A stretch of 64,000 nucleotides of DNA from a virus (taxonomy: Duplodnaviria > Caudoviricetes): positions 55-64,054 of IMG/VR virus record IMGVR_UViG_3300042541_000805. One strand, 5' to 3'. Made by a program: the position numbers and the translations under genes. The notes beneath the pieces were generated by a model that saw only the letters and a program-made list of their open reading frames with translations, had not been told where the DNA came from and ran no database searches. Of the stretch, positions 1 through 64,000 are shown piece after piece (within the stretch, counting starts at the first letter, position 1; the number at the start of each line of letters is the position of its first letter).

Positions 1-275
1 TAGTGAAAAAATGTCAAAGGTTATTTTTTAGTAGATTTACCATCTTTACCCTGACGAGCTCTATTTGAACCTTGTGCCTCTTTAACTAGCTTTCCAGATT
101 TAGTGTGGCTCATATCTTTTCCATCACCAACTTTACTTCCAGCTACTTTATTAGCTTTATTCAAACCATCTCGGTATTTAATACGTTCAGGTGTTGCATG
201 GTACTCTTTATTGTACTCATTCTTTTTTTTACGTGCTTCAGGATTGTTAGCAAAATACTTTGCTGACTCAGACTT
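1..275 (+). repeat. Terminal direct repeat, copy 1
   Basis: Aligns without gaps to 63726-64000; mismatches at 44,45,78,108,120,141,146,148. Confidence 0.97.
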
Positions 276-311
276 ACCTGTTGATTTACCTGCTAATGTG
301 TTACGTGCCAT
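21..311 (-). CDS. Small basic phage protein with degenerate HNH-like C-terminus
   Basis: 96 aa, K/R-rich, GDGKDMSH...NRAR motif; promoter box at 316-323; 5 of 8 differences between the two copies are synonymous. Confidence 0.7.
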   Translation of the reverse strand: MARNTLAGKSTGKSESAKYFANNPEARKKKNEYNKEYHATPERIKYRDGLNKANKVAGSKVGDGKDMSHTKSGKLVKEAQGSNRARQGKDGKSTKK

Positions 312-315
312 GCGA

Positions 316-323
316 CAAAGATA
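316..323 (-). promoter_or_regulatory. Bacteroidota housekeeping-sigma -7 box (representative of about 20 copies)
   Basis: TAnnTTTG also at 715, 885, 1212, 10381, 29410, 30241, 40271, 49492, 51545, 57701, 63720 (minus) and 1255, 2646, 4170, 15124, 20171, 26214, 28318 (plus), each at the head of a gene or RNA candidate. Confidence 0.85.
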
Positions 324-606
324 AGTAATTTAACTAATACTCCGAAAAAGGTTTGAGGTTTGTGGTAAGTAAAAGATGTTTAACTCCCCTCCCCTCAAAG
401 AAAAGGAATTAAACACTAATACTTACTCTAATACTCGTCAAATAGGAATCGGATATGTAGGCTGTTAAGGGGAAGATGTTTGGCAGCCCTTCTTAACATT
501 TAAAAGTTCGTTATAGATACTGCTATATACAGATGGCGTTAGCCTCACCTTGTACACCCATAGAGTCAATTGGTTTATGCTTAAAGCTAACCTTATTTCT
601 TGGGGC

Positions 607-710
607 AAAAAAAAACCCTAAAGTCGCATCTTTAGGGTCGGGAGTAAATAAATAATAAAATATATTTAAACCGTTCCCGAAGATATATGCGACTATTTTC
701 GGAAATAAGT
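607..710 (-). ncRNA. Candidate small two-hairpin RNA or attenuator ending in an intrinsic terminator
   Basis: -7 box TATATTTG at 715-722; hairpin 674-704; terminator stem 615-623/630-638 plus U tract; loops carry complementary 8-mers. Confidence 0.5.
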
Positions 711-768
711 TCTGCAAATATACAAAATAATATTTTATATATCCAAATTTAATTTATACTACAAATCC

Positions 769-878
769 AAAAACCCCGCTAGGGACTTGCACACACCCGA
801 AGGTGAAGGATTAACAATATTCTTGTGCGAACAAAACTGACCCATTCATCCCTAACGGGGTTCTTGATCTATGTAGCA
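769..878 (-). ncRNA. Candidate structured small RNA (~110 nt)
   Basis: -7 box at 885-892; 14-bp closing stem 772-785/849-862 with one G-U pair on the minus strand; C(UUCG)G hairpin 794-805; U tract. Confidence 0.6.
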
Positions 879-914
879 AAAGTGCAAATATAAAAAAAAT
901 AAATTATTTTATAG

Positions 915-1205
915 TGGATCTGGAGGGATTCGAACCCTCGTGTCGTTACACATCCATATTATAGAGTTTTTACAAGGTTATTGGGGTTGCTTAGAACAAC
1001 CACTCCACCACTTGGTTTAAAGTTCCAAGAAACTTAACATTAGGCTGCTAACTTGTATTCTACAGTATTAGCTTCAACGTGAGCAAGGATATCCTCGATA
1101 CCTACACTCGATAATTCTGGTTTGCCATTTAATTGTTTGCAACAAAAGCCTGTTGCCACTCCTTGTCTATAATACTTACTTGCCCGATCGATTCCAGTCA
1201 GACCC
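915..1205 (-). ncRNA. ssrA: tmRNA (transfer-messenger RNA)
   Basis: Acceptor stem GGGTCTG/CAGATCC with G3-U pair and discriminator A; T arm GAGGG-TTCGAAT-CCCTC; helix 2 TATTATAGA/TCTATAATA and ACAAGG/CCTTGT; internal tag frame ending YKLAA-stop; -7 box at 1212-1219. Confidence 0.95.
1040..1126 (-). other. tmRNA tag reading frame (A)GKPELSSVGIEDILAHVEANTVEYKLAA
   Basis: GGC resume codon after ATTAAAT, open for 28 codons to TAA; C-terminal YxLAA degron-like end. Confidence 0.8.
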
Positions 1206-1265
1206 ATGCAACAAAAATATAAAAAACATTCGAATTAGAAAAAGTTATTTTAAGTAAATTTGGGA

Positions 1266-1691
1266 ATGACAACAATAGTAGCAGAATATAGATATATCCC
1301 TTTTGGAACAAAGGTTAACATTGTGATTACCAATGATATAACAGAGGCTGTTAAACTTTACGATAAGGACTACGATGAAACCTTAGATTATTCTACTTGG
1401 GTTGCATCCTTTATAGAAGGAGAAGGAAGTTGTTGCTATTTAGTATTTAAACCAAATCTTACCATATCTGATATTATACATGAAACCACACATATGGTTC
1501 AGTTTGTAATGAAGTACCATTTCGTGCACCTAGCAGACGATTACGATGAGAATATGGCTTATGGTATCTCTTATTGGTCAGAGCTTGTTATAGCGACTCT
1601 AATAAGGGAAACAGAGCATATATCTCCTTGGATTAGAGAACAGGCTCAAACTCAGCTTTACGATTCAATCGGAAATATGCCCCAACTCTAA
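1266..1691 (+). CDS. Putative zincin-like metallopeptidase (HExxH)
   Basis: IIHETTHM plus downstream E in DENMAY; ATG 3 nt after TAAATTTG box at 1255-1262. Confidence 0.55.
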   Translation: MTTIVAEYRYIPFGTKVNIVITNDITEAVKLYDKDYDETLDYSTWVASFIEGEGSCCYLVFKPNLTISDIIHETTHMVQFVMKYHFVHLADDYDENMAYGISYWSELVIATLIRETEHISPWIREQAQTQLYDSIGNMPQL

Positions 1692-2208
1692 TCTTTTGTT
1701 GGATTACATCATATCCTCCAAAGAACATAGTATTAGAATACTTTGGGATATATAAACCATCTACAGATAGTGAAACTTGTTTGCTATTAAATAGTACTGA
1801 AGAGCCTACTGCAAAGGTTGGTTTTACTTTAGGTGCAATAAATACAGTCTTGGTAATGAATTGATCCATAATATCAATAGAAGCCATTCTAGCAATAATC
1901 ATATTTTGGGTAACTCTTTCTTTTATTGCAACAGTTGCCTTATCAAAACGAATAGTATCTATATACTCTGAAGTAGCATAGAACTCATTAATAACGTGTG
2001 ATGTATCTACATTATTAATAATGGTATCTGTATAATACTTAGTCACCGGGACTAACTTAGTAATATATTTAGTTTGGGTAGGTCTAGCCACATACATTGT
2101 ATCTATTTTAGTTTTAACGACTTCTATAGAAACTTCTTTATTACAGCTTTGTTGTAAAAGAATAAATCCTAATATGGTAGCAACTACCCAACCTAATATA
2201 CTTTTCAT
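1633..2208 (-). CDS. Membrane-anchored protein, possible spanin-like lysis accessory
   Basis: N-terminal hydrophobic segment followed by SC (lipobox-like), beta-rich C-terminus. Confidence 0.4.
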   Translation of the reverse strand: MKSILGWVVATILGFILLQQSCNKEVSIEVVKTKIDTMYVARPTQTKYITKLVPVTKYYTDTIINNVDTSHVINEFYATSEYIDTIRFDKATVAIKERVTQNMIIARMASIDIMDQFITKTVFIAPKVKPTFAVGSSVLFNSKQVSLSVDGLYIPKYSNTMFFGGYDVIQQKIRVGAYFRLNRKAEFEPVL

Positions 2209-2486
2209 TATTTTAAATTCATTAATATGATTGAAAATTGTTCTTGTAGTTTTTTAATCTGCTCTTTAATCTCTACGATATTTTCAGCATCTGTTTTAGT
2301 ATCTTCTTTTGATTTTAATACATAATTAGCAATAGCATCTCCAGTCATATTTGTTGCAGACACAGAAGCGATATTTTCTTCATCCTTTGCAAATACGTGT
2401 GCATACTTTTCTAAACAAGCACCACAAGGTGACTCGCATTCACAATGTTCTAACTTTGCGATTTCTTCAATTTTTAGGTCTTTCAT
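2208..2486 (-). CDS. Hypothetical protein with Cys cluster and C-terminal coiled coil
   Basis: ORF track; HCECESPCGAC. Confidence 0.6.
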   Translation of the reverse strand: MKDLKIEEIAKLEHCECESPCGACLEKYAHVFAKDEENIASVSATNMTGDAIANYVLKSKEDTKTDAENIVEIKEQIKKLQEQFSIILMNLK

Positions 2487-2586
2487 AAACGATTTTTCTA
2501 ATTTTAGCTACAATTAAATTTAATTTATTTTCTAATGCTTTTTTTTCTAACATCAAGGTTTCCAATTCTTTAACCGATTTTCCCAT
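2467..2586 (-). CDS. Small coiled-coil peptide (39 aa), not in ORF track
   Basis: MGKSVKELETLMLEKKALENKLNL...; downstream of a TATATTTG box, overlaps next gene start. Confidence 0.5.
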   Translation of the reverse strand: MGKSVKELETLMLEKKALENKLNLIVAKIRKIVYERPKN

Positions 2587-2659
2587 ATTCTTATCATTAA
2601 GCCCAAATATAGAAATTTTTATTTGATATATATAAAATATTATTTTACCTTTGTTAAAT

Positions 2660-2929
2660 ATGGAACCAAATGTTAGATTATTAGGTGATACTGTTTTAGT
2701 TAAAGCAGATAACTTACCAATTGAAAAAACAGAAGCAGGAATCTATTTACCTGAGAAACTTCGTGATAAGTACATAACAGGAACAATCTTAGCAACTGGC
2801 GATGATGTAAAGCAAGTAGAGCACAACTGCAAGGTGGTGTTTGAAAAATCATTATGCAGAGAAACTGTTATTATGGGCGAACCGCTATTCATTATCAAAG
2901 AAAATCAAATCTTATATAAATTAGTATGA
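2660..2929 (+). CDS. groES: GroES-like co-chaperonin
   Basis: LLGDTVLVK, EKTEAGIYLP mobile loop, GTILATGDDV, IIKENQIL; -7 box 2646-2653. Confidence 0.85.
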   Translation: MEPNVRLLGDTVLVKADNLPIEKTEAGIYLPEKLRDKYITGTILATGDDVKQVEHNCKVVFEKSLCRETVIMGEPLFIIKENQILYKLV

Positions 2930-3060
2930 AACAATTCAAATCACTTAGAAGATCATTAAGAAGAGGTAAGGCTAGACTTATCCCTGATGTATTAGGAATG
3001 CGTATGCATATCCAACGCAGAACAGGTAGAGGTACATGGCAGACCGTATCATCAATGTAA
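2926..3060 (+). CDS. Small Arg-rich peptide (44 aa), not in ORF track
   Basis: ATGA overlap with upstream stop; MKQFKSLRRSLRRGKARL... Confidence 0.55.
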   Translation: MKQFKSLRRSLRRGKARLIPDVLGMRMHIQRRTGRGTWQTVSSM

Positions 3061-3082
3061 ATTTATAAACTAAACATATTAT

Positions 3083-4144
3083 ATGAAAATTCACGTACCC
3101 AGAGTAAGATTATCAGCAAAAGAATATGAACTTTTGCAACAACTGAGAGGGAAAGAAATAGAAAGCGAAGAATCACACGAAGCATTAAAAAATTACTGCG
3201 AAGAGAATCAAATTCCATTTACTAACGTGAACCATTATTGGCACAAGGGTAAAAACTTCTCACTACACGTGAAGAATGATTTACAGCCAACATATATGGA
3301 AATGAGAGATGACATCATCTCAGAAATGAAAGCCTATGCACCAGAATATAAAACGATTTCTAGACAATCTACAAATACAGATTCACACCTTTTTGTTGTG
3401 GATCCTGCGGATATTCATGTAGGCAAACTTTCAAAGTCTTTTGAAGTTGGTGCTGAATACAATGCAGAGATTGCTGTTAATAGAGTAAATGAAGGCGTAG
3501 AAGGGCTTGTGCAGAAATCAGCAGGATTCTCTATTGATAAGATATTATTAATTATTGGTAACGATGTATTGCATACCGATAACCCAAAAAGAACGACTAC
3601 AGCTGGTACATCTCAAGATACCGATGGTATGTGGTATGAAAACTTCATTAAAGCTAAACAAATGTATGTGGATATAATCGAAAGGTTATTATCTATAGCA
3701 GATGTGCATATTGTTTTTAATCCATCAAACCACGATTATATGTCAGGGTTCTTCTTGGCTGATTCAATCTATTCTTGGTTTGCTAAATGTGAAAACGTAA
3801 CGTTTGACGTTAGTATCGTACATCGTAAGTATTATAAGTACCATAACAATCTTATTGGTTCTACGCATGGCGATGGAGCTAAAGAGGCAGATTTGCCATT
3901 ATTGATGGCTCATGAAGCATCAGAGCATTGGGCTAGTTGTAAACACAAGTATATTTATACCCACCACTTGCACCATAATAGGTCTAAGGACTATATGGGT
4001 GTTAATATCCAGATCATGAGAAGCCCTAGTGAAGCAGATGCTTGGCATATGAAAGCAGGCTATGCTCATGCACCTAAAGCAGTTGAGGCATTTTTACATC
4101 ATAAGATACATGGTAGGATTGCATCCTTCTGTCATATCTTCTAG
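3083..4144 (+). CDS. Calcineurin-like metallophosphoesterase
   Basis: DIHVG, GNDVLH, SNHD, HGD, HHLHH motifs in canonical order. Confidence 0.85.
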   Translation: MKIHVPRVRLSAKEYELLQQLRGKEIESEESHEALKNYCEENQIPFTNVNHYWHKGKNFSLHVKNDLQPTYMEMRDDIISEMKAYAPEYKTISRQSTNTDSHLFVVDPADIHVGKLSKSFEVGAEYNAEIAVNRVNEGVEGLVQKSAGFSIDKILLIIGNDVLHTDNPKRTTTAGTSQDTDGMWYENFIKAKQMYVDIIERLLSIADVHIVFNPSNHDYMSGFFLADSIYSWFAKCENVTFDVSIVHRKYYKYHNNLIGSTHGDGAKEADLPLLMAHEASEHWASCKHKYIYTHHLHHNRSKDYMGVNIQIMRSPSEADAWHMKAGYAHAPKAVEAFLHHKIHGRIASFCHIF

Positions 4145-4180
4145 TGGAAAAAGAAATTCGGTTTTTCCGTATCTTTGTAT

Positions 4181-4309
4181 ATGGCAAAAACAAAATCCCC
4201 CTCAAAGTCTGCTAAGGCAGAAAAAGTAAACTTTGGAAAGCGTAAAGGCGGCAAGGCTGCTAAGGCTAAGAATAAACAAGAGAAACCTTATAATCGTCAA
4301 GGAAGATAA
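4181..4309 (+). CDS. Small Lys-rich peptide (42 aa), not in ORF track
   Basis: MAKTKSPSKSAKAEKVNFGKRKGG...; ATG 3 nt after TATCTTTG (4170-4177); TAATG coupling to next gene. Confidence 0.7.
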   Translation: MAKTKSPSKSAKAEKVNFGKRKGGKAAKAKNKQEKPYNRQGR

Positions 4310-4578
4310 TGGCAAAACAAGTTGATAAATCAAAAATGAAGTGTAACTCTCCAAAGAGTACACCATCTCATCCAAAGAAATCTCACATTGTTAAGGCGTG
4401 TGCTAATGGGAAGGAAAAAATTATTAGATTTGGTCAGCAAGGCGTAAGTGGTGCAGGAGCTAATCCTAGCACACCAAAAGAAAAGGCTAGACAGAAATCA
4501 TTCAAGGCTAGACACGCATCAAATATTGCTAAAGGTAATATGTCTGCGGCTTATTGGAGCGATAAAGTGAAATGGTAA
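4309..4578 (+). CDS. Conserved small basic viral protein (DUF5754-like)
   Basis: IIRFGQQG...SFKARH...SAAYWS...W pattern. Confidence 0.65.
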   Translation: MAKQVDKSKMKCNSPKSTPSHPKKSHIVKACANGKEKIIRFGQQGVSGAGANPSTPKEKARQKSFKARHASNIAKGNMSAAYWSDKVKW

Positions 4579-4600
4579 ACAATTTAAAATATATACAACT

Positions 4601-4738
4601 ATGAAAAAAATGGAATCCAAAAAGGAAGAAATGAAAGAAATGAAAATGTCTAAAAAGGCATACATGGCTAAAGAAATGAAAGAAGGTAAAAAGTCTACCT
4701 CAATGACAAAGGCTGGTAAAAAAATGTACAAAAAATAA
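4601..4738 (+). CDS. Small Lys/Met-rich peptide (45 aa), not in ORF track
   Basis: MKKMESKKEEMKEMKMSKK...; A-rich start context. Confidence 0.6.
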   Translation: MKKMESKKEEMKEMKMSKKAYMAKEMKEGKKSTSMTKAGKKMYKK

Positions 4739-4740
4739 TC

Positions 4741-4788
4741 ATGGCAAAAAAAATGACCAAAGGTAAAGGAACCAAGAAAGGTTGCTAA
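4741..4788 (+). CDS. Micropeptide MAKKMTKGKGTKKGC
   Basis: Starts 2 nt after previous stop and ends just before the terminator; same composition as neighbours. Confidence 0.45.
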   Translation: MAKKMTKGKGTKKGC

Positions 4789-4795
4789 CCATAGC

Positions 4796-4825
4796 AAAAA
4801 GCCTCATAGAGATATGGGGCTTTTT
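4796..4825. terminator. Bidirectional intrinsic terminator
   Basis: AAAAAGCCTCATA-gaga-TATGGGGCTTTTT between convergent genes. Confidence 0.85.
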
Positions 4826-6830
4826 AATTATTAATATCTACCTTATACATCCTAAGCATAGGCTTCTCTACTTTCTCTACTTCCTTCTTTTTAACTACAT
4901 CCTGCCACGCAAGTAATGCATATCCAAATGCCATGAATCCGTCATACGCTGTACGATTGTTTGGATCAAACCTCCTGCATTGGTCAAGTAGCCTTAAACT
5001 ATAGATATGCTCGGTAAACTCATCCATAAACATCTGAGCTATCTCATTCATCCTATTAGCAGCAAACTTATTCTGACCTGATACGCCATACTTATTTTTA
5101 CCTGACTGCGTTACTTTAGTATTCTTAAAATTAGATCTGGGAATAGCAGCATCTGGAGTTTCCTTCAAGTACCCTTCAAATCCCTGCTCTATAAACCAAT
5201 CGACTACTGTAGATGGCGTTGTTTCCGTATTAACCTCACACGAATAAAACACACACGCTTTTAAGTAATCCTCATGTAGCTCATTTACCGTCTTAGGTCT
5301 ATGCAAGTATACCACATCAACTATTGCGGTATTCTCTGGGTCGTTAGGATTATACTTATTAATAATTACAAGTGATCCGTCAGAGGCATCACGCTTATCC
5401 TTAAAGTCTGAAGAAGAAAATGGATCGGCTCCTGCAATATATTCATGTTGCATCATTGGCTTAATCTTACGCATCTCTAATTTCTGTGCATTAGGATTCT
5501 TAGGCATACGAAGGATTTCAAATCTACCATTCTGCACCGGGACTGCTTTCACACTCTTACCATATTCCACCCAAACTAAATCATACATATTCATTAGCGG
5601 TGTAGCCTGCAACTTAATAAAGTTCTCTTGTGCCCTTATTCTTTCCTCATCAAATAGACATACGCCACTCATTGATGATAACGCCTCATCCTCAGTAAAT
5701 GGAAACTGACGGATATGCTCATTGAGTCCTTGAATATCATTATTCTCAATGTATGACCTCCTGATCTCTTCAAGCTCTACCTTAGATTCCTCTACTAAAG
5801 AGAAACCAAACTCATCCATCTTGTATCCATCGTATGCAGGAGAAAAGTATCTGTATACGCCTGAGGCTGTACGACCATTATATAATTTATTAGGATTAGA
5901 TTTCTCCCAAATAATTTTAAATGCATCCCCTGCTTTTTTATTACCTGACGATGTCTTATCATTATCTACCTCTCCGACAGTTGACGTAATATAAGTAATC
6001 CCTACACGCTTACCTAACTTAGTTAAACAAGTCTTTACAACCTCAAAGTATTTTGAGAAGTCTACATCTGCTGACCACTTAGCGGTTTCGTCAATAAACA
6101 AAAAACGCATACGCTGACCATCATAGGAGTTGACTGCTGTATTCTTCCACGACACAATTGTATTCAGCCCTGTCGTAGTTTTTTTAGTAGTAGTACCATC
6201 AGCTTTTTTTGAACGCTTAGGAGGCTCTGCAAAGATTAATTCTCTTACGGGCTTGTCATTACCAGCAACGGTAGGTTTAAGGAAGTCAGGCAGGTTATAA
6301 ACACCATTGACAACCATTTGTGAGAATATCATCCTAGCGTCATCTCCAGTCTTAGAAACAATACCAATTTTTTGGAACTTTTCTGAGATACCAATATAGG
6401 CAGCAATAGATGATGCAACAGAAGATGAACCACGTCTACGGAACTTCATGTACAGCATCCCTAAACATTTATCATCCTTCTCACAGATATCCCAAAAATA
6501 AAATAGTCTTCTATCGGCATCACGAAAGTCAGGGTATGTTCCATCTTCTAGCACCCACCATTGTAAAAAGAAATAGTGTTTCCCGGTTAGGTAGTACGGC
6601 TTACCATTAATCATTAGCCATAAACCATTATCAATCTTATCGAATTCTTTTTCTACGAATAGCTCCTGATCTGATACGGCAAGGTTATCCCAACCATCAG
6701 GTAAGGGTGTACGTTCCCACTTCTGCTGCTTTTTAGATAGCTCATTATTCATAATATCTTTTAGAGCTGGTTGTACAGGCAAAATATATTCAAAGTCCCC
6801 ATATATCTTTTCTCTATTGCGTTTTGCCAT
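4824..6830 (-). CDS. terL: Terminase large subunit
   Basis: 668 aa; KFRRRGSS Walker A variant, FLFIDE Walker B, YITSTV coupling motif, GADP nuclease motif. Confidence 0.9.
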   Translation of the reverse strand: MAKRNREKIYGDFEYILPVQPALKDIMNNELSKKQQKWERTPLPDGWDNLAVSDQELFVEKEFDKIDNGLWLMINGKPYYLTGKHYFFLQWWVLEDGTYPDFRDADRRLFYFWDICEKDDKCLGMLYMKFRRRGSSSVASSIAAYIGISEKFQKIGIVSKTGDDARMIFSQMVVNGVYNLPDFLKPTVAGNDKPVRELIFAEPPKRSKKADGTTTKKTTTGLNTIVSWKNTAVNSYDGQRMRFLFIDETAKWSADVDFSKYFEVVKTCLTKLGKRVGITYITSTVGEVDNDKTSSGNKKAGDAFKIIWEKSNPNKLYNGRTASGVYRYFSPAYDGYKMDEFGFSLVEESKVELEEIRRSYIENNDIQGLNEHIRQFPFTEDEALSSMSGVCLFDEERIRAQENFIKLQATPLMNMYDLVWVEYGKSVKAVPVQNGRFEILRMPKNPNAQKLEMRKIKPMMQHEYIAGADPFSSSDFKDKRDASDGSLVIINKYNPNDPENTAIVDVVYLHRPKTVNELHEDYLKACVFYSCEVNTETTPSTVVDWFIEQGFEGYLKETPDAAIPRSNFKNTKVTQSGKNKYGVSGQNKFAANRMNEIAQMFMDEFTEHIYSLRLLDQCRRFDPNNRTAYDGFMAFGYALLAWQDVVKKKEVEKVEKPMLRMYKVDINN

Positions 6831-7302
6831 TTTTTAATCTATTAATTTTACTATACTTCTTTGCTGTATAAATAGCACCTTCTAGTCGTGTATATAAATT
6901 CTCTCCTTTATCTGTAAGGTAGAAATAAACTCTTTTCCTTTTATAGCTTACCTCTACAGCATCTATGTATCCGTACTCTCTCATTTGTGAAATAACTTCA
7001 TAGAACTTATTCTTTCCTGAGTGAAACCTTGACATAAATTGTGCCGAAGTAAATTTACCTACTTCCTTTGCATAGGTAATAGTAGCTACATGGTATATAT
7101 CTAGTTTACGATTAATTCTTCGTAGCTCGTGTATAGCAGATATGGTTGTTGTTATATCTACAATATTCTTCCCATTGTTTACGCTGTTAAGCTGTTTAAT
7201 CTTAACCTCAGCAACAGCAAGTTTACGTTCTATCGATTTACGTATCTCGTATTCCTTCTTATACTTTTGTTCAAATCGGTTTAACTTTTTTTTAAAGTCC
7301 AT
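6814..7302 (-). CDS. Winged-helix (MarR-like) DNA-binding protein with N-terminal coiled coil
   Basis: ISQMREYGYI...RKRVYFYLTDKG wing signature. Confidence 0.6.
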   Translation of the reverse strand: MDFKKKLNRFEQKYKKEYEIRKSIERKLAVAEVKIKQLNSVNNGKNIVDITTTISAIHELRRINRKLDIYHVATITYAKEVGKFTSAQFMSRFHSGKNKFYEVISQMREYGYIDAVEVSYKRKRVYFYLTDKGENLYTRLEGAIYTAKKYSKINRLKNGKTQ

Positions 7303-7919
7303 TACTTCTTTTTACCTTCTTTTTCTGCATTGCGTTGTGCTCTGCGTTCAGCGAAGTTTATCTTCTCCTCCAAAGGTTTAGATTTCTCCCCTTGTTTAAC
7401 CAGATCCAAAATATCAAACTCCCCAAATTGTTTATCAAATTCTTCACGTATAATTTTTAATTTGTTGTACATTTCAAATGCATTCTCAGCCGCCTTAGCG
7501 ATACCTTCATATGCAACTTTTTCTTGAGCCTCATCTACTTCCATAGGTTTGGTTCTTGCTTTCTCTAACAGGTTACTAAATGCCTCATCAAGTGAAACGT
7601 AAATTTCAATGACAGGGTTATTAGTAACTGTAAAGAACAATGATACAGCCCACCTCAGCTCTTCTAACTGATTACTCTGGATAGCACCTCCGACATCTTT
7701 AATGTCTAAAATTTGTAGTGCTTGTGATTTTCTTTCCTTTAGTAGTATGCTAAAGATTGGGCTGTGAGAATCATACACTAAACAAGCGTATCGAAATAGC
7801 TTATCGGTAAATGGATCCTCAAGATTTTTATATATAGCGAGTTGCGGATATTGCTCTATTAATACACCCTTACATAAAGGGTCGTACCTCATTTTACTTG
7901 TGTCGACTGTCATATACAT
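7302..7919 (-). CDS. Hypothetical helical protein, candidate terminase small subunit
   Basis: Position upstream of terL, size, C-terminal FAERRA; functional call is inference. Confidence 0.4.
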   Translation of the reverse strand: MYMTVDTSKMRYDPLCKGVLIEQYPQLAIYKNLEDPFTDKLFRYACLVYDSHSPIFSILLKERKSQALQILDIKDVGGAIQSNQLEELRWAVSLFFTVTNNPVIEIYVSLDEAFSNLLEKARTKPMEVDEAQEKVAYEGIAKAAENAFEMYNKLKIIREEFDKQFGEFDILDLVKQGEKSKPLEEKINFAERRAQRNAEKEGKKK

Positions 7920-8505
7920 CCTCCTTATTTAAGTAAACGAAATCAATATCAAAGTTACTACCTCTCATTTTGTAATACTTCTTTCCATCAATGTAGATGT
8001 CATAGTCTGAGTTTGGTGAGTAGCGAAACCTATCGCCTACCTTTACCTCTTTTACTTTAGGTGCTACAGCTACAGCATCGGCAATTAATTTAAGTTCATC
8101 AGGATTTGCTTTAAGCATTAGTCCACTTGCAGAAATATAATTAGACTCATGCTCCATTACAGGCTCAGAGATAACATACTCATTAAAGGCATCCATTGAT
8201 CCGTCATCATTCAGACGAAAGAATACCTGTCCTTGATGTATCATGCATAGCTCTTTACCATCAGCGTGTACTCTGTTATTTTTATCAAGCATAAAGTGAT
8301 GGCAATAAACTAAATCACCATCTTTAATGTTATACTCTTCAGCAAATTTTGGGGGGCATGAATAGACTCTACCACGCATCACCATAAGCCTGCGGGTATT
8401 ATCTCGATTGGTTTCAATATAGATATCTATATCACCTAGTTTTCTTTTTGAATTTTCATCAAAATCTACATCTATAAAAAGATGCTCATTCTTAGCCTTT
8501 AACAT
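7894..8505 (-). CDS. Tandem (two-domain) GroES-like protein
   Basis: Two GroES-like halves: GRVYSCP...IKDGDLVY and YVISEPV...SGLML...VKVGDRF. Confidence 0.7.
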   Translation of the reverse strand: MLKAKNEHLFIDVDFDENSKRKLGDIDIYIETNRDNTRRLMVMRGRVYSCPPKFAEEYNIKDGDLVYCHHFMLDKNNRVHADGKELCMIHQGQVFFRLNDDGSMDAFNEYVISEPVMEHESNYISASGLMLKANPDELKLIADAVAVAPKVKEVKVGDRFRYSPNSDYDIYIDGKKYYKMRGSNFDIDFVYLNKEDVYDSRHK

Positions 8506-8528
8506 ATATTTATAATTTACTTGTACTC

Positions 8529-8768
8529 TTAGAATTCAAACTCCACCAATACCTTTTGGCGGATAAATGATTTCCATATTTTTGCTTCTCCATCCATACC
8601 TTTAGCATAGATATCGTATTTGTCAATATTAAACTTTGTTAAGTATTCCATGTCTAATGATATCTCTACAATTGTAATTGAGCCATCCTTAGATTTAAAC
8701 GATTGGTTCTTTTGGTAGGACATACCAAATTCATAATTCCCAATAGTGATCTTGCGTATCCTATTCAT
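8529..8768 (-). CDS. Hypothetical phage protein
   Basis: ORF track; in operon with overlapping start/stop. Confidence 0.7.
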   Translation of the reverse strand: MNRIRKITIGNYEFGMSYQKNQSFKSKDGSITIVEISLDMEYLTKFNIDKYDIYAKGMDGEAKIWKSFIRQKVLVEFEF

Positions 8769-9181
8769 ATTTTATTTTCTATAATTAATGTTAATACTCT
8801 TGCTGCATCCATAAACGCCCAAAACTCTGCCTCCATTCTTTGCTTAAATGCTAGGCTCATATTGGTAGCCTCAAAGTCATCTATGCTAAAAGTGAATAGT
8901 CCTTTCTCCTTACCATGGTTAATTGTAAAGATGCTAATCTTGATACCATAAGAATCAAAGAACTCATACAGATCCCTTTGCATCCAGATATCTAAATCTT
9001 CCTCACCTTCAAACTCGTAATCAATTTCTAGGATACCACCTTCTTCTTCGGAGATAGATACTTCTACATTTATAGAACCTTCCGCATCGTAGGGTTCCTT
9101 TAAAAATTTTAGAAGTTCTTCATATGCAACAGGATATTTCTCTTGCATAATCTTGAAGGTTAAATAGAATGTTTCTGACAT
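8765..9181 (-). CDS. Hypothetical acidic protein
   Basis: ORF track; own TATATTTG box near 9199-9206. Confidence 0.7.
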   Translation of the reverse strand: MSETFYLTFKIMQEKYPVAYEELLKFLKEPYDAEGSINVEVSISEEEGGILEIDYEFEGEEDLDIWMQRDLYEFFDSYGIKISIFTINHGKEKGLFTFSIDDFEATNMSLAFKQRMEAEFWAFMDAARVLTLIIENKI

Positions 9182-9222
9182 AGCTTTACTTTAAGTCACA
9201 AATATAACAATAATTGTGACAG

Positions 9223-9507
9223 TTAACCTGTGTACTCTTCCCAATCAGTAGCAAGGATATCAATAGATTTAAACTCATATCCAATAATCTCGCTATCGTT
9301 TGTCTTTGCAACGAAGTAAGGTGCTTGAGTTATCTCAGATGTACCACCGTTGAATAGTCCCACAGGGATACCATCAATCTTTGCGGTTGTTACTTTAGCA
9401 TAGTCAGTAGTACCTAGCACTAACTCAACTCTAGTTTGAGCTGACCAGATTTTTCTACGCATCTGTTTGTTTAACTTCATTATTTCGATTGCTTCTAATA
9501 CGTTCAT
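9223..9507 (-). CDS. DUF2829 / Tad2-like protein (possible signalling-nucleotide sponge)
   Basis: N-terminal MNxxEAIExMKxxxxMRRKxW and C-terminal DILATDW. Confidence 0.7.
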   Translation of the reverse strand: MNVLEAIEIMKLNKQMRRKIWSAQTRVELVLGTTDYAKVTTAKIDGIPVGLFNGGTSEITQAPYFVAKTNDSEIIGYEFKSIDILATDWEEYTG

Positions 9508-9719
9508 ATACCGTTTATTTTTCTTGTTAGTTCTACTTTTAATACTTTAATCTTATCTGCTGCTGCCGGGAACTCTCTGTTCTTGCAGTTAAAAAATGTA
9601 CGCTTCATGCGATTAAGCAAAAATACATCATTTTTATCATAGTTCTCAGGCACTACTACATCCTTTACTTTGTATGTTGCTTTACCTGATTCTATTGTCC
9701 AATCGGATAGGTAACTCAT
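9504..9719 (-). CDS. Hypothetical protein
   Basis: ORF track; ATGA overlaps on both sides. Confidence 0.65.
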   Translation of the reverse strand: MSYLSDWTIESGKATYKVKDVVVPENYDKNDVFLLNRMKRTFFNCKNREFPAAADKIKVLKVELTRKINGI

Positions 9720-9946
9720 TTCTTACGCATACTTAGCGTTTCAAAGTCAAAGATAAAGTCATTAGGGTCATGCTCTAGGTTTAACCTTTTCATAATCTTA
9801 TAGTACACCTCTATGTTTGATCTACGTATCTCGCAGTCAGGTTCATGATCCTTCGCCACTACTACTTTACCTTCCATTAGGTCTTGTATCGCCTTATCAA
9901 TAATTTTAGTCGTCTTCCCTGTGTATCTGTTTTGTTTCATTGTCAA
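9716..9946 (-). CDS. Hypothetical protein with P-loop-like RYTGKTT
   Basis: ORF track; too short for a full NTPase. Confidence 0.6.
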   Translation of the reverse strand: MTMKQNRYTGKTTKIIDKAIQDLMEGKVVVAKDHEPDCEIRRSNIEVYYKIMKRLNLEHDPNDFIFDFETLSMRKK

Positions 9947-10361
9947 AATTTAAATTTGGTGTTATTGGTTTTTTCATATATGCTTTAATCATATTCTTTT
10001 TAGTCTGCTTATCACCATACCAAGCTATATCAGCAGGTATCTTTAGTTGATCCCCGTCTTTAATTATTACTCCTATTTTTAGTAATTCTTTTGTTAGCTT
10101 CCATACCTTCTGCCTATCAATCTTTAGCTTCTTGCGTATATCTTCCTTGTGTATATTTGATAGCTTTAACCTATCATCGTTATAGGTAAGGTACATTACA
10201 AGTTCATTGAAGTATTGAATAGCTTGTACAGAGTTGGTACTAAAAAGTTTCTTTAAACAAGTCTTAGAAATAATATAAAACTCATCATACTTTTCTCTAA
10301 CAAATGGGATATATACATTATTCCCATCCATGTCTTCTAGCTTCCTAATTCCTCTTTTCAT
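9906..10361 (-). CDS. RepL-like winged-helix DNA-binding protein
   Basis: IRKKLKIDRQKVWKLTKELLKIGVI HTH and IPADIAWYG C-terminal motif; start revised to MKRGIRK downstream of TACATTTG box 10381-10388. Confidence 0.6.
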   Translation of the reverse strand: MKRGIRKLEDMDGNNVYIPFVREKYDEFYIISKTCLKKLFSTNSVQAIQYFNELVMYLTYNDDRLKLSNIHKEDIRKKLKIDRQKVWKLTKELLKIGVIIKDGDQLKIPADIAWYGDKQTKKNMIKAYMKKPITPNLNFDNETKQIHREDD

Positions 10362-10426
10362 ATCATTAATTAACGTATTACAAATGTACAAATAAAAATG
10401 ACAAAGATTAACATTGTTAATAAAAT

Positions 10427-10489
10427 GTAGTCCCACAAGACTACTGCGGTAGTCCCACAAGTACTACTTTGGTAGTCATACAAGACTAC
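10427..10489. repeat. Three tandem palindromic 18-19 bp repeats (operator or iteron-like)
   Basis: GTAGTCCCACAAGACTAC at 10427-10444, variants at 10449-10467 and 10472-10489. Confidence 0.9.
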
Positions 10490-11480
10490 AAATAAGGGCT
10501 AACTACTTGATAATCATATACCCTCTATATCTTATCTATACCTTAAATGTTATTAATTATTATTTGTAATAGATTATTTTAATGCGTAAGCATTAGAGTA
10601 AGCTATGTCTTATGCTTAAACCTATTATTATATATCCCCTTATTCATAGTCATTCGGTTTTTAGGGGTGGTGCATGATTTGGTTTGGATAACCTGAGTGG
10701 GGTCATATCTCATCTGTAATGATAAAAGTATATGTAAGGTAGGTAATCATACCAACTGATATGTTAAATGTCTTAGAGGGGCTTATTTTAGTTTGTAATT
10801 AGATATTAGGGATTATTAATTTCTTTTTAGAATTAAGTAGTAGGGATTCCACCACCACCAGCCGGCCACCCTGATCCGGTCAGAAATCGTTTTTGAGCAT
10901 CGGAGTGGGGTCAAATTCAGAAGAAAATGTAGCAGTTTTTATGTCAATTCAACCCCCTTGTATAGCAAATATGACTATCCGAATAGTTGTTTTTGGTTTT
11001 GTAACTTGCTGACTATCAATGATTTTTAAATAAATTTCGTGGTGTTAATTATACTACCGATATTTGTGGTGTTGAGTAAGGGATAACACAAGACACAACA
11101 CACGATGGATATCGCTAGTCCTCATATAATCCCAACAATCAATAGGTACTTGTTAATTACACCTTTAAGAATAACTAATTAACCGATTGAGTAAGTCCAA
11201 CACATATGGCATCAACGCATTCAATAAAAACAGCGAAAGCTATCTAATGATGTGATATCAGCAGATGTAGTAAGTAGTGGTAGAATAGGGATTGAAAAGT
11301 TACAACATTGATGAGTCTTCGATATTGTTTTAGTGAGTTGAAATAGGCTCACATTAATGATACAAATACAATAGGTATGGTACAAGCATTGGTTCGATTC
11401 CAATGCCTATTGCTAAAAATATTAGCAAAAGCTGGTAATCAAATACAAATAAATATATCATTTAAACACTCAAAAACAAA
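10490..11480. other. Long non-coding strand-switch region, candidate genome terminus, packaging site or origin
   Basis: About 1 kb without credible ORFs between divergent gene blocks; GC-rich core 10850-10915. Confidence 0.5.
11369..11412 (+). ncRNA. tRNA-like minihelix (T-arm plus closing stem), not a full tRNA
   Basis: GCATTGG-TTCGATT-CCAATGC hairpin adjacent to CAATAG/CTATTG stem. Confidence 0.45.
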
Positions 11481-11484
11481 GATT

Positions 11485-11670
11485 ATGAATCCAAACACAA
11501 AAGAAATGCTAGATACATTGGATATGATTCTAGAGATTAAAACACAAAGAGAAGCAGATTTAATGGCACTATTAATTGAAGTTCAATACAAAGGTAGAAT
11601 GTTCTATACCCTACTAAATAGAGAGTTAAAAGACAAAATAGAATTTATTAATAACCAAAATAATTTATAA
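11485..11670 (+). CDS. Hypothetical early protein
   Basis: Start revised to MNPNTKE after AAAAACAAAGATT context. Confidence 0.6.
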   Translation: MNPNTKEMLDTLDMILEIKTQREADLMALLIEVQYKGRMFYTLLNRELKDKIEFINNQNNL

Positions 11671-11687
11671 ACTTAAAAACAAAGATT

Positions 11688-11963
11688 ATGTTCCACAAAG
11701 CAAACAAACACTACACACATTTTGCAGTAATTAAAGGCACAAATGTAATCGTTAATGGATGGGATTATAGAGGCTCTGAAGATGATGACCACAAGTATTA
11801 TGAGAAGATGGATATTGAAGATTTAGGTTATTATTATAAAGATGTAAAAGTATTATCTGCAAAGCATTTGATACGAAATAATGTCAATCCATATGACTAT
11901 CAAAATTGGATTTTTGAACAAGAAAATCAACAAGAATTATTAGACAAATACATAAAATTTTAA
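11688..11963 (+). CDS. Hypothetical early protein
   Basis: ORF track; same AAAAACAAAGATTATG start context. Confidence 0.7.
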   Translation: MFHKANKHYTHFAVIKGTNVIVNGWDYRGSEDDDHKYYEKMDIEDLGYYYKDVKVLSAKHLIRNNVNPYDYQNWIFEQENQQELLDKYIKF

Positions 11964-11984
11964 TCACTAAAACCACTAAAAAAA

Positions 11985-12092
11985 ATGAAAAGACAATTAA
12001 CAGATTTTGAAGATGCATTGCTAGGCTTTGCAGTTATTATTATTGGATTCGGAGGATTTTATATCTTCTTATTAACTTACTTAAGCAAATAA
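11985..12092 (+). CDS. Small single-pass membrane peptide (35 aa), not in ORF track
   Basis: ALLGFAVIIIGFGGFYIFLL hydrophobic segment; fills gap in operon. Confidence 0.55.
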   Translation: MKRQLTDFEDALLGFAVIIIGFGGFYIFLLTYLSK

Positions 12093-12098
12093 AAAAAG

Positions 12099-12269
12099 AT
12101 GAAAAACGAGTTACCACAATTCATAAAAATATGTGTAATGATTTTACAAGGTGAAAAATCAAAATACGAAATTCAATTAATAATGTTGAAAGCATTAGTT
12201 GATAAAGAAATAAGACAAACGGAAGCCGAATTTTTAATTCAATCATTAGAAGACTATAAACAAAAATAA
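12099..12269 (+). CDS. Hypothetical protein (56 aa), not in ORF track
   Basis: MKNELPQFIK...; fills gap in operon. Confidence 0.55.
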   Translation: MKNELPQFIKICVMILQGEKSKYEIQLIMLKALVDKEIRQTEAEFLIQSLEDYKQK

Positions 12270-12271
12270 CT

Positions 12272-12466
12272 ATGAAAGCTACAAGAGAAAAAATGATGGA
12301 AATTACATTGGATGACATAAAAGATTTATCAATTATTATAGTTGATAAAATGATTGAAGATGGTATAATAAAAGATTGTGATAATACGGATAACCAAACC
12401 GAATTTGAAACGCAAGATATTATAAGAGAAATTTTATGTAATAAATTAAATATTCAAAATGACTAA
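12272..12466 (+). CDS. Hypothetical early protein
   Basis: ORF track. Confidence 0.65.
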   Translation: MKATREKMMEITLDDIKDLSIIIVDKMIEDGIIKDCDNTDNQTEFETQDIIREILCNKLNIQND

Positions 12467-12800
12467 AAATATAAAAATGACATACAATCCATTTGATTTT
12501 GATTCGTGTATTAGATACATTGATGATAACAATATCACATTCGATAACGCTAGAGATATCTTACAAAAACAAGATTTAGATTTCTTCGATGAAGATGAAG
12601 AAGTAAGAAAAATTGCATTGAAAAATGCTAGAAAGATGCTTAATTTTTACCACGATAAATATTACGATGCAATAAAAGATTATTGCAGAATTGCAGACAC
12701 ATCAACGATAGATGAAATACTTGGTAATTACTTTGAGTACAAAGATATGTACGAACAAGCTATATACGAAAGGATGGTAGAAAAGAATGGAAGAAATTAA
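12459..12800 (+). CDS. Hypothetical acidic early protein
   Basis: ORF track. Confidence 0.7.
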   Translation: MTKNIKMTYNPFDFDSCIRYIDDNNITFDNARDILQKQDLDFFDEDEEVRKIALKNARKMLNFYHDKYYDAIKDYCRIADTSTIDEILGNYFEYKDMYEQAIYERMVEKNGRN

Positions 12801-12886
12801 CGACATATCAGTTTACATTGCAGAGGCAATTGCTGATGATTTATACAATTATTATTTAACCGAAATTTTAAATTAAAAAAAAGAAA

Positions 12887-13180
12887 ATGGAAAATTTAAA
12901 AAACAAAAAAATCACAATGGCTACATTAAAATCGTTCATTAAAAATGCAAACAATTTATTTGTAGAAACAAAGTCAAGGTTTAATGGAATGTTTGATGGA
13001 ATAGAGTATTTTAAAGATACTGAAATGATACAAATTGAAAAGGCTGATGCAATAGGATACAAGGGTGTTTATTGCGTAGGTCGTAGCAGAGATTATTTTA
13101 CATACAAAGAGAAAGATGGATACATTGGTATACAAGTATCAAATGCTTGTGGATGCGAAATTTTATGGACAAAAATATAA
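12887..13180 (+). CDS. Hypothetical early protein
   Basis: ORF track; KITMATLKSFI...GRSRDYF...SNACG. Confidence 0.7.
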   Translation: MENLKNKKITMATLKSFIKNANNLFVETKSRFNGMFDGIEYFKDTEMIQIEKADAIGYKGVYCVGRSRDYFTYKEKDGYIGIQVSNACGCEILWTKI

Positions 13181-13211
13181 TTAAATAACTAACCTTAAAT
13201 TAAAAAACGAA

Positions 13212-13709
13212 ATGGAAAATTCAAACAAAAAATACTCGGTAACATTAGACAGAAGCGTATACGAAAGCAATGATTTAAAACAACTAGAAAAACTAGCAAT
13301 TGATTATTGCATTAAAATTGATGAGGGATGCGAAGAGTATAACACCAATGGTGTAATAAAAATTAGTAGCATAGAAAAACATGATTGGGAAGCAGAAAAT
13401 ATTTACTCTTTAATCTATGATAATCTAATGGAGATTGAAGTTAATATCAACGCATTAGATTGTAACGATTGGGAGTTTCTAATTAGCGAATTGGCTAATG
13501 TTAAATTTCACAATGTATCATACATCAATGATGAATGTGATTCAATTGCTAATGTAGAATTAGATTTAATTATCTACCTACCGAATGAAGAATATAATTC
13601 ATTTCAAATAGATAAATATTTTGACAATGGATTCAATGATAAGGTAGAACCTAAAACATTTGATAGCCTAGTAGAATTAGTAAAAGAAATTAATAACCTA
13701 AAAAAATAA
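13212..13709 (+). CDS. Hypothetical acidic early protein
   Basis: ORF track. Confidence 0.7.
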   Translation: MENSNKKYSVTLDRSVYESNDLKQLEKLAIDYCIKIDEGCEEYNTNGVIKISSIEKHDWEAENIYSLIYDNLMEIEVNINALDCNDWEFLISELANVKFHNVSYINDECDSIANVELDLIIYLPNEEYNSFQIDKYFDNGFNDKVEPKTFDSLVELVKEINNLKK

Positions 13710-13722
13710 GGAGAAAAATAAA

Positions 13723-13941
13723 ATGATTTTAATCAACGAAACATTACAAAACATTTTTTATGTATTAAAAATGTATGATTTATGCTACTCAATAAGTATA
13801 GATGGTGTTGTATACAAAGTAGGTGCGGTAGTTAGACAAGAACAAGATGGATGTACTTTAAATTGGGAGTATGGGACTGATGGTATTAGTAAAGAACATC
13901 TTGAAGAGTTAGAAGATTTAATATTAGAAAAATTTTTATAA
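13723..13941 (+). CDS. Hypothetical early protein
   Basis: ORF track. Confidence 0.6.
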   Translation: MILINETLQNIFYVLKMYDLCYSISIDGVVYKVGAVVRQEQDGCTLNWEYGTDGISKEHLEELEDLILEKFL

Positions 13942-13960
13942 TTTAAAAACAAAAAAGAAA

Positions 13961-14161
13961 ATGAAAGCACTAGACAAAAAGACTATTGAATTAGTAGAAA
14001 ATTTATCCAATGCTATGGATGAGTTGACAAATCATTGGCAAGAATTATCAGATGATGAGTCAGAATTATTATCAAATGGCTACCCATTATTTTGGGGGTC
14101 ATTTGATGAGAAGTCAGCACAAGTAAATACATGGTTAATTAACTTACAAGAAAAAAACTAA
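13961..14161 (+). CDS. Hypothetical early protein
   Basis: ORF track. Confidence 0.65.
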   Translation: MKALDKKTIELVENLSNAMDELTNHWQELSDDESELLSNGYPLFWGSFDEKSAQVNTWLINLQEKN

Positions 14162-14165
14162 AGAT

Positions 14166-14453
14166 ATGAAAGCAAACATTATAGTAACACAAGGTAGTTA
14201 CGGATTCGGTCACGAATGGACATTAGAATGTGAAACAAAAACAACAAAGAAATCATTTTATCTAGGGCAAGACATTAAGTTTTGCTCTAGGGTACTAGGG
14301 ATGGATGCTAGTGATGTTGTTGATGCAATTGGTACTAATAGATTAGATACTGAACTAGGCACAAAGAGATTAGCAAGATTCATTGTTAACACATTAGAGT
14401 TAAATGGTAGAAATATTAAAAACATACAAGCATGGGATTTATGCTGTCAATAA
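14166..14453 (+). CDS. Hypothetical early protein
   Basis: ORF track; FYLGQDIKFCSRVLGM. Confidence 0.7.
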   Translation: MKANIIVTQGSYGFGHEWTLECETKTTKKSFYLGQDIKFCSRVLGMDASDVVDAIGTNRLDTELGTKRLARFIVNTLELNGRNIKNIQAWDLCCQ

Positions 14454-14628
14454 AAAACGATATGGAAAATAAAATAATCTTAACAATAGAAATGATAAAA
14501 GGTATGTATTGGTGGTCAGTTACACTAGGTAACAAGACAACAAAATCTTTCGATGGTTTTAAAACTAAACAAGATGCATACGCAGATTTTAATTATAGGT
14601 CAAAATATATAAACTTAATGTAAAAAAA

Positions 14629-15015
14629 ATGAACAAATTAATTGAAACGCTAGATAATTGCAAGGCAATTTTATCCGACTATTACGAAAATGATTTAGCA
14701 GAAGCAGTAAACGAATACGATGTAGAAAATCAAATTGACAACATCCATAGGATAATGTTAATGATAATGCCAAATGAATTTAAATTCGCTAGGCAATGTT
14801 CTTGTTGTGAAGATGGAATGAACAAAGGCTATGTGATTGATGGTGGTGGTGAATATTATTGTAGTGATGAATGCTTAAACACGAAGCATACTGCCGATGA
14901 AATAAAAGAAATGGAAATGGGAGAAGAGTGTAATTATTGGACTGAATGGGATTCCGATTCGGACATGGAATACATATTAGTACGCAACATATTGATACAT
15001 GTTGGCGAGGAATAG
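14629..15015 (+). CDS. Acidic protein with putative Zn-binding domain
   Basis: CSCCEDGM...YYCSDECL. Confidence 0.65.
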   Translation: MNKLIETLDNCKAILSDYYENDLAEAVNEYDVENQIDNIHRIMLMIMPNEFKFARQCSCCEDGMNKGYVIDGGGEYYCSDECLNTKHTADEIKEMEMGEECNYWTEWDSDSDMEYILVRNILIHVGEE

Positions 15016-15044
15016 CCACCTGATCAGGACAGTCCTGCTGGGAA

Positions 15045-15093
15045 TAAACTGCTCTAATGGTATTGTTAGGGCAGTTTACTATCCTTTTCTTTC
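15045..15093 (+). terminator. Intrinsic terminator-like hairpin
   Basis: TAAACTGCTCTAA/TTAGGGCAGTTTA stem followed by pyrimidine tract. Confidence 0.6.
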
Positions 15094-15151
15094 TGCACAT
15101 TTGGAATTAACAATTAATACAATTAAATTTGAAAAACTAAACTAAACTATT

Positions 15152-15325
15152 ATGAAAATTAAAGAACAACCAATCACACAAAACAATTTATTTGAGCAAA
15201 TGGCTATCATAACTAAAAACAAACTTATTAAGCAAGGTGTTTTACCTTCTGATGCTAATAAATTAGCTATTGAGTTTGTGAAAGAAAATGGAGAAAAAAT
15301 TATTATTAATGTACTTAAAAAATAA
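15152..15325 (+). CDS. Small protein (57 aa), paralog of 20202..20384, not in ORF track
   Basis: KLIKQGVLPSDANKLAIEFVK; -7 box TAAATTTG 15124-15131. Confidence 0.8.
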   Translation: MKIKEQPITQNNLFEQMAIITKNKLIKQGVLPSDANKLAIEFVKENGEKIIINVLKK

Positions 15326-15330
15326 AAAAA

Positions 15331-15546
15331 ATGGAAAACTTAACAAACAAAGAAGAAAAAAAAATAACATTACAAGAATTAAAAGATATTTTAAATGTAA
15401 TGAATTTTTATAATAGAAATCGTGGCTTTATGGGTTACGACCTTGTAGGTACTTTAAGATTTTTTGATGGAGAGCCATCGGATGGAGGTATTTATATTAC
15501 AAAAGAAGATATTAAAGAATTTATAAACGATTACAAAACAATTTAA
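15331..15546 (+). CDS. Hypothetical early protein
   Basis: ORF track. Confidence 0.65.
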   Translation: MENLTNKEEKKITLQELKDILNVMNFYNRNRGFMGYDLVGTLRFFDGEPSDGGIYITKEDIKEFINDYKTI

Positions 15547-15558
15547 AACTAAAAAGCT

Positions 15559-15834
15559 ATGGAACAAGTATTAAAAGTATTGAAAAGCGAAGAGTACGAC
15601 AGGTACATTTTTATTACCTACGAAGAAGAAAACATTGTTGGTATAAACTTTCATCAAGGTGTTGATGCAATTGATAATTATTTTATCAAGCCATGCCCAT
15701 ACACTACGGAAACATTTATGCGAATGATATCAAACAATCCTATCTTTAATAAAACCGAAGATGAGATTTTTCAAATCATAAACGATGCTATCGAAGTAGT
15801 GTGTCAAGTAATAACTTATACATTTAAAAACTAA
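15559..15834 (+). CDS. Hypothetical early protein
   Basis: ORF track. Confidence 0.65.
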   Translation: MEQVLKVLKSEEYDRYIFITYEEENIVGINFHQGVDAIDNYFIKPCPYTTETFMRMISNNPIFNKTEDEIFQIINDAIEVVCQVITYTFKN

Positions 15835-15845
15835 ACTTAAACAAT

Positions 15846-16178
15846 ATGAAAAAGTACAAAGAAAATTATGATTTTTATTTATTCTCTCAATTATGTAGTA
15901 ATGCAGAAATAGATTCAGAGCCTTACGATGTTCAATTTGAAATTAAAGAAGAATTATTCAATGAATTTATGCCTAGCATTTATAATGATGCAAATGAAAA
16001 CCTATATGAATGTATAGTAAAATTTGTAGAAGATAAATTTATAGAACATAAATTACCACCATCAAAAACTTATGGTGAATATTTATTTAAGGCAATGAAC
16101 AAATTTGATATTTCTAATCAAGAAGCTAGAAAAAGATACGGACAATTTACAATCTCACAATGGAAACAAATATTATAA
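15846..16178 (+). CDS. Hypothetical early protein
   Basis: ORF track. Confidence 0.65.
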   Translation: MKKYKENYDFYLFSQLCSNAEIDSEPYDVQFEIKEELFNEFMPSIYNDANENLYECIVKFVEDKFIEHKLPPSKTYGEYLFKAMNKFDISNQEARKRYGQFTISQWKQIL

Positions 16179-16417
16179 AAATGGAAACACAAAAAGTAGT
16201 ATTCAAAATGATAGATGATGAGGTAATAGCCATCTTTCCTAATAACCTATACAGCGAGGTGCTGTATGGTAATACAATGGTAGATTCTTATATGCACATT
16301 GGTCAGCATTCAGCTTGTTCAGTAGAATTGATAGATGAATTAGAAGATGCATCGGAAGAGCAGTATAAAGATTTAAAAATAGAGTTAGAAGAAATTGGAT
16401 ATAATTTAGAACTATAA
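16160..16417 (+). CDS. Conserved-looking phage protein of unknown function
   Basis: VIAIFP...SYMHIGQHS...YKDLKIELEEIGY; start may be the second Met. Confidence 0.7.
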   Translation: METNIIKMETQKVVFKMIDDEVIAIFPNNLYSEVLYGNTMVDSYMHIGQHSACSVELIDELEDASEEQYKDLKIELEEIGYNLEL

Positions 16418-16421
16418 AAAT

Positions 16422-16628
16422 ATGGATTACTATACACAAATGGCATTAACTTTTAAAGACAAAGGATTAACTGCAATAAGGAATGAGGATTGTGATTACA
16501 TATCTGATTATGATAATAAAAAAAGATATGGAGTTAATATTGAGAATGAAGATGGAGATGTATTAGATTATGAATACTTTAATTCAGAAAAAAAAGCATT
16601 TAAATTTATAAACAAAATTAAAAACTAA
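16422..16628 (+). CDS. Hypothetical early protein
   Basis: ORF track. Confidence 0.65.
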   Translation: MDYYTQMALTFKDKGLTAIRNEDCDYISDYDNKKRYGVNIENEDGDVLDYEYFNSEKKAFKFINKIKN

Positions 16629-16634
16629 AACAAC

Positions 16635-16871
16635 ATGAAAACACAAGACCAAGAACTATTAAACAAGATTACAAATCTACAAGAAGAATTACATATCTTC
16701 TTTGGTACAATGACATTCGATGAATTAGAAAATCAATTCGGCTATAGTCTGCATGGATTAGAGAATGATGCAGTAGAACTGATGCTAGATACATTGAGGA
16801 ATGAATGGTACGAATTACCATTAAGAGATAAATATCAAATCGTTGAACAAATCACTAAAAAAAGAAACTAA
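16635..16871 (+). CDS. Hypothetical early protein
   Basis: ORF track. Confidence 0.65.
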   Translation: MKTQDQELLNKITNLQEELHIFFGTMTFDELENQFGYSLHGLENDAVELMLDTLRNEWYELPLRDKYQIVEQITKKRN

Positions 16872-16872
16872 A

Positions 16873-17178
16873 ATGGGCTACTACACACAATATGCATTAG
16901 AAACACTACAAGGTGGAGATTCTAATATTGATTATCAAAAAGAATTATGCGACATGGTAGATTATGAATACCTATTCGATGAACCAACAAAATGGTATGA
17001 ACATCATGAGGACATGAAAACATTATCTAAAAAACATCCAAAGGTATTATTCCTATTGCATGGTGATGGTGAGGAAAATGGAGATATGTGGAGGGCATAC
17101 TACTATGGTGGTGAATGTAAAGAAAGAATTGAAGCAGAAATTGTATTTAAAGAATTTGATTTAACTAAAATAAAATAA
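16873..17178 (+). CDS. Hypothetical phage protein
   Basis: Start revised to MGYYTQY; KWYEH...LSKKHP...GDGEENGDMW. Confidence 0.7.
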   Translation: MGYYTQYALETLQGGDSNIDYQKELCDMVDYEYLFDEPTKWYEHHEDMKTLSKKHPKVLFLLHGDGEENGDMWRAYYYGGECKERIEAEIVFKEFDLTKIK

Positions 17179-17183
17179 AAGAC

Positions 17184-18269
17184 ATGAATGTATTATCACT
17201 ATTCGATGGGATGTCATGTGGGCAACAAGCACTACAAAGATCAGGCATCCAAGTAACAAATTATTTCGCATCAGAGATAGACAAGTATGCAATCCAAATC
17301 ACGCAGAAAAATTATCCTAAAACAATTCAGATTGGTAGTGTGATTGATGTGCAGGCGGAATCATTACCACAAATAGATTTATTAATTGGTGGAAGTCCAT
17401 GTCAAAACCTATCATTTGCTGGGAGCAGAAAAGGTTTGACCACTAAAGAGAATATAGAGATATTAACTTTAGAACATTACCTTGAATTGAAAGCAGATGA
17501 TTTTAAATTCGAGGGGCAATCGTATCTATTTTGGGAGTACATGAGATTGCTTAAAGAAACCAAGCCAAAGTATTTCTTATTAGAGAATGTGGTGATGGGT
17601 AAGAAATGGCAAAAAGTTTTTTCGGATGCTATTGGATGTGAACCTATCATGATTAATTCTTCATTGGTATCTGCACAAACACGTAGAAGATTGTATTGGA
17701 CTAACATCCCTAACATCACACAACCACAAGACAAAGGCATATACCTAAAGGATATATTGGAGGATGATGTAGATGCAAAGTATTTCCTATCTGATAAGGT
17801 AACGGAAAGGTACAAGGATTTGGAGTCAAAGTCTTATGTAGGAACTACTGCACCATCATTCAGAACGATTGGTCAGAGGGATATAGTATATGGCGAACAC
17901 AACAAGATGGGATGCCTAGTAGCTACTGATTATAAGCAACCAAAACAAGTAAGGATAAGCCAAGTAGAAAGGCTATTGGAACGCACACAAGTAGATGTAA
18001 GCAATGTTACCGAGCCTACGATTATGGATGTATACAACAAGAAGTTAGTTAAAGATGGGAAATGTAACACACTAACATTACCACACCATAACGCACAACG
18101 ATTAATTGTACCACCATACATTAGAAAACTTACACCTATTGAATGCGAAAGGCTTCAGACAGTTAGAGATAATTATACCGAGGGCGTGTCTGATTCACAA
18201 AGGTATAGGATGTTAGGTAACGGATGGACAATCAATGTAATTGCACATATTTTTTCACACATAAACTAA
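17184..18269 (+). CDS. DNA (cytosine-5) methyltransferase
   Basis: Motif I LSLFDG, catalytic GGSPCQ, ENV, QxRxR, ECERLQ, motif X LGNGW. Confidence 0.95.
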   Translation: MNVLSLFDGMSCGQQALQRSGIQVTNYFASEIDKYAIQITQKNYPKTIQIGSVIDVQAESLPQIDLLIGGSPCQNLSFAGSRKGLTTKENIEILTLEHYLELKADDFKFEGQSYLFWEYMRLLKETKPKYFLLENVVMGKKWQKVFSDAIGCEPIMINSSLVSAQTRRRLYWTNIPNITQPQDKGIYLKDILEDDVDAKYFLSDKVTERYKDLESKSYVGTTAPSFRTIGQRDIVYGEHNKMGCLVATDYKQPKQVRISQVERLLERTQVDVSNVTEPTIMDVYNKKLVKDGKCNTLTLPHHNAQRLIVPPYIRKLTPIECERLQTVRDNYTEGVSDSQRYRMLGNGWTINVIAHIFSHIN

Positions 18270-18275
18270 ACTAAA

Positions 18276-18683
18276 ATGAACACAGAAAAAAGAATCTTTG
18301 CATCTCTACTAGGTATGGAAGAGCAAACAAAAGAAGAACGCTTACAATGGGCAGAAGATAATGGAATGGTATGGTCAGTAGATTGGTTTATAACTAGTAT
18401 CAATTGTGGGATGATGGTTGATATTAATAAGTACCAATTTGATAGCTACGAGGCAGAGTTAAATAATTCTATGGTATCAATTAACATCCTACAACTAGCA
18501 TCAGAGTTAGCAGAAAATCAAACGATGATTGAAATGTTTGATAACGATTCGTTAGATGAAGAAGAAGAAGAGCAAATGTATGTAAGCCATTCGGATGGGA
18601 CTACATCATTTACCGATGAAGCACAAGACATCTTTAATCCGTTATACGATTACTATTACAATTTAATTTTAAAATGTCAGTAA
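18276..18683 (+). CDS. Highly acidic hypothetical protein
   Basis: ORF track; DEEEEE. Confidence 0.65.
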   Translation: MNTEKRIFASLLGMEEQTKEERLQWAEDNGMVWSVDWFITSINCGMMVDINKYQFDSYEAELNNSMVSINILQLASELAENQTMIEMFDNDSLDEEEEEQMYVSHSDGTTSFTDEAQDIFNPLYDYYYNLILKCQ

Positions 18684-18684
18684 T

Positions 18685-19035
18685 ATGAACATAGAAATCA
18701 ATTTAGACACAACAAATGTCGCATTCCCTATTGTTATCAAGGATACTAAAGGGAATGAAATTTACAAACAATGGGAAAGTGGTTATTGGTGCAAATTAAC
18801 CTATGATGATAATGGCAATGAATTAACCTATAAAAATTCAGATGGTGATTCTTGGAAATGCACCTACGATGATAATAATAACGAATTAACTTTTAAAAAT
18901 TCAAGTGGTTATTACAAAATAAAAGGAGAATACGTTACCAAAGAAGAATACGAAGCATTTATTAATCCAATTCCTGAATACACTATGGATGAATTAATTG
19001 TTAAATTAGGACACAACTTTAAAATAAAAAAGTAA
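18685..19035 (+). CDS. Protein with short YD-like repeats
   Basis: TYDDNGNELTYKNS / TYDDNNNELTFKNS. Confidence 0.7.
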   Translation: MNIEINLDTTNVAFPIVIKDTKGNEIYKQWESGYWCKLTYDDNGNELTYKNSDGDSWKCTYDDNNNELTFKNSSGYYKIKGEYVTKEEYEAFINPIPEYTMDELIVKLGHNFKIKK

Positions 19036-19220
19036 TGAACTACGAAAATCGCATACGAAAGGTATCAAGGTTATACCAACAAGCAATCGCTGACCAAATC
19101 CCACACAAGATGATGCAAGGTTATTATCTGCTAACGGAACTGAATAAAAAACAATACGATGACAATTATAGGAAACAATATTTGGAGGAGATAAGACATG
19201 GAAGAACTATTCATATTTAA
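19035..19220 (+). CDS. Hypothetical protein
   Basis: ORF track; TAATG coupling. Confidence 0.6.
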   Translation: MNYENRIRKVSRLYQQAIADQIPHKMMQGYYLLTELNKKQYDDNYRKQYLEEIRHGRTIHI

Positions 19221-19437
19221 GTATAAGAAAGAAGAGATACAAATGAAGTCAACCTATCAGTACCCAACATTCAAGGAAGCAGTAGAGTACATTAATAGCT
19301 TACCTAGTAAGGATAATTACCTGTCTGCTATTCAAGCTGGAAACCTAAAGCTATATGCAAAGATTGGTAGTAAAACCTATCAACCGATGGGTACATTGAG
19401 CCAAACCTTGTACAAGTCACTAGGAGGAACTACTTAA
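19198..19437 (+). CDS. Hypothetical protein
   Basis: ORF track. Confidence 0.6.
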   Translation: MEELFIFKYKKEEIQMKSTYQYPTFKEAVEYINSLPSKDNYLSAIQAGNLKLYAKIGSKTYQPMGTLSQTLYKSLGGTT

Positions 19438-19608
19438 TGCTATACATCATACCCTTATATTTATTGTTTTATTTAATAAAAGAAGAGATTAAAAATTGGA
19501 GATTAAGTAACAAAAAATAGTTTATAATACTACTGATGTTCAGTAAAATAGCAAATAAAAATGAATCAATTTAACCAGATCACAAACTAAATTTAAAAAC
19601 ATTAAGTT

Positions 19609-20145
19609 ATGAGCAAACGAATCTATTTAAACGACACACAAACCCTAGAGATGAAACTATTCTCTTGGAGGAAAGCCATCGGCTTACTTTTACTATCCTC
19701 TTTTCTTGGATTTTGGCTAGGTTTCGGTATAATTTCTAACGATATCGTAATAAATTCCGATGGAATCTATGCAATTCCACACCAAAAGGATATATTTACG
19801 GAGCAAAAATTAAAGCAATACCTAATCGAGCTGAATGTAAAATACCCAAACATCGTATTTGCCCAAGCAAAATTAGAGAGCGGAAACTTTAGATCCAAAA
19901 TATTTGAGGAGAACAATAACCTATTTGGTATGAAACAACCATCTATTAGGGCAACTACTGCGACAGGTGAGCAGTATAATCATGCTACCTACAATTCATG
20001 GCGAGAGTCGGTGCTAGATTATGCCCTATACTCATGCAAGTACACATCTAACATCAAATCAGAATCGGAGTACATAGCATATTTAGGTAGCAGATATGCT
20101 GAAGATTCTAATTATATCAATAAATTGAAAAATATTTTAAAATAA
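19609..20145 (+). CDS. Membrane-anchored glucosaminidase (GH73 / FlgJ-like muramidase domain)
   Basis: N-terminal TM helix; AQAKLESG, NNLFGMK, YAED..Y motifs. Confidence 0.85.
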   Translation: MSKRIYLNDTQTLEMKLFSWRKAIGLLLLSSFLGFWLGFGIISNDIVINSDGIYAIPHQKDIFTEQKLKQYLIELNVKYPNIVFAQAKLESGNFRSKIFEENNNLFGMKQPSIRATTATGEQYNHATYNSWRESVLDYALYSCKYTSNIKSESEYIAYLGSRYAEDSNYINKLKNILK

Positions 20146-20201
20146 ATTGCGTAATTAAATTAATAATACATATTTTTGTGAACAAACTAAAACTAAAAAA
20201 A

Positions 20202-20384
20202 ATGAAAGATTTAAACACAAACCAAATTAAAGCAGATAATGTATTTGAAGTAATGGCTTCAATGACCAAAAGTAAACTTATTGAGAAAGGTGTTTTACCT
20301 TCTGATGCTAATGATTTAGCTATCGAGTTTGTAAAAAAACAAGGTATGCAGATTATCAATAATGTTGTTAAAAATAATAAATAG
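20202..20384 (+). CDS. Small protein (60 aa), paralog of 15152..15325
   Basis: KLIEKGVLPSDANDLAIEFVK; -7 box TATTTTTG 20171-20178. Confidence 0.8.
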   Translation: MKDLNTNQIKADNVFEVMASMTKSKLIEKGVLPSDANDLAIEFVKKQGMQIINNVVKNNK

Positions 20385-20404
20385 TAGTAAACTATAAAGA
20401 AACG

Positions 20405-20625
20405 ATTTGGCTTTATCTCCAAATAGTATGCCCAATATGATGAGAAATGGTGTGATTACCATAAGGGATTGCTAATAGGACAAGGTTCTATTCAGATTGA
20501 CTATCTGCGGTGAATATCAAAGAGATGTAAAGAACAACGCACTCTCATAAGTCTAGTCCTAACCTGAGGTAGTGCTTGGGGACAACCACAACACCTGTAA
20601 GTTGGATAAATTAGGGTGTTATTTT
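20405..20625 (+). ncRNA. Candidate structured intergenic RNA
   Basis: ORF-free, raised GC, at least seven short complementary segment pairs, two of them crossing. Confidence 0.45.
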
Positions 20626-20654
20626 AAACAAATCTTAAACTAAAAACTAAAAAA

Positions 20655-20981
20655 ATGATAGACTTAAACAAAAAGTACAAGACAAAAGATGGGAATGAAG
20701 TAAAGTTATTTGAAATCCATAAAGACAAAGTGATTGGAATGGTAATATTCCAAGTAACATCACCATATCCAACAATGTGGGAATTAGATGGTAAACATTT
20801 TTCTATTTGGAAAGAATTTGATTTAGAAGAAGTAAAGAAACCTATTGAACATTCAGTTTGGATTAATGTCTACGAACAAGGATTCAGTAGATATACACAT
20901 ACTACTAGAGAATCAGCTGATGAAGATGCACAAGAAGGTGTATTGGATTGTATCGAAGTAAAATATAGTTCAGTAAAATGA
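20655..20981 (+). CDS. Hypothetical phage protein
   Basis: KKYKTKDGNEV...W..DG...DL...VWINVY. Confidence 0.7.
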   Translation: MIDLNKKYKTKDGNEVKLFEIHKDKVIGMVIFQVTSPYPTMWELDGKHFSIWKEFDLEEVKKPIEHSVWINVYEQGFSRYTHTTRESADEDAQEGVLDCIEVKYSSVK

Positions 20982-21259
20982 AAAACGAAGAAGCATACTT
21001 GCACAATGTTGTAGGGATTTATATCCACGCACAAATGCTAATCAACCATATATCATGTATAAAAGGTAGTAGTAATACTACCAATTCGCATGACAAGTAT
21101 GTGTACAACAAGATGGCTGATGTAGAGAAGAACCTACTGAAACTAACATCCCCAATCTCAAGGTTTCTGAAGGATCAGGGAAATTTAGAAGACATCGAAG
21201 ACTTAATAATAGAAATGCACGATATAGTAGAACCAATTTTAAACAAAATAAACAAGTAA
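20978..21259 (+). CDS. Hypothetical protein
   Basis: ORF track. Confidence 0.65.
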   Translation: MKNEEAYLHNVVGIYIHAQMLINHISCIKGSSNTTNSHDKYVYNKMADVEKNLLKLTSPISRFLKDQGNLEDIEDLIIEMHDIVEPILNKINK

Positions 21260-21263
21260 ATTT

Positions 21264-21809
21264 ATGACAAATCTAACAAAAGAACAAATCGCATTAATCA
21301 ACAAGCCACTACCAGCGGAGGCTATCAAAGACCATCCATCAAAGGTAGGAATGTCAACCATCAAAGCTATCTTTGTAACTGATAGACTCAATGAAGTCTT
21401 CGGTGTAGGAGGCTGGCAAATCAGAACACGAGAAGTGTCAATGGAAAAAATCGAATCAGTAACAAAAGCTGGTAAAGATAGAACAACCTACATGTGCGTT
21501 ACTCACACCACATTTTCAGTACCTGATCATTCTATTTATTACGAGTGTATAGCAGGCTCATCAAACGATGACTGCGGTGATGCATACAAAGGTTCAACAA
21601 CCGATGCTATCACAAAGGTAGGCTCTTATTTAGGCATTGGTGCTGACATATGGAGAGGTGTTGAATCAGTACCTACGGAATTTACTACTGAACTATCGGC
21701 AGTAAAAAGTGTAGCAGAACTTTCAGCAGTTAAAACCAAGTACACAAATCTATTAAGTAATAAAGCAGTTGTTAAACTATTAACCGAAAAATATAATGAA
21801 GTCAAGTAA
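21264..21809 (+). CDS. Rad52/Sak-like single-strand annealing protein
   Basis: DRLNEVFGVGGW, AYKGSTTDAITKVGSYLGIG. Confidence 0.85.
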   Translation: MTNLTKEQIALINKPLPAEAIKDHPSKVGMSTIKAIFVTDRLNEVFGVGGWQIRTREVSMEKIESVTKAGKDRTTYMCVTHTTFSVPDHSIYYECIAGSSNDDCGDAYKGSTTDAITKVGSYLGIGADIWRGVESVPTEFTTELSAVKSVAELSAVKTKYTNLLSNKAVVKLLTEKYNEVK

Positions 21810-21874
21810 AAAAATAATGAGTCCTACAAAGAAACTAATTCAGCTAATGAAGAATGGTGTAGGAGCAGATAAGA

Positions 21875-22348
21875 TTGGAATGGAAATGGTCAAATGGCAT
21901 TTATCGCAAATGGGAATTAAACAGGAGGATGTTAAAGATGTCGCCTTTTAATTTACAAAGTAGTCCGTCTGAAGTGATGGACTACTTTAAAAAAATCATT
22001 GACCAATATGGTAGTGTACAAGCGTTCTGCAAACTTAATAATCTTGAGCCAAAGTTTTACCACCGAATGATGAGAGCATCATCTTGCATGGTTACTAGGG
22101 CATCTATAGAAACGCTAAACGAATCGCTTAAATATTACCATCCAGATGTACGCTTAAAAGAAGAGGTAAGGGAACTTGCAAAGCAAACGCACAACCTGAT
22201 CAGAAGTAAATATAATTCAGCATTGCAGATGTGTCAGTCACATGATATGATGGAAGACTATCAACGAATTGTAGGGTTTTGCAACGGCAGAAGAAAGAAA
22301 TTACCAAGAGAATTAATTTTAAAGATTAGAAAAATAACTAGCAAATAA
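21875..22348 (+). CDS. Hypothetical protein, possibly tandem HTH; start uncertain
   Basis: ORF track; two similar helical halves. Confidence 0.5.
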   Translation: MEWKWSNGIYRKWELNRRMLKMSPFNLQSSPSEVMDYFKKIIDQYGSVQAFCKLNNLEPKFYHRMMRASSCMVTRASIETLNESLKYYHPDVRLKEEVRELAKQTHNLIRSKYNSALQMCQSHDMMEDYQRIVGFCNGRRKKLPRELILKIRKITSK

Positions 22349-22352
22349 AATT

Positions 22353-22610
22353 ATGAAAAAAATGTTTAAATATAATGGTTGGAATTATATATCTGGATGC
22401 GATTGTACCGTAGCAATAGTAAATCCTAGATTCAAATCTGAAGAGGTAACAATTTCAACATTAGATTATGAGTTAGGTCAACTAGGGGAACATTTAACAA
22501 CAAAAGAAAAGCTAGATGGTAGAAGGGGATGGATAACAAAGTATACACATTGCCCTGAATGCAAACAAAAAATCAATTGGAAAGAAATTAAACAAACACT
22601 AAACAACTAA
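22353..22610 (+). CDS. Hypothetical Zn-ribbon protein
   Basis: GCDC...HCPEC. Confidence 0.6.
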   Translation: MKKMFKYNGWNYISGCDCTVAIVNPRFKSEEVTISTLDYELGQLGEHLTTKEKLDGRRGWITKYTHCPECKQKINWKEIKQTLNN

Positions 22611-22615
22611 AAATT

Positions 22616-23113
22616 ATGACAAAGACAGCATTTAAAATTATTGATGTAACGAATGAAATGCAAGAAGCAAAAGCATTCGATTTTGAAAACATTACCAAAA
22701 CAAGTATTGCAAATACGGCTAAAGCAATTGCTATGCCTATCTTGGATGGCGAAATGTCACCATCTAGAAAGATGATCCATTTCATGGCGTTGAGAGATAT
22801 CTTGGATGAAGTTATTAGCGAGATTAGACCATCAGCAATTGATGAGTTAAGATTATCGAAAGGAACTAACGCCCAGATCTTTGGAGCAAAGATAGAGCCA
22901 TCGGTAACTGCTAAATATAACTATGCATCGTGTGGTGATTCATTGTGGGATGCCCTCAACAAAGACCTTGAGATTACAAAGGCTGCGATGAAAGAAAGGG
23001 AAGCATTCCTAAAGACATTGAAGTCATCGGTTTATCTACCTGAAACAGGAGAAGAGATAAGACCTGCAATCGTTACAGGAGGTGAAACTATAAGAGTCAC
23101 ATTTGCTAAATAG
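22616..23113 (+). CDS. Hypothetical protein in recombination module
   Basis: KYNYASCGD...KEREAFLK. Confidence 0.7.
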   Translation: MTKTAFKIIDVTNEMQEAKAFDFENITKTSIANTAKAIAMPILDGEMSPSRKMIHFMALRDILDEVISEIRPSAIDELRLSKGTNAQIFGAKIEPSVTAKYNYASCGDSLWDALNKDLEITKAAMKEREAFLKTLKSSVYLPETGEEIRPAIVTGGETIRVTFAK

Positions 23114-23129
23114 AAAAAGGTTTCCAAAT

Positions 23130-23537
23130 ATGGAAACTTTAAAAAACATAGAAAACATGAAAAAGCAAGAAAAAGAATTATACAAAGAGATTGCAAGGCT
23201 AGAAGAACTAAAGAATTTCTTTAAGCACCAAGCAGTATTAAATAGGCGTAAAGCAGGATTTCTATCAGACATATTAGATATAGAAGAAGTCCATATTGAT
23301 GTGCTTGACAATACTACTGAATACTTAAAAAATTTAAATTGGTTTCAGAAACTTATAATTGGTTACGATAATTTATACAAAAGCAATGAACGAATTAAAG
23401 ATAATTATACAAGAGCTACAAGCTATAAGACTAGTGCAAGAGGATTTAGTCAAGGCAATTTCTCAACTGAGCCAAGCGATGCAAACGAAGAGTCCGAAGC
23501 AAAGTGGCTCGATAATTGGATCGAAGGAATCTATTGA
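23130..23537 (+). CDS. Hypothetical protein (3' part overlaps next gene)
   Basis: ORF track; coiled-coil N-terminus. Confidence 0.5.
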   Translation: METLKNIENMKKQEKELYKEIARLEELKNFFKHQAVLNRRKAGFLSDILDIEEVHIDVLDNTTEYLKNLNWFQKLIIGYDNLYKSNERIKDNYTRATSYKTSARGFSQGNFSTEPSDANEESEAKWLDNWIEGIY

Positions 23538-23778
23538 GGATAGAGATGCTGAATTCAAGCAGTTGTGCTGGTATACATTCAAGGATGAGTTATCAACCAA
23601 TACAATAAAAGATTTCTATACTTATTGGTCAGAGAGAAGTTCTAATTCAAAGAAGATGAGATTCGAGATGGAGAAAGTTTTCGATATTAATAGAAGGATG
23701 CAAACTTGGCTAAAAAACAACAACAAGATAATGCCTCAAAAGAATATAGGTGCAAGTGGATTTAATATAGGGAACTAA
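23386..23778 (+). CDS. Replication initiator C-terminal-like / helicase-loader-like protein
   Basis: FYTYWSE...KMRFEMEKVFDINRRMQTW; TAATG-coupled to the helicase. Confidence 0.6.
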   Translation: MNELKIIIQELQAIRLVQEDLVKAISQLSQAMQTKSPKQSGSIIGSKESIEDRDAEFKQLCWYTFKDELSTNTIKDFYTYWSERSSNSKKMRFEMEKVFDINRRMQTWLKNNNKIMPQKNIGASGFNIGN

Positions 23779-24845
23779 TGGGTAAAGGATATTTTAGAAT
23801 AAGCGAATTAGCAGATGAAGTTAATAAAAAGTACGATGAAGGAATTAGTAAAGGTGAAGATGTTGGATTTAAATGTTTGCAAGATAAGTATTCAGTCAAG
23901 CTAGGATGTACAACCTATGTGTACGGAAGTCCCGTAAGTGGTAAGTCAGAGTTTTGGTTTGAGGTGCTGATAAATTTAAGTAGAAGTAAAAATATGGTAC
24001 ACGCAATTTACTCACCAGAAACGGGTAACCCATCTGACATTGCAATTGAGCTAATGCATAAGTGGGTAGGTAAACCTTTCTATACTAATCTTGACAGACA
24101 ACAAAAAGTAAACAGACTTACCAAGCAGGAGGTATATAGATTGACTGCTGAACTTGACCAATACTTTGTTATCATTGATGCTGGAGAATATGACTTTACC
24201 ATTGAACAATTTTACAACAAGGTTGATGAGATTGAAACTGAACTAGGCATGAGAATCCATACAACGATGGCTGATCCATTTAATGAATTTAAGCATGACT
24301 TACAAGGCGAGGCTAGAGATATGTATGTAGAGGCAGTATTAGGTAGGGTGAGAAGGAACGCAAGGAACACGCAAAGACACAATTGTATTTTAACCCATGT
24401 GCAAGACCAACAGTTACAACAAACAACAGGTGCTAATGGCGAAACAATCTTTTACTATCCTATGCCTACGCCACGCCAAATTGCGTATGGTCAAGCATGG
24501 TTTAGAAAAGGTGATGCAATGATTGCCTTGTGGAGGCCGGCTAAAGGTATGCCTGATGTAGAAAATAATCGTATCTACGATGGTAATGAAGTTATTGTAG
24601 CAGTACAAAAAGCAAAGCCAAAAGGTATCGGTTCCGTAGGGTTAACAAGGCTATGGTTTGATGTAGATAAATCTTGCTACTACGAAATGCATAACACCTT
24701 TGATACTATGTTTAAGTCCTACGCATTTGAGCAGTACGAAAGAGATAAGACAATGGATCAGGAAAGACAACGAGTATTAAATAGTAAAGTCACGCAGTCA
24801 GAACTTAAACCATCAACACAATTTGATTCACCACCACCATTTTAA
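23778..24845 (+). CDS. Replicative helicase, SF4 (DnaB / T7 gp4-like)
   Basis: Walker A GSPVSGKS, YSPE, Walker B MADPFN, ILTH, VQKAK. Confidence 0.85.
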   Translation: MGKGYFRISELADEVNKKYDEGISKGEDVGFKCLQDKYSVKLGCTTYVYGSPVSGKSEFWFEVLINLSRSKNMVHAIYSPETGNPSDIAIELMHKWVGKPFYTNLDRQQKVNRLTKQEVYRLTAELDQYFVIIDAGEYDFTIEQFYNKVDEIETELGMRIHTTMADPFNEFKHDLQGEARDMYVEAVLGRVRRNARNTQRHNCILTHVQDQQLQQTTGANGETIFYYPMPTPRQIAYGQAWFRKGDAMIALWRPAKGMPDVENNRIYDGNEVIVAVQKAKPKGIGSVGLTRLWFDVDKSCYYEMHNTFDTMFKSYAFEQYERDKTMDQERQRVLNSKVTQSELKPSTQFDSPPPF

Positions 24846-24853
24846 AAAACATT

Positions 24854-25027
24854 ATGAGAAACCTAGTAGATTATTTATTCCATTACAACGAACACACAAA
24901 GGTATGGAACGCATTCTTAAGAGAGGATGTAATTACTTACTTTAATGATTTCGCAAACTGCAAGTCATTAATCACAAACAAAAGTATAGACACAATTATT
25001 GATTTTATCGCAACACAAAATGACTAA
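24854..25027 (+). CDS. Hypothetical protein (57 aa), not in ORF track
   Basis: MRNLVDYLFHYNEHTKVWNAF...; fills gap. Confidence 0.6.
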   Translation: MRNLVDYLFHYNEHTKVWNAFLREDVITYFNDFANCKSLITNKSIDTIIDFIATQND

Positions 25028-25328
25028 ACTAAAAACACCGCAGATTTTAAATGTAGACAAGGTCGCATTAAAGAATCACACAGAGTACTATGTAGCGTAT
25101 GCTTACGATGATAAGATACATGAACGCATCATAGAAAAGCAAGACATCGTTAAGTGGGTAGAGAAGAACCTGATCGTTGGTGCTAATGGTATGGTTAAGG
25201 TAGAGATAGATGTATCCGATGTAAAGCATACCGATACCCCAATCTTTGTGTACGAGCAGATGGATGAATTCATTGATAAGTACCTTAATGAAATTGTAGA
25301 AGACATACTTACAATAAGTGTATCATGA
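25020..25328 (+). CDS. Hypothetical protein
   Basis: Start revised to MTKLK. Confidence 0.65.
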   Translation: MTKLKTPQILNVDKVALKNHTEYYVAYAYDDKIHERIIEKQDIVKWVEKNLIVGANGMVKVEIDVSDVKHTDTPIFVYEQMDEFIDKYLNEIVEDILTISVS

Positions 25329-25627
25329 AGAAGATGCTAGAGAAATTAAATGCATTAAATCTTATTGACTTAGTAGGCATCAAGTTCATCATAGCCGCAA
25401 CAGATACAATGAAGACCAACCCCGAAAAGTCTGAAGAGTACGAGAGATACGCCAAAGCTCTGAGCAAGGTTGGCGAATATATTTCTGAGATTGTGGATGA
25501 GCTTGATGCTGAATCTAAGCATAATTTAAACCTAACAAGAGTTGTAGCAGTACAAGAGTTAGAGCTGGAGCAGTTAAGAAACAAAGTAAAGTTATTAGAA
25601 AACGAAATTAATTTTAGAGAGTTATGA
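25325..25627 (+). CDS. Hypothetical coiled-coil protein
   Basis: ORF track; ATGA overlaps. Confidence 0.65.
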   Translation: MKKMLEKLNALNLIDLVGIKFIIAATDTMKTNPEKSEEYERYAKALSKVGEYISEIVDELDAESKHNLNLTRVVAVQELELEQLRNKVKLLENEINFREL

Positions 25628-26196
25628 TTTACAAATTAAATTACCACGTCACACCGAAAGGAATTAAACCTGTATCAGCAATTACCGAAGATGTTATTAT
25701 TCTTGCAGGAGGATTAAACATTATCAATAAGCTACTCGAAGAAAGTAAGTACAACGAGTGGAATGATGCTATCTATAAGCATATCCTTGTAGCTATTGAA
25801 AATACACTAAGTGTTGCTGAAGTTGAAATACTAGGGAAGTCTAGGAAGGGTTATATTAAAACGGCACGAATGGTTGCTGGTCATTTGATGTATAGGTTTA
25901 CCTTGTGGACAAAGCAGAAGGTTGGAAAGAAATTAGGACTCGATCATTCGACAATCCTACACTACAATTCTATACTTGGTGACCAACAATTACAGAAGCA
26001 TAATCCTGATCTATACGCTATCTATAGTAGATGTGAGCAAGAGTTATTCTCTATGATGTCAGCGTTTGATATTGATAACCCAAAGGTTCTGGCAACTAAA
26101 TTATCGCATACTAAGAAGCTAATTGATTCAATTGCTACTACCTACGATAAGACATTCAAAGAGATTGTGGAAAAGTATTTAGCTGAAATAGACTAG
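25624..26196 (+). CDS. Protein with DnaA C-terminal-like HTH domain
   Basis: ILGKSRK...ARMVAGHLM...VGKKLGLDHSTILH. Confidence 0.8.
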   Translation: MIYKLNYHVTPKGIKPVSAITEDVIILAGGLNIINKLLEESKYNEWNDAIYKHILVAIENTLSVAEVEILGKSRKGYIKTARMVAGHLMYRFTLWTKQKVGKKLGLDHSTILHYNSILGDQQLQKHNPDLYAIYSRCEQELFSMMSAFDIDNPKVLATKLSHTKKLIDSIATTYDKTFKEIVEKYLAEID

Positions 26197-26244
26197 GTTA
26201 GCCCATATAGTGCTATATTTGATACCGTTCACAATAATTAAAAT

Positions 26245-26499
26245 ATGTTTATAACGGATAAAAATAGTAAGAGGAGTGCATTATTCACCAAGGGTGATAA
26301 AGTAGTTCTAAAAATCAATAGAGAAGGCTTATCAGAGGCTCAATACAATGAGGCTAGGGAAATCTTCGGAGAGGTTTGGGAGGTAATGTACTTCTCTTAT
26401 ACGCACCAAAATTGGATATGTCAATCAGAGGCAGGGATACAATGCAAGTTTAATGAGGACAAGATTGAAAGATATGAGCCGAGTTCGCAAAGTATCTAA
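26245..26499 (+). CDS. Hypothetical SH3-like beta protein
   Basis: FTKGDKVVLK; TATATTTG box at 26214-26221. Confidence 0.55.
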   Translation: MFITDKNSKRSALFTKGDKVVLKINREGLSEAQYNEAREIFGEVWEVMYFSYTHQNWICQSEAGIQCKFNEDKIERYEPSSQSI

Positions 26500-26920
26500 G
26501 CCATCTACAGGTGCTGTTAGAAATGCAACAAAGGTTAGCTACGATGGTATAACATTTGACTCTAAGTTAGAGCAGTATGTGTACGCACAATTAAAATTAC
26601 ACAAAATAAAGTTTGCGTTAAAGTACAAGGTTGTTATCTTTGATAAATTTAGATACAACGATGAGTTGATTAGAGAAATAAGTTGGACTCCAGACTTTAT
26701 ACTTCCCGATCATAACATTGTACTAGAAGCAAAAGGTTATGCAAATGACCAATGGAGTTTAAAGATTAAACTAATAAAGAAATATTTCTTGGAGGTCGTT
26801 GACTTCGTATGTGTTTTAAACGGGGGTTTATTTTACGAAGGAAAACTAATCAAGCCACAGATTGTGATTTGTAAGAACCAAAGAGAAGTGTTAGCCTTTG
26901 TTTCAAGTTTGAAGGGTTAA
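26474..26920 (+). CDS. PD-(D/E)XK endonuclease (DUF1064-like)
   Basis: YDGITFDSKLE, WTPDF, VLEAKG. Confidence 0.8.
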   Translation: MSRVRKVSKPSTGAVRNATKVSYDGITFDSKLEQYVYAQLKLHKIKFALKYKVVIFDKFRYNDELIREISWTPDFILPDHNIVLEAKGYANDQWSLKIKLIKKYFLEVVDFVCVLNGGLFYEGKLIKPQIVICKNQREVLAFVSSLKG

Positions 26921-26966
26921 GCAACACCGCCCTAAGTGTGTTGTAAAGGTTATAAACAACAAAAAA

Positions 26967-27272
26967 ATGGCATTTATTGCAAACGGAAGACTTAACATAA
27001 GTCAAATTGACAAATCAAAAATCATTGAAGGCAAAAATGGTGCCCAATGGATTAACATTACAATCTCAGCAAATGATGAACCTGATCAGTATGATAACGA
27101 CATCTCGATCACCATTGCTAGATCGGAAGAAGAAAGAAAGAAGGACTCGCCTACTTTTACAAAAGCTGTGTACTTAGCTAACGCTAAAACAACTTGGAGT
27201 AATGGTGTAGCACAAAAGGCTATCAAAAAAGATAAACCTCAAGAGCCAACAGAAGACGTATTACCTTTCTAA
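26967..27272 (+). CDS. Putative single-stranded DNA-binding protein
   Basis: Small beta-rich protein with acidic EDVLPF C-terminal tail. Confidence 0.65.
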   Translation: MAFIANGRLNISQIDKSKIIEGKNGAQWINITISANDEPDQYDNDISITIARSEEERKKDSPTFTKAVYLANAKTTWSNGVAQKAIKKDKPQEPTEDVLPF

Positions 27273-27275
27273 CCC

Positions 27276-27299
27276 TAAGCCCCCTTGATTGGGGGCTTA
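27276..27299 (+). terminator. GC-rich hairpin, probable terminator
   Basis: TAAGCCCCC-ttgatt-GGGGGCTTA. Confidence 0.7.
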
Positions 27300-27318
27300 C
27301 TAATTAAACACAAAGATT

Positions 27319-27924
27319 ATGATAATTGAAGTTATAGAAAAAGATGGTGCTTACAAACAATATGTAGGTAACATCTATAGAGTATTAAAAGAAGAAGCAA
27401 GTCACTATATCGTTAACCATACGATGGGCAATAGAACATACTCTATTGGGATATTAAAAAGCCATTGTGTAGAAGTTTTTGACATTACAGGTGCAGGATT
27501 TCAAATGATTGTAGGTACAACACCTCCTAGCATTAAATTTGATATTCAATCCTCTAAAAAAATAAGAAGATTTCCTAGTGGTGCTGTTCGTTCTGATGAT
27601 ACAGGCAGACCTAGACCTGATTGGGTTTCTGCTCTAGCAATTGAAGCACTTGGAGAACACTTGGCTGGGAACGCTAATGACTTTGGTGCTACCAATTATT
27701 TAAAAGGTATTCCTGTGGATGAATGTTTAGCAAGTTTGATGAGGCACTATTGTGAATATCAGAAGACAGGAAACTTCGTAGACTTAAGGTCACTAGCATT
27801 TAACGCTGTCGCTGCATTACATACCGCCTGCTTGATTAAAGATGGTGACTATAAGGAAATATACCCCAAGACAGAGTTAGTTGATCAGGAGGCTTATTTA
27901 AAGGAGCTTGGTGGTAACATTTAA
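27319..27924 (+). CDS. dATP/dGTP diphosphohydrolase-like (DUF5664-like) domain protein
   Basis: FPSGAVRS...GRPRPD...NYLKGIP...SLMRH...AFN. Confidence 0.7.
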   Translation: MIIEVIEKDGAYKQYVGNIYRVLKEEASHYIVNHTMGNRTYSIGILKSHCVEVFDITGAGFQMIVGTTPPSIKFDIQSSKKIRRFPSGAVRSDDTGRPRPDWVSALAIEALGEHLAGNANDFGATNYLKGIPVDECLASLMRHYCEYQKTGNFVDLRSLAFNAVAALHTACLIKDGDYKEIYPKTELVDQEAYLKELGGNI

Positions 27925-28309
27925 CACCTACCATACATTTGATCTATAGGTGGAATCGACAAGATTTAACACCTGTAAATATTACAAGGCGTGTAATGTC
28001 CTGTTTTTTAACGAATTAACTGGACAAAATGCATGAAACTTTACTAAAAATTCATGCAAACATTTAACAAGCACCAAAAAAACAATTAACAAATGGTGGA
28101 ATAAGTGTTCATTAAAATTGATTGTTCAAGATTCGTGAACAAATAACACCGATAGGGTATAAAATAACTTTGTGGCTCATTTTTAATCCCTATTGGGTGC
28201 AGTTTTGAGCCGTATAGATACGCATTGATACGAATAATGAGCTTTAAAAGTTCCCAATTTGGGAACTCTAGCAATAAAAGTGCATGAAACTTTACTAAAA
28301 CTTCATGCA
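27910..28309. repeat. Array of diverse abutting inverted repeats (operator-like palindromes)
   Basis: About a dozen different palindromes of 12-38 bp; one 29-mer duplicated at 28030-28058 and 28281-28309. Confidence 0.85.
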
Positions 28310-28328
28310 AAATTTATTATATTTGCGT

Positions 28329-28481
28329 ATGGAACAAGCACTTACAATACTTGCACTCTGTGTGCTGATGATATCTACGGCAATATACCTATACCAACCT
28401 AGAATCCTTAAAATAAGGGGTAAATATGTGGTTCAGTATATAGATTCTGAAGGTAACTTTAAGTATGTAAGACTATTCTAA
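28329..28481 (+). CDS. Small membrane protein (50 aa), not in ORF track
   Basis: N-terminal TM segment; ATG 3 nt after TATATTTG 28318-28325. Confidence 0.55.
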   Translation: MEQALTILALCVLMISTAIYLYQPRILKIRGKYVVQYIDSEGNFKYVRLF

Positions 28482-28961
28482 ATCCTTATCAGACTTATAA
28501 GGGATATATTTAGTAACGCCACTAACTTTCTTAGCAACCAATACCTGTTTCCTTTGCTTACCTGTTGACTCATAAGAAACATGAACCCAAGCTGGATTAC
28601 CTTTTTCTGGGAACTCTGCGATTAATTGATCGAATGTTAAGTGGTCTTTAATATAATCGAATACCATCTTATTAGAAACGCCTGTGCCTCTACCATCCTG
28701 ATCTAAGTCAGCTGCCTCACCAGAACAATGTTGTGATGTTGCACTAGATCCCGGTGTAGCATCATTTAAAGCCTTAGAACGATACCCTGAAGAAATCCAT
28801 ATAGGTTTACCAAAATGCTCACGAACTTTATCTAGGACGTTTGTAGCTAGTAATTTTAAGCACTCTAAATGTGCAGGTGTTGGATTGTTTTTGATGCCTA
28901 ATCTTTTTGCAGTTGATGAAGGTGTTAACTCTCCTAGCGTAAAGTATTTTGATAGTTGCAT
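28473..28961 (-). CDS. Endolysin, peptidase M15A family
   Basis: ISSGYRS, SQHCSGEAAD, WVHVS. Confidence 0.92.
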   Translation of the reverse strand: MQLSKYFTLGELTPSSTAKRLGIKNNPTPAHLECLKLLATNVLDKVREHFGKPIWISSGYRSKALNDATPGSSATSQHCSGEAADLDQDGRGTGVSNKMVFDYIKDHLTFDQLIAEFPEKGNPAWVHVSYESTGKQRKQVLVAKKVSGVTKYIPYKSDKDLE

Positions 28962-28964
28962 AAA

Positions 28965-29141
28965 TTACTTTTTGCCTTTTAGAATATCGTCATTCATTAA
29001 ATAGCCAAGAGCAGCGATACCACCACTAATCACTAACATTAAAATAGTTTTAGGTGTTAATTGCTCTTCTAAAGAAATTGTACTCCACGCTGTAAGGACT
29101 GCTAATGTAGCACCCATTAATGTTGTTTTCCAGTTTTTCAT
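28965..29141 (-). CDS. Holin-like protein (58 aa), not in ORF track
   Basis: MKNWKTTLMG..., two hydrophobic segments, basic C-terminus, directly upstream of endolysin. Confidence 0.75.
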   Translation of the reverse strand: MKNWKTTLMGATLAVLTAWSTISLEEQLTPKTILMLVISGGIAALGYLMNDDILKGKK

Positions 29142-29392
29142 TATTTAATAATTTTATGGTAAAAATCTCTAGCCTTTAATATCAATGTCATAAACGCAAT
29201 CATAAAACCGATGAGAATACCCATCTTACTAATTAGATTCCAAAAAGGATTTGTATCTGCAAAAAATGATGACATTTGTATTAAGTTTATTTGATATATT
29301 GCCCATGAAGAAACACCGCTAATTATTCCTATAATCGGCTTATCTCTCAGTTCTTGAGTGAAGAAATCCATATCTTTTAAAAAGGTTGACAT
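29141..29392 (-). CDS. Small membrane protein (holin/antiholin candidate)
   Basis: Two hydrophobic segments; coupled to holin. Confidence 0.55.
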   Translation of the reverse strand: MSTFLKDMDFFTQELRDKPIIGIISGVSSWAIYQINLIQMSSFFADTNPFWNLISKMGILIGFMIAFMTLILKARDFYHKIIK

Positions 29393-29420
29393 TGATTGTT
29401 AAACATATACAAATATAATA

Positions 29421-29447
29421 AAAAAGCCACACATTTCTGCGTGGCTT
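29421..29447 (-). terminator. Intrinsic terminator
   Basis: AAGCCAC/GTGGCTT stem with U tract on minus strand, followed by a TATATTTG box for lysis genes. Confidence 0.75.
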
Positions 29448-29469
29448 AGTTGGGGTCGAGAGAGTACTA

Positions 29470-29928
29470 TTATTTATCCATTACTAAGATAAGTAAGTCC
29501 ATAAACGTAGGATATGACTCCTCAGTTTCTAGTTCTTTTAACTCATCCATAGTAATTTCTTCAAATTCAAACTCAATTTCTTTAGCTAAAAGCTCTTCCA
29601 TTTTGTTTGCAAACTCTACATACTTAGGGTTGAATTCTTTTACTTCTGCCTCTGCATCTACATACATAGGGATTGAAATAGAACCATTTTCTCCTTCAGT
29701 ACCATACTCTTTTATTAACTCTTCTCTCAACTCATCGTTTGCTTTTTTGATGGTTGATAGGGAGTTAAGTAACATTTTCAGTTTAAACTTGGCGATCATC
29801 GGCATTTTATGGCTTAACAAGCCTTTTAAAATCGACTCACCTGTCTGTTGGTTTTGTAACCCGCCAATCTCTGCCTCTAAAGACATGATTTGAGCAAGTT
29901 TTAGCGTAGCTTTCTTCTTTTGATTCAT
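29470..29928 (-). CDS. Acidic helical protein, probable tail-fibre assembly factor
   Basis: REELIKEYG...ELLAKEIE; follows tail fibres. Confidence 0.5.
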   Translation of the reverse strand: MNQKKKATLKLAQIMSLEAEIGGLQNQQTGESILKGLLSHKMPMIAKFKLKMLLNSLSTIKKANDELREELIKEYGTEGENGSISIPMYVDAEAEVKEFNPKYVEFANKMEELLAKEIEFEFEEITMDELKELETEESYPTFMDLLILVMDK

Positions 29929-29945
29929 ATAGATTTAAATTTAAA

Positions 29946-30224
29946 TTACTCTACAATAAGGACTAAGCCTTTTTCATCCGCTACAATCTCGTACAATACT
30001 GAGTTATCAGTACCCCAAGTTGCGAATTGCTCGTCAGTCATCTGTACGTTACCTTGTAATAATTGCATACCATTAGCGTCAGCTAAGTAGTAATATAATG
30101 TACAATTTACAGCTGAAGCTGAGAAGCTATTAGCTTGTACATACAATTGAGTAGCTGTTCCTAATGTCGGTACTACTACTGGTTCGATAGGCTTTAAGCC
30201 ATTTGTCATTGGTGTTGGTTCCAT
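29946..30224 (-). CDS. Tail-fibre-associated small protein
   Basis: ORF track; position after fibre gene; own -7 box 30241-30248. Confidence 0.55.
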   Translation of the reverse strand: MEPTPMTNGLKPIEPVVVPTLGTATQLYVQANSFSASAVNCTLYYYLADANGMQLLQGNVQMTDEQFATWGTDNSVLYEIVADEKGLVLIVE

Positions 30225-30263
30225 TTTTTTCTAATTTAAGCAAATATAAGTATTATTATTTAA

Positions 30264-33200
30264 TTATTTATTTTTTAGTATTTCTATTTCAGCTTGTAAC
30301 TCTTTTATAAGCACTTGTTGTTCTTTGATAGCTTCAATGAATAGACCTGCAAAGTTACCATAAGAAACGCCATATACATCAGCATCTTTAGAGTGGTGAA
30401 CTACTTCAGGAACATGAGGCTCAACTTCTTGAGCAATTACACCCATTTCTCTTTTACCTGAATCCTGATCCTTTTTAGTATATGTAACACCTCTTAGATT
30501 AGTTACCTTTTCTAAAGCATTTTCTACTACTTCAACATTCTCTTTGTTTCTGCCATCCGAGTTAGCAACAATAGCACCTGTGGCATAAATAGCACCTGCA
30601 ACCCTTAATCTATAAGTTGCATCTATTGCTGAACTCCCTATTGCTAAACAATTTGCTGTATAATCATAATACATAACCCATCTGCCACCAGTTTGGTAAT
30701 ATAAACCTCCAGATCCAGTTGAGTTAAACATCATGTGTGGTGCATTTGTTACATTGAATAATAATCCAGTATAACCACCTTTAGCACCTGTTATTTCCCA
30801 AAAACCATAACTTGATGTATTATTTGTTTTAAAATACCCATTAACACTACTTAAAACTGTTGTTAACCCATAATCTCCTACTGAAATGTAATTACTTGTA
30901 ACCCCAACACTTCCAAAAAATACAGCTGCACCAGTTTGAGAAATCCTAAACCTTTCAGTATTATTAGTAAAGAACATTAATGCACCTTGTGTAGCCGCAC
31001 CACTTTCAAATCCTCTAATTTGTATTTTAGCTGCGTTAGCTGCTGTTGTACCATATCCACCTCTTAATGTTAAACTACCAGTATCACTCGTATCACTACC
31101 ACCTAAAATATCACCAGTAGTAGTAATAATAGTTGAAGCAAATGTTGCTTTACCACTTTCAATTGATGCTATAAAATTATGTGCTGAATCAAAAAATGAA
31201 TGTTTAGCTGAATTACTAACATTATATACTTCAATAGCAGCATGAGAAATACCATACCCTCCTGTAGTTGATGATTTTATGCTCCATTCATTTGCATAAA
31301 GCCCAGACCCTCCCCCTAATATTAAGTGACAATAGTTAAATCCCTTAGCATTTAAGTATAAATTACCTCCAGCAGTAATACTTCCGTCTTCTCCAATACT
31401 AATTCCATATAGGATATTATTTGCATATGATATCCTAAACATAGTTCTTGCTTCCACATCACCAGTAGAAAATACTCCTGCTTTCCAAGTAGTTGTACTT
31501 GGAGTAGTTGCAAACGATGAATAATATTCAATATAACCTGAAGTATATACATAGTCTTTATTTATTCTAGCATAATTACCTGCGACTGTTAATATATTTG
31601 TAACATTCCAAGTGCCTGTTAAATATCCACCATACCCCGCTCCTTGGTAACAAAGAATACTCGACTCTGCGTCTTGGTCATTTATTATATAAATACCTTC
31701 ACTTGCTCTACCTATTGAAAACTGTTGAGTATATTGGGTATAGAAGGCAAGACGAACAGATGTAGTATCATTTGAATTTACAACCCATCCTGCACTTTGA
31801 CTCCAAAAAGAAGAATTATTTGCTGAGTTTTTTATTCCATAATTATCTGTAGAATTTACAAACCAACCATCTGTAGTTAAGTCACCTGATATTGTACCCC
31901 CTGATATAGGTAAAGCATAAGAGCCAATGTTACCAGAATGAATAAGTGTTGCTGTCCAATTAATATTATTGCCATTACCTCCACCAATTTGGGCATTAGC
32001 AAAGTAATAATCAACAGCAATAAAACCTTGTGTATCAGCACCTGACCAAGCCATCATAGTCCCATAAGCATTCAACCCTGATAATGCTGTTGGTACAGTA
32101 TTCCACCTCGCTGCTGATATGTTAAAAGTATTAGATGTAAGACCAAATAATGTGCTTCTAAAATTTGAAGCAGTTAATCCATCAATATACGCAGGAGCCT
32201 GAAGACTATATCTACCTAAATCGTGTGTATGACCAACTAAAGCATATCCAGATAATGCAGATGTTGTAGCATAAGCACTCGAATCAACACTACCATCTGC
32301 TTTTAAAAACTGAGCGGCTGTACCTCCTGATTTAATAAATGAACCTGCTGTAACGCTTGAGCTAAATGTTGCTGCACCTGCCCCATTAATAGTTAATCTA
32401 TCTAAACTTGCAGTTTGTAAAATTAACGCTCTTGCTGAACTATCGTGACCTATATATAATGCTGAGTCATTTATATTAAAACTTGAAGTATATCCACTTG
32501 TAGAATTCCCTTTAAATTCGAAAGTTGCTGCACTTCCTGCTTTTATTGTTAATGCTGTAGTATTATTTGCTGAAGTTACTCTCGCTGTCCCGTTTACATC
32601 TAACTTAAAGTCTGCGTCTGTAGTTGTGCCAATTAAAACATTACCGCTTGAAGCAATACGCATTCTTTCTGTAGCAGACCCATTTGTGTAAAATCTAATA
32701 TTCTTGCTTGTTTCTGCATATAATGCTAAATCCGAAGATGTATCGCCTAATGCAGCACCACTACCTCCAAAGAATCCCGAAGAAACACCATTCTGTTTAA
32801 CTGCATAATAAGCCCCACCTGTTGTACTTGATGTATCTAATGATATACCTGTATAACTACCTGAACCAACTATTGTTAGTTTATCAGTAGGATTTGTAGT
32901 TCCAATACCTACATTACCATTACCTTTTATTGCTAATTTAGTAGACCATCCTGCCCCACCGTAATGAGTTTGAAAAGAAAAATCTACATTATTAGCACTA
33001 GTCCAACTCCCAGCTCTAAAGGTCATTCCTGTAGAAGCATCGTATGTATTTGTTATATAATTATAATAATTACCATCATCATAAGCCCAAGCTAAATTTT
33101 CTTGATTACCAAGTTGTACAGTTCCTTCAACGTGTAGCTTTTGCTCAGGACTTGAAGTACCAATACCAACTTTACCATTAGTAGCAATAAACATAGCATT

Positions 33201-33731
33201 GGCTATACTATTAGGATGGAATGCAATTGCCCCATTGCTATTAAAAATATTTAATGCTAAAGTCCCTCCATATGAAGAGTATCCTGTCCCTGATTTAAAT
33301 ATTTCTCCAGTTCCGCTATTTGAATATAATACTAAATCTGAATATTCTGTATTTCCTGAGCCTCCAACATAAACAACAGTAGCAGTACTTGAAGGACTAT
33401 AAAATCTGGCAGCAATTGTAGTAGCTCCACTATCAACATCTAATTTATATGCAGGAGTAGCAGTACCAACACCAAGTCTACCCGCTATAATGCCATATCC
33501 AGCTGTAGGCAATGTACCACCATACCCAACTGACAATCCCCCATTACTTGCTAATACACCATCTCCAAGCCAAATTGATTTTTGATTTAAAGACCTTATA
33601 TAAGTGCCATCTTGCATAAACCATCCGCCACCCCAATCACTAAAAGTTAGTGGGTTGTTTCCAGCAATGTTAATGTCATCTCCTGAATTAATTGTTGAAG
33701 CTGTATTTAGGCTTGATATTTTTACTGACAT
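30264..33731 (-). CDS. Tail fibre with C-terminal intramolecular chaperone (peptidase S74)
   Basis: GNVGIGT repeats; SDGRNKENV...LRGVTY...GVIAQEVE...IEAIKEQ plus coiled coil. Confidence 0.92.
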   Translation of the reverse strand: MSVKISSLNTASTINSGDDINIAGNNPLTFSDWGGGWFMQDGTYIRSLNQKSIWLGDGVLASNGGLSVGYGGTLPTAGYGIIAGRLGVGTATPAYKLDVDSGATTIAARFYSPSSTATVVYVGGSGNTEYSDLVLYSNSGTGEIFKSGTGYSSYGGTLALNIFNSNGAIAFHPNSIANAMFIATNGKVGIGTSSPEQKLHVEGTVQLGNQENLAWAYDDGNYYNYITNTYDASTGMTFRAGSWTSANNVDFSFQTHYGGAGWSTKLAIKGNGNVGIGTTNPTDKLTIVGSGSYTGISLDTSSTTGGAYYAVKQNGVSSGFFGGSGAALGDTSSDLALYAETSKNIRFYTNGSATERMRIASSGNVLIGTTTDADFKLDVNGTARVTSANNTTALTIKAGSAATFEFKGNSTSGYTSSFNINDSALYIGHDSSARALILQTASLDRLTINGAGAATFSSSVTAGSFIKSGGTAAQFLKADGSVDSSAYATTSALSGYALVGHTHDLGRYSLQAPAYIDGLTASNFRSTLFGLTSNTFNISAARWNTVPTALSGLNAYGTMMAWSGADTQGFIAVDYYFANAQIGGGNGNNINWTATLIHSGNIGSYALPISGGTISGDLTTDGWFVNSTDNYGIKNSANNSSFWSQSAGWVVNSNDTTSVRLAFYTQYTQQFSIGRASEGIYIINDQDAESSILCYQGAGYGGYLTGTWNVTNILTVAGNYARINKDYVYTSGYIEYYSSFATTPSTTTWKAGVFSTGDVEARTMFRISYANNILYGISIGEDGSITAGGNLYLNAKGFNYCHLILGGGSGLYANEWSIKSSTTGGYGISHAAIEVYNVSNSAKHSFFDSAHNFIASIESGKATFASTIITTTGDILGGSDTSDTGSLTLRGGYGTTAANAAKIQIRGFESGAATQGALMFFTNNTERFRISQTGAAVFFGSVGVTSNYISVGDYGLTTVLSSVNGYFKTNNTSSYGFWEITGAKGGYTGLLFNVTNAPHMMFNSTGSGGLYYQTGGRWVMYYDYTANCLAIGSSAIDATYRLRVAGAIYATGAIVANSDGRNKENVEVVENALEKVTNLRGVTYTKKDQDSGKREMGVIAQEVEPHVPEVVHHSKDADVYGVSYGNFAGLFIEAIKEQQVLIKELQAEIEILKNK

Positions 33732-33732
33732 A

Positions 33733-36700
33733 TTATAATAATTTTTTAAATGTTAATTGATAGTTTGATGCTGCTGAGTTTGTTCCGTTTCCGCTTATCT
33801 GTAAATATGTTTTACCATCCGCACTAACTGTGTTTAATGTTCTTAAATAAATATATCTTCCATTGTCAGCGTGACCTGTGTGGTGTAATACAATTTCGTT
33901 TGCATCTGATCCGTTTGTTGCACCTGCAAAGAAATACATAAGTCCTGTGTAGGTACAATTATATTGTAACCCACCTACTCCAAAGTCATTAGCGTTGCAA
34001 GTTACAAGGTAAACCCCTGTGCCTAAGTTAGCACTACTTACGCCTGTATTCTGCCATGTAGGAGATAAAGTTACACTTGCTGTATAACTGAATGTGCTAC
34101 TTGTTGATGTAAGGTATACATTTGAATCCAATGAGCCATCAGCTTTTAAGAATTGTGCTGAAGTACCACCGGGTACTATGAAGTTGGTAGCGGTAACTGA
34201 AGATGAGAATGTTGCTGCACCTGTACCTAAAAACATTAAAGCATTTACAGGCGTTCCGTTTGTTCTTGTTCTTATGTATAATCTTCCCGAACCAGCAGAA
34301 TCATATTTGCTATCAATATAAGAATATCCAGTAGCATTATCAAAATACATATTCATACCAAAATTGGTAGATGCTAAAATTGATATTCCACTATTGTTAT
34401 CAACAGTTAATTTACCACTCACTCTCGCAGTTCCGTTTACATCTAACTTGTAGCTTGAATTTGTGGTGGTTCCAATTAAAACATTCCCACCTCCCGATTG
34501 TAAAACTAAATTTCCCCACGCAACCGCTGGTTTTATAGAATTTATTACTCCATAATTTCCACTTTCGCTATATCCTATTCTTACCCCATATCCATTTGTA
34601 CCGCTTCCAAATATTGCTTGTTGGCTATCAGTATCTTCGTTTGTGTATGTTGGTAAAACAACTTGTAATTTGCCTAAAGGACTTGTTATTCCTATACCTA
34701 ATCGACCACTTGCATCCAAAGTCATAGCTTGAACCCAAGTTAATGCAGCGTTTGCAGTTCCACTTACAGCATAATACCATCTGTGTTGCCCCGCAGTCAT
34801 TCCATATCTTGTAGCAGTTCCAGTTGCGTAATATTTTGAAGCACCATCATAATAGGCGTTTTGCCAAAGTTGTAATTCTCCTGCTGCACCTATTAAACTA
34901 CCACCTACTGTTTGTAAAGCCTTAAATCCACTCCAAGCACTTGGTGTAACACCTAAACCTAATTGACCATTTGCATCTAATCTCATATTAGTAGCAAAAG
35001 TTATTGCTCCGTTTGCCGTACCGCTTGGTGCAGTATCCCAAATATGAGAACCTTGACTTTGAGTATATCTTGATGCAAGTAAGCCAGTATTTTTATATAA
35101 AGGATTGCCAGCAGAATTAAAATAAGAGTTTAATCCAATAAATATTGAGTTAAAACTACTCGTTGCTTTTTCACTCCACAAAATACCATTAGCACCTATT
35201 TCTAAAGAAAGAGAAGGTGTATAAGAGTTTACTGGAGTTATTCCTAAACCTAAATTACCAATAGTATCATTAACTAAATTTGAGTTCCCTAAAGCAGTTG
35301 AGCCTGTAAACTTTGGTAAATTATTAGTTGAGCCTGTTCCTGTAATAGGATTTGTTAAAGCGTTTTGCTTGTTATTAAAAGTTGTCCAATCAGCCGAACT
35401 TAAAGCACCTCTATTTGTTGCCGAAGCCGTAGGTAAGTTAAAAGTATGAGTAGAAGAAGCAGAAGAAATTCCGAAGTCAGTTCCACTTGTACCTACTGCA
35501 AATGTTTGTGTTAAAGCCGTTAATCCGTTTAAAGATGTTATACCTGTATCGGTATCAGCATAGTTAGGAATGTTTAAAGTTGATCCTACTAATGTAGCAG
35601 CACCTGAAGTTCCTATTGTTGTTAATGTTATTGTAGTTTGATAGGTATTTGAATCTACACTACCATCTGCTTTTAAGAATTGTGAAGATGTACCGCCACT
35701 TTTAATAAGTGAACTTGCTGTTACCGAAGAAGAAAATGTTGCTGCACCACCAGTTGCTATTGTTAATTGTGGAGTTCCGTTTTCAGCAATTCTAATAGCA
35801 GTTCCAGTTAGTCTATCTAATAATGTACCACCAGAATAACCTAATGAAAATAAAATACTACCAGCACTATCAAGTCTAAATCCACTTGAAGAATTTGTAG
35901 TTACCGCACCTACTATTCTTGCAGTTCCATTAACATCAAGTTTAAAACCTGCGTCTGTAGTTGTGCCGATTAGAAGGTTACCATTCATATAATTAGCGGC
36001 AGTACCACCCATATATAAATTCCAGTCCCCAGTTCCACTTGCAATATTACTAAAAAATCCATATTGTCTTGTAACCGCAGAACCCGCACCTATTGCTACA
36101 TCATTTGCATAAAAGTGATATAAGTCTGGTAATGTAAATGCAGCAGCAGCAGTTGAAGGATTACTTCTATAACCAAACATCGAAGTAGTTACACCACTTG
36201 AAATCGTAACAAATTGGTCAATACCATAAGCAGTAGTACCACCCGTAATATTTCCCTCAATACTTATTTTACGATTTAATGGTAATGCAGTTCCACCAAT
36301 TAATACATTCCCATTAAAATAAGCTAACCCAGTATGTCCATTAATTTCGAACATAGTGGTAGCATCACTTCTTGTTAATTTTATATCAGCACTATTACTA
36401 GCATTATTATTTACTTGAAAGTATGAATCTGTATCATATCCAAAAGCTCTAAATGTTGGAGCAGTTATTGAACCAGATGCTGCTTTTGAACGAACATCTA
36501 AAGTTGCAGTAGGCGTAATAGCCCCTATAACAACATTACCAGTCGCATCAACACGCATTCTTTCACTACCACCAGTATAAGTAATAAGAGTATTTGTTGC
36601 TAAAATATAAGAGCTTGTTGCTTGTTGATAAAGCTCAAGAGAAGCACCTCCTGTATCTCTTACTCGTATAGATGTATCTGTTGTTCCAACAACGTCTAGT

Positions 36701-38040
36701 TTTTTACCCGGACTTGAAGTCCCTATACCAACATTCCCTGCGTTTGTTACAGAAAATATTTCACCTGAATTTGTTTTAATTCCTAGAGCATAATAAGCGT
36801 TACTAGTCCCCCCATTAGAGATAAATAATGTAGGTTTATTAGCAGATGTCCAAGTTCCTCCTCCATTTTCCGCTACTTCTAATTTACCCGTTGGAGTTGC
36901 AGTTCCAATACCAACACTTGTACCATTATCAAAAACTAAAGAGTTCCCTATTGTACTCGTACCTGTAAACTTAGGCAAGTAGTTAGTTGTACCACTACCG
37001 CCAATTTTATTATTGAAAGTTGTCCAATCAGTAGAAGATAAATATCCATTCGTTGAAGTACTTGATTGAGCAATACTAAATACCCCACTACCATTATAGC
37101 TAAGTGGAGATGTAGCAGATAAGTCACCAAAGTCAACCTTTGCATCAAATGCCGACCAATCGATAGAACTTAAAGCCCCTCTTTTAGTAGCCGATGCTGT
37201 AGGTAAATTAAATGTATGCGTATCTGTTACACTTGAAATAGCAAAGTCACTACCACTTGTACCAACAGCAAAGTTCTGCACTTGAGCAGTTAAACCATTT
37301 AACGCTGTTAAGCCTGTAGTAAATGTTGTGATAACTTGACACAAGTGACCATTCTGTGTATGGAGTGTAATTGTCCTCCCACTATGGTTAACATAAACCC
37401 TAACAGCTAACCTATCAGTTAATGTTAAGGTAGTTGTAGGGATTGCTAATGCAGTAATATATAAATCTGTAGCTGTACCGCCTGTAATAGATTCAGGAGC
37501 AGTAGAACCACTTGCAATTAAGGTAAGCGTAGTACCATCGTATTTATATAATTCTACATAAAAACTTGGAGTACCACCACCTGAACTTGCAGAGAAAAAC
37601 ATCTCAAAGTTCCAGTTACCACCCGGTATATTTAACAATGCAGGGTCACCCGCATCCGTTACAAACTGAGCAACATAACCATCTGCATTAATACTAAAAT
37701 CAGCGTTTGTTCCTATTATAGCAGTTTTGCTCATTTCATAATAAGTGTTACCACCTATCGTCCCTTGAGAAACACTACCATTCAAATAGTAGTTTACTGA
37801 TGATCCGCCCCCGCCCCCACCTTGAGAGAACGTAGCCAAGCTACCATCACCCCTTACATATTGAGAAGTTGTACCTGTTGGATACGGATAATAGTTTTGA
37901 TTCTTAACAAAAGCCGTAGTAGCAATGTTGGTAGAATTATCACTCGTAGTAGGCGTTAATGCTGTAGCGGTGTTATTTAATGTCGTAACACCATCTACAG
38001 TTATCCCCGCCTTTGCGTATAAAACAGATAAAAAATTCAT
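33733..38040 (-). CDS. Long modular tail fibre
   Basis: 1435 aa Gly/Ser/Thr-rich; GNVGIGT and KLDVNGTAR repeats; IATTAFV motif. Confidence 0.88.
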   Translation of the reverse strand: MNFLSVLYAKAGITVDGVTTLNNTATALTPTTSDNSTNIATTAFVKNQNYYPYPTGTTSQYVRGDGSLATFSQGGGGGGSSVNYYLNGSVSQGTIGGNTYYEMSKTAIIGTNADFSINADGYVAQFVTDAGDPALLNIPGGNWNFEMFFSASSGGGTPSFYVELYKYDGTTLTLIASGSTAPESITGGTATDLYITALAIPTTTLTLTDRLAVRVYVNHSGRTITLHTQNGHLCQVITTFTTGLTALNGLTAQVQNFAVGTSGSDFAISSVTDTHTFNLPTASATKRGALSSIDWSAFDAKVDFGDLSATSPLSYNGSGVFSIAQSSTSTNGYLSSTDWTTFNNKIGGSGTTNYLPKFTGTSTIGNSLVFDNGTSVGIGTATPTGKLEVAENGGGTWTSANKPTLFISNGGTSNAYYALGIKTNSGEIFSVTNAGNVGIGTSSPGKKLDVVGTTDTSIRVRDTGGASLELYQQATSSYILATNTLITYTGGSERMRVDATGNVVIGAITPTATLDVRSKAASGSITAPTFRAFGYDTDSYFQVNNNASNSADIKLTRSDATTMFEINGHTGLAYFNGNVLIGGTALPLNRKISIEGNITGGTTAYGIDQFVTISSGVTTSMFGYRSNPSTAAAAFTLPDLYHFYANDVAIGAGSAVTRQYGFFSNIASGTGDWNLYMGGTAANYMNGNLLIGTTTDAGFKLDVNGTARIVGAVTTNSSSGFRLDSAGSILFSLGYSGGTLLDRLTGTAIRIAENGTPQLTIATGGAATFSSSVTASSLIKSGGTSSQFLKADGSVDSNTYQTTITLTTIGTSGAATLVGSTLNIPNYADTDTGITSLNGLTALTQTFAVGTSGTDFGISSASSTHTFNLPTASATNRGALSSADWTTFNNKQNALTNPITGTGSTNNLPKFTGSTALGNSNLVNDTIGNLGLGITPVNSYTPSLSLEIGANGILWSEKATSSFNSIFIGLNSYFNSAGNPLYKNTGLLASRYTQSQGSHIWDTAPSGTANGAITFATNMRLDANGQLGLGVTPSAWSGFKALQTVGGSLIGAAGELQLWQNAYYDGASKYYATGTATRYGMTAGQHRWYYAVSGTANAALTWVQAMTLDASGRLGIGITSPLGKLQVVLPTYTNEDTDSQQAIFGSGTNGYGVRIGYSESGNYGVINSIKPAVAWGNLVLQSGGGNVLIGTTTNSSYKLDVNGTARVSGKLTVDNNSGISILASTNFGMNMYFDNATGYSYIDSKYDSAGSGRLYIRTRTNGTPVNALMFLGTGAATFSSSVTATNFIVPGGTSAQFLKADGSLDSNVYLTSTSSTFSYTASVTLSPTWQNTGVSSANLGTGVYLVTCNANDFGVGGLQYNCTYTGLMYFFAGATNGSDANEIVLHHTGHADNGRYIYLRTLNTVSADGKTYLQISGNGTNSAASNYQLTFKKLL

Positions 38041-38052
38041 ATTTTATTTAAA

Positions 38053-39030
38053 TTATTTTTTTATAATCACCCTGTATTGATTTAAAGATGGTGCAACCGC
38101 AAATGTTACGGTAACAACAGCTGTAGAAGTTCTAGCAACATCAGCATAAACTGTGTCACCTGTTGAAACCTCTGCAATCTGTACAACAACATCTAATGTA
38201 TTCAATCCATGAGTTAATGCAAATGATGTAGCAGATGCGTTACCAATTGTAACAGCGTAACCACCAACCCTTGCATCTAATAATGTTTTTAATTTTAAAG
38301 GTGTAACGATTGTTAAATCATTCGTACCTGTATTTGTTTCTGCTTGTGTAGCAAGTCTTGCAATACCAGCAACAGTTTCTGTCGCTTGAGTTACATTCGT
38401 TTGTAAGATTGTCCAATCTGTAGTTGAACTAACATTTGGATTATCAATATTCGCAATAATAACATCCCCAACTTCTAACACAGCACCATTAACAGTTCCA
38501 GCAGATGTTACTCTCCAGTAGTCACCCTTGTTTGTTCCACCCGGTGCAACAGGGAATGTTGAAGCAGAACCTGCAGCAAAACCACCAACGAAGTAACCTA
38601 ATGAAGCAACCGCAGAGTCTACATAAGTCTTAACAGCATTTTCAGTTGTTAACTTTACCGATGAGTTACCTGTAATTGAATCTGTCCAAGCAGCTGTAGC
38701 TAACTTTGCAAATGTAGTACCACCATCCTTCAAACGGATTGTGTTTGTACCGATTTCAATAGTAGAGTTATCTACTACTACCTGCAAGGTAATTGCACCT
38801 GCTGTACCACCGCCTGACATACCTGATCCCGAAGGAGTAAGTACCGCTGTGATATCACCAAACGTAGCCCATGCTGTACCATTGTAGTAGTACAAGACAT
38901 CGTCTGTAGTGTTGTAATAAATTTGACCCTCAACTGGTGATGAAGGTACTGTTGAACGTGGGTCTACGACAAGGTTTATAACCGTTGTCCCTGATCCCAT
39001 TTGAATGTCGGTGAGGAATTTCTGTGCCAT
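38053..39030 (-). CDS. Virion fibre / structural protein
   Basis: EGQIYYNTTD, ATETVAGIARLATQAE, THGLNT motifs typical of fibres. Confidence 0.75.
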   Translation of the reverse strand: MAQKFLTDIQMGSGTTVINLVVDPRSTVPSSPVEGQIYYNTTDDVLYYYNGTAWATFGDITAVLTPSGSGMSGGGTAGAITLQVVVDNSTIEIGTNTIRLKDGGTTFAKLATAAWTDSITGNSSVKLTTENAVKTYVDSAVASLGYFVGGFAAGSASTFPVAPGGTNKGDYWRVTSAGTVNGAVLEVGDVIIANIDNPNVSSTTDWTILQTNVTQATETVAGIARLATQAETNTGTNDLTIVTPLKLKTLLDARVGGYAVTIGNASATSFALTHGLNTLDVVVQIAEVSTGDTVYADVARTSTAVVTVTFAVAPSLNQYRVIIKK

Positions 39031-39031
39031 G

Positions 39032-39757
39032 TTAGTTTAAGTATGCCTCACCTTTTATTGTAGATGAGAATGTTATTGTTAATTGGTTATTTGTGTTGTA
39101 TGTTATATCTCCATTTACTACATCCCCATCTAAATCTATCACCGTAACTGAAGGTCTAAATCCTAAATTATGTGTTATTGTCCACGCAGCACTATTTGCA
39201 CTTTGTATGTGTCTGTATGACTGCGGTATATCAAATGATAATACCGAACCATCGCTACTAATTAAATCTACTATGTAAGTTTCTCCCAATGTAACATTGG
39301 TGTCTACAAGCATATGATTACTAGCCTCAGTCCACTCTGCAACCCTAGCATCATTCTCAGCGATCACAATTGGATCGTCAGGGTCTAAAGCTGGAGCTGA
39401 TAATCTTACGATACCATACGCCAAGTTAGTAGCCTTAGCAACGAAACCTATAAAGATTTGGTTGATAAGCTGAGTCATTTGAGGATTATGAACCTCGTAG
39501 GTAGTAGAAAGGAAGTTAGCAGGTAGGTAGTCTAGCAATGTATTAAACTGCTCATTAATTAACTGCTCCTGCGTTGGCACATAATCAATATTATATTGAA
39601 TAGTTTTGATTAAAGCCTTTACAATTCTAACCCTACTCCACTCATACTCTGTAATGTTCTCACCTGTGCTACTCTTTACTAAAATACTATACCAATACTG
39701 TGCAAGAACAATCCTTGCATATACTAAATATACCTGTATCTCACTTATTGGTCGCAT
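39032..39757 (-). CDS. Tail-associated structural protein
   Basis: YGIVRLS; C-terminal WTITHNLGFRPSVTV. Confidence 0.65.
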   Translation of the reverse strand: MRPISEIQVYLVYARIVLAQYWYSILVKSSTGENITEYEWSRVRIVKALIKTIQYNIDYVPTQEQLINEQFNTLLDYLPANFLSTTYEVHNPQMTQLINQIFIGFVAKATNLAYGIVRLSAPALDPDDPIVIAENDARVAEWTEASNHMLVDTNVTLGETYIVDLISSDGSVLSFDIPQSYRHIQSANSAAWTITHNLGFRPSVTVIDLDGDVVNGDITYNTNNQLTITFSSTIKGEAYLN

Positions 39758-39762
39758 CCTTA

Positions 39763-40248
39763 TTAACTACAAACACAAGTTAAACTATATACCGATGGTA
39801 TTCTATTTAGAAATTCTTGGCTTATGGCTAATATATTAATAGAGGCATAAGATACAGCACTATTCCTATAATTGTCAATCCTTTCCATCCTATTTAAAAT
39901 ACAATCAGAACACCCTCCATTATCTAATTTGTCATCCAATTCTGCTCCTAAACTTCTGTAGTATGCGTCTGTATTGCAAGTGGCTATATATACTATAGTG
40001 ATATCGTAAAGCTCGTTTACTATCATCTTTATAGACATTGTATAGTCTTTGTCAATTAAAACTTCAAGCGTATCGCCAGTTCCGTCAACAATAGGAAAGT
40101 TAAAAACATCTACAGATGCATCAGAGTAAGTAACCTCTACAGATCTTGTAGTAGCGGTTATATCATCATAGTTCAATGACGTATCAGTAAGCGTAAATAA
40201 CTCACAATTAACGGTTTGTGAACAAGAAAAGTTGATTTCAAATGCCAT
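39763..40248 (-). CDS. Tail-associated structural protein (hub-like, inferred)
   Basis: First gene of fibre operon after -7 box 40271-40278; Cys-rich C-terminus. Confidence 0.5.
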   Translation of the reverse strand: MAFEINFSCSQTVNCELFTLTDTSLNYDDITATTRSVEVTYSDASVDVFNFPIVDGTGDTLEVLIDKDYTMSIKMIVNELYDITIVYIATCNTDAYYRSLGAELDDKLDNGGCSDCILNRMERIDNYRNSAVSYASINILAISQEFLNRIPSVYSLTCVCS

Positions 40249-40280
40249 ATGATAAGGGTATTATTCATAGCAAATATAAC

Positions 40281-40309
40281 AAAAAAAAGGGGCTTATTAC
40301 AGCCCCCTT
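40281..40309 (-). terminator. Intrinsic terminator of giant gene
   Basis: GGGGCT/AGCCCC stem with U8 tract on minus strand. Confidence 0.85.
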
Positions 40310-40313
40310 AGTC

Positions 40314-43300
40314 TTAATCATCTTTGCCAAATCCATCTTCATTTGACTTTCTTATATCCTTTCGTCTATTTTTATATTGCTCAGCCTTAATTTCATATAA
40401 GAAACCTTGTGACACTTTATTTAAGTTACCTGCAAAACGAGGGTTATAATTTTTATTCCACAATAATACTGCAAGATTTAAAGTTTGTGTTGCCTGCATT
40501 GCTACAGCTTCCCTACCTAATTCTTTATCAAATTGCTTACCATTAGCCATATCAGATATTATATCAGCATTACTAGAAAGTATACCTCCTAGATATGATA
40601 ATCCAGATATAGCTGATGCAGCTTCTACCCCTGCTACCATTCCAATTTTATATTGGGTTGGGTATGAATTTAAAAATAAATTAGCACTTCTACCTGCTTT
40701 TATAGCAGTATTATATTTTGCCTCATTTTCTTTTTTATTTTCACTAAATTGTCCACTTTTCTTTAAGAAGAATAAACTAAGAGCTACAATAGGTCTAGCT
40801 ATGTTTTGGAATCTACCTAATGACATAGTAGTAATAGCACCTAAAAAGTCTTGTGTAAATGCATCACCAGTTAGCCATTGCTCTTTAAATTGGTTATATT
40901 CCTCAACAAAATATTTAGCATCTAATAATTTTTCTTCATCTCTTTCGCCAATTGCACTCCCTATTGTTTCGATCCCAGCTGTAATAAGTCCAATAGCAAT
41001 ATCCATTGTAGCAATGTATATCATTTGTGATACAACAGACCTTGAAATCCTACCCGCTAAAGCAACTGATTTATTATTTCTATTTCCATTGCCTTTATAG
41101 ATATCAACCATCAATGCCTTTATAACTTCTGAATCATTATTATTATACCCAGTTAAGTTAAAAATTGTCCTCATCCATTTATCTTTCCTAGGTATTTTCC
41201 AACGATTAATAATAGGAATTAACGTAATGTATTCTGCTTTAGATAAAGGGTTTTTAGATATTAAGTTTTTAGCAATAAATAAATCTGCTTCGTCCCTAGC
41301 TTTAGTAAACTCTCTAATGTTATCTAGATAATATTTTTGTGGATTTTCGTTATAAGCATTTGCGTCAAATTTTGTACCTGATATTTTTTCAAAGTTTTTG
41401 ATAAATAATGGTAAGTAAGTTTGAGCCACAATAAGTCTATCTGCCCAAGCTGTTTTAATAGCTTTATTCCCTTGTATCATTTGACCCTGAATACTTGCAG
41501 AAGTTTGACCTGCCGTTTTTTCTGCTTCAGACCATAAGAACTCCCCTCCAAGTTGAGTAGCAATTTCATATGCTGCTTTATCTCTATTATTTAACTCCTC
41601 TATATAATCTGCATCATAAGTGTTTGTTAATTTACCAAACTTTTCCTCAACAAATTTCATCATTATTTTAGCACCTTCTTCAGAGGTAGCTACCTTTTCT
41701 AAGTTAGATAGATAATCAGAAGGTTGTCTAATATCATTTGTAACTAATAGCGTATTTTGAGTATTTAATAAAGTACTGATTAATTTATCACCACCCTTAG
41801 ATTGTCCTACTATAAACTCAGTCTGTAGCATTAAACTTATAGAATCTCTACAAGCCGTTAAGAATCTTTGTTCACCCTCAGACTTAGATTTATTCTCCGC
41901 TAATTTTAATGCATCTATTGAGTTTTCTATAATCCCTTTTAGTGAATACTCCATCATAACATCGTTAGAATGCATTTGTAATATTCTTTCAGGATCAATA
42001 ATTCTAGGTGCTAAACCATCACCAACACGACTATAAGTAGCAGATGAATTTTTCTTTAAGTTTTGAAACGCATCAGAACCTTTGCTTATAGATTCTGCAA
42101 AATCTTTCCCTGTTATATCTTTACCTATAGCCCCTGTAGCATATTGTCTTGGTGCATAATTAATAGCAGCAAGGTATTGCTCACCTTTTTTAATTGAGTT
42201 AATCTCAGTAAAAGATTCGTAAGACTTAATAGTTTTTCTAAATACTTTTATATAATTACCTAGAACCTCATCAATCCCTCCTAATTTATTTATTACTTTT
42301 TCAACTCCTTCTGGTGTATGTAAAATTGAATTTTCATTTCCTACAGAAGGATCAAGTCTTTTAATAATATCATATGCTTTTTCATAATCTTTCATTAAGT
42401 CTTCTATTCTCTTAGTAGCATCATCACTTTTAGCATTTTTTATAAAACTATTTTTGTTTTCAATAACATAGCCAGCATAATCTTTATATTTTGCCTTTTC
42501 TGCATTAGGTAAATTTGATATATAATCTAGTTGTTGTATTAAAATAGCTATTGCGTGTTTAACATCTTGCATAGATTTATCATATCCAACAACCTTACCT
42601 ATATCTGAAGTCTTTAAAGAACCTACTACCTTGCCAAAGAAAACTCCTTTTTTAACTTTTACACTTACTTTAAGTTTATCTACTGCATTACTTATTTTTA
42701 CAAATTCAGTATTATTTTTAGCTGTAATAAAATCTTTTCTCGCTAATGCTGTACCATATGGTTGATATATATTATTGTAATATAAATTCACATCACCCAT
42801 TCCTAAGAATGAATCCACATTATGCTTAGCATGAGTAGTCATGATGTTAGATAAATCAGACTTAGTTTTAGCCCCATCATATTCAGAATCCATTTTTTTA
42901 ATATCTTTAGCAAAAGCAGTATCACCTTCAATAACCTTAGCTAAATCGCTTGTAATATCATTCTTAAATAGAATGGTTGCTACTTTGTTATATGAATCAT
43001 AAATCTCAGGATGTACGTAACCTTCCATTGCCTGTTCTGAATAGAACATAAAATCAGCAATCTCTTCTATTGACATCTCATTTAATACATCTTCAGTAAC
43101 GCTATTAGCAAAGGCAGATAAATCAGAACTTAATAATGTAAATGTATCATCACTAACATCAGCATCTTCTTTAAATTGCTTAGATAATGTGTAGTCTTTT
43201 AAATCAACTGCTATATCAGTAGCATCAGATACTATAGATTCTTTAAATTTAGCTATCTCTTCTCTAATAGGTTCAGATAATTCATCTTCAATACGACCTT

Positions 43301-46300
43301 CTACTTCTGATAATAAAATAGGATCAGCTTTAAAATCTGGTAATATTGAATTTATTTTATTAAGTACTCTATTGTATGCTTTAATAGACCTTTTTAATGA
43401 TAAATAATCATCCAAACTTTCTATCTCTTGCTCTGAATCAATAAATTCATTAATATTATCATATGTTTTATTTAATGATTTTGTAAGGTTCTCTTTAGCG
43501 TATTTAACCTCTACTTCTGTTGCCTGATCTTTATTTATTAAGTTAAGTTCTACGAATTTATTTAAATTTTGATAAATCTCTTTTATGTTCATAAACTTAC
43601 CACCATCAGCAGTTTCAGCACCCAAACTATTATAAGTTCTATCTAACGCTTCTTTTAATGATGTTTGCTCAGCAGATAACACCTCATTTATTTTATCTAC
43701 TAAACTAGCCATATTAGGCTTACTTGTTAATAGTTGTTTAGAAACATCAATAAAGTTATCAATATCATTTTCAGATAAGTATTTTAAATTTATCGTCTTT
43801 AATCTAGCAATCAATTGGGTAGCATTACCTTTATTTTTTGTAGATAATGCCTTTTTAATTTTTTGTGCTGTAATATATTTCTCAATAAATTCAGCTTTAG
43901 CCATTATGCTATCTACTTTATTTATAAATAAGTCTAAATTCTTTGTAGAAGAAACTTTAGCAGCTTTAGTAATAAGACCCTTTAAAATGTTTTGTTTAAC
44001 AATTCCTATTTTTTTAGATTTTAAGTAATCTATAGCTGTATTAAATATTTCATCAGAGATTTTCATCTTAGCCTTAGATGTTTCCCTACCTTCAGCTTTA
44101 CCTTGTTTATAAGATATATTTCTGTCTTTAAGGTAGTCTTCAAAACTCATTGAAACTCTTTCTTTTTCTCCTAAGAATTTAACCTTTGCATCATCATATA
44201 TTTTAGTTAATTCAGTTGGGGTATTTCTACCAAAATCTAAATTAAATTTCTTTTTTATTTCTGCTTTAAAGTTATCTATAGATTTTATAGTTTTGTTTTT
44301 AATTCCTTCATAAGCATATTGAGTTAAGTCATTTGCTAAAGGTGATTCTTTTATAGCCTTTCTAGATTTTTGTTCATCTGTAAGTTCTATCTTTTTTGTT
44401 TCATCCTTTATCTTTCTAAATAAAACTTCTTTCGTTTTTTTACTAGCTTTAAACGAAACTTCTTTAGCCCCTAAGATATCTTTTAATGCACCATCAATAA
44501 ACTCTTCTAGCGTTAAATTTTCAACTTGTTTAGGTGTAAGGTTTTTTAAAGAGGGGAATTTTTCTTGAATATATTTATATAACCCAACTAACCATTCTTT
44601 AAATTTACTCTTTTTAGCTGCATCTGTGATAGATTCTCCTCTATTACCAATTAATATAGCTAATGCTTCTTTTTTGGCTTTTAGAGTATCTCCATACATT
44701 TCAGTAGCATCAGAAAACTCTTTTGTTCCTTTAACTAAATCAAGTCCTTTATTAAATAAAGCAGAGTTACTATTTTCAAGTAAATCAATCCAAATGTGAC
44801 CAACCTCGTGAATAGGAGTATTTAAACTACTAAACTCTGGGTTTAAATATACGTGACCATCTTTTGTTAATCCATATACAACTTCATTTTCTTTTACAAA
44901 TTTCTTAACATTTTCTGAATCTAAAACATCACCCCAAGTATTTTCATCTGTAAAGAATTGCACTTTAGGAAAAGATAATTGTAAATACCCGATAATTTTA
45001 TTTAAATCATTTGGAGATTCTCCAATAGGTTTATTCCTTAATACAACATTGTTTAATGCAGCTGGTAGCCCAGCGGAAACCATTTCATTCCCACTAACTT
45101 TTTTACCTTTTCTTTCAGCAGTTAATAATTTATTTACAATATTTCCATATGCAGCTGGCATTACACTAGCTAAATGTGAAGTTTCTTCCAATACGCCTAA
45201 TCCTTGACCTTTTAAAGCAGCAGGATAATTAGGATGTGTTTTAATTATAACTGGCTTATCTTCACTTATGTCTATACCAACAAAACTAATAATATGTTTA
45301 TCGGGTACATTCTCTAGTGATTTATCAGCTAAATTATCTATTAAGTTACCAAGATTAATTCTTTTTATTTCTGCTTTTGGAAGATCTCCTATTAATGCTT
45401 TTGCAACATCTTTTTTAACAGTTAATTTACTTTCACTTGGTATAAGATCTGCCTTACCACTCGTAAATCTAGATATTAATAATGGTCTAGTCCCAATGTC
45501 TAGTTCGGTTGATCTTTTTAAAAGTTCATCAAAAGATTTTACAGTCTTTAATAACTCTAATATTTTTTTATAACCCCTACTTGAAGCCATATCTGCTGGA
45601 GTAGGATCACCATTTGCTTTATTAATTCTTTTTTGTACTACACTTAATTGGTTTTTAATATCTCCTTCAAGTAAATTAAATGCATTTACTTTATTTTCTT
45701 TAGGGATTACACCATCTGATAAGTTGTCAATTATTTGTCTTATTACTGCTTCATTAGATGACATTGCAGATTTACCCATTTTAACAACAGCAACAGGTAT
45801 ATGATTTTTAGGCAATTTGCCATCTGCCCATAACTTATCAAATAATTCTTGGTTATTATTATAAATACTTTTAGCCACATTTAATGTATCTGTAGCTGTA
45901 TCTGTATCTGTATAAGCCCACGCATATCCAGTATTACCTTTTGAATAAGGGAATAAATTACCTCCATTTAAATTATCAATTTTATTACCAGTTATTGGAT
46001 TTACTACATCACCAGTTGTTAATTCATCTGATATAGTAACCATTATTGGAATACCTTTATAATCAGCTATTGTAACAATATTTGGCTGTTTAGCTAATCC
46101 TTTTCTATTTTTGATAGATTTAATGTCTAATTTACCTTTTGATAAGGTAGACTCAGAAGGATCAACTTCTATATTAACCCCTTCTAATTTATTTATTTCA
46201 TCTACAATACTTTCTGTATCTTCAATTACATATTGTTTTTTACTAAATGCAACATCTTCTTTTTTAGCAATCTTTAATTTTTTACCTTGTGATTTATTAA

Positions 46301-49300
46301 TAACATTTACAATGTCCGCAATTGTATTCTCCAAAGAAAGTATAGCAGCCTTTTTAATTTTTACCTGCTCACTAGTTAGTTTACCCTTAGCTAAATTTAA
46401 TGTAGCTCTCTTTAATCTTTCTCTTTTTTGGTTTAATAAATCAAGAAATTGTTTTTTGTTTAAAGAGTTAGGATCACTTTTATATTTTACTTCAATATCA
46501 CTAAGTGGTATTGGAGCTTCTACTACTTCTTGTTTCTTTTCAGCCAACCCTTTTGGGTTTTCTTTTTCAGCAATTTTAGCTTTTTTAGCAGCTTCTTTTT
46601 CAGCAGCTTTAGCTTGTCTTTTAGCTTCTTTATCAAACTCTCTTTTTTGGATTTTATTCCACTTATCTACAAGACCTTTTTGTGCTTCTGCTTTTGTATC
46701 AAAACCATCTTCCGATAATTCTTCCCCATTTAAATCTTCAGCATTCCAAGTAACATTACCTTCCTCATCAATATTCTTGATTAAATTACCAATTGAATCC
46801 CCATCATCTGTAATTAACTCTACTGCTATTTTTGATATATATTCATACTCTCTCCCATTCTCACCTGTCTTATAATCATAATCATAATCTACAGCATTAT
46901 CTTTTGTAAACTTCTCATGACTTACTTGTTTTTCTGTAATTGGAATATATTGTTCAACTTCAATAGTAGGTTCAGCAACCACTTCAGCAACAGGTTCAGC
47001 AACTTTCTCAGCAACTTCTACTACTTCTTGTTTCTTTTCGCTGCTGACAGGGCGATTGCGATTATCTGCTTTTGGCTTCTCGGCTTCCCTTGTGCTCCCT
47101 TTTCTTTCCCCTGCTTTAGGTTGTCTTTCTTTAGTTCCTTTACGTTGAACGATACCGCCTTGCTCACCGCCTTGGGTGATTGGCTTGATGCTGATTTCAA
47201 TGGCATTTTTTTCTTCTTTTAAGTTAGTTATTTCTTCTTCTGTAAGACCATCAGGTTCTGCTAACATAGCATCAATTTCTGCAATCTTATCTTGTTGTTC
47301 TTCTGTTAATGCTAAAGGAGTAGTTACTTCTTGAGCTAAAATAGCATTTATCTCACCTGTTTTATCTGTGAAAATAGCATTTTCTTTTTCAGTTAATTTT
47401 GATTTTTCTTTTACTTTATTAGCAATATCATTTAATCTTTTTTCTGTTACAATACCTTTGTCAACAAAATTATTATATTCTTTTTCAGAAACTACCTCTA
47501 ATGGTTTACCTTTTTCTAAAGTTGATTCTAGTTTTATCCCTTTAGGTTTATTTAACTCCGCCTCTTCAAATAACATAATTCCTTTCAACGGAGAGTCAAT
47601 AGGAGTTATTTTACCATCTATTTCTTTTTCTACACCATATTCTGTTTTACGATATATAATTTCTTTATTATTTTCTATAGTAAAAGCCTGATCATTATAA
47701 AAATCAATTTGTGCTTCTAAATTAACTCTCTCTAATCTATTTTCTCGTGTTGGGTTTAAATTTAATTCATCTAATTTTGATTGTGCTAAATCAATATTAT
47801 CAATAATTTTTTTAATCTCTACAGGTTTTTCAATAGAAAGTTCAGATATACTTTTGAGTTGGTTATCTCTTTCTGCTATCTGAGATTTTATATCATCAAT
47901 ATTAAATTGAATAGGTGCTAGTAATGCAGGATCAATTCCTTTTGCCTTTTCTTCTTCTTGAGCTAAAGCATCTTCCAATACAGTCTTTTCATTTAATATC
48001 TCTAATGCCTCACTTCTTTTTTCCTCTGAAATATTATCAGGGATTTTAAAGTTATTTGTAGCAGATAAGTTAATATATTGTAATGCCTCATCTGCTTCCT
48101 CTTGAGTTATTTGATTTGATTCAGCTTGTTTTTTAATCTCATCAACCATAACAGGTATAGCTTCAGCTCCATTAGGTGCAGATGCTACAGACGCTAAAGT
48201 TCTTTTATCAGTTAAATCTCCTGATATTACAGAAGCAAATCCACCCATAAATCCACCACCAATAGCTTCTTGACCTGCAGCTTTAATAACTCTGCCCATC
48301 ATGCTACCCATAGAGCCATTATCAAATATTGCTTTACCTTTATATTTGTTAAGAGCCTCTTCAAGACCTATAGTAGCGGCTTCTTGTGATCCTCCTGTAA
48401 GACCTTCTATTAAAGCAGCGTCTGTAATTCTTATCCCAGACTTAATCGCTTTTTTAGAAATGGTATTAATAACATTAGAAGCCTCTTGAGATATTAATTT
48501 AGCTGTTATTTTTTTCCCTTGTGATGCTAATCTATCAATAATTAATCCAGTTAATTTATCACTAAAAGCATTAAATGCTTTTGATTTAGAAAACACTTTA
48601 TCAAGACCGTATTTTTCAAGCATAGAATTAACACCACCTACACTAAGTGCAAACATTGATTTTTCAGTTTCAGATAAATCATTAGCAAATTTTGAGTTAT
48701 TAATACTTTGAAGACCCGAATCATATCCTTGAGCAAATAGCCCAATACCACCGGGAATAAGCATTGCAGGAACAGATTCAGCTAAACCTCCTATAGAGCC
48801 TATAACAAAATCATCATCATATAATTTCTTTTGTTCTTTTGATTGCTCTGCTCCAATGGTTTCACCTATAATCTTACGTAGATAAGGAGTTACGCTATTT
48901 CTAATTGCAATTGCTGTTGCTTCTTTTGGAACATATGAAGGAGCTGCTTGGGTAATAAAATCTGTAGCACCTGCTACTACGCTACCTGTTCCAGTTAAAA
49001 GTTTATTATATAGATATTTACTAAATTCAGCTACACCGCCTGTTGCAGCCATTCCCATACCTTCTACGGGAGCATATTGAGAGCTAACTAAAGGTGCATT
49101 TTTAACTTGCTTTTCAGCTTTTCCACCCATACCCTGTACAGGTGCATACATTGAACTAGCAAGTGGGGAAGGAACGGAGCCATTCGAAGACTCGAACCCA
49201 ATATCTTTTTTTTTTAATCCAAATATATTATTGAAATCTTCTACAGATGAACCTATTTGACTTTTATCAAAGAGGCTTCTATCACCAAACTCAGCTTTAG

Positions 49301-49472
49301 GCGTTAATAAAGCATCATAAAGCGTTTTAGCGTTATCTGCATTTGATAAGATTTTAGCAAATTCTTCTGGGTTTGATCCTATTTGAGATTTATCAAATAA
49401 AGCCCTATTTTGAGTACTTGCAGATGGAGTTACCAACGCATTATAAAGGGTTTTTAAATTTTCATTATTCAT
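40314..49472 (-). CDS. Giant (3052 aa) virion / ejection protein with zincin-like HExxH domain
   Basis: Position after muzzle and pilot-like genes; VYGLTKDGHVYLNP...TPIHEVGHIW metallopeptidase-like motif; own -7 box 49492-49499. Confidence 0.8.
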   Translation of the reverse strand: MNNENLKTLYNALVTPSASTQNRALFDKSQIGSNPEEFAKILSNADNAKTLYDALLTPKAEFGDRSLFDKSQIGSSVEDFNNIFGLKKKDIGFESSNGSVPSPLASSMYAPVQGMGGKAEKQVKNAPLVSSQYAPVEGMGMAATGGVAEFSKYLYNKLLTGTGSVVAGATDFITQAAPSYVPKEATAIAIRNSVTPYLRKIIGETIGAEQSKEQKKLYDDDFVIGSIGGLAESVPAMLIPGGIGLFAQGYDSGLQSINNSKFANDLSETEKSMFALSVGGVNSMLEKYGLDKVFSKSKAFNAFSDKLTGLIIDRLASQGKKITAKLISQEASNVINTISKKAIKSGIRITDAALIEGLTGGSQEAATIGLEEALNKYKGKAIFDNGSMGSMMGRVIKAAGQEAIGGGFMGGFASVISGDLTDKRTLASVASAPNGAEAIPVMVDEIKKQAESNQITQEEADEALQYINLSATNNFKIPDNISEEKRSEALEILNEKTVLEDALAQEEEKAKGIDPALLAPIQFNIDDIKSQIAERDNQLKSISELSIEKPVEIKKIIDNIDLAQSKLDELNLNPTRENRLERVNLEAQIDFYNDQAFTIENNKEIIYRKTEYGVEKEIDGKITPIDSPLKGIMLFEEAELNKPKGIKLESTLEKGKPLEVVSEKEYNNFVDKGIVTEKRLNDIANKVKEKSKLTEKENAIFTDKTGEINAILAQEVTTPLALTEEQQDKIAEIDAMLAEPDGLTEEEITNLKEEKNAIEISIKPITQGGEQGGIVQRKGTKERQPKAGERKGSTREAEKPKADNRNRPVSSEKKQEVVEVAEKVAEPVAEVVAEPTIEVEQYIPITEKQVSHEKFTKDNAVDYDYDYKTGENGREYEYISKIAVELITDDGDSIGNLIKNIDEEGNVTWNAEDLNGEELSEDGFDTKAEAQKGLVDKWNKIQKREFDKEAKRQAKAAEKEAAKKAKIAEKENPKGLAEKKQEVVEAPIPLSDIEVKYKSDPNSLNKKQFLDLLNQKRERLKRATLNLAKGKLTSEQVKIKKAAILSLENTIADIVNVINKSQGKKLKIAKKEDVAFSKKQYVIEDTESIVDEINKLEGVNIEVDPSESTLSKGKLDIKSIKNRKGLAKQPNIVTIADYKGIPIMVTISDELTTGDVVNPITGNKIDNLNGGNLFPYSKGNTGYAWAYTDTDTATDTLNVAKSIYNNNQELFDKLWADGKLPKNHIPVAVVKMGKSAMSSNEAVIRQIIDNLSDGVIPKENKVNAFNLLEGDIKNQLSVVQKRINKANGDPTPADMASSRGYKKILELLKTVKSFDELLKRSTELDIGTRPLLISRFTSGKADLIPSESKLTVKKDVAKALIGDLPKAEIKRINLGNLIDNLADKSLENVPDKHIISFVGIDISEDKPVIIKTHPNYPAALKGQGLGVLEETSHLASVMPAAYGNIVNKLLTAERKGKKVSGNEMVSAGLPAALNNVVLRNKPIGESPNDLNKIIGYLQLSFPKVQFFTDENTWGDVLDSENVKKFVKENEVVYGLTKDGHVYLNPEFSSLNTPIHEVGHIWIDLLENSNSALFNKGLDLVKGTKEFSDATEMYGDTLKAKKEALAILIGNRGESITDAAKKSKFKEWLVGLYKYIQEKFPSLKNLTPKQVENLTLEEFIDGALKDILGAKEVSFKASKKTKEVLFRKIKDETKKIELTDEQKSRKAIKESPLANDLTQYAYEGIKNKTIKSIDNFKAEIKKKFNLDFGRNTPTELTKIYDDAKVKFLGEKERVSMSFEDYLKDRNISYKQGKAEGRETSKAKMKISDEIFNTAIDYLKSKKIGIVKQNILKGLITKAAKVSSTKNLDLFINKVDSIMAKAEFIEKYITAQKIKKALSTKNKGNATQLIARLKTINLKYLSENDIDNFIDVSKQLLTSKPNMASLVDKINEVLSAEQTSLKEALDRTYNSLGAETADGGKFMNIKEIYQNLNKFVELNLINKDQATEVEVKYAKENLTKSLNKTYDNINEFIDSEQEIESLDDYLSLKRSIKAYNRVLNKINSILPDFKADPILLSEVEGRIEDELSEPIREEIAKFKESIVSDATDIAVDLKDYTLSKQFKEDADVSDDTFTLLSSDLSAFANSVTEDVLNEMSIEEIADFMFYSEQAMEGYVHPEIYDSYNKVATILFKNDITSDLAKVIEGDTAFAKDIKKMDSEYDGAKTKSDLSNIMTTHAKHNVDSFLGMGDVNLYYNNIYQPYGTALARKDFITAKNNTEFVKISNAVDKLKVSVKVKKGVFFGKVVGSLKTSDIGKVVGYDKSMQDVKHAIAILIQQLDYISNLPNAEKAKYKDYAGYVIENKNSFIKNAKSDDATKRIEDLMKDYEKAYDIIKRLDPSVGNENSILHTPEGVEKVINKLGGIDEVLGNYIKVFRKTIKSYESFTEINSIKKGEQYLAAINYAPRQYATGAIGKDITGKDFAESISKGSDAFQNLKKNSSATYSRVGDGLAPRIIDPERILQMHSNDVMMEYSLKGIIENSIDALKLAENKSKSEGEQRFLTACRDSISLMLQTEFIVGQSKGGDKLISTLLNTQNTLLVTNDIRQPSDYLSNLEKVATSEEGAKIMMKFVEEKFGKLTNTYDADYIEELNNRDKAAYEIATQLGGEFLWSEAEKTAGQTSASIQGQMIQGNKAIKTAWADRLIVAQTYLPLFIKNFEKISGTKFDANAYNENPQKYYLDNIREFTKARDEADLFIAKNLISKNPLSKAEYITLIPIINRWKIPRKDKWMRTIFNLTGYNNNDSEVIKALMVDIYKGNGNRNNKSVALAGRISRSVVSQMIYIATMDIAIGLITAGIETIGSAIGERDEEKLLDAKYFVEEYNQFKEQWLTGDAFTQDFLGAITTMSLGRFQNIARPIVALSLFFLKKSGQFSENKKENEAKYNTAIKAGRSANLFLNSYPTQYKIGMVAGVEAASAISGLSYLGGILSSNADIISDMANGKQFDKELGREAVAMQATQTLNLAVLLWNKNYNPRFAGNLNKVSQGFLYEIKAEQYKNRRKDIRKSNEDGFGKDD
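47021..47206 (-). CDS. Nested +1-frame small basic protein (MPLK...KQIIAIALSAA type)
   Basis: Complete ATG-to-stop ORF inside the giant gene, A-rich start context, resembles a widespread small phage protein pattern. Confidence 0.7.
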   Translation of the reverse strand: MPLKSASSQSPKAVSKAVSFNVKELKKDNLKQGKEKGAQGKPRSQKQIIAIALSAAKRNKK

Positions 49473-49526
49473 ATCAATATCTATATAGATACAAATATAT
49501 GATAATTTTTAATGATTTTACTAGCT

Positions 49527-50792
49527 TTATTTTACTGGTTTAAAGCCTACATTTCCTAATATAGGAGTTGTAGCTTTAGTTGAAGTAGCTTTAGCATTTT
49601 CTTTAATAATCTGTACTATAGGCTTCCTATATTTAATTTTATTTTCTGTATTTTCAAATGTTTTTTCCATTACAGGTTTTAATATCTCATAGTTAACATC
49701 TGCATAGCCTCTTTTTGTACCAGATGTTTCAAGTAATCCATTTACATTAAATGCATAATCAAAAAACTTACCGACTTTAGGTATTTCTATAACCTTATAT
49801 TTAGCAAATGTTCCATCTGTATTATATTCTGCTCTTTTAACAACATCTTTATTTAAACCATGCTCTACTTTAGACCCTTCAGGTAAGAATTTCATATACA
49901 TATCCCAAGCTGATTTATCTCCCTCATACATACGTTTTAATAAAGCACCTCTTTCTACAGCAGTAGCTACCTGATATGGCTTAATACCAATTTGGTCAAA
50001 ATAGTTTTCTTGTTTGCTAGTACCTGTAGTTTTAGATTGGTCAGCTACACCTATGAAGTATCCAACTAAATCATCTCTATATGCTTTATTTATTTCTTGT
50101 ATTTTTTCGGTTTCAGATAAATTTTTTGTTTTATCTTTTAAATATTCTTCATTTCTGCTTATAAATTTCTGAATTGCCTTTCTACCAGTTTCCGTATTTG
50201 CTATAGCATTTATATAATTATCTGCTGCGACAATAATTTTAGGCATTAAATTAGCAGTATTCTTATATGTAACATTACCAATTTCCTCAGTAACACTCTT
50301 ACTAGCAAATCCTTTTTTGATATCTAATTCGTAATCTTGATCATCAATACGTTTAAGTCTATTAAAATCAATTCCCCCTAATTTACTTGTAGGAGTTGCA
50401 ATAATTTCATCAATATAAGCTGAACTTTTAGGGTCAAAATCTTTTTCAAATCTTCTTCTTAATAATGGAACATCATATTGTTCTTTAGCTGATTTTGAAA
50501 TATTAACGAATGCATTTAATTCATTTAACTTTCTAGCTACTTCTGTTTGACCCTCAATGCTTTGTAAATCAGCTTTTGAGCCATAATTTATAAGATCATT
50601 ATATTTTTCTTTAAATATATTTACATCACCCTGTCTTAAATTAGATGAGTCAATCTTAGCCATTTGATTAATAAAGCCAGCTTCTCTTTTATCCTGATCA
50701 AATTTTTCTTTAGCCATAAGATTACCAGCCATAGAAATTAGCTTATCATTATTTATAATCGTTGCTGGTGCTTGTAATGAATCGAATACCAT
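49527..50792 (-). CDS. Probable internal virion / ejection protein
   Basis: Start revised to MVFDSLQ; helical; between pilot-like and giant genes. Confidence 0.6.
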   Translation of the reverse strand: MVFDSLQAPATIINNDKLISMAGNLMAKEKFDQDKREAGFINQMAKIDSSNLRQGDVNIFKEKYNDLINYGSKADLQSIEGQTEVARKLNELNAFVNISKSAKEQYDVPLLRRRFEKDFDPKSSAYIDEIIATPTSKLGGIDFNRLKRIDDQDYELDIKKGFASKSVTEEIGNVTYKNTANLMPKIIVAADNYINAIANTETGRKAIQKFISRNEEYLKDKTKNLSETEKIQEINKAYRDDLVGYFIGVADQSKTTGTSKQENYFDQIGIKPYQVATAVERGALLKRMYEGDKSAWDMYMKFLPEGSKVEHGLNKDVVKRAEYNTDGTFAKYKVIEIPKVGKFFDYAFNVNGLLETSGTKRGYADVNYEILKPVMEKTFENTENKIKYRKPIVQIIKENAKATSTKATTPILGNVGFKPVK

Positions 50793-50799
50793 AGTTATA

Positions 50800-51525
50800 T
50801 TAATAATTGTACATAGTGTTATAAGCAGTTTCATTTAAACCTTGGCTAGGACTAATTTGATTACTCATCATACCAAAACCCATATTAAATGAAGATGGTC
50901 TTAATCCCATCGTATTAGGTGCACTAGGAGGTAAAGGACTCATTGTTTCTAATTGATCTATACCATTTTTTTCTCCAAATGTAGTAGCATTTTTACCTAA
51001 ACCATAATATTGTTTCATCATATCATTCATACTATATGCTTGACCTGCTCCAACAATATTCTGTATACCTGCACTCATTAATGCAGAGTTAGCTTGTGCT
51101 CTTCTTAAATAATCTTGTTGTTGAATAGCAAACTGCTTATCTTTAGCACCTGCAATAGCGGCTCTAGCATTAGCAACCTGAAGGTCACCTCTAAGTCTTG
51201 CATCAGCATCCATAGCAGCTAATTTATTAGCCTGATCTGCTTGTGCTTGTGCTAATCCAGATACACCTGTAGCAACCATATTTCTATCTTGCAACTTAGT
51301 TAAGCCTGCCGCAGTACCACGAGCCATTTGCTGTTCTGCCAATTGCCTAGAAGCAGATGGTAATCCACCAGCAGCTCTCATTTGAGCAGCAGCTAAATTT
51401 TGTTGATACTCACCCGGCATTGTATATTGCGGGGCTTTATTTTTAGAAGCAGCCATTAGACCTCCAATTCCTTGGATAGCTCCTAATCCTGCTTGTACTC
51501 CTAATAAGGCTAATGGTAAAGGCAT
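50800..51525 (-). CDS. Ala/Gly/Gln-rich pilot-like ejection protein
   Basis: Hydrophobic Gly-rich N-terminus, Ala/Gln coiled coil. Confidence 0.65.
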   Translation of the reverse strand: MPLPLALLGVQAGLGAIQGIGGLMAASKNKAPQYTMPGEYQQNLAAAQMRAAGGLPSASRQLAEQQMARGTAAGLTKLQDRNMVATGVSGLAQAQADQANKLAAMDADARLRGDLQVANARAAIAGAKDKQFAIQQQDYLRRAQANSALMSAGIQNIVGAGQAYSMNDMMKQYYGLGKNATTFGEKNGIDQLETMSPLPPSAPNTMGLRPSSFNMGFGMMSNQISPSQGLNETAYNTMYNY

Positions 51526-51573
51526 AGTTATTTAAATAATATTACAAATATAATCAATTTTATTGGATAGCGT

Positions 51574-54500
51574 TTATTTAGATACTACAAAACCAACCGA
51601 TGTTGAGTATAGCCCAATATCGTCTGTAGAACCATTTGTTAATGTTGTTTTAATCCAAACACCCTTTAGTGTATCTCCGTTAAGCAGAGGGTCTGTTACA
51701 GGTGTTGTTGTATCTCTCCAAAATCTTGAAAGATAGATACCTTCCATTTTTTCAAAGTCAGAAACAATTAAGTTACTTAGTTGACCTAACGAAGTGGTTA
51801 TATAAGGAACAGCCCAAATAGATGGGTCTACACCTGTATATATACCATCGTATCTATCAGCAGGCAACATTGCTGCCTCTTGTGTTATATTTAAGTATGA
51901 CTTAGTCATCTCTGGTGCTATTGCAGAAACATACTCTATTGAACGAACTGCTTGATTTCCATAGAATAAATTCCTAGTATTATTATTGTTATGCCTCCAC
52001 ATTTTAGCATTAATGCTTGTCCAAGAGAATAATTCTCCAAAAACTCCAACAATACAACTAGGGTATATTTCAAGTTTACTTGTCCATCCACTTACCACCT
52101 CATTAAATACAATAGATGGGTAAACAATAGGGTCTTCCCCTTGTGATAAAACTTCAGGGCATAAAACATATAAACTATTATCTTCATCCCAAGCACCATA
52201 AAATCTAGGCTTTTGAGTTGTTAATGTTAAATTAGCATCTTTATAAGTATTAAACATATCTGTAAAGTATGACTTCATACTCATATCAGAAATCTTAATA
52301 ATCCCATTACCTCCTATTTTACAAACTGCATTATTCTTAATGTCAACAAAATATTTATTAAATTGGTTGTATGCAAATGACTCAGGGTTATTATTAATAC
52401 CACCTACATAGTCATAGTATCTACAATCGTTTAGTAATGTGTTAGATAAGATAAGACTTGATGAACCATCTTGGTTATAAACCATTTGTCTATTTACAGG
52501 AATTGTACCTGTTTTATTTTCTTGGAAGTTGTAAAGCATAAATCCATCTAAATGGAATAGTTTTATAGCCCCAAATGTTTGGTCATAATCTTTAAATGAA
52601 GTAGCGTATACTCTATTGATATTATTTACATTAGAATCTGCATAGTATGCATCTGAATGATATGCTGTAGCTTTTCTAAACAATTGCCTTGCATCCTGAT
52701 CAAATGCATTTGCACGACCTATATTAGATGTTTTAACAGGATATCTATCTGATTGGTAATCTGATTCTAATATAGTAATACTACCTAATGCTACTGGAGT
52801 TAAATAAGTCGGAGCAGGTTTATTAACTAATAATTGTGTTGATTTATACCATACATCTCCCTCAACAGATTGCATTACCAATGGAATATCTAATGGGCTT
52901 AAAGATGATTGCGTTTGGTCTACTCCTGATTTGTTATCAGGGATATGGTATCTTGTAGATAATCCAACATCGCCAATAGTTCCACCCATTGCAATTTCAT
53001 AGAATAATTCATTTTCTGCATTTAATACAGTATATAAATTAGGTCTATAAACCTCAATAATAACACCTTTAAAAGCATCTTCATTATCTGTTGGAAATGT
53101 TGTTGGCAAAGGAATTTTTAAACTACCATTTGTATTTACTCCCAATATTGGCAAATCCTCATGACTTGTAATATAAGTACCATTTGCATATCTAATAAAC
53201 CTAAGCCTATCTCCTTCTGCAAACTCATAAGATAACTTAGATCCTGTTAGATTATTATAATCAGGTAAATTAGATAATGCATTGTTAAAATTCAATTCAA
53301 ATATAATACCATTAGTAGCAACATTATTAACAGTAAACTGCAAGAATGAATTTACTATTCTTCTTTTAGTTCTTAATATTTGAAATCTTTCAGCCCATAC
53401 AGGCGGTCTAGATTTAACTGTAATTACAGCATTAGGTATTCCTTTTTCTGGTGCAAATGGCACACTTACCTCACATAATTGATTCGTTACAACTGTTGAA
53501 AGTTTACCTGTTCTATCTAAATATTCAATAGCATATCTATATGAGTCGCCATTTTTAAGCCCATTTTTAATAAAACCTCCCGATGTTAATACACTTGCAC
53601 TAGCTACTAAAGATTTTTCTACTACATCTCTCTCTTGGTTTGTTGCAAATATCTTTATAGAATAAGGATCACCAATTGTTTGGTATGAAACAATACCAAT
53701 ATTATTAATATTAATTTTTGCTGTTAACCCAAGAATACAATCATTTAGGGTATCCCCTTGCTTAGAGTCATAATTATAAAAAAACTTTTCACCTTGATAT
53801 GTTATATTTACTAAAAATAAAGTTCCTTCTGGGATTACAGCATTTATTAGAGCTCCTGAAAATGTAATATTAGACCCACTATTTGTATATACAGTTCCTG
53901 TAATAGCAGGATCTATTGAACCTGTTACCTCTTCATCAACCAAATTATTATATCTAGGTAAAATAATAATAACATTATTATGTGGTCTATATATTTTTAA
54001 ATTTGGGTTTGATAACAAAAAGTTAATATAAACAGTATTATCTAAATCAGAAAATGAAGCTGGAGGAAGAGTAAAACCAGCTCCATTGCCTGAAGGTATT
54101 TCTGAAAATGATACTGAATAAGGTATTAGTAGCGTATTACCATAAGTTCTATATACTGCCATTTGTGCAACAGTAGCACTTGTTGTTATTGTAACGCTAT
54201 TTGGGGTAGCTGTATTATTAATAGATGCTAACATATCTATTACAGGTAAATCATACCCTTCTGTAACACCACCATATACTACATTTGAACCATTAACTAG
54301 TTCTTGTGCTTCTGATTTTAATGGAACCCTATCATATTCTAAATTTGATTCAGCAACATCTAGAGCAATTAATTGTCTATTATTACTAAATAAATAATTA
54401 TTGTAAGTAGATATACTAATTGTAGGTATTGATGATAATGTAATTTGTTGTGTTTTTGCTGTTTCTGCTACTGGAACATATTCTGTTACAGTAAATAAAA

Positions 54501-55569
54501 ACCCTGCATTACCAACAAAATAAATAATATTAGTATTAGGCTCCACATAAATTGACATATTACCACTAGTAACATTTTCGGTAAAATTAAACTGTGTAAC
54601 TAAATCTAATGCAGCAGCATATAATCCAATTGTAGATGTTGTTGTTTTTGTAACATAACCACTACCAGTATCAACTCTTAATGTAACTCCATTTTCACTT
54701 GCTGTTAATATTTGAACAGCTACTTTAACATAATTCTTTTGTACATCTGTATCAATAATATCACATATACCAAAATCTCCACTATTCCCTAATCTTGAAG
54801 CTAACTCAACACGTTTAATTTCAGTATTAGGAATTAAATATTTGAAGTTTAATGCGTTATTAATATAATTTGGTTGAGTTTGTTCTGTACTTGGGAAAAA
54901 TAAATCACCCATTGTAGATATCTCAGATATAGGAGAAAATGTAGACTTAGTATTATCTTGATAAACGTATCTATATTTAAATTGAAAAAAGTTTCCTCTA
55001 ATATTATTCCCAGAAAATGTAAAATTAGTTATAGGCGTAACATCTTTAGGTTCTTCTAAAGGAGGTTGTTTAGCTGCTAAAATCTGCAACTCTGTAGTTA
55101 ACTCTCCTGCCTTAGCTCTAACAATATCAATATTCCTAGGCTCATTAATAGTATCTGTATATAATAGATATTTACCATCAACAACATTAGCCCCTGTGAT
55201 ACGCATTGTATCGGTGAATTTTAATATGCTACTTTTTATAACTTGAGTTACAACTCTTGTTTGAACATCTACTTCATAGATTGCGTGATTAGATGTACTA
55301 GTTGAACAACTAACAAAATAATATATTTTATAGTTAGGTAAATCAACACACTTACCTATTACCTTTTTAGCAGCTACTGTTGAATAAGATGTAGTTACTT
55401 CTGTGGTGCCTTTAAAGCCCTTTACAAGACCTATACCACTATCGATGGCACTTAGTATTAAACAATTGTATGCATCGCTGTAATCGCCTCTAAACTTATC
55501 TAGAGAGAACAAGCGTTCATCAATATCCGAGTTTAATCGACCAGTAAAGTTTTTTCTATCTGTATTCAT
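51574..55569 (-). CDS. Tail muzzle / stabilization protein (crAss-like, P22 gp10-like)
   Basis: 1331 aa beta-rich; N-terminal LNSDIDERL...YSDAYN; LLYTDTINEPRNID; GGINNNPESF; C-terminal LKGVW. Confidence 0.8.
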   Translation of the reverse strand: MNTDRKNFTGRLNSDIDERLFSLDKFRGDYSDAYNCLILSAIDSGIGLVKGFKGTTEVTTSYSTVAAKKVIGKCVDLPNYKIYYFVSCSTSTSNHAIYEVDVQTRVVTQVIKSSILKFTDTMRITGANVVDGKYLLYTDTINEPRNIDIVRAKAGELTTELQILAAKQPPLEEPKDVTPITNFTFSGNNIRGNFFQFKYRYVYQDNTKSTFSPISEISTMGDLFFPSTEQTQPNYINNALNFKYLIPNTEIKRVELASRLGNSGDFGICDIIDTDVQKNYVKVAVQILTASENGVTLRVDTGSGYVTKTTTSTIGLYAAALDLVTQFNFTENVTSGNMSIYVEPNTNIIYFVGNAGFLFTVTEYVPVAETAKTQQITLSSIPTISISTYNNYLFSNNRQLIALDVAESNLEYDRVPLKSEAQELVNGSNVVYGGVTEGYDLPVIDMLASINNTATPNSVTITTSATVAQMAVYRTYGNTLLIPYSVSFSEIPSGNGAGFTLPPASFSDLDNTVYINFLLSNPNLKIYRPHNNVIIILPRYNNLVDEEVTGSIDPAITGTVYTNSGSNITFSGALINAVIPEGTLFLVNITYQGEKFFYNYDSKQGDTLNDCILGLTAKININNIGIVSYQTIGDPYSIKIFATNQERDVVEKSLVASASVLTSGGFIKNGLKNGDSYRYAIEYLDRTGKLSTVVTNQLCEVSVPFAPEKGIPNAVITVKSRPPVWAERFQILRTKRRIVNSFLQFTVNNVATNGIIFELNFNNALSNLPDYNNLTGSKLSYEFAEGDRLRFIRYANGTYITSHEDLPILGVNTNGSLKIPLPTTFPTDNEDAFKGVIIEVYRPNLYTVLNAENELFYEIAMGGTIGDVGLSTRYHIPDNKSGVDQTQSSLSPLDIPLVMQSVEGDVWYKSTQLLVNKPAPTYLTPVALGSITILESDYQSDRYPVKTSNIGRANAFDQDARQLFRKATAYHSDAYYADSNVNNINRVYATSFKDYDQTFGAIKLFHLDGFMLYNFQENKTGTIPVNRQMVYNQDGSSSLILSNTLLNDCRYYDYVGGINNNPESFAYNQFNKYFVDIKNNAVCKIGGNGIIKISDMSMKSYFTDMFNTYKDANLTLTTQKPRFYGAWDEDNSLYVLCPEVLSQGEDPIVYPSIVFNEVVSGWTSKLEIYPSCIVGVFGELFSWTSINAKMWRHNNNNTRNLFYGNQAVRSIEYVSAIAPEMTKSYLNITQEAAMLPADRYDGIYTGVDPSIWAVPYITTSLGQLSNLIVSDFEKMEGIYLSRFWRDTTTPVTDPLLNGDTLKGVWIKTTLTNGSTDDIGLYSTSVGFVVSK

Positions 55570-55571
55570 TA

Positions 55572-56336
55572 TTACAATTTAGGAGCCATGTACACACTTC
55601 TTCTTGATGTATCGTAAGCATCACCAATTCTAAATGGCTTCATACGATTACGAGCAACTCTTTTTTGGTTATAATATTCTTGTCTTGCTCTCATCTTTTC
55701 ATTAGCAGGAGTATCCTTTCTTTTAGAAACTGCTTTCCAATAGATATAATCTTCTAATGCTTGTTGGCAAAAAATATGGATGCTATGTGTATCACACTCA
55801 CAAGCTAACGGATCTACAACGTATTCTAATATAACATCAGACTTAGTAAACTCCGAGCCTAATACAATTAAACCATTTTCTTCGTCAATATTAAACTGAG
55901 CCACATCTGCAACTGAACCTCCTAAACCAAATAAATTATAGTTCATTCCTTCAGTCCAATAGTTATGGTAGTCAGGTGATTCTAATCTAGTAAATCCTCC
56001 TTCAATAAATGTTCCGGGAGATACAACTCTATTAGTATTTGTATCGTTATATAATGTGATTGATTTATTTAAAGCTAAAGTATAAACTTTACCATCGTGA
56101 GTTAAAATACCAACCTTAGACCAATTAATATAGTCTGTTGGTAATGTAACCGTATTATTAGCGTTCTTAGCAAGAAGCACAGTTTTAACATTACCTGCAA
56201 CGTCAAACCATAGCTCCCTTAATCCAGTTACTCCAATTTGGTATAATCTAGCATAATCTCTATCGTCAGAATCAATCTGATTCATTACAGAGTTTACTAT
56301 ATAATTAAGGTCTACGTATTTTCCTGCTATACTCAT
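55572..56336 (-). CDS. Tail ring / tubular protein
   Basis: LPTDYINWSKV; QALEDYIYW; synteny. Confidence 0.7.
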   Translation of the reverse strand: MSIAGKYVDLNYIVNSVMNQIDSDDRDYARLYQIGVTGLRELWFDVAGNVKTVLLAKNANNTVTLPTDYINWSKVGILTHDGKVYTLALNKSITLYNDTNTNRVVSPGTFIEGGFTRLESPDYHNYWTEGMNYNLFGLGGSVADVAQFNIDEENGLIVLGSEFTKSDVILEYVVDPLACECDTHSIHIFCQQALEDYIYWKAVSKRKDTPANEKMRARQEYYNQKRVARNRMKPFRIGDAYDTSRRSVYMAPKL

Positions 56337-56338
56337 TA

Positions 56339-56965
56339 TTATCGATTAATTGAATCTACACCATCTAAAACTTTATCTTGAGGAATATTTCTTTCTCCCA
56401 ATAATTTTTTAAGAACAATTTCAATTACTTGTTCTTCCATATCTTTAGGCATCATTAACTCATCTGACATTATATTTGAGCTGTATGCTACCATTCTAAT
56501 TACAACAGTAACCAAATCTGCCGTAGCACCATCAAAGTATATTCTACCATTTTCTTCCCATCCAACAATTCTATTTGGGATAGGTGTTAAGTTTTTATAA
56601 ATAGATTTCTTGTTACCTTGTAAAATAATTACAGGTGTAACTGATTTATTTAATGGTTTTAATATTTCTATAATACCTCTATTTTTAGGCAATCCAATTG
56701 GATCAGCTGGTAATACGCAATATTTAAGACCTAATGTAGGATCTGTGTCTATTGTATTCCCTGTGAATGTAGAAACGAACTGATCGTTTACATAAGAAGT
56801 ACCTTCAAATTTATAATTTTCTGTATAGTTTACTTTTGCTAAAAAAGCAATAGCTGAATTAACATGAAGACCAACTTCACGAATATCAATTGAAGCATCA
56901 TTAGGTGGCGTACCATTGTATGCTAATCTAAGTATTCTTTCTGATAATTCTCCTCTTGTAGCCAT
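56339..56965 (-). CDS. Tail ring / tubular protein
   Basis: Size and synteny; C-terminal MPKDMEEQVIEIVL. Confidence 0.6.
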   Translation of the reverse strand: MATRGELSERILRLAYNGTPPNDASIDIREVGLHVNSAIAFLAKVNYTENYKFEGTSYVNDQFVSTFTGNTIDTDPTLGLKYCVLPADPIGLPKNRGIIEILKPLNKSVTPVIILQGNKKSIYKNLTPIPNRIVGWEENGRIYFDGATADLVTVVIRMVAYSSNIMSDELMMPKDMEEQVIEIVLKKLLGERNIPQDKVLDGVDSINR

Positions 56966-57696
56966 TATACTCCTTGTCTTTGTTTAAGTTCTGAATATTG
57001 CATTAAATCATTATCTTTTAGGTTAATACCTAAGAATGATAATATTCTAACAGCTAAATCATTAAAGTTTTGTTGATTCCATTCTAAGAATTCTGAACTT
57101 ACACCGGGTATAATACCAACTGCTGTAATTACAGGTCTTCCTCCAGATACAGTATATCTAACTACCCTATTGTCAGGTCTTTTTAAATATGTTAATTTAT
57201 ATGCTGAATATGTAACATTTGATGACGCAGGGTATACTTTTATAGTAGCATTATTAACCATATAGTATGGATTTTCTAATGTCGGTTGAGCTATACTTGA
57301 ACTTAATTGTTTAGCTAATCTTTGCTCATTTACTCTAGTAGAAGGATAAACTACTTCTTGCCCACTTATTGTTTGATACCTATATAAATCTGTAGTATAA
57401 CCATAATTAGGTAATGCCTGTAAGTCAATAATTCCGCTAGAATCTGCCGTAACTGCTGTTAATGGAATCCTAAAAGGAACCATATCTGCCTCAATCTTAT
57501 TTGTTTTAGCATAAGCCACAGGTGGTATAGGATTACCATATTGGTATCTTTGTATCTCACCAATGTATTCCTCCCATAACTGAACACTAGCAGCATATGC
57601 AGCTATATTATATTCAGGAATAGTGAATGCTCCGTCTTGTGCTTTATTTGCTAAAACACTAACAAAGTTATATAAATCAACACTACTTATTGCCAT
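56965..57696 (-). CDS. Tail ring / adaptor protein
   Basis: LANKAQDG...EYN...; TYLKRP; start revised to MAISS 4 nt after TATCTTTG 57701-57708. Confidence 0.65.
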   Translation of the reverse strand: MAISSVDLYNFVSVLANKAQDGAFTIPEYNIAAYAASVQLWEEYIGEIQRYQYGNPIPPVAYAKTNKIEADMVPFRIPLTAVTADSSGIIDLQALPNYGYTTDLYRYQTISGQEVVYPSTRVNEQRLAKQLSSSIAQPTLENPYYMVNNATIKVYPASSNVTYSAYKLTYLKRPDNRVVRYTVSGGRPVITAVGIIPGVSSEFLEWNQQNFNDLAVRILSFLGINLKDNDLMQYSELKQRQGV

Positions 57697-57801
57697 AAGA
57701 CAAAGATACAAAAAAAAAGAGCCACCTTTTTTAGGGGCAGCTCCTTAACTAAAACTAAAACTATTACTATGATATTAAACAAAGACTCACAAAAATAGTA
57801 T

Positions 57802-58674
57802 TTATTTTGACAATTCCAAAACTTTCTCTTTTAGTTCTTCAAAAGTTTTTTGGTTTTCTGTAGCCATTAAGAAGTCTGCTAAGTAATCAGACGCATCTTT
57901 ACCAGCTGGTAATATAGTAATCAATCCCTTTGTATCACACCAAACGATTTGACCTGCTACATCTCTAGAAGATACAACATTCTTATCTAAGGCTGTCATA
58001 GCGAAGTATTTAAATTCGTTTCTAGGTGACTTATGGAACTTCAAGAATAACTGAGGATTTTTTTCAGCCTTATCGATATACTTGTTAATTACTTGTTTTT
58101 CTGTTAATTTAGAGGTATCAATACCTAATACACGAGCATAGTGATACATTGCCTCTAAGTTATTATCTACATCATACCAAGCAGCTTCTACCGCTTTACG
58201 TTTACCAGTAATAACATCAAAGTTATCTTCTGCTTCTTTTTCGATATTTAATTCTCTAAATACAGGCGGTTTATTTGTATTTCTTTGCTTATTAGCTTCA
58301 TTTTGATTTGTTGCACGTAAAAACTTTAGTAATGAAACTTGCGTTTTAGGTACAATTAAACGACCTCTATGGAACTCAATATCTCCAGCTTTAGTAAACT
58401 CAGGGTCTACATTCTGCTCATCAGCAAAAATAGAAGATGAACCTGATAGATATCTAATGGTTCTTTCAGTTTCCGTTTCAGGGTCATAGATAAAATCTTT
58501 TGACGATGCAATATGCAAAGGTCTAAAAGGTCTTAATGGATCATTAGATCTATCAATCAATTCAAAAATTACGTGATTTTTTTCTTTTGAAGTAGGTGCT
58601 TTATACACATTACTCGTAGGGGCTTTCTTCGCACCGAAGTTAGGATTCCCTTTTTTTGGGGTTTGTTCAGACAT
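57802..58674 (-). CDS. Conserved protein downstream of major capsid gene
   Basis: RTIRY...SIFADEQ...IEFHRGRLIVP. Confidence 0.65.
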   Translation of the reverse strand: MSEQTPKKGNPNFGAKKAPTSNVYKAPTSKEKNHVIFELIDRSNDPLRPFRPLHIASSKDFIYDPETETERTIRYLSGSSSIFADEQNVDPEFTKAGDIEFHRGRLIVPKTQVSLLKFLRATNQNEANKQRNTNKPPVFRELNIEKEAEDNFDVITGKRKAVEAAWYDVDNNLEAMYHYARVLGIDTSKLTEKQVINKYIDKAEKNPQLFLKFHKSPRNEFKYFAMTALDKNVVSSRDVAGQIVWCDTKGLITILPAGKDASDYLADFLMATENQKTFEELKEKVLELSK

Positions 58675-58708
58675 TTTTACTTGTTATTTAATTTATAATT
58701 CTTTTATT

Positions 58709-58739
58709 AAAAAAGGGGGGTACAATTAGCACCCCCCCT
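58709..58739 (-). terminator. Intrinsic terminator after major capsid gene
   Basis: GGGGGGT/ACCCCCC stem with U6 tract on minus strand. Confidence 0.85.
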
Positions 58740-58752
58740 AGTTTTGATATCA

Positions 58753-60093
58753 CTATGCTTTGTAAACTCTAGCAAAACGGTTAACACCGAATACTTGTAA
58801 GCCTTCTTTAGCAATGTGTGAAATAGTCAATTCCATTTTACCTGAAGTAGGTACTTTTGCAAGTCCTCCAGTATCAAATTTGTAGAATCTTTGACCATTG
58901 TACAATTGGTAACGTAAACCAAATGAATTAACTGATTCGCCACTAGCAGCGTCACGTTGTGAATCCATAGGAATTAATACTCCGTTATCATCCCATTTAG
59001 ATGAAGCAACACCGTATTGAGCTCCTGCGTTGAATCCCATGTATTTCTTCATGTGGAATGTACGACCATGGATAGTGTATGACGTGAATCCTTGAGCGAT
59101 AGCAATTTCTTTGCTACCATTGAAAGATCCGTAGTTAATAGCACCAGCATTGTATTTGTTTTGGATGAAGTTTTGAACAGCAATGTATTGATTTGTGTCC
59201 ATTAACCAATGATACTCATTAGCACCAACTTCTTTATCTAATCCTTTTGCGATGTTATCCAAAGCAGTTGCATCAAATGAAGAGTAAGTAACAGCGATAC
59301 CACCATCAATGATTTGAGGAATTAAACCTGCTGAAGTTTGAGAAACTCCTGTGTTGTTAGACTCTGTACCAAACATATGTTTAGCCTCACGAGCATCCAT
59401 AAAACGCATATCAGCAGTTTGAATACCTCTGTATGAGTAAGCACCTACTGTGTTTTCAGGGAAAACTCTTTCAGCTAAAGCTCTGTCAGTAGTAGTGTAG
59501 TCTTCACGAACTTCAGTACATAAACCATTAACGGTAATGTCTTGACGTTGTAATGAACCACCAACTTCTGAAGCCTCACCTACTGCACGACCTCTGAACA
59601 ATAAATTTGTTTCAGCACCGTTACAAGAGAATGATTGAGTAGATAATAAAGGTTTAACTACACACTCTGTATCAGAGTTAACAGCTGTAATTTGACCTTG
59701 AACACCAATAGCAGCAGCAGTAGCTGTGTTATTAGCGATTTCAACGATCTCACCAACACGTAATGGAGATGATGAATCAAATACAAATGAAGAATCAATT
59801 GTAATAGTAACTGCTGCACCCGCTGCTGGAGTTTCAGTTGAAGCTGAAGCTACCAATACGTAAGGAGCACGTCTATTTGCAGGCTCTACATGAGAAAATG
59901 CTTGGTTAGGAGAGAAAGTTTCTTTTCCAGCCAAAGTAGTTGTGATCATGTAGTAATCATTCCACCACTTGTATTTGTCTACGTATTTCTCGTAGTAGTT
60001 AGGGGTAATTAAGTCTAATGTAGACAATAATCCCTGATTTGCAGCTCCTACGACAGCGGTAGGATTAATTGCACTTGGGTTAGTTAACGCCAT
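58753..60093 (-). CDS. Major capsid protein
   Basis: 446 aa after portal and scaffold; strong codon bias; GLIPQI...GFTSYTIHGRTFH...EGLQVFGVN; followed by strong terminator. Confidence 0.85.
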   Translation of the reverse strand: MALTNPSAINPTAVVGAANQGLLSTLDLITPNYYEKYVDKYKWWNDYYMITTTLAGKETFSPNQAFSHVEPANRRAPYVLVASASTETPAAGAAVTITIDSSFVFDSSSPLRVGEIVEIANNTATAAAIGVQGQITAVNSDTECVVKPLLSTQSFSCNGAETNLLFRGRAVGEASEVGGSLQRQDITVNGLCTEVREDYTTTDRALAERVFPENTVGAYSYRGIQTADMRFMDAREAKHMFGTESNNTGVSQTSAGLIPQIIDGGIAVTYSSFDATALDNIAKGLDKEVGANEYHWLMDTNQYIAVQNFIQNKYNAGAINYGSFNGSKEIAIAQGFTSYTIHGRTFHMKKYMGFNAGAQYGVASSKWDDNGVLIPMDSQRDAASGESVNSFGLRYQLYNGQRFYKFDTGGLAKVPTSGKMELTISHIAKEGLQVFGVNRFARVYKA

Positions 60094-60113
60094 TTTGTTT
60101 GTTATTTAAGTTA

Positions 60114-61190
60114 TTAAAAAAGTTTATTTGCAATAAAGTCTGCAATATCATCGTTTTTTTGAATAACAGGAGCTGAAGGGTTGGGTGACATTTGAGTATT
60201 CTTAATACCTTTAAGCCAGTCATCTTGTGCTTTTGCAACTTGTTGCGTTACAGCACTTCTTACTATAGCTTCTTTATTTCTAAGGAATGCCATGTCTTCT
60301 GCTAATTTACGAGCATTAACTTTGCCATCCTCACTTATATATGGTTTAAAAAATACGCTTACATCTTTGCCAAGCATTTTCATATCTTCAATCAATGGAC
60401 TCATCACATCTTCGCCTACAGCAAAATCAAACTGTTCGTTTTCTCTTAATGCAATTGAAATTTTGTTAAAATCCTTCATCGATTCTGATACCGAACTTTC
60501 CCATTGCCTATTAGCCTCTTCGACTTGTGCTTGTAATTCTGCCTGATCAATTACAGGTTCATTACTTACCGGGTTTAAGTTTGGTAACTTAATCTCTGAT
60601 TTTTTTGATTCAAAGAACTGTAATGCTTCCTTAGCATCTGCTTTCAGTTTTCGACCATAAGCTCTTCTTTCCTGATCGGTTAAAAGGTCTTCGTCTAAAC
60701 CTAATCCATACGTTGATGACATTTCATCCTCGATGTCCTCTGTTGTCCATTCGGGGTTTTGTGCTTTTAAAAACTCAGCAACCAATTGGTCTTGAGATTT
60801 AGAACTATAATCTTGAGTCTGTACAGACAAAAAATCATTTAGCTCTTTTAGCTTACCTTCACGAATGTAGTCATATATTACCTTGCTATTCTCATCCAAA
60901 TCTGATTGGCTCATAGAAGTTAACTTTGATTCAAGCTCTGCCTTTTCAGCAATAACTTTTTCATAGTCACTCTTGTTAACCACTTCATTTACTAATTCCT
61001 GTTCAGGAGTAGTTGGAGTTTGATTAGTTTCAGTTGTCGGTTGTGTTCCTTCTACCTGTTCGGTTTCATGTGGAACAACTTCCGTTGACTCTTTAAATTC
61101 ATTTAAAAAAGATGTATCCGTTGATGCATCTGTTGTTTGGGTTCCAGTTACGTTGAAAGCCTCAAACGGGAAATCGTTAAGTTCTGACAT
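60114..61190 (-). CDS. Putative capsid scaffolding protein
   Basis: Very acidic, coiled coil, between portal and capsid genes. Confidence 0.65.
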   Translation of the reverse strand: MSELNDFPFEAFNVTGTQTTDASTDTSFLNEFKESTEVVPHETEQVEGTQPTTETNQTPTTPEQELVNEVVNKSDYEKVIAEKAELESKLTSMSQSDLDENSKVIYDYIREGKLKELNDFLSVQTQDYSSKSQDQLVAEFLKAQNPEWTTEDIEDEMSSTYGLGLDEDLLTDQERRAYGRKLKADAKEALQFFESKKSEIKLPNLNPVSNEPVIDQAELQAQVEEANRQWESSVSESMKDFNKISIALRENEQFDFAVGEDVMSPLIEDMKMLGKDVSVFFKPYISEDGKVNARKLAEDMAFLRNKEAIVRSAVTQQVAKAQDDWLKGIKNTQMSPNPSAPVIQKNDDIADFIANKLF

Positions 61191-61244
61191 ATATTTATCT
61201 TTATAATTCTGTTTGCAAAAATACTGAAAAAATCAATATATTTT

Positions 61245-63695
61245 TTATTGCATCATTTTGGGGTTTTCACCACCTTGTTGTTCCATCATCATTTGCTCCT
61301 CTTCACTCATCATCTGCTCTTCACCACCTTGTTGCATACCTTGCTCCATTGCTTGTTGCTCTTGCATCATAGCTTGTTGTTGAGCCATAGCTTCTTGCTC
61401 TTGTTGTTGTTGTGCATTAAGCATAACAGCTAAAGGAACCTCTGCTAATATCTTTTGTTCCATAGCTCCATTAGATTTAAGAATCTCTTCTAGTATCTTA
61501 GTTTGTTGAGCCATTATACCTTTCATTTCTTCAAGACCCATCATTGTTTGACCTTTTAACTGCTCTTTCAATTGAATTAATTGAGCATCAGCTTGAGCCT
61601 TAGCCATTGCAGCACCTTGTTGTTGCTGTACAGCGTATTCGGTATTCTTTTGTGCGTCTTCTTGTTTTTCTTTACGATACTTGTTTTCTGTTACCTTTAA
61701 GTATTGGTAAGCTACCTTAATATTAGGGATAGACATTAACATATACTTATCAGAAGGTTTAATAGTACCTGCTTGAATAGAGATATCAATAGCTCTAGCT
61801 AATTCTTCTTTTTTAGCATCGTCAGGTAACATTTCTAAAGAAACTCCAAAGTTAATATTAGCAGCATCCTTATTAAGATGAATGAATTTTAAATCATCAC
61901 CACCAACAACTTTAGCATAACCTTCATAAGCCTTACCTTTAAGACATACAATGTCTTGAACTAATATAGCACACTTCTTTAATGTTCTATTCATAATATC
62001 TACAAATGCATCGTAGATAAATGATGTTGCGTTATTAGAAGCGTTTAATGCTAACTGAGTAGTTCTAAAACCAGCTCTAGCATCTACTGCTGCTCCATCT
62101 GAAGCCTCATTTAATCCTGTATCATCACGTAATGTACCTAATAAATAGTTATAAGTAGCAATTAATTCTTGTAGTTGGTTACCCATACCATTTGGTAAGG
62201 TTTCAATAGGTCTGAACTGCTTGTATGAACCATCTTCATTAATAGCCCTATAGTAGTAGTTACCTGTTTGATCGTAAATTTCTTGCAGTTCTAATGGTGA
62301 TAATGAATTACCTAAACCTAAGTCTACATCTTCTAAGCCATCAATAGCAACTGCAAGTCCTGCTGGTCTAGCCTTTGCGATTAAGATTTGTAGCTTGTAC
62401 CTAATCATTTGCATCTGATCGATTGTAGGGATCATTGACTCTATCAAAGGCTTATTATTCATTTGATAGTTATTAGGCATATAGATTGTAATCGGCAATT
62501 GTACTTCTGATAAATCATCCTTAGATTTAATCATATCAGTTTCCAAGCCATAGTTGAACATATAGTCAGTTTGTAAAATTAAACTAAACTTATATACAAC
62601 CTTATCTTTCATTTCAATAATCTCACGCTTGAACTTAGAGTTTTTAGGAGCCTCGTAAGAAGCATCTCTTTTATTCACCGTAAACCCACCATAAGCATTT
62701 TCTTTCTTTTCAAACTTTTGATTTCTTGTAGTTATGTAATAACCATTTAAAACCATGATATTTGAATCATCGTATGGTCTGTATGTATTGTTAGCGTATG
62801 CAGATGCGTTATTATAAAACACATTTCCATTACCCCATACTGATCTTACTTTATTTGCAATGTCTTGGTATTCTGCTTCTGTAAACTGATTTCCAGCTGC
62901 TAAACGTAAATCGTGTAACGACATAGGAATAACTTCCCCTGCGTATACAATATTACTAAAGTCAGACTCTTCGCTATAAGATGTAACTAAGTTCTCAGGC
63001 TTAATCCTTTTAATAGTTACTCTACCTTTATAGTCAATAAAAGTACGTGTACCCGCTACACCACATTCAATGGTATCTCTAATCAAACGTCTTTTAAGTT
63101 CTGGGTATTTATTCTCATTAACAATTAATTGAAGGATCTCTTCAAATACAATCTCTTCAGTTTGCTTGTTATTTAAATCAAAATATAAATCGATTTCTGT
63201 ATCTGACTCTGCTTCTCTAACGTGTTCAGGCATTAATTGAAGACCACTCATTTCTTCTAATTGAGCAATATCTTCTTTTTTACGCATCATAAACTTAGAC
63301 TTTTCTTTCTTCTGCATCTTTTCAGCAGCAATTACCGGGTCTAGGTTAGTAGCAGAAACTTTCTCATCACGCTTCATAAAACCATTAGTAATAATTTCTA
63401 CGAATTTAGGTGCAGGAGAAGTAATCTTCCATGAGATATTAGCAAAAGCTGACGGCTTATTCTCAAGACCTATACGTGGTAAGTATTGTTCTACAGGTTG
63501 TGAACCTAAAGCATATAGCCTATTCATAGAAAAACGAGCTACCCTTTGGTTATAAGCCTGTCCGTCTAATCCAATAGATTTTCTTTCTATATACTTTGCA
63601 AACGAAAATATGTAATCCTTAGAACTTTTAATTTCATCAGGAGCATACGGATTAGGTAAACTCATACCTAAATCTTGATACGGTGTGTCAGCCAT
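61245..63695 (-). CDS. Portal protein (crAss-like, 816 aa)
   Basis: PKFVEIITNG, TGLNEASDG motif, Gln/Met-rich C-terminal tail; first gene of head operon; -7 box at 63720-63727. Confidence 0.85.
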   Translation of the reverse strand: MADTPYQDLGMSLPNPYAPDEIKSSKDYIFSFAKYIERKSIGLDGQAYNQRVARFSMNRLYALGSQPVEQYLPRIGLENKPSAFANISWKITSPAPKFVEIITNGFMKRDEKVSATNLDPVIAAEKMQKKEKSKFMMRKKEDIAQLEEMSGLQLMPEHVREAESDTEIDLYFDLNNKQTEEIVFEEILQLIVNENKYPELKRRLIRDTIECGVAGTRTFIDYKGRVTIKRIKPENLVTSYSEESDFSNIVYAGEVIPMSLHDLRLAAGNQFTEAEYQDIANKVRSVWGNGNVFYNNASAYANNTYRPYDDSNIMVLNGYYITTRNQKFEKKENAYGGFTVNKRDASYEAPKNSKFKREIIEMKDKVVYKFSLILQTDYMFNYGLETDMIKSKDDLSEVQLPITIYMPNNYQMNNKPLIESMIPTIDQMQMIRYKLQILIAKARPAGLAVAIDGLEDVDLGLGNSLSPLELQEIYDQTGNYYYRAINEDGSYKQFRPIETLPNGMGNQLQELIATYNYLLGTLRDDTGLNEASDGAAVDARAGFRTTQLALNASNNATSFIYDAFVDIMNRTLKKCAILVQDIVCLKGKAYEGYAKVVGGDDLKFIHLNKDAANINFGVSLEMLPDDAKKEELARAIDISIQAGTIKPSDKYMLMSIPNIKVAYQYLKVTENKYRKEKQEDAQKNTEYAVQQQQGAAMAKAQADAQLIQLKEQLKGQTMMGLEEMKGIMAQQTKILEEILKSNGAMEQKILAEVPLAVMLNAQQQQEQEAMAQQQAMMQEQQAMEQGMQQGGEEQMMSEEEQMMMEQQGGENPKMMQ

Positions 63696-63725
63696 TAATT
63701 ATTATTTTACTAATATTCACAAAGA

Positions 63726-64000
63726 TAGTGAAAAAATGTCAAAGGTTATTTTTTAGTAGATTTACCATTCTTACCCTGACGAGCTCTATTTGAACCTTGT
63801 GCTTCTTTAACTAGCTTTCCAGATTTAGTGTGACTCATATCTTTGCCATCACCAACTTTACTTCCTGCTAATCTATTAGCTTTATTCAAACCATCTCGGT
63901 ATTTAATACGTTCAGGTGTTGCATGGTACTCTTTATTGTACTCATTCTTTTTTTTACGTGCTTCAGGATTGTTAGCAAAATACTTTGCTGACTCAGACTT
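63726..64000 (+). repeat. Terminal direct repeat, copy 2 (partial second copy of gene 21..311)
   Basis: 267/275 identical to bases 1-275. Confidence 0.97.

Follow-up and report, generated by a model that had tools for sequence, protein, structure and literature searches.

The window, i.e. the whole 64,000-nt stretch of phage DNA analysed here, harbours a genuine one-piece tmRNA gene of 294 nt on the minus strand (912–1205). The tag encoded in it is, as judged from the pattern of substitutions, kept by purifying selection as a peptide. The gene probably yields a functional tmRNA of the one-piece type, borne by the phage and reduced in size (291 nt before CCA is added), which would depend on host factors and belong to a cassette exchanged between flavobacterial phages.

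The compact tmRNA gene and its RNA

The Rfam model RF00023 matched the window at 912–1205 on the minus strand with 55.0 bits (E = 7.5e-19) against a gathering score of 47 bits. The match spanned the full model (1–374), helix 2a being matched poorly, and the same match was obtained with the whole 64,054-bp record. Three other distinct copies of the gene scored 55.3, 48.4 and 49.4 bits, and the compact copies exceed the cut-off by 1–8 bits only. ARAGORN with default settings did not find the gene at 912–1205. At 80% stringency it called a permuted form, which is the wrong topology, yet picked the identical tag, and its output was used for the tag call only. A scan with ARAGORN or Infernal had been put forward in a sequence-only reading of this DNA, and it came out positive for the Rfam model and negative for ARAGORN at default. 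The central claim of that reading, a phage-encoded compact tmRNA, is borne out by the Rfam score and by the conserved helices described below. The span it gave, 915–1205, designated the right gene and comprises 291 nt, but was cut at the discriminator base.

The carrier is a complete 64-kb podophage, kin to Flavobacterium and Cellulophaga phages, of freshwater and with flavobacterial hosts. As noticed earlier from the sequence, the phage lacks smpB: a search of all 64,054 bp of the record gave no SmpB match at E ≤ 1, and the RNA would have to use the SmpB of the host. Phage genomes with ssrA are usually without smpB, and ribosome availability and protein tagging are the roles proposed for their tmRNAs (PMC4131195, PMC9004378, PMC7162821).

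RNA position p corresponds to window position 1206 − p, and all features lie on the minus strand. In an alignment of four distinct full-length copies, 99.6% of the cells of 62 hand-drawn pairs were paired, against 36–44% when the 3′ partners were slid. Changes on both sides occurred in four pairs and in none of the slid controls (0 in 6/6), although four near-identical DNA copies hold little covariation power. The double changes fall in the acceptor stem, the hairpin substituting for PK1, stem 2 of the pseudoknot and the T-arm.

The acceptor stem is formed by RNA 1–7 (1199–1205) and RNA 284–290 (916–922), with all seven pairs standard in all four copies and pair 4–287 changed from U-A to C-G in L017. 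The G3·U288 pair is kept in 4/4 copies; G3·U is the alanine identity pair. The stem is followed by the discriminator A (915), with which the 291-nt RNA (915–1205) ends, and by CUA (912–914) in place of CCA. RNA position 293 is U or A among the copies, which thus end in CUA or CAA without an encoded CCA. The T-arm (RNA 267–283, 923–939, GAGGG UUCGAAU CCCUC; stems 267–271/279–283) was identified by RF00023 and by pairing, and its pair 270–280 is G-C in two copies and A-U in two. A tRNA-Ala-like domain is thereby present with its 7-bp acceptor stem containing G3·U, its T-arm and its discriminator A.

Helix 2 consists of 15 standard pairs between RNA 31–45 (1161–1175) and RNA 229–250 (956–977, with a 7-nt internal bulge); 14 of the pairs are invariant and one changes from A-U to G·U. 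A hairpin at the place of PK1 (RNA 50–67, 1139–1156; stem 50–55/62–67) precedes the resume codon. Its pair 51–66 changes from C-G to U-A, and two further pairs from A-U to G·U. Within the end of the tag frame another hairpin (RNA 134–159, 1047–1072), a helix-5 analogue with the stop codon on its 3′ side, has ten pairs, nine of them invariant and one changing from U·G to U-A, which is weak covariation support. An H-type pseudoknot follows the stop (RNA 171–195, 1011–1035; stem 1 AAGUU/AACUU, stem 2 CUUGG/CCAAG), in which pair 180–192 changes from G-C to A-U in L003 and pair 171–186 from A-U to G·U. The last hairpin (RNA 205–221, 985–1001, GGUUG UUCUAAG CAACC) has five invariant pairs and thermodynamic support only; neither it nor the hairpin at RNA 134–159 has any double change. 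Apart from the hairpin at RNA 134–159, these parts had been recognized from the single sequence, and the four copies confirm them. The pseudoknot was rightly placed and typed, but its stem 1 is of 5 bp, the sixth pair drawn earlier being absent (the sequence reads AACUUU).

One-piece tmRNAs typically, although not obligatorily, have four pseudoknots (PK1–PK4) around the mRNA-like domain. The phage RNA has instead a hairpin at the place of PK1 and, downstream of the stop, a single pseudoknot and a single hairpin. Reduced natural tmRNAs have been described from Oenococcus oeni, which is without PK1 helix 4, and from cyanobacteria, including pseudoknot-lacking forms and one of 250 nt in Synechococcus (PMC1168896). 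In these, as in the phage RNA, pseudoknots are lost or replaced, with retention of both the tRNA-like and the mRNA-like domain. They are, however, chromosomal and encode ordinary short tags, whereas the phage form pairs the reduction with a longer tag.

The chromosomal tmRNAs (SsrA) of the Flavobacteriaceae share with the phage RNA the G3·U pair, a near-identical T-arm, the UAA stop, resumption at GGC after UUUAAAU or UUUAAAC and a tag opening with Gly. CCA, noted earlier as not fully encoded in the phage gene, is not encoded in the host genes either: all 18 Flavobacteriia genes compared end in CCAC plus two variable bases. The host RNAs differ in size (393–402 nt against 294 nt) and in RF00023 score (108–160 bits against 48–55), they have a PK1 sequence of about 40 nt where the phage has an 18-nt hairpin, and only in the phage RNA is the part beyond the tag reduced to a single pseudoknot and a hairpin. 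The sequences of the 5′ domain and of helix 2 differ as well.

The resume codon and the 28-residue tag

The tag reading frame occupies RNA 80–163 plus UAA (1040–1126) and reads GKPELSSVGIEDILAHVEANTVEYKLAA*, i.e. 28 codons and the stop. The resume context is UUAAAU followed by GGC (1124–1131, with GGC at 1124–1126), having U at −5 and A at −4, and the RF00023 alignment puts this GGC at the resume codon of the model. Roles of U85 and A86, the bases at −5 and −4, in setting the frame of E. coli tmRNA have been described (PMC2481249). Both determinants are present in the window context, and an in-frame UAA closes the frame. All 18 host tmRNAs resume at GGC, which is preceded by UAAAC or UAAAU in 14, by UAAUU in two and by UACAC in two. 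A real tag of 28 residues is supported, with predicted resumption at GGC and 28 codons to UAA, and rescued chains would receive Ala plus GKPELSSVGIEDILAHVEANTVEYKLAA.

The frame, the initial G and the YKLAA end had been read correctly from the window alone. That bacterial host tags are of the GExNYALAA type also stands, the 18 Flavobacteriia tmRNAs showing it having been selected by that very pattern. The phage tag itself is not of this type: host tags have nine residues (GE[NSGD]NYALAA), and the phage tag shares with them the first G and the Y-x-L-A-A end only. The earlier proposal that a host-type tag received an insert of about 19 residues is not supported, the tRNA-like domain and helix 2 being different from those of the 18 Flavobacteriia tmRNAs and the 5′ 21-mer of the RNA being absent from the bacterial genomes searched.

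The description of the tag as unusually long is valid relative to the host but not relative to phages. Long tags, of 30 residues, are also encoded by the tmRNAs of the cultured Cellulophaga phages Calle_1 (NC_062744.1) and phi38:1 (NC_021796.1) of genus Callevirus. These are likewise flavobacterial podophages encoding their own tmRNA, and their terminases belong to the same broad family as that of the window (27.5–27.7% identity). Their RNAs resume in the host-type context UUUAAAC|GG., and their tag has an initial G and includes IEAN, but the RNAs are 362 nt long and score 87–88 bits. Their tag GNNTNAVNAQIEANMEAVNAILNLEVAVGV is without the ELS..I.D.LAH core described below, ends in VGV and shares only IEAN with the window tag. 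The Calle tmRNA gene is mentioned in PMC8776804, and the length of its tag is mentioned neither in the available text of that paper nor in the GenBank records of the two phages. Other phage tmRNAs, i.e. those of the mycobacteriophage Bxz1 group, Bacillus phage G, Melnitz and pelagimyophages, and huge phages, are from phages of other host phyla, and many are two-piece. A conserved long tag is not discussed in the available text of PMC4131195, PMC9004378 and PMC7162821. A literature search found no description of a long-tag phage tmRNA in the text of the sources, whose supplementary tables may list tags.

Among bacteria, Mesoplasma florum (Mollicutes) has a long ssrA tag that was shown experimentally to be read by Lon instead of ClpXP (PMC9382460). 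It is, like the phage tag, much longer than 10 residues, and there the tag sequence specifies the protease. It differs in being bacterial, in ending in NYAFA and in having no sequence similarity to the phage tag.

Relatives of the gene and selection on the tag

Exact and degenerate patterns searched in viral contigs found the compact type only in L004, L003/L005 and L017, and found L244 in addition. Eighteen of the other pattern matches were inspected or screened with Rfam, and L013 and L019–L025 were left out. L016 is a proteobacterial tmRNA with the tag ANDENYGAEYKLAA, L010 and L011 are permuted tmRNAs of the alpha type, and L242 and L243 are protein-coding. No tmRNA at the RF00023 gathering score was present in L006–L009, L012, L014, L015, L018 and L026–L029, and no Rfam match at E ≤ 0.001 in L240 and L241. 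A metagenome scan gave a single contig, L030, whose sequence is that of the window throughout RNA 1–235. A blastn search of 50,697 phage records with the gene gave no match, nor did tblastn of the same records with the 28-residue tag, a query too short to inform. The 5′ 21-mer was absent from the bacterial genomes of 185,579 species, and RF00023 matched nothing in Flavobacterium elemo phage NC_055854.1, MW202828.1 and the Cellulophaga phages phi19:3 and phi46:3. In an exhaustive profile search the large, multi-stretch matches P0080, P0081, P0083, P0084, P0086 and P0087 were taken as repeat matches and left out, and P0088 was rejected, matching only the part of the tRNA-like domain and in a different frame.

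Among the four DNA copies 23 of 294 positions vary, two of them within the 84 of the tag and 21 within the 210 elsewhere, and both varying tag positions are synonymous third positions. The gene had in addition been mis-called as an open reading frame, in 26 variants on about 127 contigs. In this set, which consists of copies with an open frame according to the gene caller and could thus miss frameshifted tags, the frame was kept, one in-frame insertion of five codons, which the reading frame of lineage B survives, included. One unrelated cluster member, P0062 (481 aa), was removed before all counts. The 26 variants comprise 9 different tags and, upstream, 14 different pseudo-peptides. Of the 28 positions of the tag 8 varied, with a mean BLOSUM62 of +0.58, against 12 of 26 upstream positions with a mean of −0.59, a contrast that is marginal (one-sided Mann-Whitney p = 0.05).

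The tmRNA of L244, another phage, is a 500-nt RNA (RF00023, 78.8 bits) which shares a 17-codon core of the tag with the window. Over this core 34 of 51 nt and 12 of 17 amino acids are identical, and the differences are distributed 4/2/11 over the three codon positions (pS 0.76, pN 0.20). A check suggested earlier, whether homologues conserve the tag frame as coding sequence, was thus positive in the comparison with L244 as well as in the in-frame insertion and the conservative changes.

The core, ELS..I.D.LAH.E.N, has 11 residues identical in lineages A–E (the window type, P0057, P0082, P0085 and L244). Lineages B, C and D are known from peptides, and that P0082 and especially P0085 belong to tmRNAs is deduced from the peptide alone. 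In P0082 and P0085 the upstream parts are unrelated and the tags can be aligned. We define the group by this core together with a G-[KN] before it and a short, non-polar stretch after it, a definition to which the window tag conforms. The internal core is better conserved than the C-terminal end, which varies between the lineages (YKLAA in the window) and is non-polar in all of them. The same core occurs on two RNA scaffolds, of 294 nt and 500 nt. A hydrophobic-moment test of the core gave no sign of an amphipathic helix, 17–71% of the shuffles being as high, and an amphipathic helix was dropped.

Four other explanations of the locus were weighed against a tagging tmRNA. That the RNA acts mainly as a decoy, titrating host SmpB or blocking host trans-translation with tagging irrelevant, is improbable. 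A tmRNA with nothing but the tRNA-like domain in mycobacteriophage DS6A, reported to act in this way, is a precedent (PMC4131195, PMC11915505), the pseudoknot set of the phage RNA is reduced, and a phage without smpB must compete for that of the host. A decoy would, however, need neither an intact resume context, nor an open frame of 28–33 codons with a stop, nor purifying selection at the level of the peptide.

The long tag of a functional rescue RNA might also be tolerated filler, e.g. supplying loop length after the loss of pseudoknots, with the non-polar end sufficing. The pseudoknots and the tag content of E. coli tmRNA can be changed with little loss of rescue (PMC2481249), the ends are non-polar in every lineage, and the Calle-type tags do without the core. 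The identity of 11 residues across lineages A–E while third codon positions are saturated, and the presence of the core on the 500-nt tmRNA, which is not reduced, make filler a quite improbable account.

Resumption further downstream, at a GCU (RNA 134), would give a 10-residue tag ANTVEYKLAA and leave the preceding stretch as structured or spacer RNA. This tag is of canonical length and form (A-N-x-x-x-Y-x-L-A-A), the hairpin at RNA 134–159 begins exactly there, and RNA 80–133 has one change among the four DNA copies, which constraint on the RNA could explain too. But GCU follows UUGAA, which has U at −4, a position that requires A, and it is GGC that has the host-type UUAAAU and the resume position in the Rfam alignment. 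Between the window and L244 the stretch upstream of GCU changes in the manner of a peptide, and it remains alignable as protein in P0082 and P0085 despite an unrelated surrounding frame. Moreover, the canonical appearance is lost in lineages D and E, whose short tags would read ANLAEEVLA or ANLAYELV, and we consider resumption at GCU very unlikely.

A protein gene of 55 codons (ATG at 1207 to TAA at 1040) with incidental tmRNA likeness is scarcely credible: its frame is open from an ATG overlapping RNA +1 through the tag and is called by gene callers on the contigs mentioned above, but the first 26 of its codons undergo radical changes that follow the base pairing (C-G to U-A at RNA 51–66 turns A into V and C into Y), L003-type copies have another triplet in place of the ATG, the upstream part in P0082 and P0085 is unrelated and of another length, and a covariance-model match, a G3·U pair and a T-arm are unexpected in a protein gene.

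Spread, expression and proposed role of the cassette

The tmRNA gene is, from comparison of related genomes, an accessory cassette. Of 41 related viral records with a length of 10 kb or more, one has the compact tmRNA. A sibling phage, G001, with a terminase 99% identical to that of the window, is without the tmRNA and has an HNH_3 gene in the same slot; 58.9% of the window is matched in this sibling, and many segments differ. Conversely, the tmRNA differs at 16 of 294 nt (~95% identical) between two phages with terminases only 34% identical, which also share modules of the tail-fibre region and of the lysis region at 79–93% nucleotide identity. Exchange of the cassette would occur between co-infecting flavobacterial phages.

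Upstream of the gene lies a candidate Bacteroidota sigma-A −7 box, TATTTTTG (TAnnTTTG; 1212–1219, minus strand), ending 6 nt before RNA +1. In Flavobacterium psychrophilum this box is at −12 to −5 from the start site (PMC9723704), and the box in the window would have transcription begin about 2 nt ahead of G1. Its register is the same in the window and L004 and is shifted by 1 nt in L003, and L017 has a one-mismatch box, TATAATTG, despite unrelated flanks. The motif occurs in the window at 0.88 per kb per strand. In three of four RNA-library runs, from different studies, the sole contig lies wholly inside the gene (914–1190, 942–1197 and 945–1195; 251–278 nt), while in the fourth run, X17, one piece of 151 nt extends 55 nt upstream of the 5′ end; these are assembled contigs of RNA libraries, which may hold DNA and give neither ends nor strand.

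The pathway may be depicted as follows: Transcription of the RNA would run from its own Bacteroidota-type promoter and begin some 2 nt ahead of the mature 5′ end. Host enzymes would trim the 3′ end and add CCA, as the host tmRNA genes of this lineage also require. The RNA would then be charged with alanine by host AlaRS through the G3·U pair and carried by host SmpB and EF-Tu to stalled ribosomes, and the RNA itself would restore the ribosome supply. It may also counter host ribonuclease toxins or redirect rescued proteins to a different adaptor or protease, both of which were proposed in the sequence-only reading.

The likeliest role of the core, held with less than even confidence, would be recognition by an adaptor or a protease of host or phage, in analogy to bipartite ssrA tags. 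When ribosomes stall in the infected cell, the phage would thereby determine what becomes of the proteins they release. Among the 42 window ORFs scanned with Pfam or PHROGs there was no phage protease, adaptor or translation factor. The same scan showed two Cpn10/GroES-like domains. More speculative, and in our judgement less likely than not, is that tags with this core form a class of trans-translation tags confined to phages and borne by two or more unrelated scaffolds, in which the selected signal would be an internal peptide for a dedicated partner in place of the C-terminal degron. If so, infecting phages would decide the fate of every product of a stalled ribosome, by routing, sparing or sensing it, beyond copying host quality control.

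Phage tmRNAs are commonly viewed as borrowed host parts that free ribosomes. Here the strongest selection is on an internal peptide of the tag, as opposed to the C-terminal degron which defines bacterial tags, and the cassette has apparently spread, together with modules of the tail-fibre and lysis regions, between distantly related freshwater flavobacterial phages. Together the two suggest that what the tag contains is of consequence to the phage. ELS..I.D.LAH.E.N is a concrete peptide for pull-down and degradation assays, and Calle_1 and phi38:1 are cultured systems. Default ARAGORN misses the compact class and gene callers report it as a hypothetical protein of 55 residues, so censuses of phage tmRNAs based on ARAGORN may under-count.

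The tmRNA gene and its structure

The gene lies on the minus strand of the window, where the Rfam tmRNA model RF00023 was matched over its whole length at positions 912-1205 (55.0 bits, E 7.5e-19, cut-off 47 bits), the sole Rfam match within the window at gathering thresholds. A previous sequence-only reading had placed the tmRNA at 915-1205; the gene is indeed located there, but that extent stops at the discriminator. An ARAGORN or Infernal scan had been proposed as a check, and here the Rfam model agreed whereas ARAGORN in default settings reported no tmRNA in the window. At 80% stringency ARAGORN mis-called a permuted form, yet predicted the identical tag.

The RNA, numbered from +1 at window position 1205, starts 5′-GGGUCUG and ends CAGAUCC-A-CUA-3′. 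Its structure was drawn by hand and counted on four distinct full-length copies, those of the window and of three further DNA loci (L003, L004 and L017). The acceptor stem (RNA 1-7/284-290), containing G3.U288 in all four copies, the T-arm (267-271/279-283), helix 2 (31-45/229-250) and a hairpin (50-55/62-67) are accompanied by a tag frame at 80-163 with its UAA at 164-166, and by an H-type pseudoknot at 171-195 in which AAGUU/AACUU crosses CUUGG/CCAAG; the sixth pair previously assigned to the first stem is absent. Two further hairpins, at 134-159 within the end of the tag and at 205-221, were predicted by thermodynamics alone. Standard pairs made up 99.6% of the 248 pair cells, compared to 36-44% when the 3′ partners were slid by 1-3 columns. 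Changes on both sides were found at four pairs (4-287, 51-66, 180-192 and 270-280) and in none of the slid controls, which lends the structure modest support since the copies are only four and closely related.

Relative to RNA +1, a Bacteroidota sigma-A −7 box (TAnnTTTG) was found at −14 to −7 in both the window and L004; in L003 it is shifted upstream by one base, and L017, whose flanks are unrelated, has it in register with one mismatch. In Flavobacterium psychrophilum the box is reported to span −12 to −5 relative to the transcription start (PMC9723704), and by this spacing transcription would start about 2 nt before G1 of the RNA. Four metatranscriptome runs, chosen because they contain the stretch, were compared as assembled contigs with window 500-1800. 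Three, from different studies, each gave a single contig entirely in the gene (914-1190, 942-1197 and 945-1195); the fourth gave two 151-nt pieces, one extending 55 nt upstream, and the flanking genes had no cover in any of the four. This hints only weakly at a discrete RNA, because the contigs are assembled, the runs were preselected and RNA libraries can contain DNA.

The extended tag

Three concordant lines of evidence bear on the 28-residue tag proposed previously. The first is the resume context. The resume codon was GGC in all 18 Flavobacteriia tmRNAs compared (393-402 nt, 108-160 bits), preceded by UAAAC or UAAAU in 14, UAAUU in two and UACAC in two; these were taken from genome contigs by the GExNYALAA pattern, and their tags are thus not an independent sample. 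In the phage tmRNA, GGC is preceded by UUAAAU, with U at −5 and A at −4, and these two positions are reported to set the tag frame in E. coli (PMC2481249). Resumption at an inner GCU (RNA 134) would instead give the tag ANTVEYKLAA, but this codon has a U at −4.

The second line, in favour of resumption at GGC and a long tag, is the variation among the four DNA copies. Only two of the 23 variable positions (of 294) are within the 84-nt tag, both synonymous third positions, and the other 210 nt hold 21, many of them pair-preserving. The third and most telling line is that of the more distant copies. A 55-codon ORF, open from an ATG that overlaps RNA +1 to the end of the tag, is often annotated by gene callers. 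A search of a collection of 5.8 billion proteins with it gave five clusters and, with their members, 26 distinct variants (excluding the unrelated 481-residue P0062) on about 127 contigs by summed contig columns. Among these, the 26 codons preceding GGC occur in 14 distinct versions and the tag in only nine. Before GGC, 12 of 26 positions varied (mean BLOSUM62 −0.59), versus 8 of 28 in the tag (mean +0.58), a contrast of marginal significance (one-sided Mann-Whitney p 0.05). The lineage B variants (P0057 and P0076-P0079; 27 contigs) have a 33-residue tag, GKPELSSVGIQDVLAHIEANLADTFV[P/A]EYKLAA, which stays in frame despite a 5-codon insertion.

Two more proteins in this third line came from an exhaustive profile search over 1.84 billion representatives: P0082 (tag GKEQELSTMGINDILAHIESNVSEYQMAA, 2 contigs) and P0085 (tag GKPELSSTNIEDVLAHIEANLAEEVLA, 3 contigs), whose upstream parts are unrelated to that of the window past the first eight residues or throughout; we infer that these tags too sit in tmRNAs. 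A degenerate core pattern retrieved L244, a 105-kb viral contig with a 500-nt tmRNA (78.8 bits) and the tag GNTNNVELSTTGIDDVLAHIEANLAYELV. Over the 17 codons shared with the window, 34 of 51 nucleotides and 12 of 17 amino acids are identical, the latter biased upward by a pattern that required part of the core. The placement of synonymous differences is unbiased: 4, 2 and 11 differences fell in codon positions 1, 2 and 3, with pS 0.76 (saturated) and pN 0.20. The coding conservation that had been proposed as a check on homologues is thus seen, the tag frame being kept. Taken together, the three lines show that the extended part of the tag is translated and that selection preserves it at the peptide level. 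The tmRNA noted previously is thereby confirmed, and its long tag is genuine.

In bacterial tags the constant part is the C-terminal LAA-type end. The conservation layout of the phage tags is the reverse: an alignment of lineages A-E (window type, P0057, P0082, P0085 and L244) displayed 11 identical residues, consisting of G1 and the internal core ELS..I.D.LAH.E.N, and the C-terminal ends differed (YKLAA, YQMAA, EEVLA and YELV). An amphipathic helix was not supported by a hydrophobic-moment test of the core. Recognition of the core by an adaptor or a protease is the putative role we favour, if only tentatively.

Phage tmRNAs have been reported in 402 of 18,146 phage genomes (PMC9004378), are listed in PMC4131195 and are covered for huge phages in PMC7162821. 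Natural tmRNAs are reported to span 250-425 nt, with PK1 or other pseudoknots lost in some (PMC1168896), and to have 10 as the commonest tag length (PMC11915505); long tags are described as routing substrates to Lon in Mollicutes (PMC9382460). One tmRNA gene was reported in the cultured flavobacterial phage Calle (PMC8776804). By Rfam, the tmRNAs of the Cellulophaga phages Calle_1 and phi38:1 are 362 nt long (87-88 bits), and their tag, GNNTNAVNAQIEANMEAVNAILNLEVAVGV, has 30 residues against 28 in the window. The Calle_1 record annotates its tmRNA without comment. That of phi38:1 (NC_021796.1, 26803-27164, 362 nt, 87.6 bits) is unannotated in RefSeq, where a hypothetical CDS, gp041, is listed across it on the opposite strand. 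Literature searches turned up no paper on long-tagged phage tmRNAs, although supplementary tables may list some. The long-tag phage tmRNA as a general phenomenon is already in public data; the window gene adds a new, compact member to the phage tmRNAs, and its tag belongs to a long-tag group defined by the internal conserved peptide.

The phage and its tmRNA cassette

The window is a 64,054-bp IMG/VR record, 100% complete by CheckV, minus 54 bases. The phage encodes a portal, a large terminase, virion proteins, an exonuclease, a methyltransferase, a primase/helicase, an endolysin, and Rad52-like and resolvase-like proteins. No tRNA genes were found by ARAGORN, and the absence of smpB noted previously was borne out, with no SmpB domain across six frames at E≤1. 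The terminase matched 86 GenBank phage records, every one below 60% identity (top 30.9%), among them 68 Flavobacterium elemo podophages, 15 Cellulophaga phages and one Maribacter phage. The stretch was found, whole or in part, in lake and freshwater metagenomes from 20 runs of 18 studies; three of these runs may represent the source sample.

The tmRNA is an accessory, mobile cassette. It is absent from the sibling phage G001 (contig L002; terminase 99% identical, 92% complete), whose similarity to the window is interrupted for about 450 nt, starting exactly at RNA +1. The slot, exactly the tmRNA plus a downstream structured segment, is there filled by a 150-codon HNH_3 endonuclease gene (L002 9182-9634, Pfam E 1.7e-12). 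A terminase profile located 80 loci, from which 41 related viral records of 10 kb or longer were selected; G002 alone had a tmRNA above cut-off. Four of six GenBank relatives (NC_055854.1, MW202828.1, phi19:3 and phi46:3) had none. G002 is a complete 69.5-kb genome with a terminase 34% identical to that of the window, sharing just 13.8% of the window at the nucleotide level; its tmRNA differs at 16 of 294 positions and has a different neighbourhood. The shared segments include 36961-39283 (89.8%, tail-fibre region), 29408-30279 (92.8%) and the endolysin region (79% nucleotide identity). The segments of the tail-fibre and lysis regions (36961-39283, 29408-30279 and 28534-28966), 79-93% identical despite the terminase divergence, suggest that phages of one host exchange modules, and the pattern fits recombination between phages sharing a host.

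The segment just downstream of the tmRNA (134 nt, window 752-885, minus strand) folds very strongly (−51.5 kcal/mol, z −5.9, matched by 0 of 200 shuffles) into one long stem that closes with a U-run, and has a TATATTTG box upstream. It had no Rfam family at E≤1; a small RNA and a large terminator are the possible identities. Positions 756-882, about 127 nt, occur in both the window and L004 and are missing from L003. In Maribacter flavus, the chromosomal tmRNA gene is preceded, at a distance of about 110 nt, by a Flavo-1 RNA (RF01705, 47.3 bits; L165 2260-2352).

A 3052-codon ORF in the structural block (40314-49472, minus strand), with neighbours of 1435, 1331 and 1155 codons, had no Pfam family above cut-off (DUF1896 sub-threshold at 17 bits). 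Two Cpn10/GroES-like genes are present at 2651-2929 (plus strand) and 7894-8505 (minus strand), the evidence being a PHROG co-chaperonin GroES match (E 1.7e-8) and a Pfam Cpn10 match in the C-terminal half of a 203-residue protein (E 7.9e-5); an annotated GroES adjoins the terminase in elemo phages. Finally, three of 51 terminase relatives (P0008, P0011 and P0023) are about 1020 residues long and contain Hom_end/Hint domains, typical of inteins and homing endonucleases; the large terminase of some relatives thus harbours an intein.

Follow-up and report, generated by a model that had tools for sequence, protein, structure and literature searches.

According to excerpts of the published work, AbiEi-family antitoxins repress their own promoters by binding inverted repeats there (PMC7319586), and the repeats IR1/IR2 of S. 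agalactiae PabiE and IR1-IR4 of M. tuberculosis Rv2827c overlap the promoter, with a winged-helix antitoxin as the repressor (PMC7319586; PMC3985639). The locus described here, some 400 bp of a complete 64-kb lake-water phage, is like these operators in that the bacterial counterparts of its units C, D and H precede AbiEi-family genes. It is unlike them in that the phage sites are orphans, unit C has no promoter box and the operators of several systems are stacked; moreover, the repeats of S. agalactiae and M. tuberculosis have other sequences, and the promoter architecture is that of Bacteroidota.

The T4-type PeSLs are described, in excerpts of the corresponding reports, as indel-mediating cassettes found upstream of ORFans in plastic regions (PMC2839356; PMC4122927). 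Likewise, the array cassettes precede variable ORFans, indels or replacements in relatives occur at the cassette borders, and a form exists in which the DNA between two copies is deleted. By contrast, PeSLs are present in ~50 dispersed copies with a host-consensus promoter and a terminator, whereas the array cassette occupies one locus, and most of its units have no consensus promoter box (D2 has a full box and H a near one) and appear homologous to host defence operators.

Gene-less clusters of binding sites can lower the free amount of a DNA-binding protein, as described in parts of the work on response regulators and synthetic arrays (PMC8599769; PMC7826281). Known decoys target one factor of the same cell, whereas the phage array holds candidate sites for several host defence regulators. 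E. coli datA titrates DnaA. Pseudo-ToxI RNA is a phage counter-measure to toxin-antitoxin defence; the known phage measures of this kind (antitoxins, toxin blockers and pseudo-ToxI) have the same class of target as proposed here, but they are proteins or RNAs. Aca-controlled anti-CRISPR promoters, in the excerpted description, combine a strong phage promoter and inverted-repeat operators with anti-defence genes (PMC6765145). The Aca repressor is phage-encoded, whereas no cognate regulator was found in the array phage. In the literature covered, in part through excerpts, no report was found of a phage using operator decoys against toxin-antitoxin systems, and the accessible text of a November 2026 review of counter-measures has 0 instances of 'operator' or 'titrat' (PMC13728456). 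We tentatively propose that the 400 bp form a modular set of operators copied from host anti-phage toxin-antitoxin and abortive-infection promoters, acting by titration.

Inverted repeats between the early and late modules

The window (the whole stretch of DNA analysed, 64,000 nt) carries the array at 27925-28328, at the meeting point of the early (+) and late (-) modules, where + and - transcription converge and the cumulative GC skew has its maximum. This region is the gene-poor form of a variable accessory-gene slot, and its features are the following.

27319-27924, + strand: last gene of the early/replication module and left border of the array, 201 aa, dATP/dGTP diphosphohydrolase N-terminal domain (PF18909, 1.7e-7; phrog_18716)
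27925-27994, + strand: units A/B, conserved 5' part of the cassette, present in 12-17 fetched phage loci
27995-28028, + strand: unit C, TGTCCtG-N16-CTGGACA, the spacer containing a T-run, putative orphan copy of a type-1 AbiEi (DUF6088)/AbiEii operator
28027-28060, + strand: unit D1, TGCATGAA-N13-TTCATGCA, putative orphan copy of a type-2 AbiEi (DUF6088)/AbiEii operator
28058-28104, + strand: unit E, A-rich leader with two TTAACA repeats and an ATG at its end, delimited from the sequence and from relatives
28105-28145, + strand: unit H, half-sites GTGTTCAT-N9-TTGTTCAA-gattc-GTGAACAA, apparent match to the promoter of an AbiEi_2-family gene
28174-28211, no strand assigned: unit F, GGCTCA-loop-TGAGCC, a hairpin or palindrome whose loop differs among phages
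28211-28241, - strand: unit I, two to three CGTATC/GATACG iterons, apparent match to iterons in a SoFic gene promoter
28246-28267, no strand assigned: unit G, AGTTCCCAA-t-TTGGGAACT, probable orphan copy of a HigB/HTH_3 (PD-Lambda-2-like) operon operator
28277-28311, + strand: unit D2, second copy of D by sequence comparison, 33/35 nt identical and 251 bp from D1
28318-28481, + strand: TATATTTG box of the -7 type (28318-25), then ATG at 28329 and a 50-aa ORF, found by inspection
28473-28961, - strand: endolysin (peptidase M15), last gene of the late module and right border of the array (phrog_894, 5.9e-36; PF08291, 1.6e-17)

No tRNA or tmRNA was called in the window, and INPHARED phage records gave no match to 27000-29500.

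A sequence-only reading of this DNA had listed 11 inverted repeats, and all of them were found where it had placed them. They include TGTAA-ata-TTACA (27974-27986), TGTCCtGTT/AACTGGACA (27997-28026, with one T.T mismatch), TGCATGAA-N13-TTCATGCA (28030-58), TTGTTCA-N7-TGAACAA (28122-42), GGCTCA-N26-TGAGCC (28174-28211), CGTAT-ag-ATACG (28211-22) and AGTTCCCAA-t-TTGGGAACT (28249-67); the second copy claimed for the TGCATGAA-N13-TTCATGCA 29-mer is real (28281-28309, one substitution). Three of the 11 are weak and were graded as chance-level: GGTGGTAA/TTAACACC pairs at 7/8 positions, ACC-gata-gGGT has arms of just 3 bp, and the right arm of CACCA-N17-TGGTG lies on a deletion junction that is not present in the close relative L002. 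The upstream gene ends at 27924 with a stop codon that GGTGGTAA/TTAACACC overlaps, so the first 15 bp of the 400 bp that had been called non-coding from 27910 are coding. In units A/B, ATTTAACACC is repeated (27919 and 27964), and the TGTAAATATTACA palindrome (27974-86) and ATTACAAGGCGTGTAAT (27981-97) are also present; relatives read TGCAAATATTACA at the palindrome, so its symmetry is not conserved.

Palindrome density was compared with that of 300 dinucleotide shuffles (loops of up to 30 nt). There were 25 palindromes with arms of at least 5 nt, compared to 16.6 ± 4.1 in shuffled sequence (reached in 10/300 shuffles), 9 with arms of at least 6 nt (4.6 ± 2.2; 17/300) and 3 with arms of at least 8 nt (0.38 ± 0.66; 3/300), two of these three being the duplicated unit. 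The density suspected from the sequence is thus above chance, by ~2 SD, but the excess is modest. Consequently, the argument is carried by conservation and context, and the non-chance status of the units rests on their recurrence in other phages and in bacterial promoters. A scan for sigma-70-type promoters gave 9 sites (10.3 ± 3.3 shuffled), no better than chance.

Two further ideas were set aside during the analysis. An N4-like virion RNA polymerase that would use hairpin promoters was dropped, the 3052-aa protein having no PHROG match, and a PeSL-like promoter/terminator cassette without a host link was downgraded after the bacterial matches described below.

Bacterial counterparts of the units

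Two bacterial samples were used, 401 order-level (Flavobacteriales) genomes and 401 class-level genomes. BLAST of 27925-28330 against the order-level sample gave 79 matches, and in 14/79 (15/79 once L162 was re-inspected) a defence or toxin-antitoxin gene pointing away from the match started within 250 nt. The same context test gave 0/40 for one control region of the same phage (10560-10965) and 0/30, among the best 30 matches, for another (420-825); Fisher tests gave p = 0.002, 0.001 and 8e-5. In an unbiased Pfam scan of the 88 ORFs adjoining array matches, the most frequent families were DUF6088 (9), HigB_toxin (3) and AbiEi_4 (3), with Fic (1) and AbiEii (1) also present, and no toxin-antitoxin family was found in 32 + 32 control ORFs. 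The number of genomes with any match was poorly discriminating (72/401 for the array vs. 37/401 for 10560-10965 and 54/391 for 420-825), and the 53/79 array matches that lie in long open frames were regarded as noise. The class-level sample yielded 22 new loci, with C before a type-1 DUF6088 gene (L250), D before a type-2 DUF6088 gene (L256), G before HigB and HTH_3 (L269) and, as a new pairing, H before an AbiEi_2 gene (L253).

TAnnTTTG is the Bacteroidota promoter (-7) box consensus. Intergenic sites at nine bacterial loci (L133, L135, L136, L142, L145, L147, L150, L162 and L250) match unit C with 85-91% identity over 30-37 nt, and at these loci a TAnnTTTG box follows 7-8 nt on and the AbiEi gene comes next; the partner genes are of Pfam type-1 DUF6088 and match AbiEi (1.6e-57) and AbiEii (1.8e-77) in PADLOC. 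Sites at L209, L188 and L256 have the 8-N13-8 geometry of unit D, L123 is identical to it over 23 nt, and 4/4 of these sites are upstream of type-2 DUF6088 genes (PADLOC AbiEi, 1.2e-85); one other D-like match (L267) has no adjoining toxin-antitoxin gene. Half-sites and spacing of C and D are identical to those of the abiE promoters (C at 9 loci, D at 4, all upstream of DUF6088/AbiEi), and half-site geometry is conserved between phage and bacteria in three units (C 7-N16-7, D 8-N13-8, G 6-N3-6). In distant type-1 AbiEi loci the palindrome varies with the protein, as expected for real autoregulatory operators. The exact D 20-mer gave only 2 matches across 185,579 genomes, which is about the chance number estimated from base composition, so that the 20-mer scan alone proves nothing; one match falls within a polC-like gene in a MAG of Anaerococcus and was taken as chance.

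The order TTCCCA-N3-TGGGAA, TAnnTTTG box, HigB is found at L126, L198, L203 and L269, with an HTH_3 gene after HigB in L126 and L269, and unit G is identical to the L269 site in 21/21 nt. Its partner genes match PD-Lambda-2_A (3.8e-42) and PD-Lambda-2_B (1.2e-46) in PADLOC; two more matches to G (L155 and L169) do not adjoin toxin-antitoxin genes. Unit H was matched at one bacterial locus only, L253, with 83% identity over 41 nt and the order of the three half-sites kept. In L253 the first two half-sites enclose a TATATTTG box, and 65 nt downstream a 332-aa AbiEi_2 gene (PF09952, 1e-26; no PADLOC match) begins; in unit H, the near -7 box TAAAATTG stands between the same half-sites.

SoFic is a Fic + winged-helix defence gene. 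Unit I, which is oriented opposite to the + strand, was likewise matched at a single bacterial locus (L134, 89% identity over 35 nt), where the last of seven CGTATC repeats is 8 nt upstream of the start of a 489-aa gene (PADLOC SoFic, 1e-48). L002 has unrelated sequence in the position of unit I (L002 5088-5206), and this sequence matched 23/401 genomes; among the 20 loci inspected there was no adjoining toxin-antitoxin or defence family, the neighbours including one 182-aa ORF without a Pfam family, so that the prediction of a defence context for this L002 segment failed.

The earlier suggestion of collected host or defence-island operators is supported for C, D, G, H and I, which have counterparts in bacterial defence promoters, and for the toxin-antitoxin class, which it had named first; it does not extend to A/B, E and F, for which no recurrent bacterial counterpart was found among the ~800 genomes of the two samples. 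G774 has an E-like match in two copies, and G785 likewise has I-like 24-mers in two copies; both resemble repeated elements. Overall, units C, D, G, H and I are very probably homologous to host defence operators.

The cognate genes were sought in the phages. Toxin-antitoxin seeds gave no tblastn match at E <= 1e-3 in the phage loci L002-L122 and two chance-level matches only in the window (E 0.34 and 0.45). PF19570 was not found in the phage genome, and none of the HTH_3, AbiEi and MarR families was present among the 58 ORFs scanned; the only helix-turn-helix in these ORFs was of the DnaA_C type, in agreement with the earlier remark that the phage has too few recognisable regulators. The phage copies of C, D and H do not stand in an abiEi-abiEii promoter, as neither the window nor the phage loci that were fetched contain an AbiEi/AbiEii homolog. 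The 20-mer core of D is present in 32 viral stretches and the 19-mer of G in 13; toxin-antitoxin homologs within about 2.5-5 kb were found in 0/32 D-core stretches and in 0/12 further stretches (L272-L283) that carry the motif of G or H.

In IMG/VR, a search for close type-1 AbiEi relatives found none with a single protein and 9 loci with an alignment. The viral contigs L314-316 have complete AbiEi/AbiEii behind such an operator, L320 and L321 have unit C followed by a truncated 96-aa AbiEi with the winged-helix domain only, and L322 has a 48-aa AbiEi remnant. The truncated AbiEi behind unit C in the L320/L321 phages may be akin to counter-measures against toxin-antitoxin defence.

Unit turnover in related phages and alternative explanations

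Unit-wise gain and loss, which the sequence-only reading had suggested, is borne out by related phages, which differ in unit content and order. The C-D-E cassette is at least 90% identical over 25 phage stretches whose neighbour genes are mostly unrelated to those of the window. In the 64 kb, an nhmmer profile of the cassette matched 27987-28102 (E 7e-28) and 28277-28301 (E 1e-5), other matches having E > 2. Units stand back to back without an intervening ORF in the window (H-F-I-G-D2) and in L040 (C...F-I-D-G), and the loop of unit F is 4, 14 or 26 nt long among phages (AAAG in L026 and L040, 14 nt in L034 and L035).

An ORF follows C-D-E at a fixed short distance in 25/33 occurrences, and the first ORFs after unit E in 25 phage stretches fall into 14 unrelated clusters. 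In L002 a 63-aa gene stands exactly after unit E, and L023 has two genes between its two D copies. The 63-aa gene was lost from the window through a microhomology (AATG) deletion; as the 206-nt segment that holds it is deleted relative to L002, the ATG of unit E opens a 3-codon ORF only (28093-28104). D2, with the box and the 50-aa ORF downstream of it, is the sole unit-promoter-gene arrangement remaining in the array, and C, G and I of the window have neither promoter box nor ORF after them. The 50-aa ORF has a hydrophobic N-terminus, converges on the endolysin gene and is kept in L002/L039 and L023 (95% identity).

D1 and D2 are direct repeats flanking a variable segment, and an RNA-library contig fuses 28058 to 28313, a form without the DNA between D1 and D2. 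Contigs of four metatranscriptome runs cover the array region, pieces from relatives included; since such contigs reveal neither strand, ends nor true transcription, they were used only for this joined form.

The presence of C-D-E before genes in 25 relatives, together with the box and ORF of D2, indicates that some units may be regulated promoters and not pure decoys. Taken further, borrowed promoter-operator-leader cassettes would drive the small accessory genes of the slot, through host antitoxin occupancy or as plain strong promoters; titration would be a side effect, and in this phage the cargo genes would have been deleted and the cassettes left. The 14 unrelated clusters of first ORFs, the genes of L002 and L023, the conservation of the 50-aa ORF and the near-consensus box of H accord with this explanation, as do PeSLs, in which, as excerpted, a promoter and a stem-loop precede ORFans (PMC2839356, PMC4122927). 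We nevertheless consider it unlikely. C, D1 and G lack a downstream TAnnTTTG box in every phage copy inspected, and by their sequence phage C and G are operators without promoters. Moreover, several units are back to back, the cassette is found at one locus only whereas PeSLs number ~50 per genome, and there is no clear reason to put phage accessory genes under host defence repressors.

A more doubtful explanation is that the units are scars or recombination anchors. Mobile defence cassettes would have inserted and decayed to their 5' regulatory ends, and modules of 30-40 nt would persist as homology for cassette exchange by a Rad52-like annealase, with no protein binding needed. The series from complete AbiEi/AbiEii (L314-316) through 96 aa (L320/L321) to 48 aa (L322) is what such decay would leave, and the phage encodes a Rad52/22-family protein; the bracketing of a variable segment by D1 and D2, the joined contig and the AATG deletion are also consistent with exchange at short homologies. 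However, the D-core and G- or H-motif stretches have no toxin-antitoxin homolog nearby, the cassette is at least 90% identical where its flanks have diverged beyond recognition, and the half-site geometry is intact, although neutral scars would soon lose it.

An ordinary junction element (bidirectional terminators, a TTTAACA-iteron origin or a small non-coding RNA) is highly improbable: transcription and GC skew do turn here, the array holds one terminator-like site (28309-28281, - strand), three ATTTAACA copies (of 12 in the window) lie within 150 bp and RNA-library contigs span the region, though proving neither transcription nor transcript ends, but there are only 3 terminator-like sites in 27000-29500 (1.3 ± 1.2 shuffled), the majority of hairpins lack a U-tract, no Rfam 15 covariance model matches inside the array at E <= 1, no initiator gene adjoins the cassette, and in relatives the cassette lies inside + strand gene rows with unrelated neighbours, which misfits a single-initiator origin. 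The scarcity of terminator-like sites also upholds the earlier opinion that the repeats look less like terminators than like protein-binding sites.

Possible titration of host defence regulators

According to the titration proposal, the sources of the units would be three kinds of AbiE system, SoFic and a PD-Lambda-2-like HigB/HTH operon, the cognate genes having been left behind. In an infected Flavobacteriales-type host, AbiEi, HigA-like proteins and the winged-helix part of SoFic would bind the phage sites, and we consider it reasonably likely that host regulators do bind them. Phage replication would multiply the sites, so that low-abundance autorepressors would be pulled from their own promoters to phage DNA. 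The defence operons would then be de-repressed or otherwise unbalanced, and the phage would gain, for example if a labile antitoxin were kept replenished after host shut-off. Through D2 and its -7 box, expression of one small phage gene may in addition depend on AbiEi occupancy. What the phage would gain by titrating AbiEi is not self-evident, given that a sequestered antitoxin could also release the toxin. That titration is the selected function of the array is a possibility to which we give slightly less than even weight.

More tentatively still, Bacteroidota phages may carry evolvable "operator libraries", a replication-amplified DNA sponge that would disarm or rewire AbiE subtypes, PD-Lambda-2/HigBA and SoFic, with unit turnover tracking the defence repertoire of the hosts.

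Under the conservative readings too, phage accessory slots exchange sequence with the regulatory ends of AbiE, HigBA-like and SoFic loci, and for several AbiEi subfamilies of Bacteroidota that are still uncharacterised the array yields predicted operator sequences. If the titration proposal is true, a DNA operator array would be a new counter-defence principle, readable from sequence, compared to the known proteins and RNAs. The units of a phage would then report the defence systems of its hosts and may help to predict hosts and defences for phages that have not been cultured.

Genome setting and palindromes of the array

The virus record (64,054 bp) is rated complete, the window is essentially all of it, and the phage recurs in lake-water metagenome runs. 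Among the plus-strand genes, a row from about 11.4 kb to 27,924, are those for a DUF1064 resolvase-like protein and for two proteins carrying, respectively, a DnaA C-terminal HTH domain and a dATP/dGTP diphosphohydrolase N-terminal domain. The minus-strand row starts at 63.7 kb, reaches 28,473 and includes genes for the portal, tail-fibre proteins, an M15 endolysin and a structural protein of the virion; one 3052-aa protein of the virion module (40314-49472, minus strand) had no PHROG family at E <= 1e-3. The array (27910-28309; lettered units A/B, C, D1/D2, E, H, F, I and G) is the spacer at which the two modules converge. Cumulative GC skew has its maximum at this spacer, as expected where the direction of transcription switches.

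Genes next to the array, and the large terminase gene
27319-27924, plus strand: gene directly upstream of the array, dATP/dGTP diphosphohydrolase N-terminal domain (PF18909, 1.7e-7)
28329-28481, plus strand: small ORF after the array
4,824-6,830, minus strand: large terminase subunit, outside the two converging rows

N-terminal domains of the PF18909 type are associated with adenine-replacing phages.

All eleven inverted repeats listed in the sequence-only reading are present at the positions given there, as is the duplicated 29-mer, whose two copies (28030-28058 in unit D1 and 28281-28309 in unit D2) are 251 bp apart and differ by one substitution. Three of the eleven are at chance level: one runs into the upstream gene's stop codon, another has arms of only 3 bp and the third arose at a deletion junction. 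The density of perfect inverted repeats was above that of 300 dinucleotide shuffles, but only modestly: 25 with arms of at least 5 vs. 16.6 ± 4.1 (equalled in 10 of 300 shuffles), and 3 with arms of at least 8 vs. 0.38 (equalled in 3 of 300), two of these three being the duplicated unit. Searches of the array for tRNA and Rfam families revealed none accounting for the region; there are hardly any terminator-like sites, and none accounts for it.

The phage had been described as poor in recognisable regulators and, among 58 scanned ORFs, a DnaA_C-type HTH was indeed the sole DNA-binding family. The same scan revealed one Tad2-like (Thoeris anti-defence) domain, one C5 cytosine methylase, one Rad52/22-family protein, two Cpn10 (GroES-like) ORFs and one glucosaminidase, a putative anti-defence and recombination tool-kit. 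The phage genome yielded no member of PF19570 (DUF6088). AbiEi, AbiEii, HigB, HTH and Fic seeds had no tblastn match in any fetched phage locus (E <= 1e-3), and just two chance-level matches (E 0.34 and 0.45) in the window.

Bacterial matches and operator anatomy

An exact scan for the D core, using one genome per species, gave two matches, approximately the chance number as estimated from base composition. One lies between genes of a Flavobacteriales MAG, with an AbiEi-like (DUF6088)/AbiEii operon about 55 nt downstream of it; the same MAG has the G palindrome in front of a HigB/HTH_3 operon. BLAST of 27925-28330 against 401 genomes of the order Flavobacteriales found 79 matches, spread over 72 genomes. 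As controls, two further non-coding regions of the phage, each of 406 bp, also matched many genomes (10560-10965: 37 of 401 genomes, with 40 matches; 420-825: 54 of 391 genomes), so the raw match number is uninformative. Long open frames hold 53 of the 79 array matches and 30 of the 40 matches of the first control.

Context was scored from any gene that starts within 250 nt of a match and is oriented away. For the 79 array matches, such a gene was a DUF6088/AbiEi homologue at 10 loci, HigB at 3 and a single Fic + winged-helix protein at 1. Another locus (L162), missed by the distance rule because of its two operator copies, was counted on re-inspection, giving 15/79 compared to 0/40 in the first control and 0/30 best loci in the second (Fisher tests, p = 0.002, 0.001 and 8e-5, for matches that are partly non-independent, orthologous promoters being counted separately). 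This context comparison supports the suggestion that some of the palindromes recur in promoters of Bacteroidota defence operons. An unbiased Pfam scan of the 88 ORFs adjoining array matches found DUF6088 (9), HigB_toxin (3), AbiEi_4 (3), Fic (1) and AbiEii (1), the other families being housekeeping singletons; none of these five occurred among 32 + 32 control ORFs. PADLOC labels the bacterial partners AbiEi/AbiEii, SoFic and PD-Lambda-2 A/B.

A second sample (401 class-level genomes) added 22 new loci. It repeated C before type-1 DUF6088 (L250), D before type-2 DUF6088 (L256) and G before HigB + HTH_3 (L269; 21/21 nt identical), and revealed a new pairing, H in front of a 332-aa AbiEi_2 gene (L253). 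In one Bacteroidia genome (G774: L255, L270) an E-like 30-mer is found twice with similar flanks, and in another (G785: L260, L271) a 24-mer of unit I is found twice with identical flanks; both pairs resemble repeated or mobile elements that share the modules.

Each bacterial palindrome either directly precedes or straddles a TAnnTTTG motif, which we take to be the Bacteroidota -7 box, and the gene start.

Units in bacteria
C: TGTCCAG-N16-CTGGACA, TAnnTTTG box 7-8 nt later
D: TGCATGAA-N13-(T)TCATGCA
G: TTCCCA-N3-TGGGAA
H: three TGTTCA half-sites, box between the first two
I: CGTATC iteron run, ending 8 nt before the SoFic start

In the phage, C, D and G retain their half-sites at the bacterial spacing, H retains the order of its three half-sites, and C also retains its spacer T-run (31/34 nt identical to bacterial locus L133). 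More distant type-1 AbiEi loci keep the palindrome layout with different half-sites, as would be expected of genuine repressor-operator pairs. According to passages of PMC7319586, AbiEi-family antitoxins are autorepressors that bind inverted repeats of their own promoters. The bacterial AbiE locus L162 (G373:C169) has two C operators, one in the promoter and an orphan about 220 nt upstream, while L135 and L150 have a second, different upstream palindrome (TGTCAAGTTT...AAACTTGACA).

On these comparisons, at least three units (C, D and G) are, with good support, homologous to operators of host defence operons; the homology of H and I concerns one bacterial locus each, and A/B, E and F lacked a recurring bacterial context in both genome samples.

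The cassette in other phages

The 20-nt D core is present in 32 IMG/VR stretches, and 25 of its 33 aligned occurrences share a cassette (at least 90% identity) made up, in this order, of hairpin C, unit D and an A-rich leader (E) that runs up to a start codon. Many phage copies of D lack the right palindrome arm. In the window, the cassette profile matches at this locus only. Genes adjoining the cassette elsewhere are mostly unrelated to those of the window (the first ORF falls into 14 unrelated clusters); immediate neighbours are shared only in the close relative L002/L039 and in L023, and ten phage loci have a homologue of one window protein (39-47% identical). L002 harbours a 63-aa gene directly after E that the window lost by a 206-nt deletion, leaving a 3-codon ORF; at the position of unit I its sequence is unrelated to the window's. 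In L023, two small genes separate the D copies. Units stand in other orders in further phages, in agreement with the proposed gain, loss and shuffling.

Unit orders in other phages
L040: C...F-I-D-G
L025: D-E-G
L026: C-D-E-F-I
L017: tRNA-D

Two phages, L040 (~5600-5700) and L038 (~4640-4700), have the array (C...F-I-D-G) placed upstream of the gene for the large terminase. About six TTTAGTAAA-type direct repeats come after it in L040 and may mark a packaging site.

Phage comparison alone initially suggested an emptied variable accessory-gene slot built of cassettes resembling PeSL, the promoter and stem-loop cassettes of T4-type phages, as portrayed in parts of PMC2839356 and PMC4122927. The units could also be host-regulated promoters, as suggested by C-D-E standing at a fixed place ahead of accessory genes and by D2, which alone retains a full box (28318-25) with an ORF; the H copy retains a near-box, no -7 box follows the phage copies of C and G in any context inspected, and we find this explanation rather doubtful.

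Viral contigs carry complete, truncated and vestigial AbiEi genes behind unit C. In L320 and L321 (3001-3291), unit C and a -7-type box stand before a truncated AbiEi of 96 aa, reduced to its winged-helix part, with no AbiEii, and L322 (~3001-3144) has a 48-aa remnant; the truncated forms could be a phage dominant-negative regulator or a decay intermediate toward an orphan operator. A marine metatranscriptome (RNA-library) contig joins 28058 to 28313 with 4 other letters between, and is a relative or recombinant without the 254 bp between D1 and D2. These AbiEi forms, which illustrate how scars come about, the D1/D2 recombinant form and the Rad52-like annealase of the phage speak for scars or recombination anchors, an origin that we consider unlikely.

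Known systems and possible titration of host repressors

Titles and the opening parts of abstracts revealed no description of a phage-carried operator array directed against TA systems, and 'operator' and 'titrat' occur 0 times in a November 2026 review (PMC13728456). The closest known systems are AbiEi operators, PeSL cassettes and transcription-factor decoy sites, and the array is an established member of none. It differs from AbiEi operators in having no abiE genes and from PeSL cassettes in being confined to a single locus and mostly without a consensus promoter; among decoy sites it is a candidate member.

Three observations speak for a role of the sites in protein binding: a phage family has conserved the operators of several defence systems that are unrelated to each other, these operators are stacked, shuffled and mostly promoterless, and the phage encodes none of the cognate regulators. 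Against titration, sequestration of an antitoxin may help or harm the phage, and the L002-specific segment replacing unit I, used as a prediction test, had no defence context next to its bacterial matches. The simplest consequence of the protein-binding view, and the reading we prefer, though possible rather than probable, is that replicating phage DNA would titrate low-abundance autorepressors, and the array may work like transcription-factor decoy sites.

Follow-up and report, generated by a model that had tools for sequence, protein, structure and literature searches.

The nested ORF and its giant host gene

The window analysed here is a stretch of 64,000 nucleotides from a Caudoviricetes genome (IMGVR_UViG_3300042541_000805). 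Its structural module contains a gene for a giant protein of 3052 residues, adjoined by genes for portal, virion structural and tail fibre proteins, and a small gene lies wholly within it in another reading frame (Table 1). Neither Pfam nor PHROG assigns the giant protein to a family, and a search of viral contigs with its exact patterns returned no relative; related giant genes were found via the small gene and an alignment, A4. Probably the giant protein is a mosaic, similar in build to polyvalent proteins, that forms part of the virion or is ejected, "virion" being taken from the position of its gene only. As leads only, one relative (L013) has a giant protein that carries LPD23, and the Atlas gave an LPD22-bearing cluster at 12%. 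The window's own giant gene was found in lake-water metagenomes.

Table 1. Features of the locus, in coordinates of the window
Feature	Coordinates	Strand	Basis
Giant host gene (3052-aa protein, structural module)	40314..49472	minus	ORF; neighbour genes
Nested gene for 61-aa basic protein, DUF6496	47021..47206	minus	homology and selection on frame
Host-frame linker, residues 756 to ~818	47021..47209	minus	host-frame identity 0.42; low hydrophobicity
Conserved N-terminal module of giant protein, residues 100-580	47733..49175	minus	tblastn (q120-570), alignment A4, related loci
Start context of nested gene, inside host coding sequence	47207..47231	minus	A-rich, A at -3
TATATTTG motif, ~20 nt 5' of the giant gene's ATG	49492..49499	minus	candidate promoter element

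A sequence-only reading of this DNA had pointed to a same-strand, out-of-frame ORF at this position. The ORF is present, on the minus strand, which that reading had left unstated, and its translation is exactly as quoted. It opens with an ATG at 47206, directly preceded by the leader AAAAGAAGAAAAAA, and runs for 61 codons to a TAG (47023..47021) in the +1 frame relative to the 3052-codon ORF; a TAA lies in the nested frame 4 codons 5' of the ATG. The interval was correctly described as richer in G+C than its surroundings (44-49% against ~23-36% in the flanks). At 65 codons, the nested open stretch is the longest that the giant gene contains in an alternative frame of its own strand (runner-up, 50). 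By simple arithmetic, a stop frequency of 9.5% in the nested frame gives ~0.4 stretches of such length by chance, so that length alone is not beyond expectation and the case rests on homology and conservation. The remaining alternative-frame ORFs within the giant gene look like junk.

The predicted protein has a pI of ~10.8, no cysteine and no hydrophobic N-terminal stretch, and an AlphaFold2 model of it is a helix-loop-helix with a pLDDT of 88.8. Across the same segment the host frame reads NAIEISIKPITQGGEQGG..., with 13% hydrophobic residues against 31% in the whole giant protein. This composition, together with the unconstrained evolution described below, agrees with the proposal that the host frame forms a flexible linker here. 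In many relatives the conserved N-terminal module of the giant protein stops directly at the nested start.

A profile search with the 61-aa peptide, which the sequence-only reading had advised, places it in DUF6496 (PF20106; 29.4 bits, E = 1.1e-6, model positions 4-49 of 58), above the Pfam gathering cut-off of 24 bits, and a six-frame search of the 64,054-base genome with this model gave a single match, the nested ORF itself (28.1 bits). Nine homologues of 53-64 aa are called as genes elsewhere (52-95% identity, E down to 3.6e-26 among 5.8 billion proteins), and 283 representative clusters match at E <= 1e-3. The 150 of these that were listed are 30-205 aa long, the majority aligning from residue 1. 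The resemblance to a widespread small phage protein, mostly free-standing, thus holds. In an alignment of 64 sequences (A2), headed by the window's nested protein, the phage subfamily's conserved residues N21, L25, D28, N29, K31, G33, G37, G40, R43, Q47 and A50 are invariant.

Structural and family matches point to no function. PHROGs matches of the nested protein are exclusively to families of unknown function, the cluster names of its relatives are all "hypothetical protein", NCBIfam gave no match, and the Atlas returned DUF6496 and viral clusters and nothing else. A sequence search of the PDB gave a best E of 2 and no function, and a Foldseek search of the model against PDB and BFVD found nothing at E <= 0.001; the top two viral matches above that threshold look like DUF6496 family members. 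In a limited collection of papers, none names DUF6496 or PF20106. Neither tblastn with the peptide nor blastn with the region matched any of 50,697 GenBank phage records, which may be due to low-complexity filtering or to a lack of cultured relatives. The 140 ORFs near free-standing copies encode mixed families with no single context, the most frequent being major head protein (5), terminase (4), virion protein (4), HNH (4), methyltransferase (3) and endolysin (3).

Conservation and selection in the two frames

Among 80 related viral loci the DUF6496 gene is nested in 24 and free-standing in the other 56, and nesting recurs in 3 of 6 MAG loci and in 4 further loci. The relative frame is constant throughout the nested loci (host = nested +2), and all nested copies retain the start, the full length and the invariant residues of the family, down to 54% identity; ATG-CCN is kept in 25 of 25. 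A scan of homologous giant genes, again a suggestion of the sequence-only reading, found an MP-starting basic ORF kept at an N/D/Y-A motif, and the stop codons in the +1 frame that would have spoken against that reading occur in no nested homologue. The host frame is likewise free of stops across the segment in every nested locus, comprising 25 DUF6496 copies and 80 loci of a second nested family described below. In a direct count, 23 nested copies had 0 host-frame stops, whereas 49 free-standing copies had 1-10 each, 5.4 on average.

Substitutions fall as expected of a protein-coding gene in the nested frame. Differences at nested codon positions 1, 2 and 3 are 0.30, 0.22 and 0.45, and over the same columns identity is 0.68 in the nested frame against 0.42 in the host frame, the nested value being the higher in 299 of 300 pairs. 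At host third positions the differences drop to 0.22 in the overlap, compared with 0.61 outside it, and are lower inside in 156 of 156 pairs. The comparison of synonymous constraint in both frames that had been proposed came out clearly: of the changes in 12 disjoint pairs, those silent for the nested protein alone number 173, those silent for the giant protein alone 45 and those silent for neither 112, where the opportunities number 105, 108 and 277, respectively (binomial p = 9e-20 for 173 vs 45). All 4 population variants listed inside the ORF lie at nested third positions and read as silent in the nested frame, and host residues in the linker show no sign of purifying selection beyond the avoidance of stops. 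The window and the related locus L002 share 95% identity in the nested protein and ~34% in the giant protein; this could in part stem from a recent transfer of the segment and not from long-standing constraint, and the changes between the two nonetheless sit on nested third positions.

The second constraint is visible in codon choice. T occupies the third position in 1.2% of nested codons in nested copies, compared with 27% in free-standing copies, because selection keeps the giant frame open. This purge of T-ending codons in turn accounts for the G+C-rich island: nested copies have 52% G+C against 36% in their flanks, and free-standing copies 43% against 41.5%. These data show that the nested frame is the main target of purifying selection and that the giant frame is kept open too, via the purge of T-ending nested codons.

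Proposed internal initiation and rival explanations

The leader of the nested gene had been described as A-rich, like real starts in this genome, and the description holds. Its start-context score of 6.6, a weak measure that chiefly reflects A-richness, ranks 3rd of 199 internal ATGs and exceeds those of 85% of 34 real starts. Folding energy at the nested start is -1.2 kcal/mol, against a mean of -6.0 over 196 internal ATG windows, and A occupies position -3 in 21 of 25 nested copies. The A-rich codons upstream are partly imposed by the host protein's own E, K and N residues. A Shine-Dalgarno sequence is lacking at the 34 genome starts, from which we infer initiation of the Bacteroidota type. 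In Flavobacterium johnsoniae, A at -3 and low structure are positive determinants of initiation (PMC6847099).

Scans for sigma-70 promoters and terminators around the nested site gave chance-level results. Minus-strand matches to TATATTTG at 49492, 51545 and 40271 lie just 5' of minus-strand ORF starts, and we take this motif to be a possible Bacteroidota-type -7 promoter element; the copy upstream of the giant gene may be the promoter of a late transcript that also carries the nested gene. The whole-window count of the motif is no higher than chance (113 vs 98 expected), TANNTTTG is at chance there, and one match lies at 47465-47472(-), 259 nt 5' of the nested ATG. A single RNA run contained short contigs of relatives only, 85-95% alike, in a kind of library that can contain DNA, and does not bear on transcription of this phage.

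Altogether, homology, conserved nesting and selection lead us to consider it highly probable that the 61-codon ORF is a functional DUF6496 gene in the +1 frame of the giant gene, translated via an internal start, much as the sequence-only reading supposed when it spoke of a real nested gene tolerated in a flexible linker. We envision a late mRNA of the giant gene that is read in two ways. Ribosomes starting at the giant gene's ATG would translate the segment into a flexible linker of low conservation, and others would initiate at the internal ATG, which is A-rich, unstructured and without Shine-Dalgarno like the other starts of the genome, and release a free small protein.

Could the domain be joined to the giant protein instead? 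It is common for a phage structural gene to yield two products, as in lambda G/GT and T7 10A/10B, and a programmed +1 frameshift, or transcriptional slippage on an A7 run, would fuse the first 755 residues of the giant protein to a DUF6496 tail. The window has such a run directly before the nested ATG, and the nested frame is open from the TAA 4 codons upstream, where a shift would read into the domain. However, the A run is missing in most relatives (CAACAAT-ATG, AAAGATT-ATG and GTTGCAG-ATG, for example), 25 upstream sequences share no slippery motif, and the stop in the nested frame lies 2-9 codons 5' of the ATG across copies, leaving merely 2 codons in several loci. All 25 DUF6496 copies retain the ATG itself, as do 78 of 80 second-family loci where the match starts; free-standing relatives have the MPL of the nested protein as their exact start, and no long protein with the DUF6496 domain in frame occurs among the 150 representatives listed. 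We consider a fused product unlikely and favor independent internal initiation.

Two further explanations dispense with one of the two products. Were the nested ORF an unexpressed relic, or the segment preserved for some function at the DNA or RNA level, as a recombination site for instance, the recombination junction at this position would find a ready explanation, since in 5 of 5 pairs of sister loci homology stops 11-32 nt past the ATG; one would also reason that +1 stops are less likely under a linker poor in hydrophobic residues. Yet a nucleic-acid constraint would not focus changes on nested third positions or yield the excess of 173 over 45, and nested copies keep start, length and invariant residues even at 54% identity. 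A true DUF6496 relic does exist in locus L119, where a C-terminal piece lies behind the other cassette, and its decay looks different, with the N-terminal half lost and stops upstream. This explanation strikes us as very improbable. Poorer still are the prospects of a third, that the giant ORF is untranslated across the segment and two large genes flank an ordinary small one, the open frame being incidental. The junction does act as a gene boundary in recombination, and Atlas viral proteins of 300-572 aa resemble the N-terminal module (a lead only). But the absence of host-frame stops from 25 copies and 80 loci, where free-standing copies have 1-10, and the depletion of T-ending codons in both families (1.2% and 1.8%), a cost explained only by keeping the giant frame open, make it extremely improbable. 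We therefore retain the model of a nested gene with its own start.

An exchange slot and its relation to known systems

The sequence-only reading missed an exchange between two unrelated nested genes at this site. A second small basic gene (MPFKSKQQ...LPKKVKKK), unrelated to DUF6496, occupies the same site and frame in homologous giant genes. At least 270 viral contigs encode it, and it is nested in all of the 80 best loci; its fold prediction is of moderate confidence (pLDDT 71). The two genes swap repeatedly at the slot; every one of ten genomes tested has one of them and none has the two together. Their cassettes of 186 nt (DUF6496) and 138 nt (second family) are both multiples of three. 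As read from these comparisons, the slot is a module junction of the mosaic giant gene and an exchange point. Mutual replacement and exclusion in the ten genomes suggest that the two proteins may be functional alternatives. The giant genes in which these unrelated small proteins replace each other are nearly identical, which argues against a specific contact. Solely from the charge and size of the small protein, the late genes around it and its very high conservation among phages that are not otherwise related, we would guess that it is expressed late and has nucleic acid, or some other conserved component of the host, as its binding partner.

The arrangement is reminiscent of lambda Rz/Rz1, in which the o-spanin gene lies within that of the i-spanin, in its +1 frame; such pairs can be embedded, overlapped or separated among phages, and the spanin survey found no family in which embedded and other architectures mix (PMC6139136). 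As in Rz/Rz1, a small gene lies wholly within a larger one in the +1 frame with its own start, usually missed by gene callers, and is embedded in some phages and separate in others. Unlike the spanins covered there, DUF6496 is one sequence family whose members can be nested or free-standing; its host gene here encodes a structural-module protein of 3052 aa, whereas Rz is a lysis protein, and two unrelated genes alternate at the slot. An embedded o-spanin was considered and rejected, since the 61 residues contain neither a lipobox cysteine nor a signal peptide.

In viral overprinting, one frame reportedly encodes disordered, weakly constrained sequence (PMC8227390). The present case resembles the classical phiX174 type, where a gene arises de novo in another frame of an older one, in that one segment gives two proteins and one frame is weakly constrained. 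Here the roles are reversed: the short inner gene is old, and the weakly constrained frame belongs to the large gene. The term "overprinted" in the sequence-only reading stands insofar as two frames overlap; what does not stand is the direction it implies, since the nested gene is the older, independent family. The stops that free-standing copies contain in the host frame, and the purge of T-ending codons in nested ones, identify the linker as the frame laid over the small gene. A de novo origin of the nested gene is ruled out by the free-standing homologues in 56 of 80 loci, among them L010, a copy with 75% identity wedged between two ordinary genes. An origin by fusion of an N-module gene, the small gene and a downstream gene found no support: no free-standing locus has the N-module upstream. 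In several free-standing loci a different giant gene lies 0.2-2 kb upstream and shares a C-terminal domain with the nested hosts.

Phage morons and mosaic exchange of modules at gene boundaries were reportedly described by Hendrix, Hatfull and colleagues. The slot is like a moron locus in that unrelated small accessory genes share one position in similar genomes, with breakpoints at the edges, and unlike one in that the exchange occurs inside an ORF, so that a cassette must encode a stop-free linker and keep the frame. Polyvalent proteins are giant mosaics of several modules whose genes lie among the late genes for the virion (Iyer et al. 2017, PMC5512222). The giant gene resembles theirs in its place in the virion module, its mosaicism and the LPD23 of the relative mentioned above; however, Pfam shows no polyvalent-protein domain in the window's giant protein. 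The main text of that paper uses neither "frameshift" nor "overlapping", and a search of a limited collection of main texts, on overlapping, dual-coding or nested phage genes and on polyvalent proteins, found no description of this arrangement.

More broadly, we give roughly even chances to the hypothesis that the giant genes of a large uncultured phage group hold a dedicated in-ORF cassette slot that exchanges genes for unrelated small basic proteins. In each cassette, one frame would specify the small protein and another a linker of the giant protein that is free of stops. If true, the slot would represent a novel type of accessory-gene locus that gene callers overlook and that is co-expressed with its host gene, and the essential host gene would protect the cassette against deletion.

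The locus provides a well-supported gene within a gene whose inner member is the older, the opposite of what overprinting usually implies. Exchange of phage accessory genes is not confined to the boundaries between genes but can take place within a reading frame, where each cassette meets two coding demands at once, which widens where "hidden" genes should be sought. Standard annotation omits nested genes of this kind, and the nesting of the second family in the 80 best of at least 270 contigs suggests that many proteins may be missing from phage catalogues. Two uncharacterised and very conserved small phage proteins now have a testable setting, and the purge of T-ending codons and the G+C-rich island are simple signatures that can be used in scans for further nested genes.

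The nested gene and its giant host

The virus record (64,054 bases, uncultured, estimated complete) is covered almost entirely by the window, and the same sequence is present in lake-water metagenome runs. The giant gene is flanked by matches to portal, virion structural and tail fibre families. Within it, the sequence-only reading had described a small out-of-frame ORF with an A-rich leader and raised G+C, overlying a linker in the host frame. All of this is borne out: the nested translation is identical, the leader is present, G+C is 44-49% in the ORF against about 23-36% in its flanks, and the host frame reads NAIEISIKPITQGGEQGG. The ORF lies in an open stretch of 65 codons, the longest same-strand alternative-frame stretch of the giant gene (the next is 50), a length that by itself would not exclude a chance origin.

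Features of the window and of related loci (L numbers are loci cut from viral or MAG contigs)
Feature	Location	Strand	Remark
Giant gene	49472 to 40314	minus	3052-codon ORF
Nested ORF	ATG at 47206, stop 47023..47021	minus	61 codons, +1 frame within giant gene
Host linker 3' of nested stop	46956-47020	minus	short repeat
HEVGH motif	about 44550	minus	giant-protein residues about 1640
Antisense open frame	46111-46875	plus	254 codons, TTG-started
TATATTTG, examples	49492-49499, 51545-51552, 40271-40278	minus	shortly upstream of ORF starts
Shorter nested DUF6496 variant	L086:5001-5144	plus	MAG contig labelled Chitinophagaceae
Second-family nested gene	L089:4926-5066	plus	also L090, L091, L100, L103, L105-L107, L108-L187
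Second-family gene with DUF6496 remnant	L119:6001-6440	plus	
Free-standing DUF6496 downstream of different giant gene	L027/L029, L038, L040, L050, L056, L067, L069, L070		

The proposed resemblance to a widespread small phage protein is also upheld. The peptide matches Pfam DUF6496 at 29.4 bits against a curated cut-off of 24 (E 1.1e-6) and is the only such match in a six-frame search of the genome. A search of 5.8 billion proteins returned 9 small homologues (53-64 aa, 52-95% identity, best E 3.6e-26), and a profile built from the family and run against 1.84 billion representatives gave 283 clusters at E <= 1e-3. Among the 150 of these clusters that were listed, lengths are 30-205 aa, the domain begins at residue 1 in most, and no giant protein carries it. 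The structure that AlphaFold2 predicts from 64 family members is confident (pLDDT 88.8): a loop rich in glycine and lysine lies between helices at residues 11-30 and 45-56. No similar protein of known function was found in PDB or BFVD, the sequence and profile libraries searched supplied no name, and the literature searched does not mention the family. A shorter nested variant, MPLQSAKGKKAQQQAVSANIRELKASKHKRPMKQIIAIALSAARRNKK, is without the glycine- and lysine-rich loop and lies in an enclosing frame of more than 1957 codons.

Several other features of the giant gene deserve mention. Beyond the nested stop, repeated GTTGCTGAA units encode a linker of short repeats, (V)AE(K/P)V.... Its length is variable in the population, since one metagenome contig carries 24 extra nt, in frame, at 46987. 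The giant protein contains an HEVGH motif (HExxH, zincin-like) that has no Pfam support and may mark a processing peptidase of the polyvalent-protein kind. The long antisense frame is probably a by-product of composition.

Two reading frames under different constraint

The analysis covered the best 80 loci out of at least 229 viral contigs that encode DUF6496 relatives. The idea of a real nested gene was strengthened by 24 of these 80, in which the gene lies within same-strand open frames of 1057 to more than 3400 codons (some cut at the locus edge); in 24/24 the host frame is the nested frame +2. Three of 6 MAG-contig loci and four more viral loci are likewise nested. The other 56 of the best 80 have no long same-strand frame over the gene, and such free-standing copies are ordinary genes: one, 75% identical (L010), sits between genes of 259 and 132 aa with gaps of 2 and 1 bases. 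Their neighbours vary (head, terminase, virion, HNH, methyltransferase and endolysin genes). In 9 of the 56 a different giant gene (1300-1692 aa) ends 0.2-2 kb upstream, and a C-terminal domain is common to 7 of these 9 and the nested hosts, so that linkage of the small gene to giant genes recurs.

Comparison of 24 distinct nested sequences gives nucleotide differences of 0.30, 0.22 and 0.45 at the first, second and third nested codon positions, the pattern of a coding frame; a constrained host frame would show the reverse. Over the same columns mean identity is 68% for the nested protein and 42% for the host reading, with the nested value higher in 299/300 pairs, and outside the segment the giant proteins are merely 20-40% identical. 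Third codon positions of the giant gene differ by 0.22 inside the segment versus 0.61 outside, and the inside value is lower in 156/156 pairs. We also counted changes in 12 disjoint pairs, taking possible single-base changes as opportunity: 173 changes (105 possible) were silent in the nested frame only, 45 (108 possible) in the host frame only and 112 (277 possible) in neither, an excess of nested-only-silent over host-only-silent changes with binomial p = 9e-20. Relative to opportunity, changes in the nested protein are about as frequent when the host residue stays the same (45/108) as when it changes too (112/277), and host residues across the nested gene thus seem free to vary. Of the variants listed from contigs of other metagenomes, the four inside the ORF (47048, 47072, 47081, 47084) all fall at nested third positions and, read off the sequence, change the host residue but leave the nested one as it is.

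The host frame is nevertheless kept open. In 49 free-standing copies the equivalent frame holds a mean of 5.4 stops (range 1-10), against 0 in 23 nested copies, and T occupies 27% and 1.2% of third positions, respectively. A nested third-position T before an AAR, AGN or GAN codon, of which the family has many, would give a host-frame stop (TAA, TAG or TGA). Removal of these T's raises G+C and accounts for the island of 52% against 36% in the flanks of nested copies, compared with 43% and 41.5% for free-standing ones. Together, the purge and the lack of stops are direct evidence that ribosomes making the giant protein read on across the segment.

Two small genes exchanged at one slot

Searching for the conserved N-terminal module of the giant protein yielded 20 loci: 11 with nested DUF6496, 1 that ends before the slot, and 8 with a different basic ORF of 44-46 codons, MPFKSKQQVK(F/Y)LYSQKPQLAEKWRKENPKQNLKSLPKKVK..., in the same +1 frame. 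Like nested DUF6496, it begins directly after the host motif ...ELKTISENAVQ. The proteins of this second family (41-54 aa, MPFKSKQQ...LPKKVKKK) are basic and have no Pfam match, and profile comparison finds no kinship with DUF6496 (probability 0.3%). The family is encoded on at least 270 viral contigs; in the best 80 loci studied it is nested in 80/80, the enclosing frame being 762 to more than 3400 codons long and again +2 relative to the nested one. The 63 further loci found through more distant members comprise 28 free-standing and 35 nested. It bears the same two-frame signatures: differences by nested codon position of 0.18, 0.10 and 0.37, identity of 0.81 for the nested protein versus 0.54 for the host (higher in 2415/2415 pairs), third-position T of 1.8% in nested copies, and G+C of 50% versus 38%.

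One exchange is seen between L006 (DUF6496) and L108 (second family), which are 90.4% identical over 2292 nt ending 11 nt past the nested ATG, have no similarity across the cassette, and are 85.7% identical over the following 1464 nt. Both cassette lengths, 186 and 138 nt, preserve the host frame. When 150 aa on either side are compared, L006 has its closest relative in L108 (93.7%), and every other DUF6496 locus is more distant. A tree of 39 loci, built from the 150 host residues that precede the slot, requires 11 changes of cassette type, of which well-supported branches force at least 9; the mean for shuffled labels is 12.3. In 5/5 sister pairs with different cassettes upstream homology stops 11-32 nt after the ATG, which makes the nested start a junction of a mosaic giant gene, and in some pairs the entire downstream part differs too.

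Across 250 loci and the window, DUF6496 is found in 100 and the second family in 151, both only in L119. There, 190 nt beyond the second-family gene and in the same frame, lies a stop-interrupted DUF6496 C-terminal remnant (...KPRSQKQILAIALSKAGVKRK), which looks like a trace of cassette replacement. Ten genomes that are 92-100% complete carry exactly one copy of their own family (5/5 and 5/5) and none of the other (0/5 and 0/5). The slot is conserved, and two unrelated small basic genes alternate there.

Probable synthesis of the small protein, and known parallels

The nested domain could be reached by frameshifting or slippage, yielding a fusion, or from its own ATG. An A7 run precedes the ATG in the window; most relatives lack it, and the upstream sequences of 25 nested copies have no slippery motif in common, which makes a fusion unlikely. 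In all 25 a nested-frame stop lies 2-9 codons upstream of the ATG, and ATG-CCN-(C/T/A)TN is kept in 25/25, giving MPL or MPI as in the free-standing proteins. The 34 clear gene starts of the genome are A/T-rich and mostly without a Shine-Dalgarno sequence. By a position-weight matrix built from them the nested start scores 6.6, higher than 85% of the real starts and in third place when 199 internal ATGs are ranked, and its predicted folding (-1.2 kcal/mol) is weaker than the means for 196 internal ATG windows (-6.0) and real starts (-3.0). A stands at -3 in 21/25 nested copies. In Flavobacterium johnsoniae, low structure and an A in this position promote initiation at starts that lack Shine-Dalgarno (PMC6847099), and the phage's host may be of the same kind. 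We therefore favor a model in which the small protein is probably made from its own internal ATG. The motif TATATTTG stands shortly upstream of several minus-strand ORF starts, with a count over the whole window not above chance (113 vs 98); its placement and the Shine-Dalgarno-less starts suggest a Bacteroidota host.

The closest known case is that of lambda Rz1, which is embedded in the +1 frame of Rz. Among spanin genes, embedded, overlapped and separated arrangements are all found, and the embedded kind escapes gene callers (PMC6139136). The nested protein has no cysteine and no signal peptide and is therefore not a spanin. Polyvalent proteins resemble the giant gene in size, mosaicism and position; LPD23 is present in the giant protein of one relative, and the window's own has no match to a polyvalent-protein domain. 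A term search of the main text of the polyvalent-protein paper returned neither 'frameshift' nor 'overlapping' (PMC5512222). Classical overprinting (PMC8227390) differs in that here the inner gene is the old one. As judged from sequence comparison, a functional DUF6496 gene sits inside the giant gene; the initial observation is real and its extent larger than reported.
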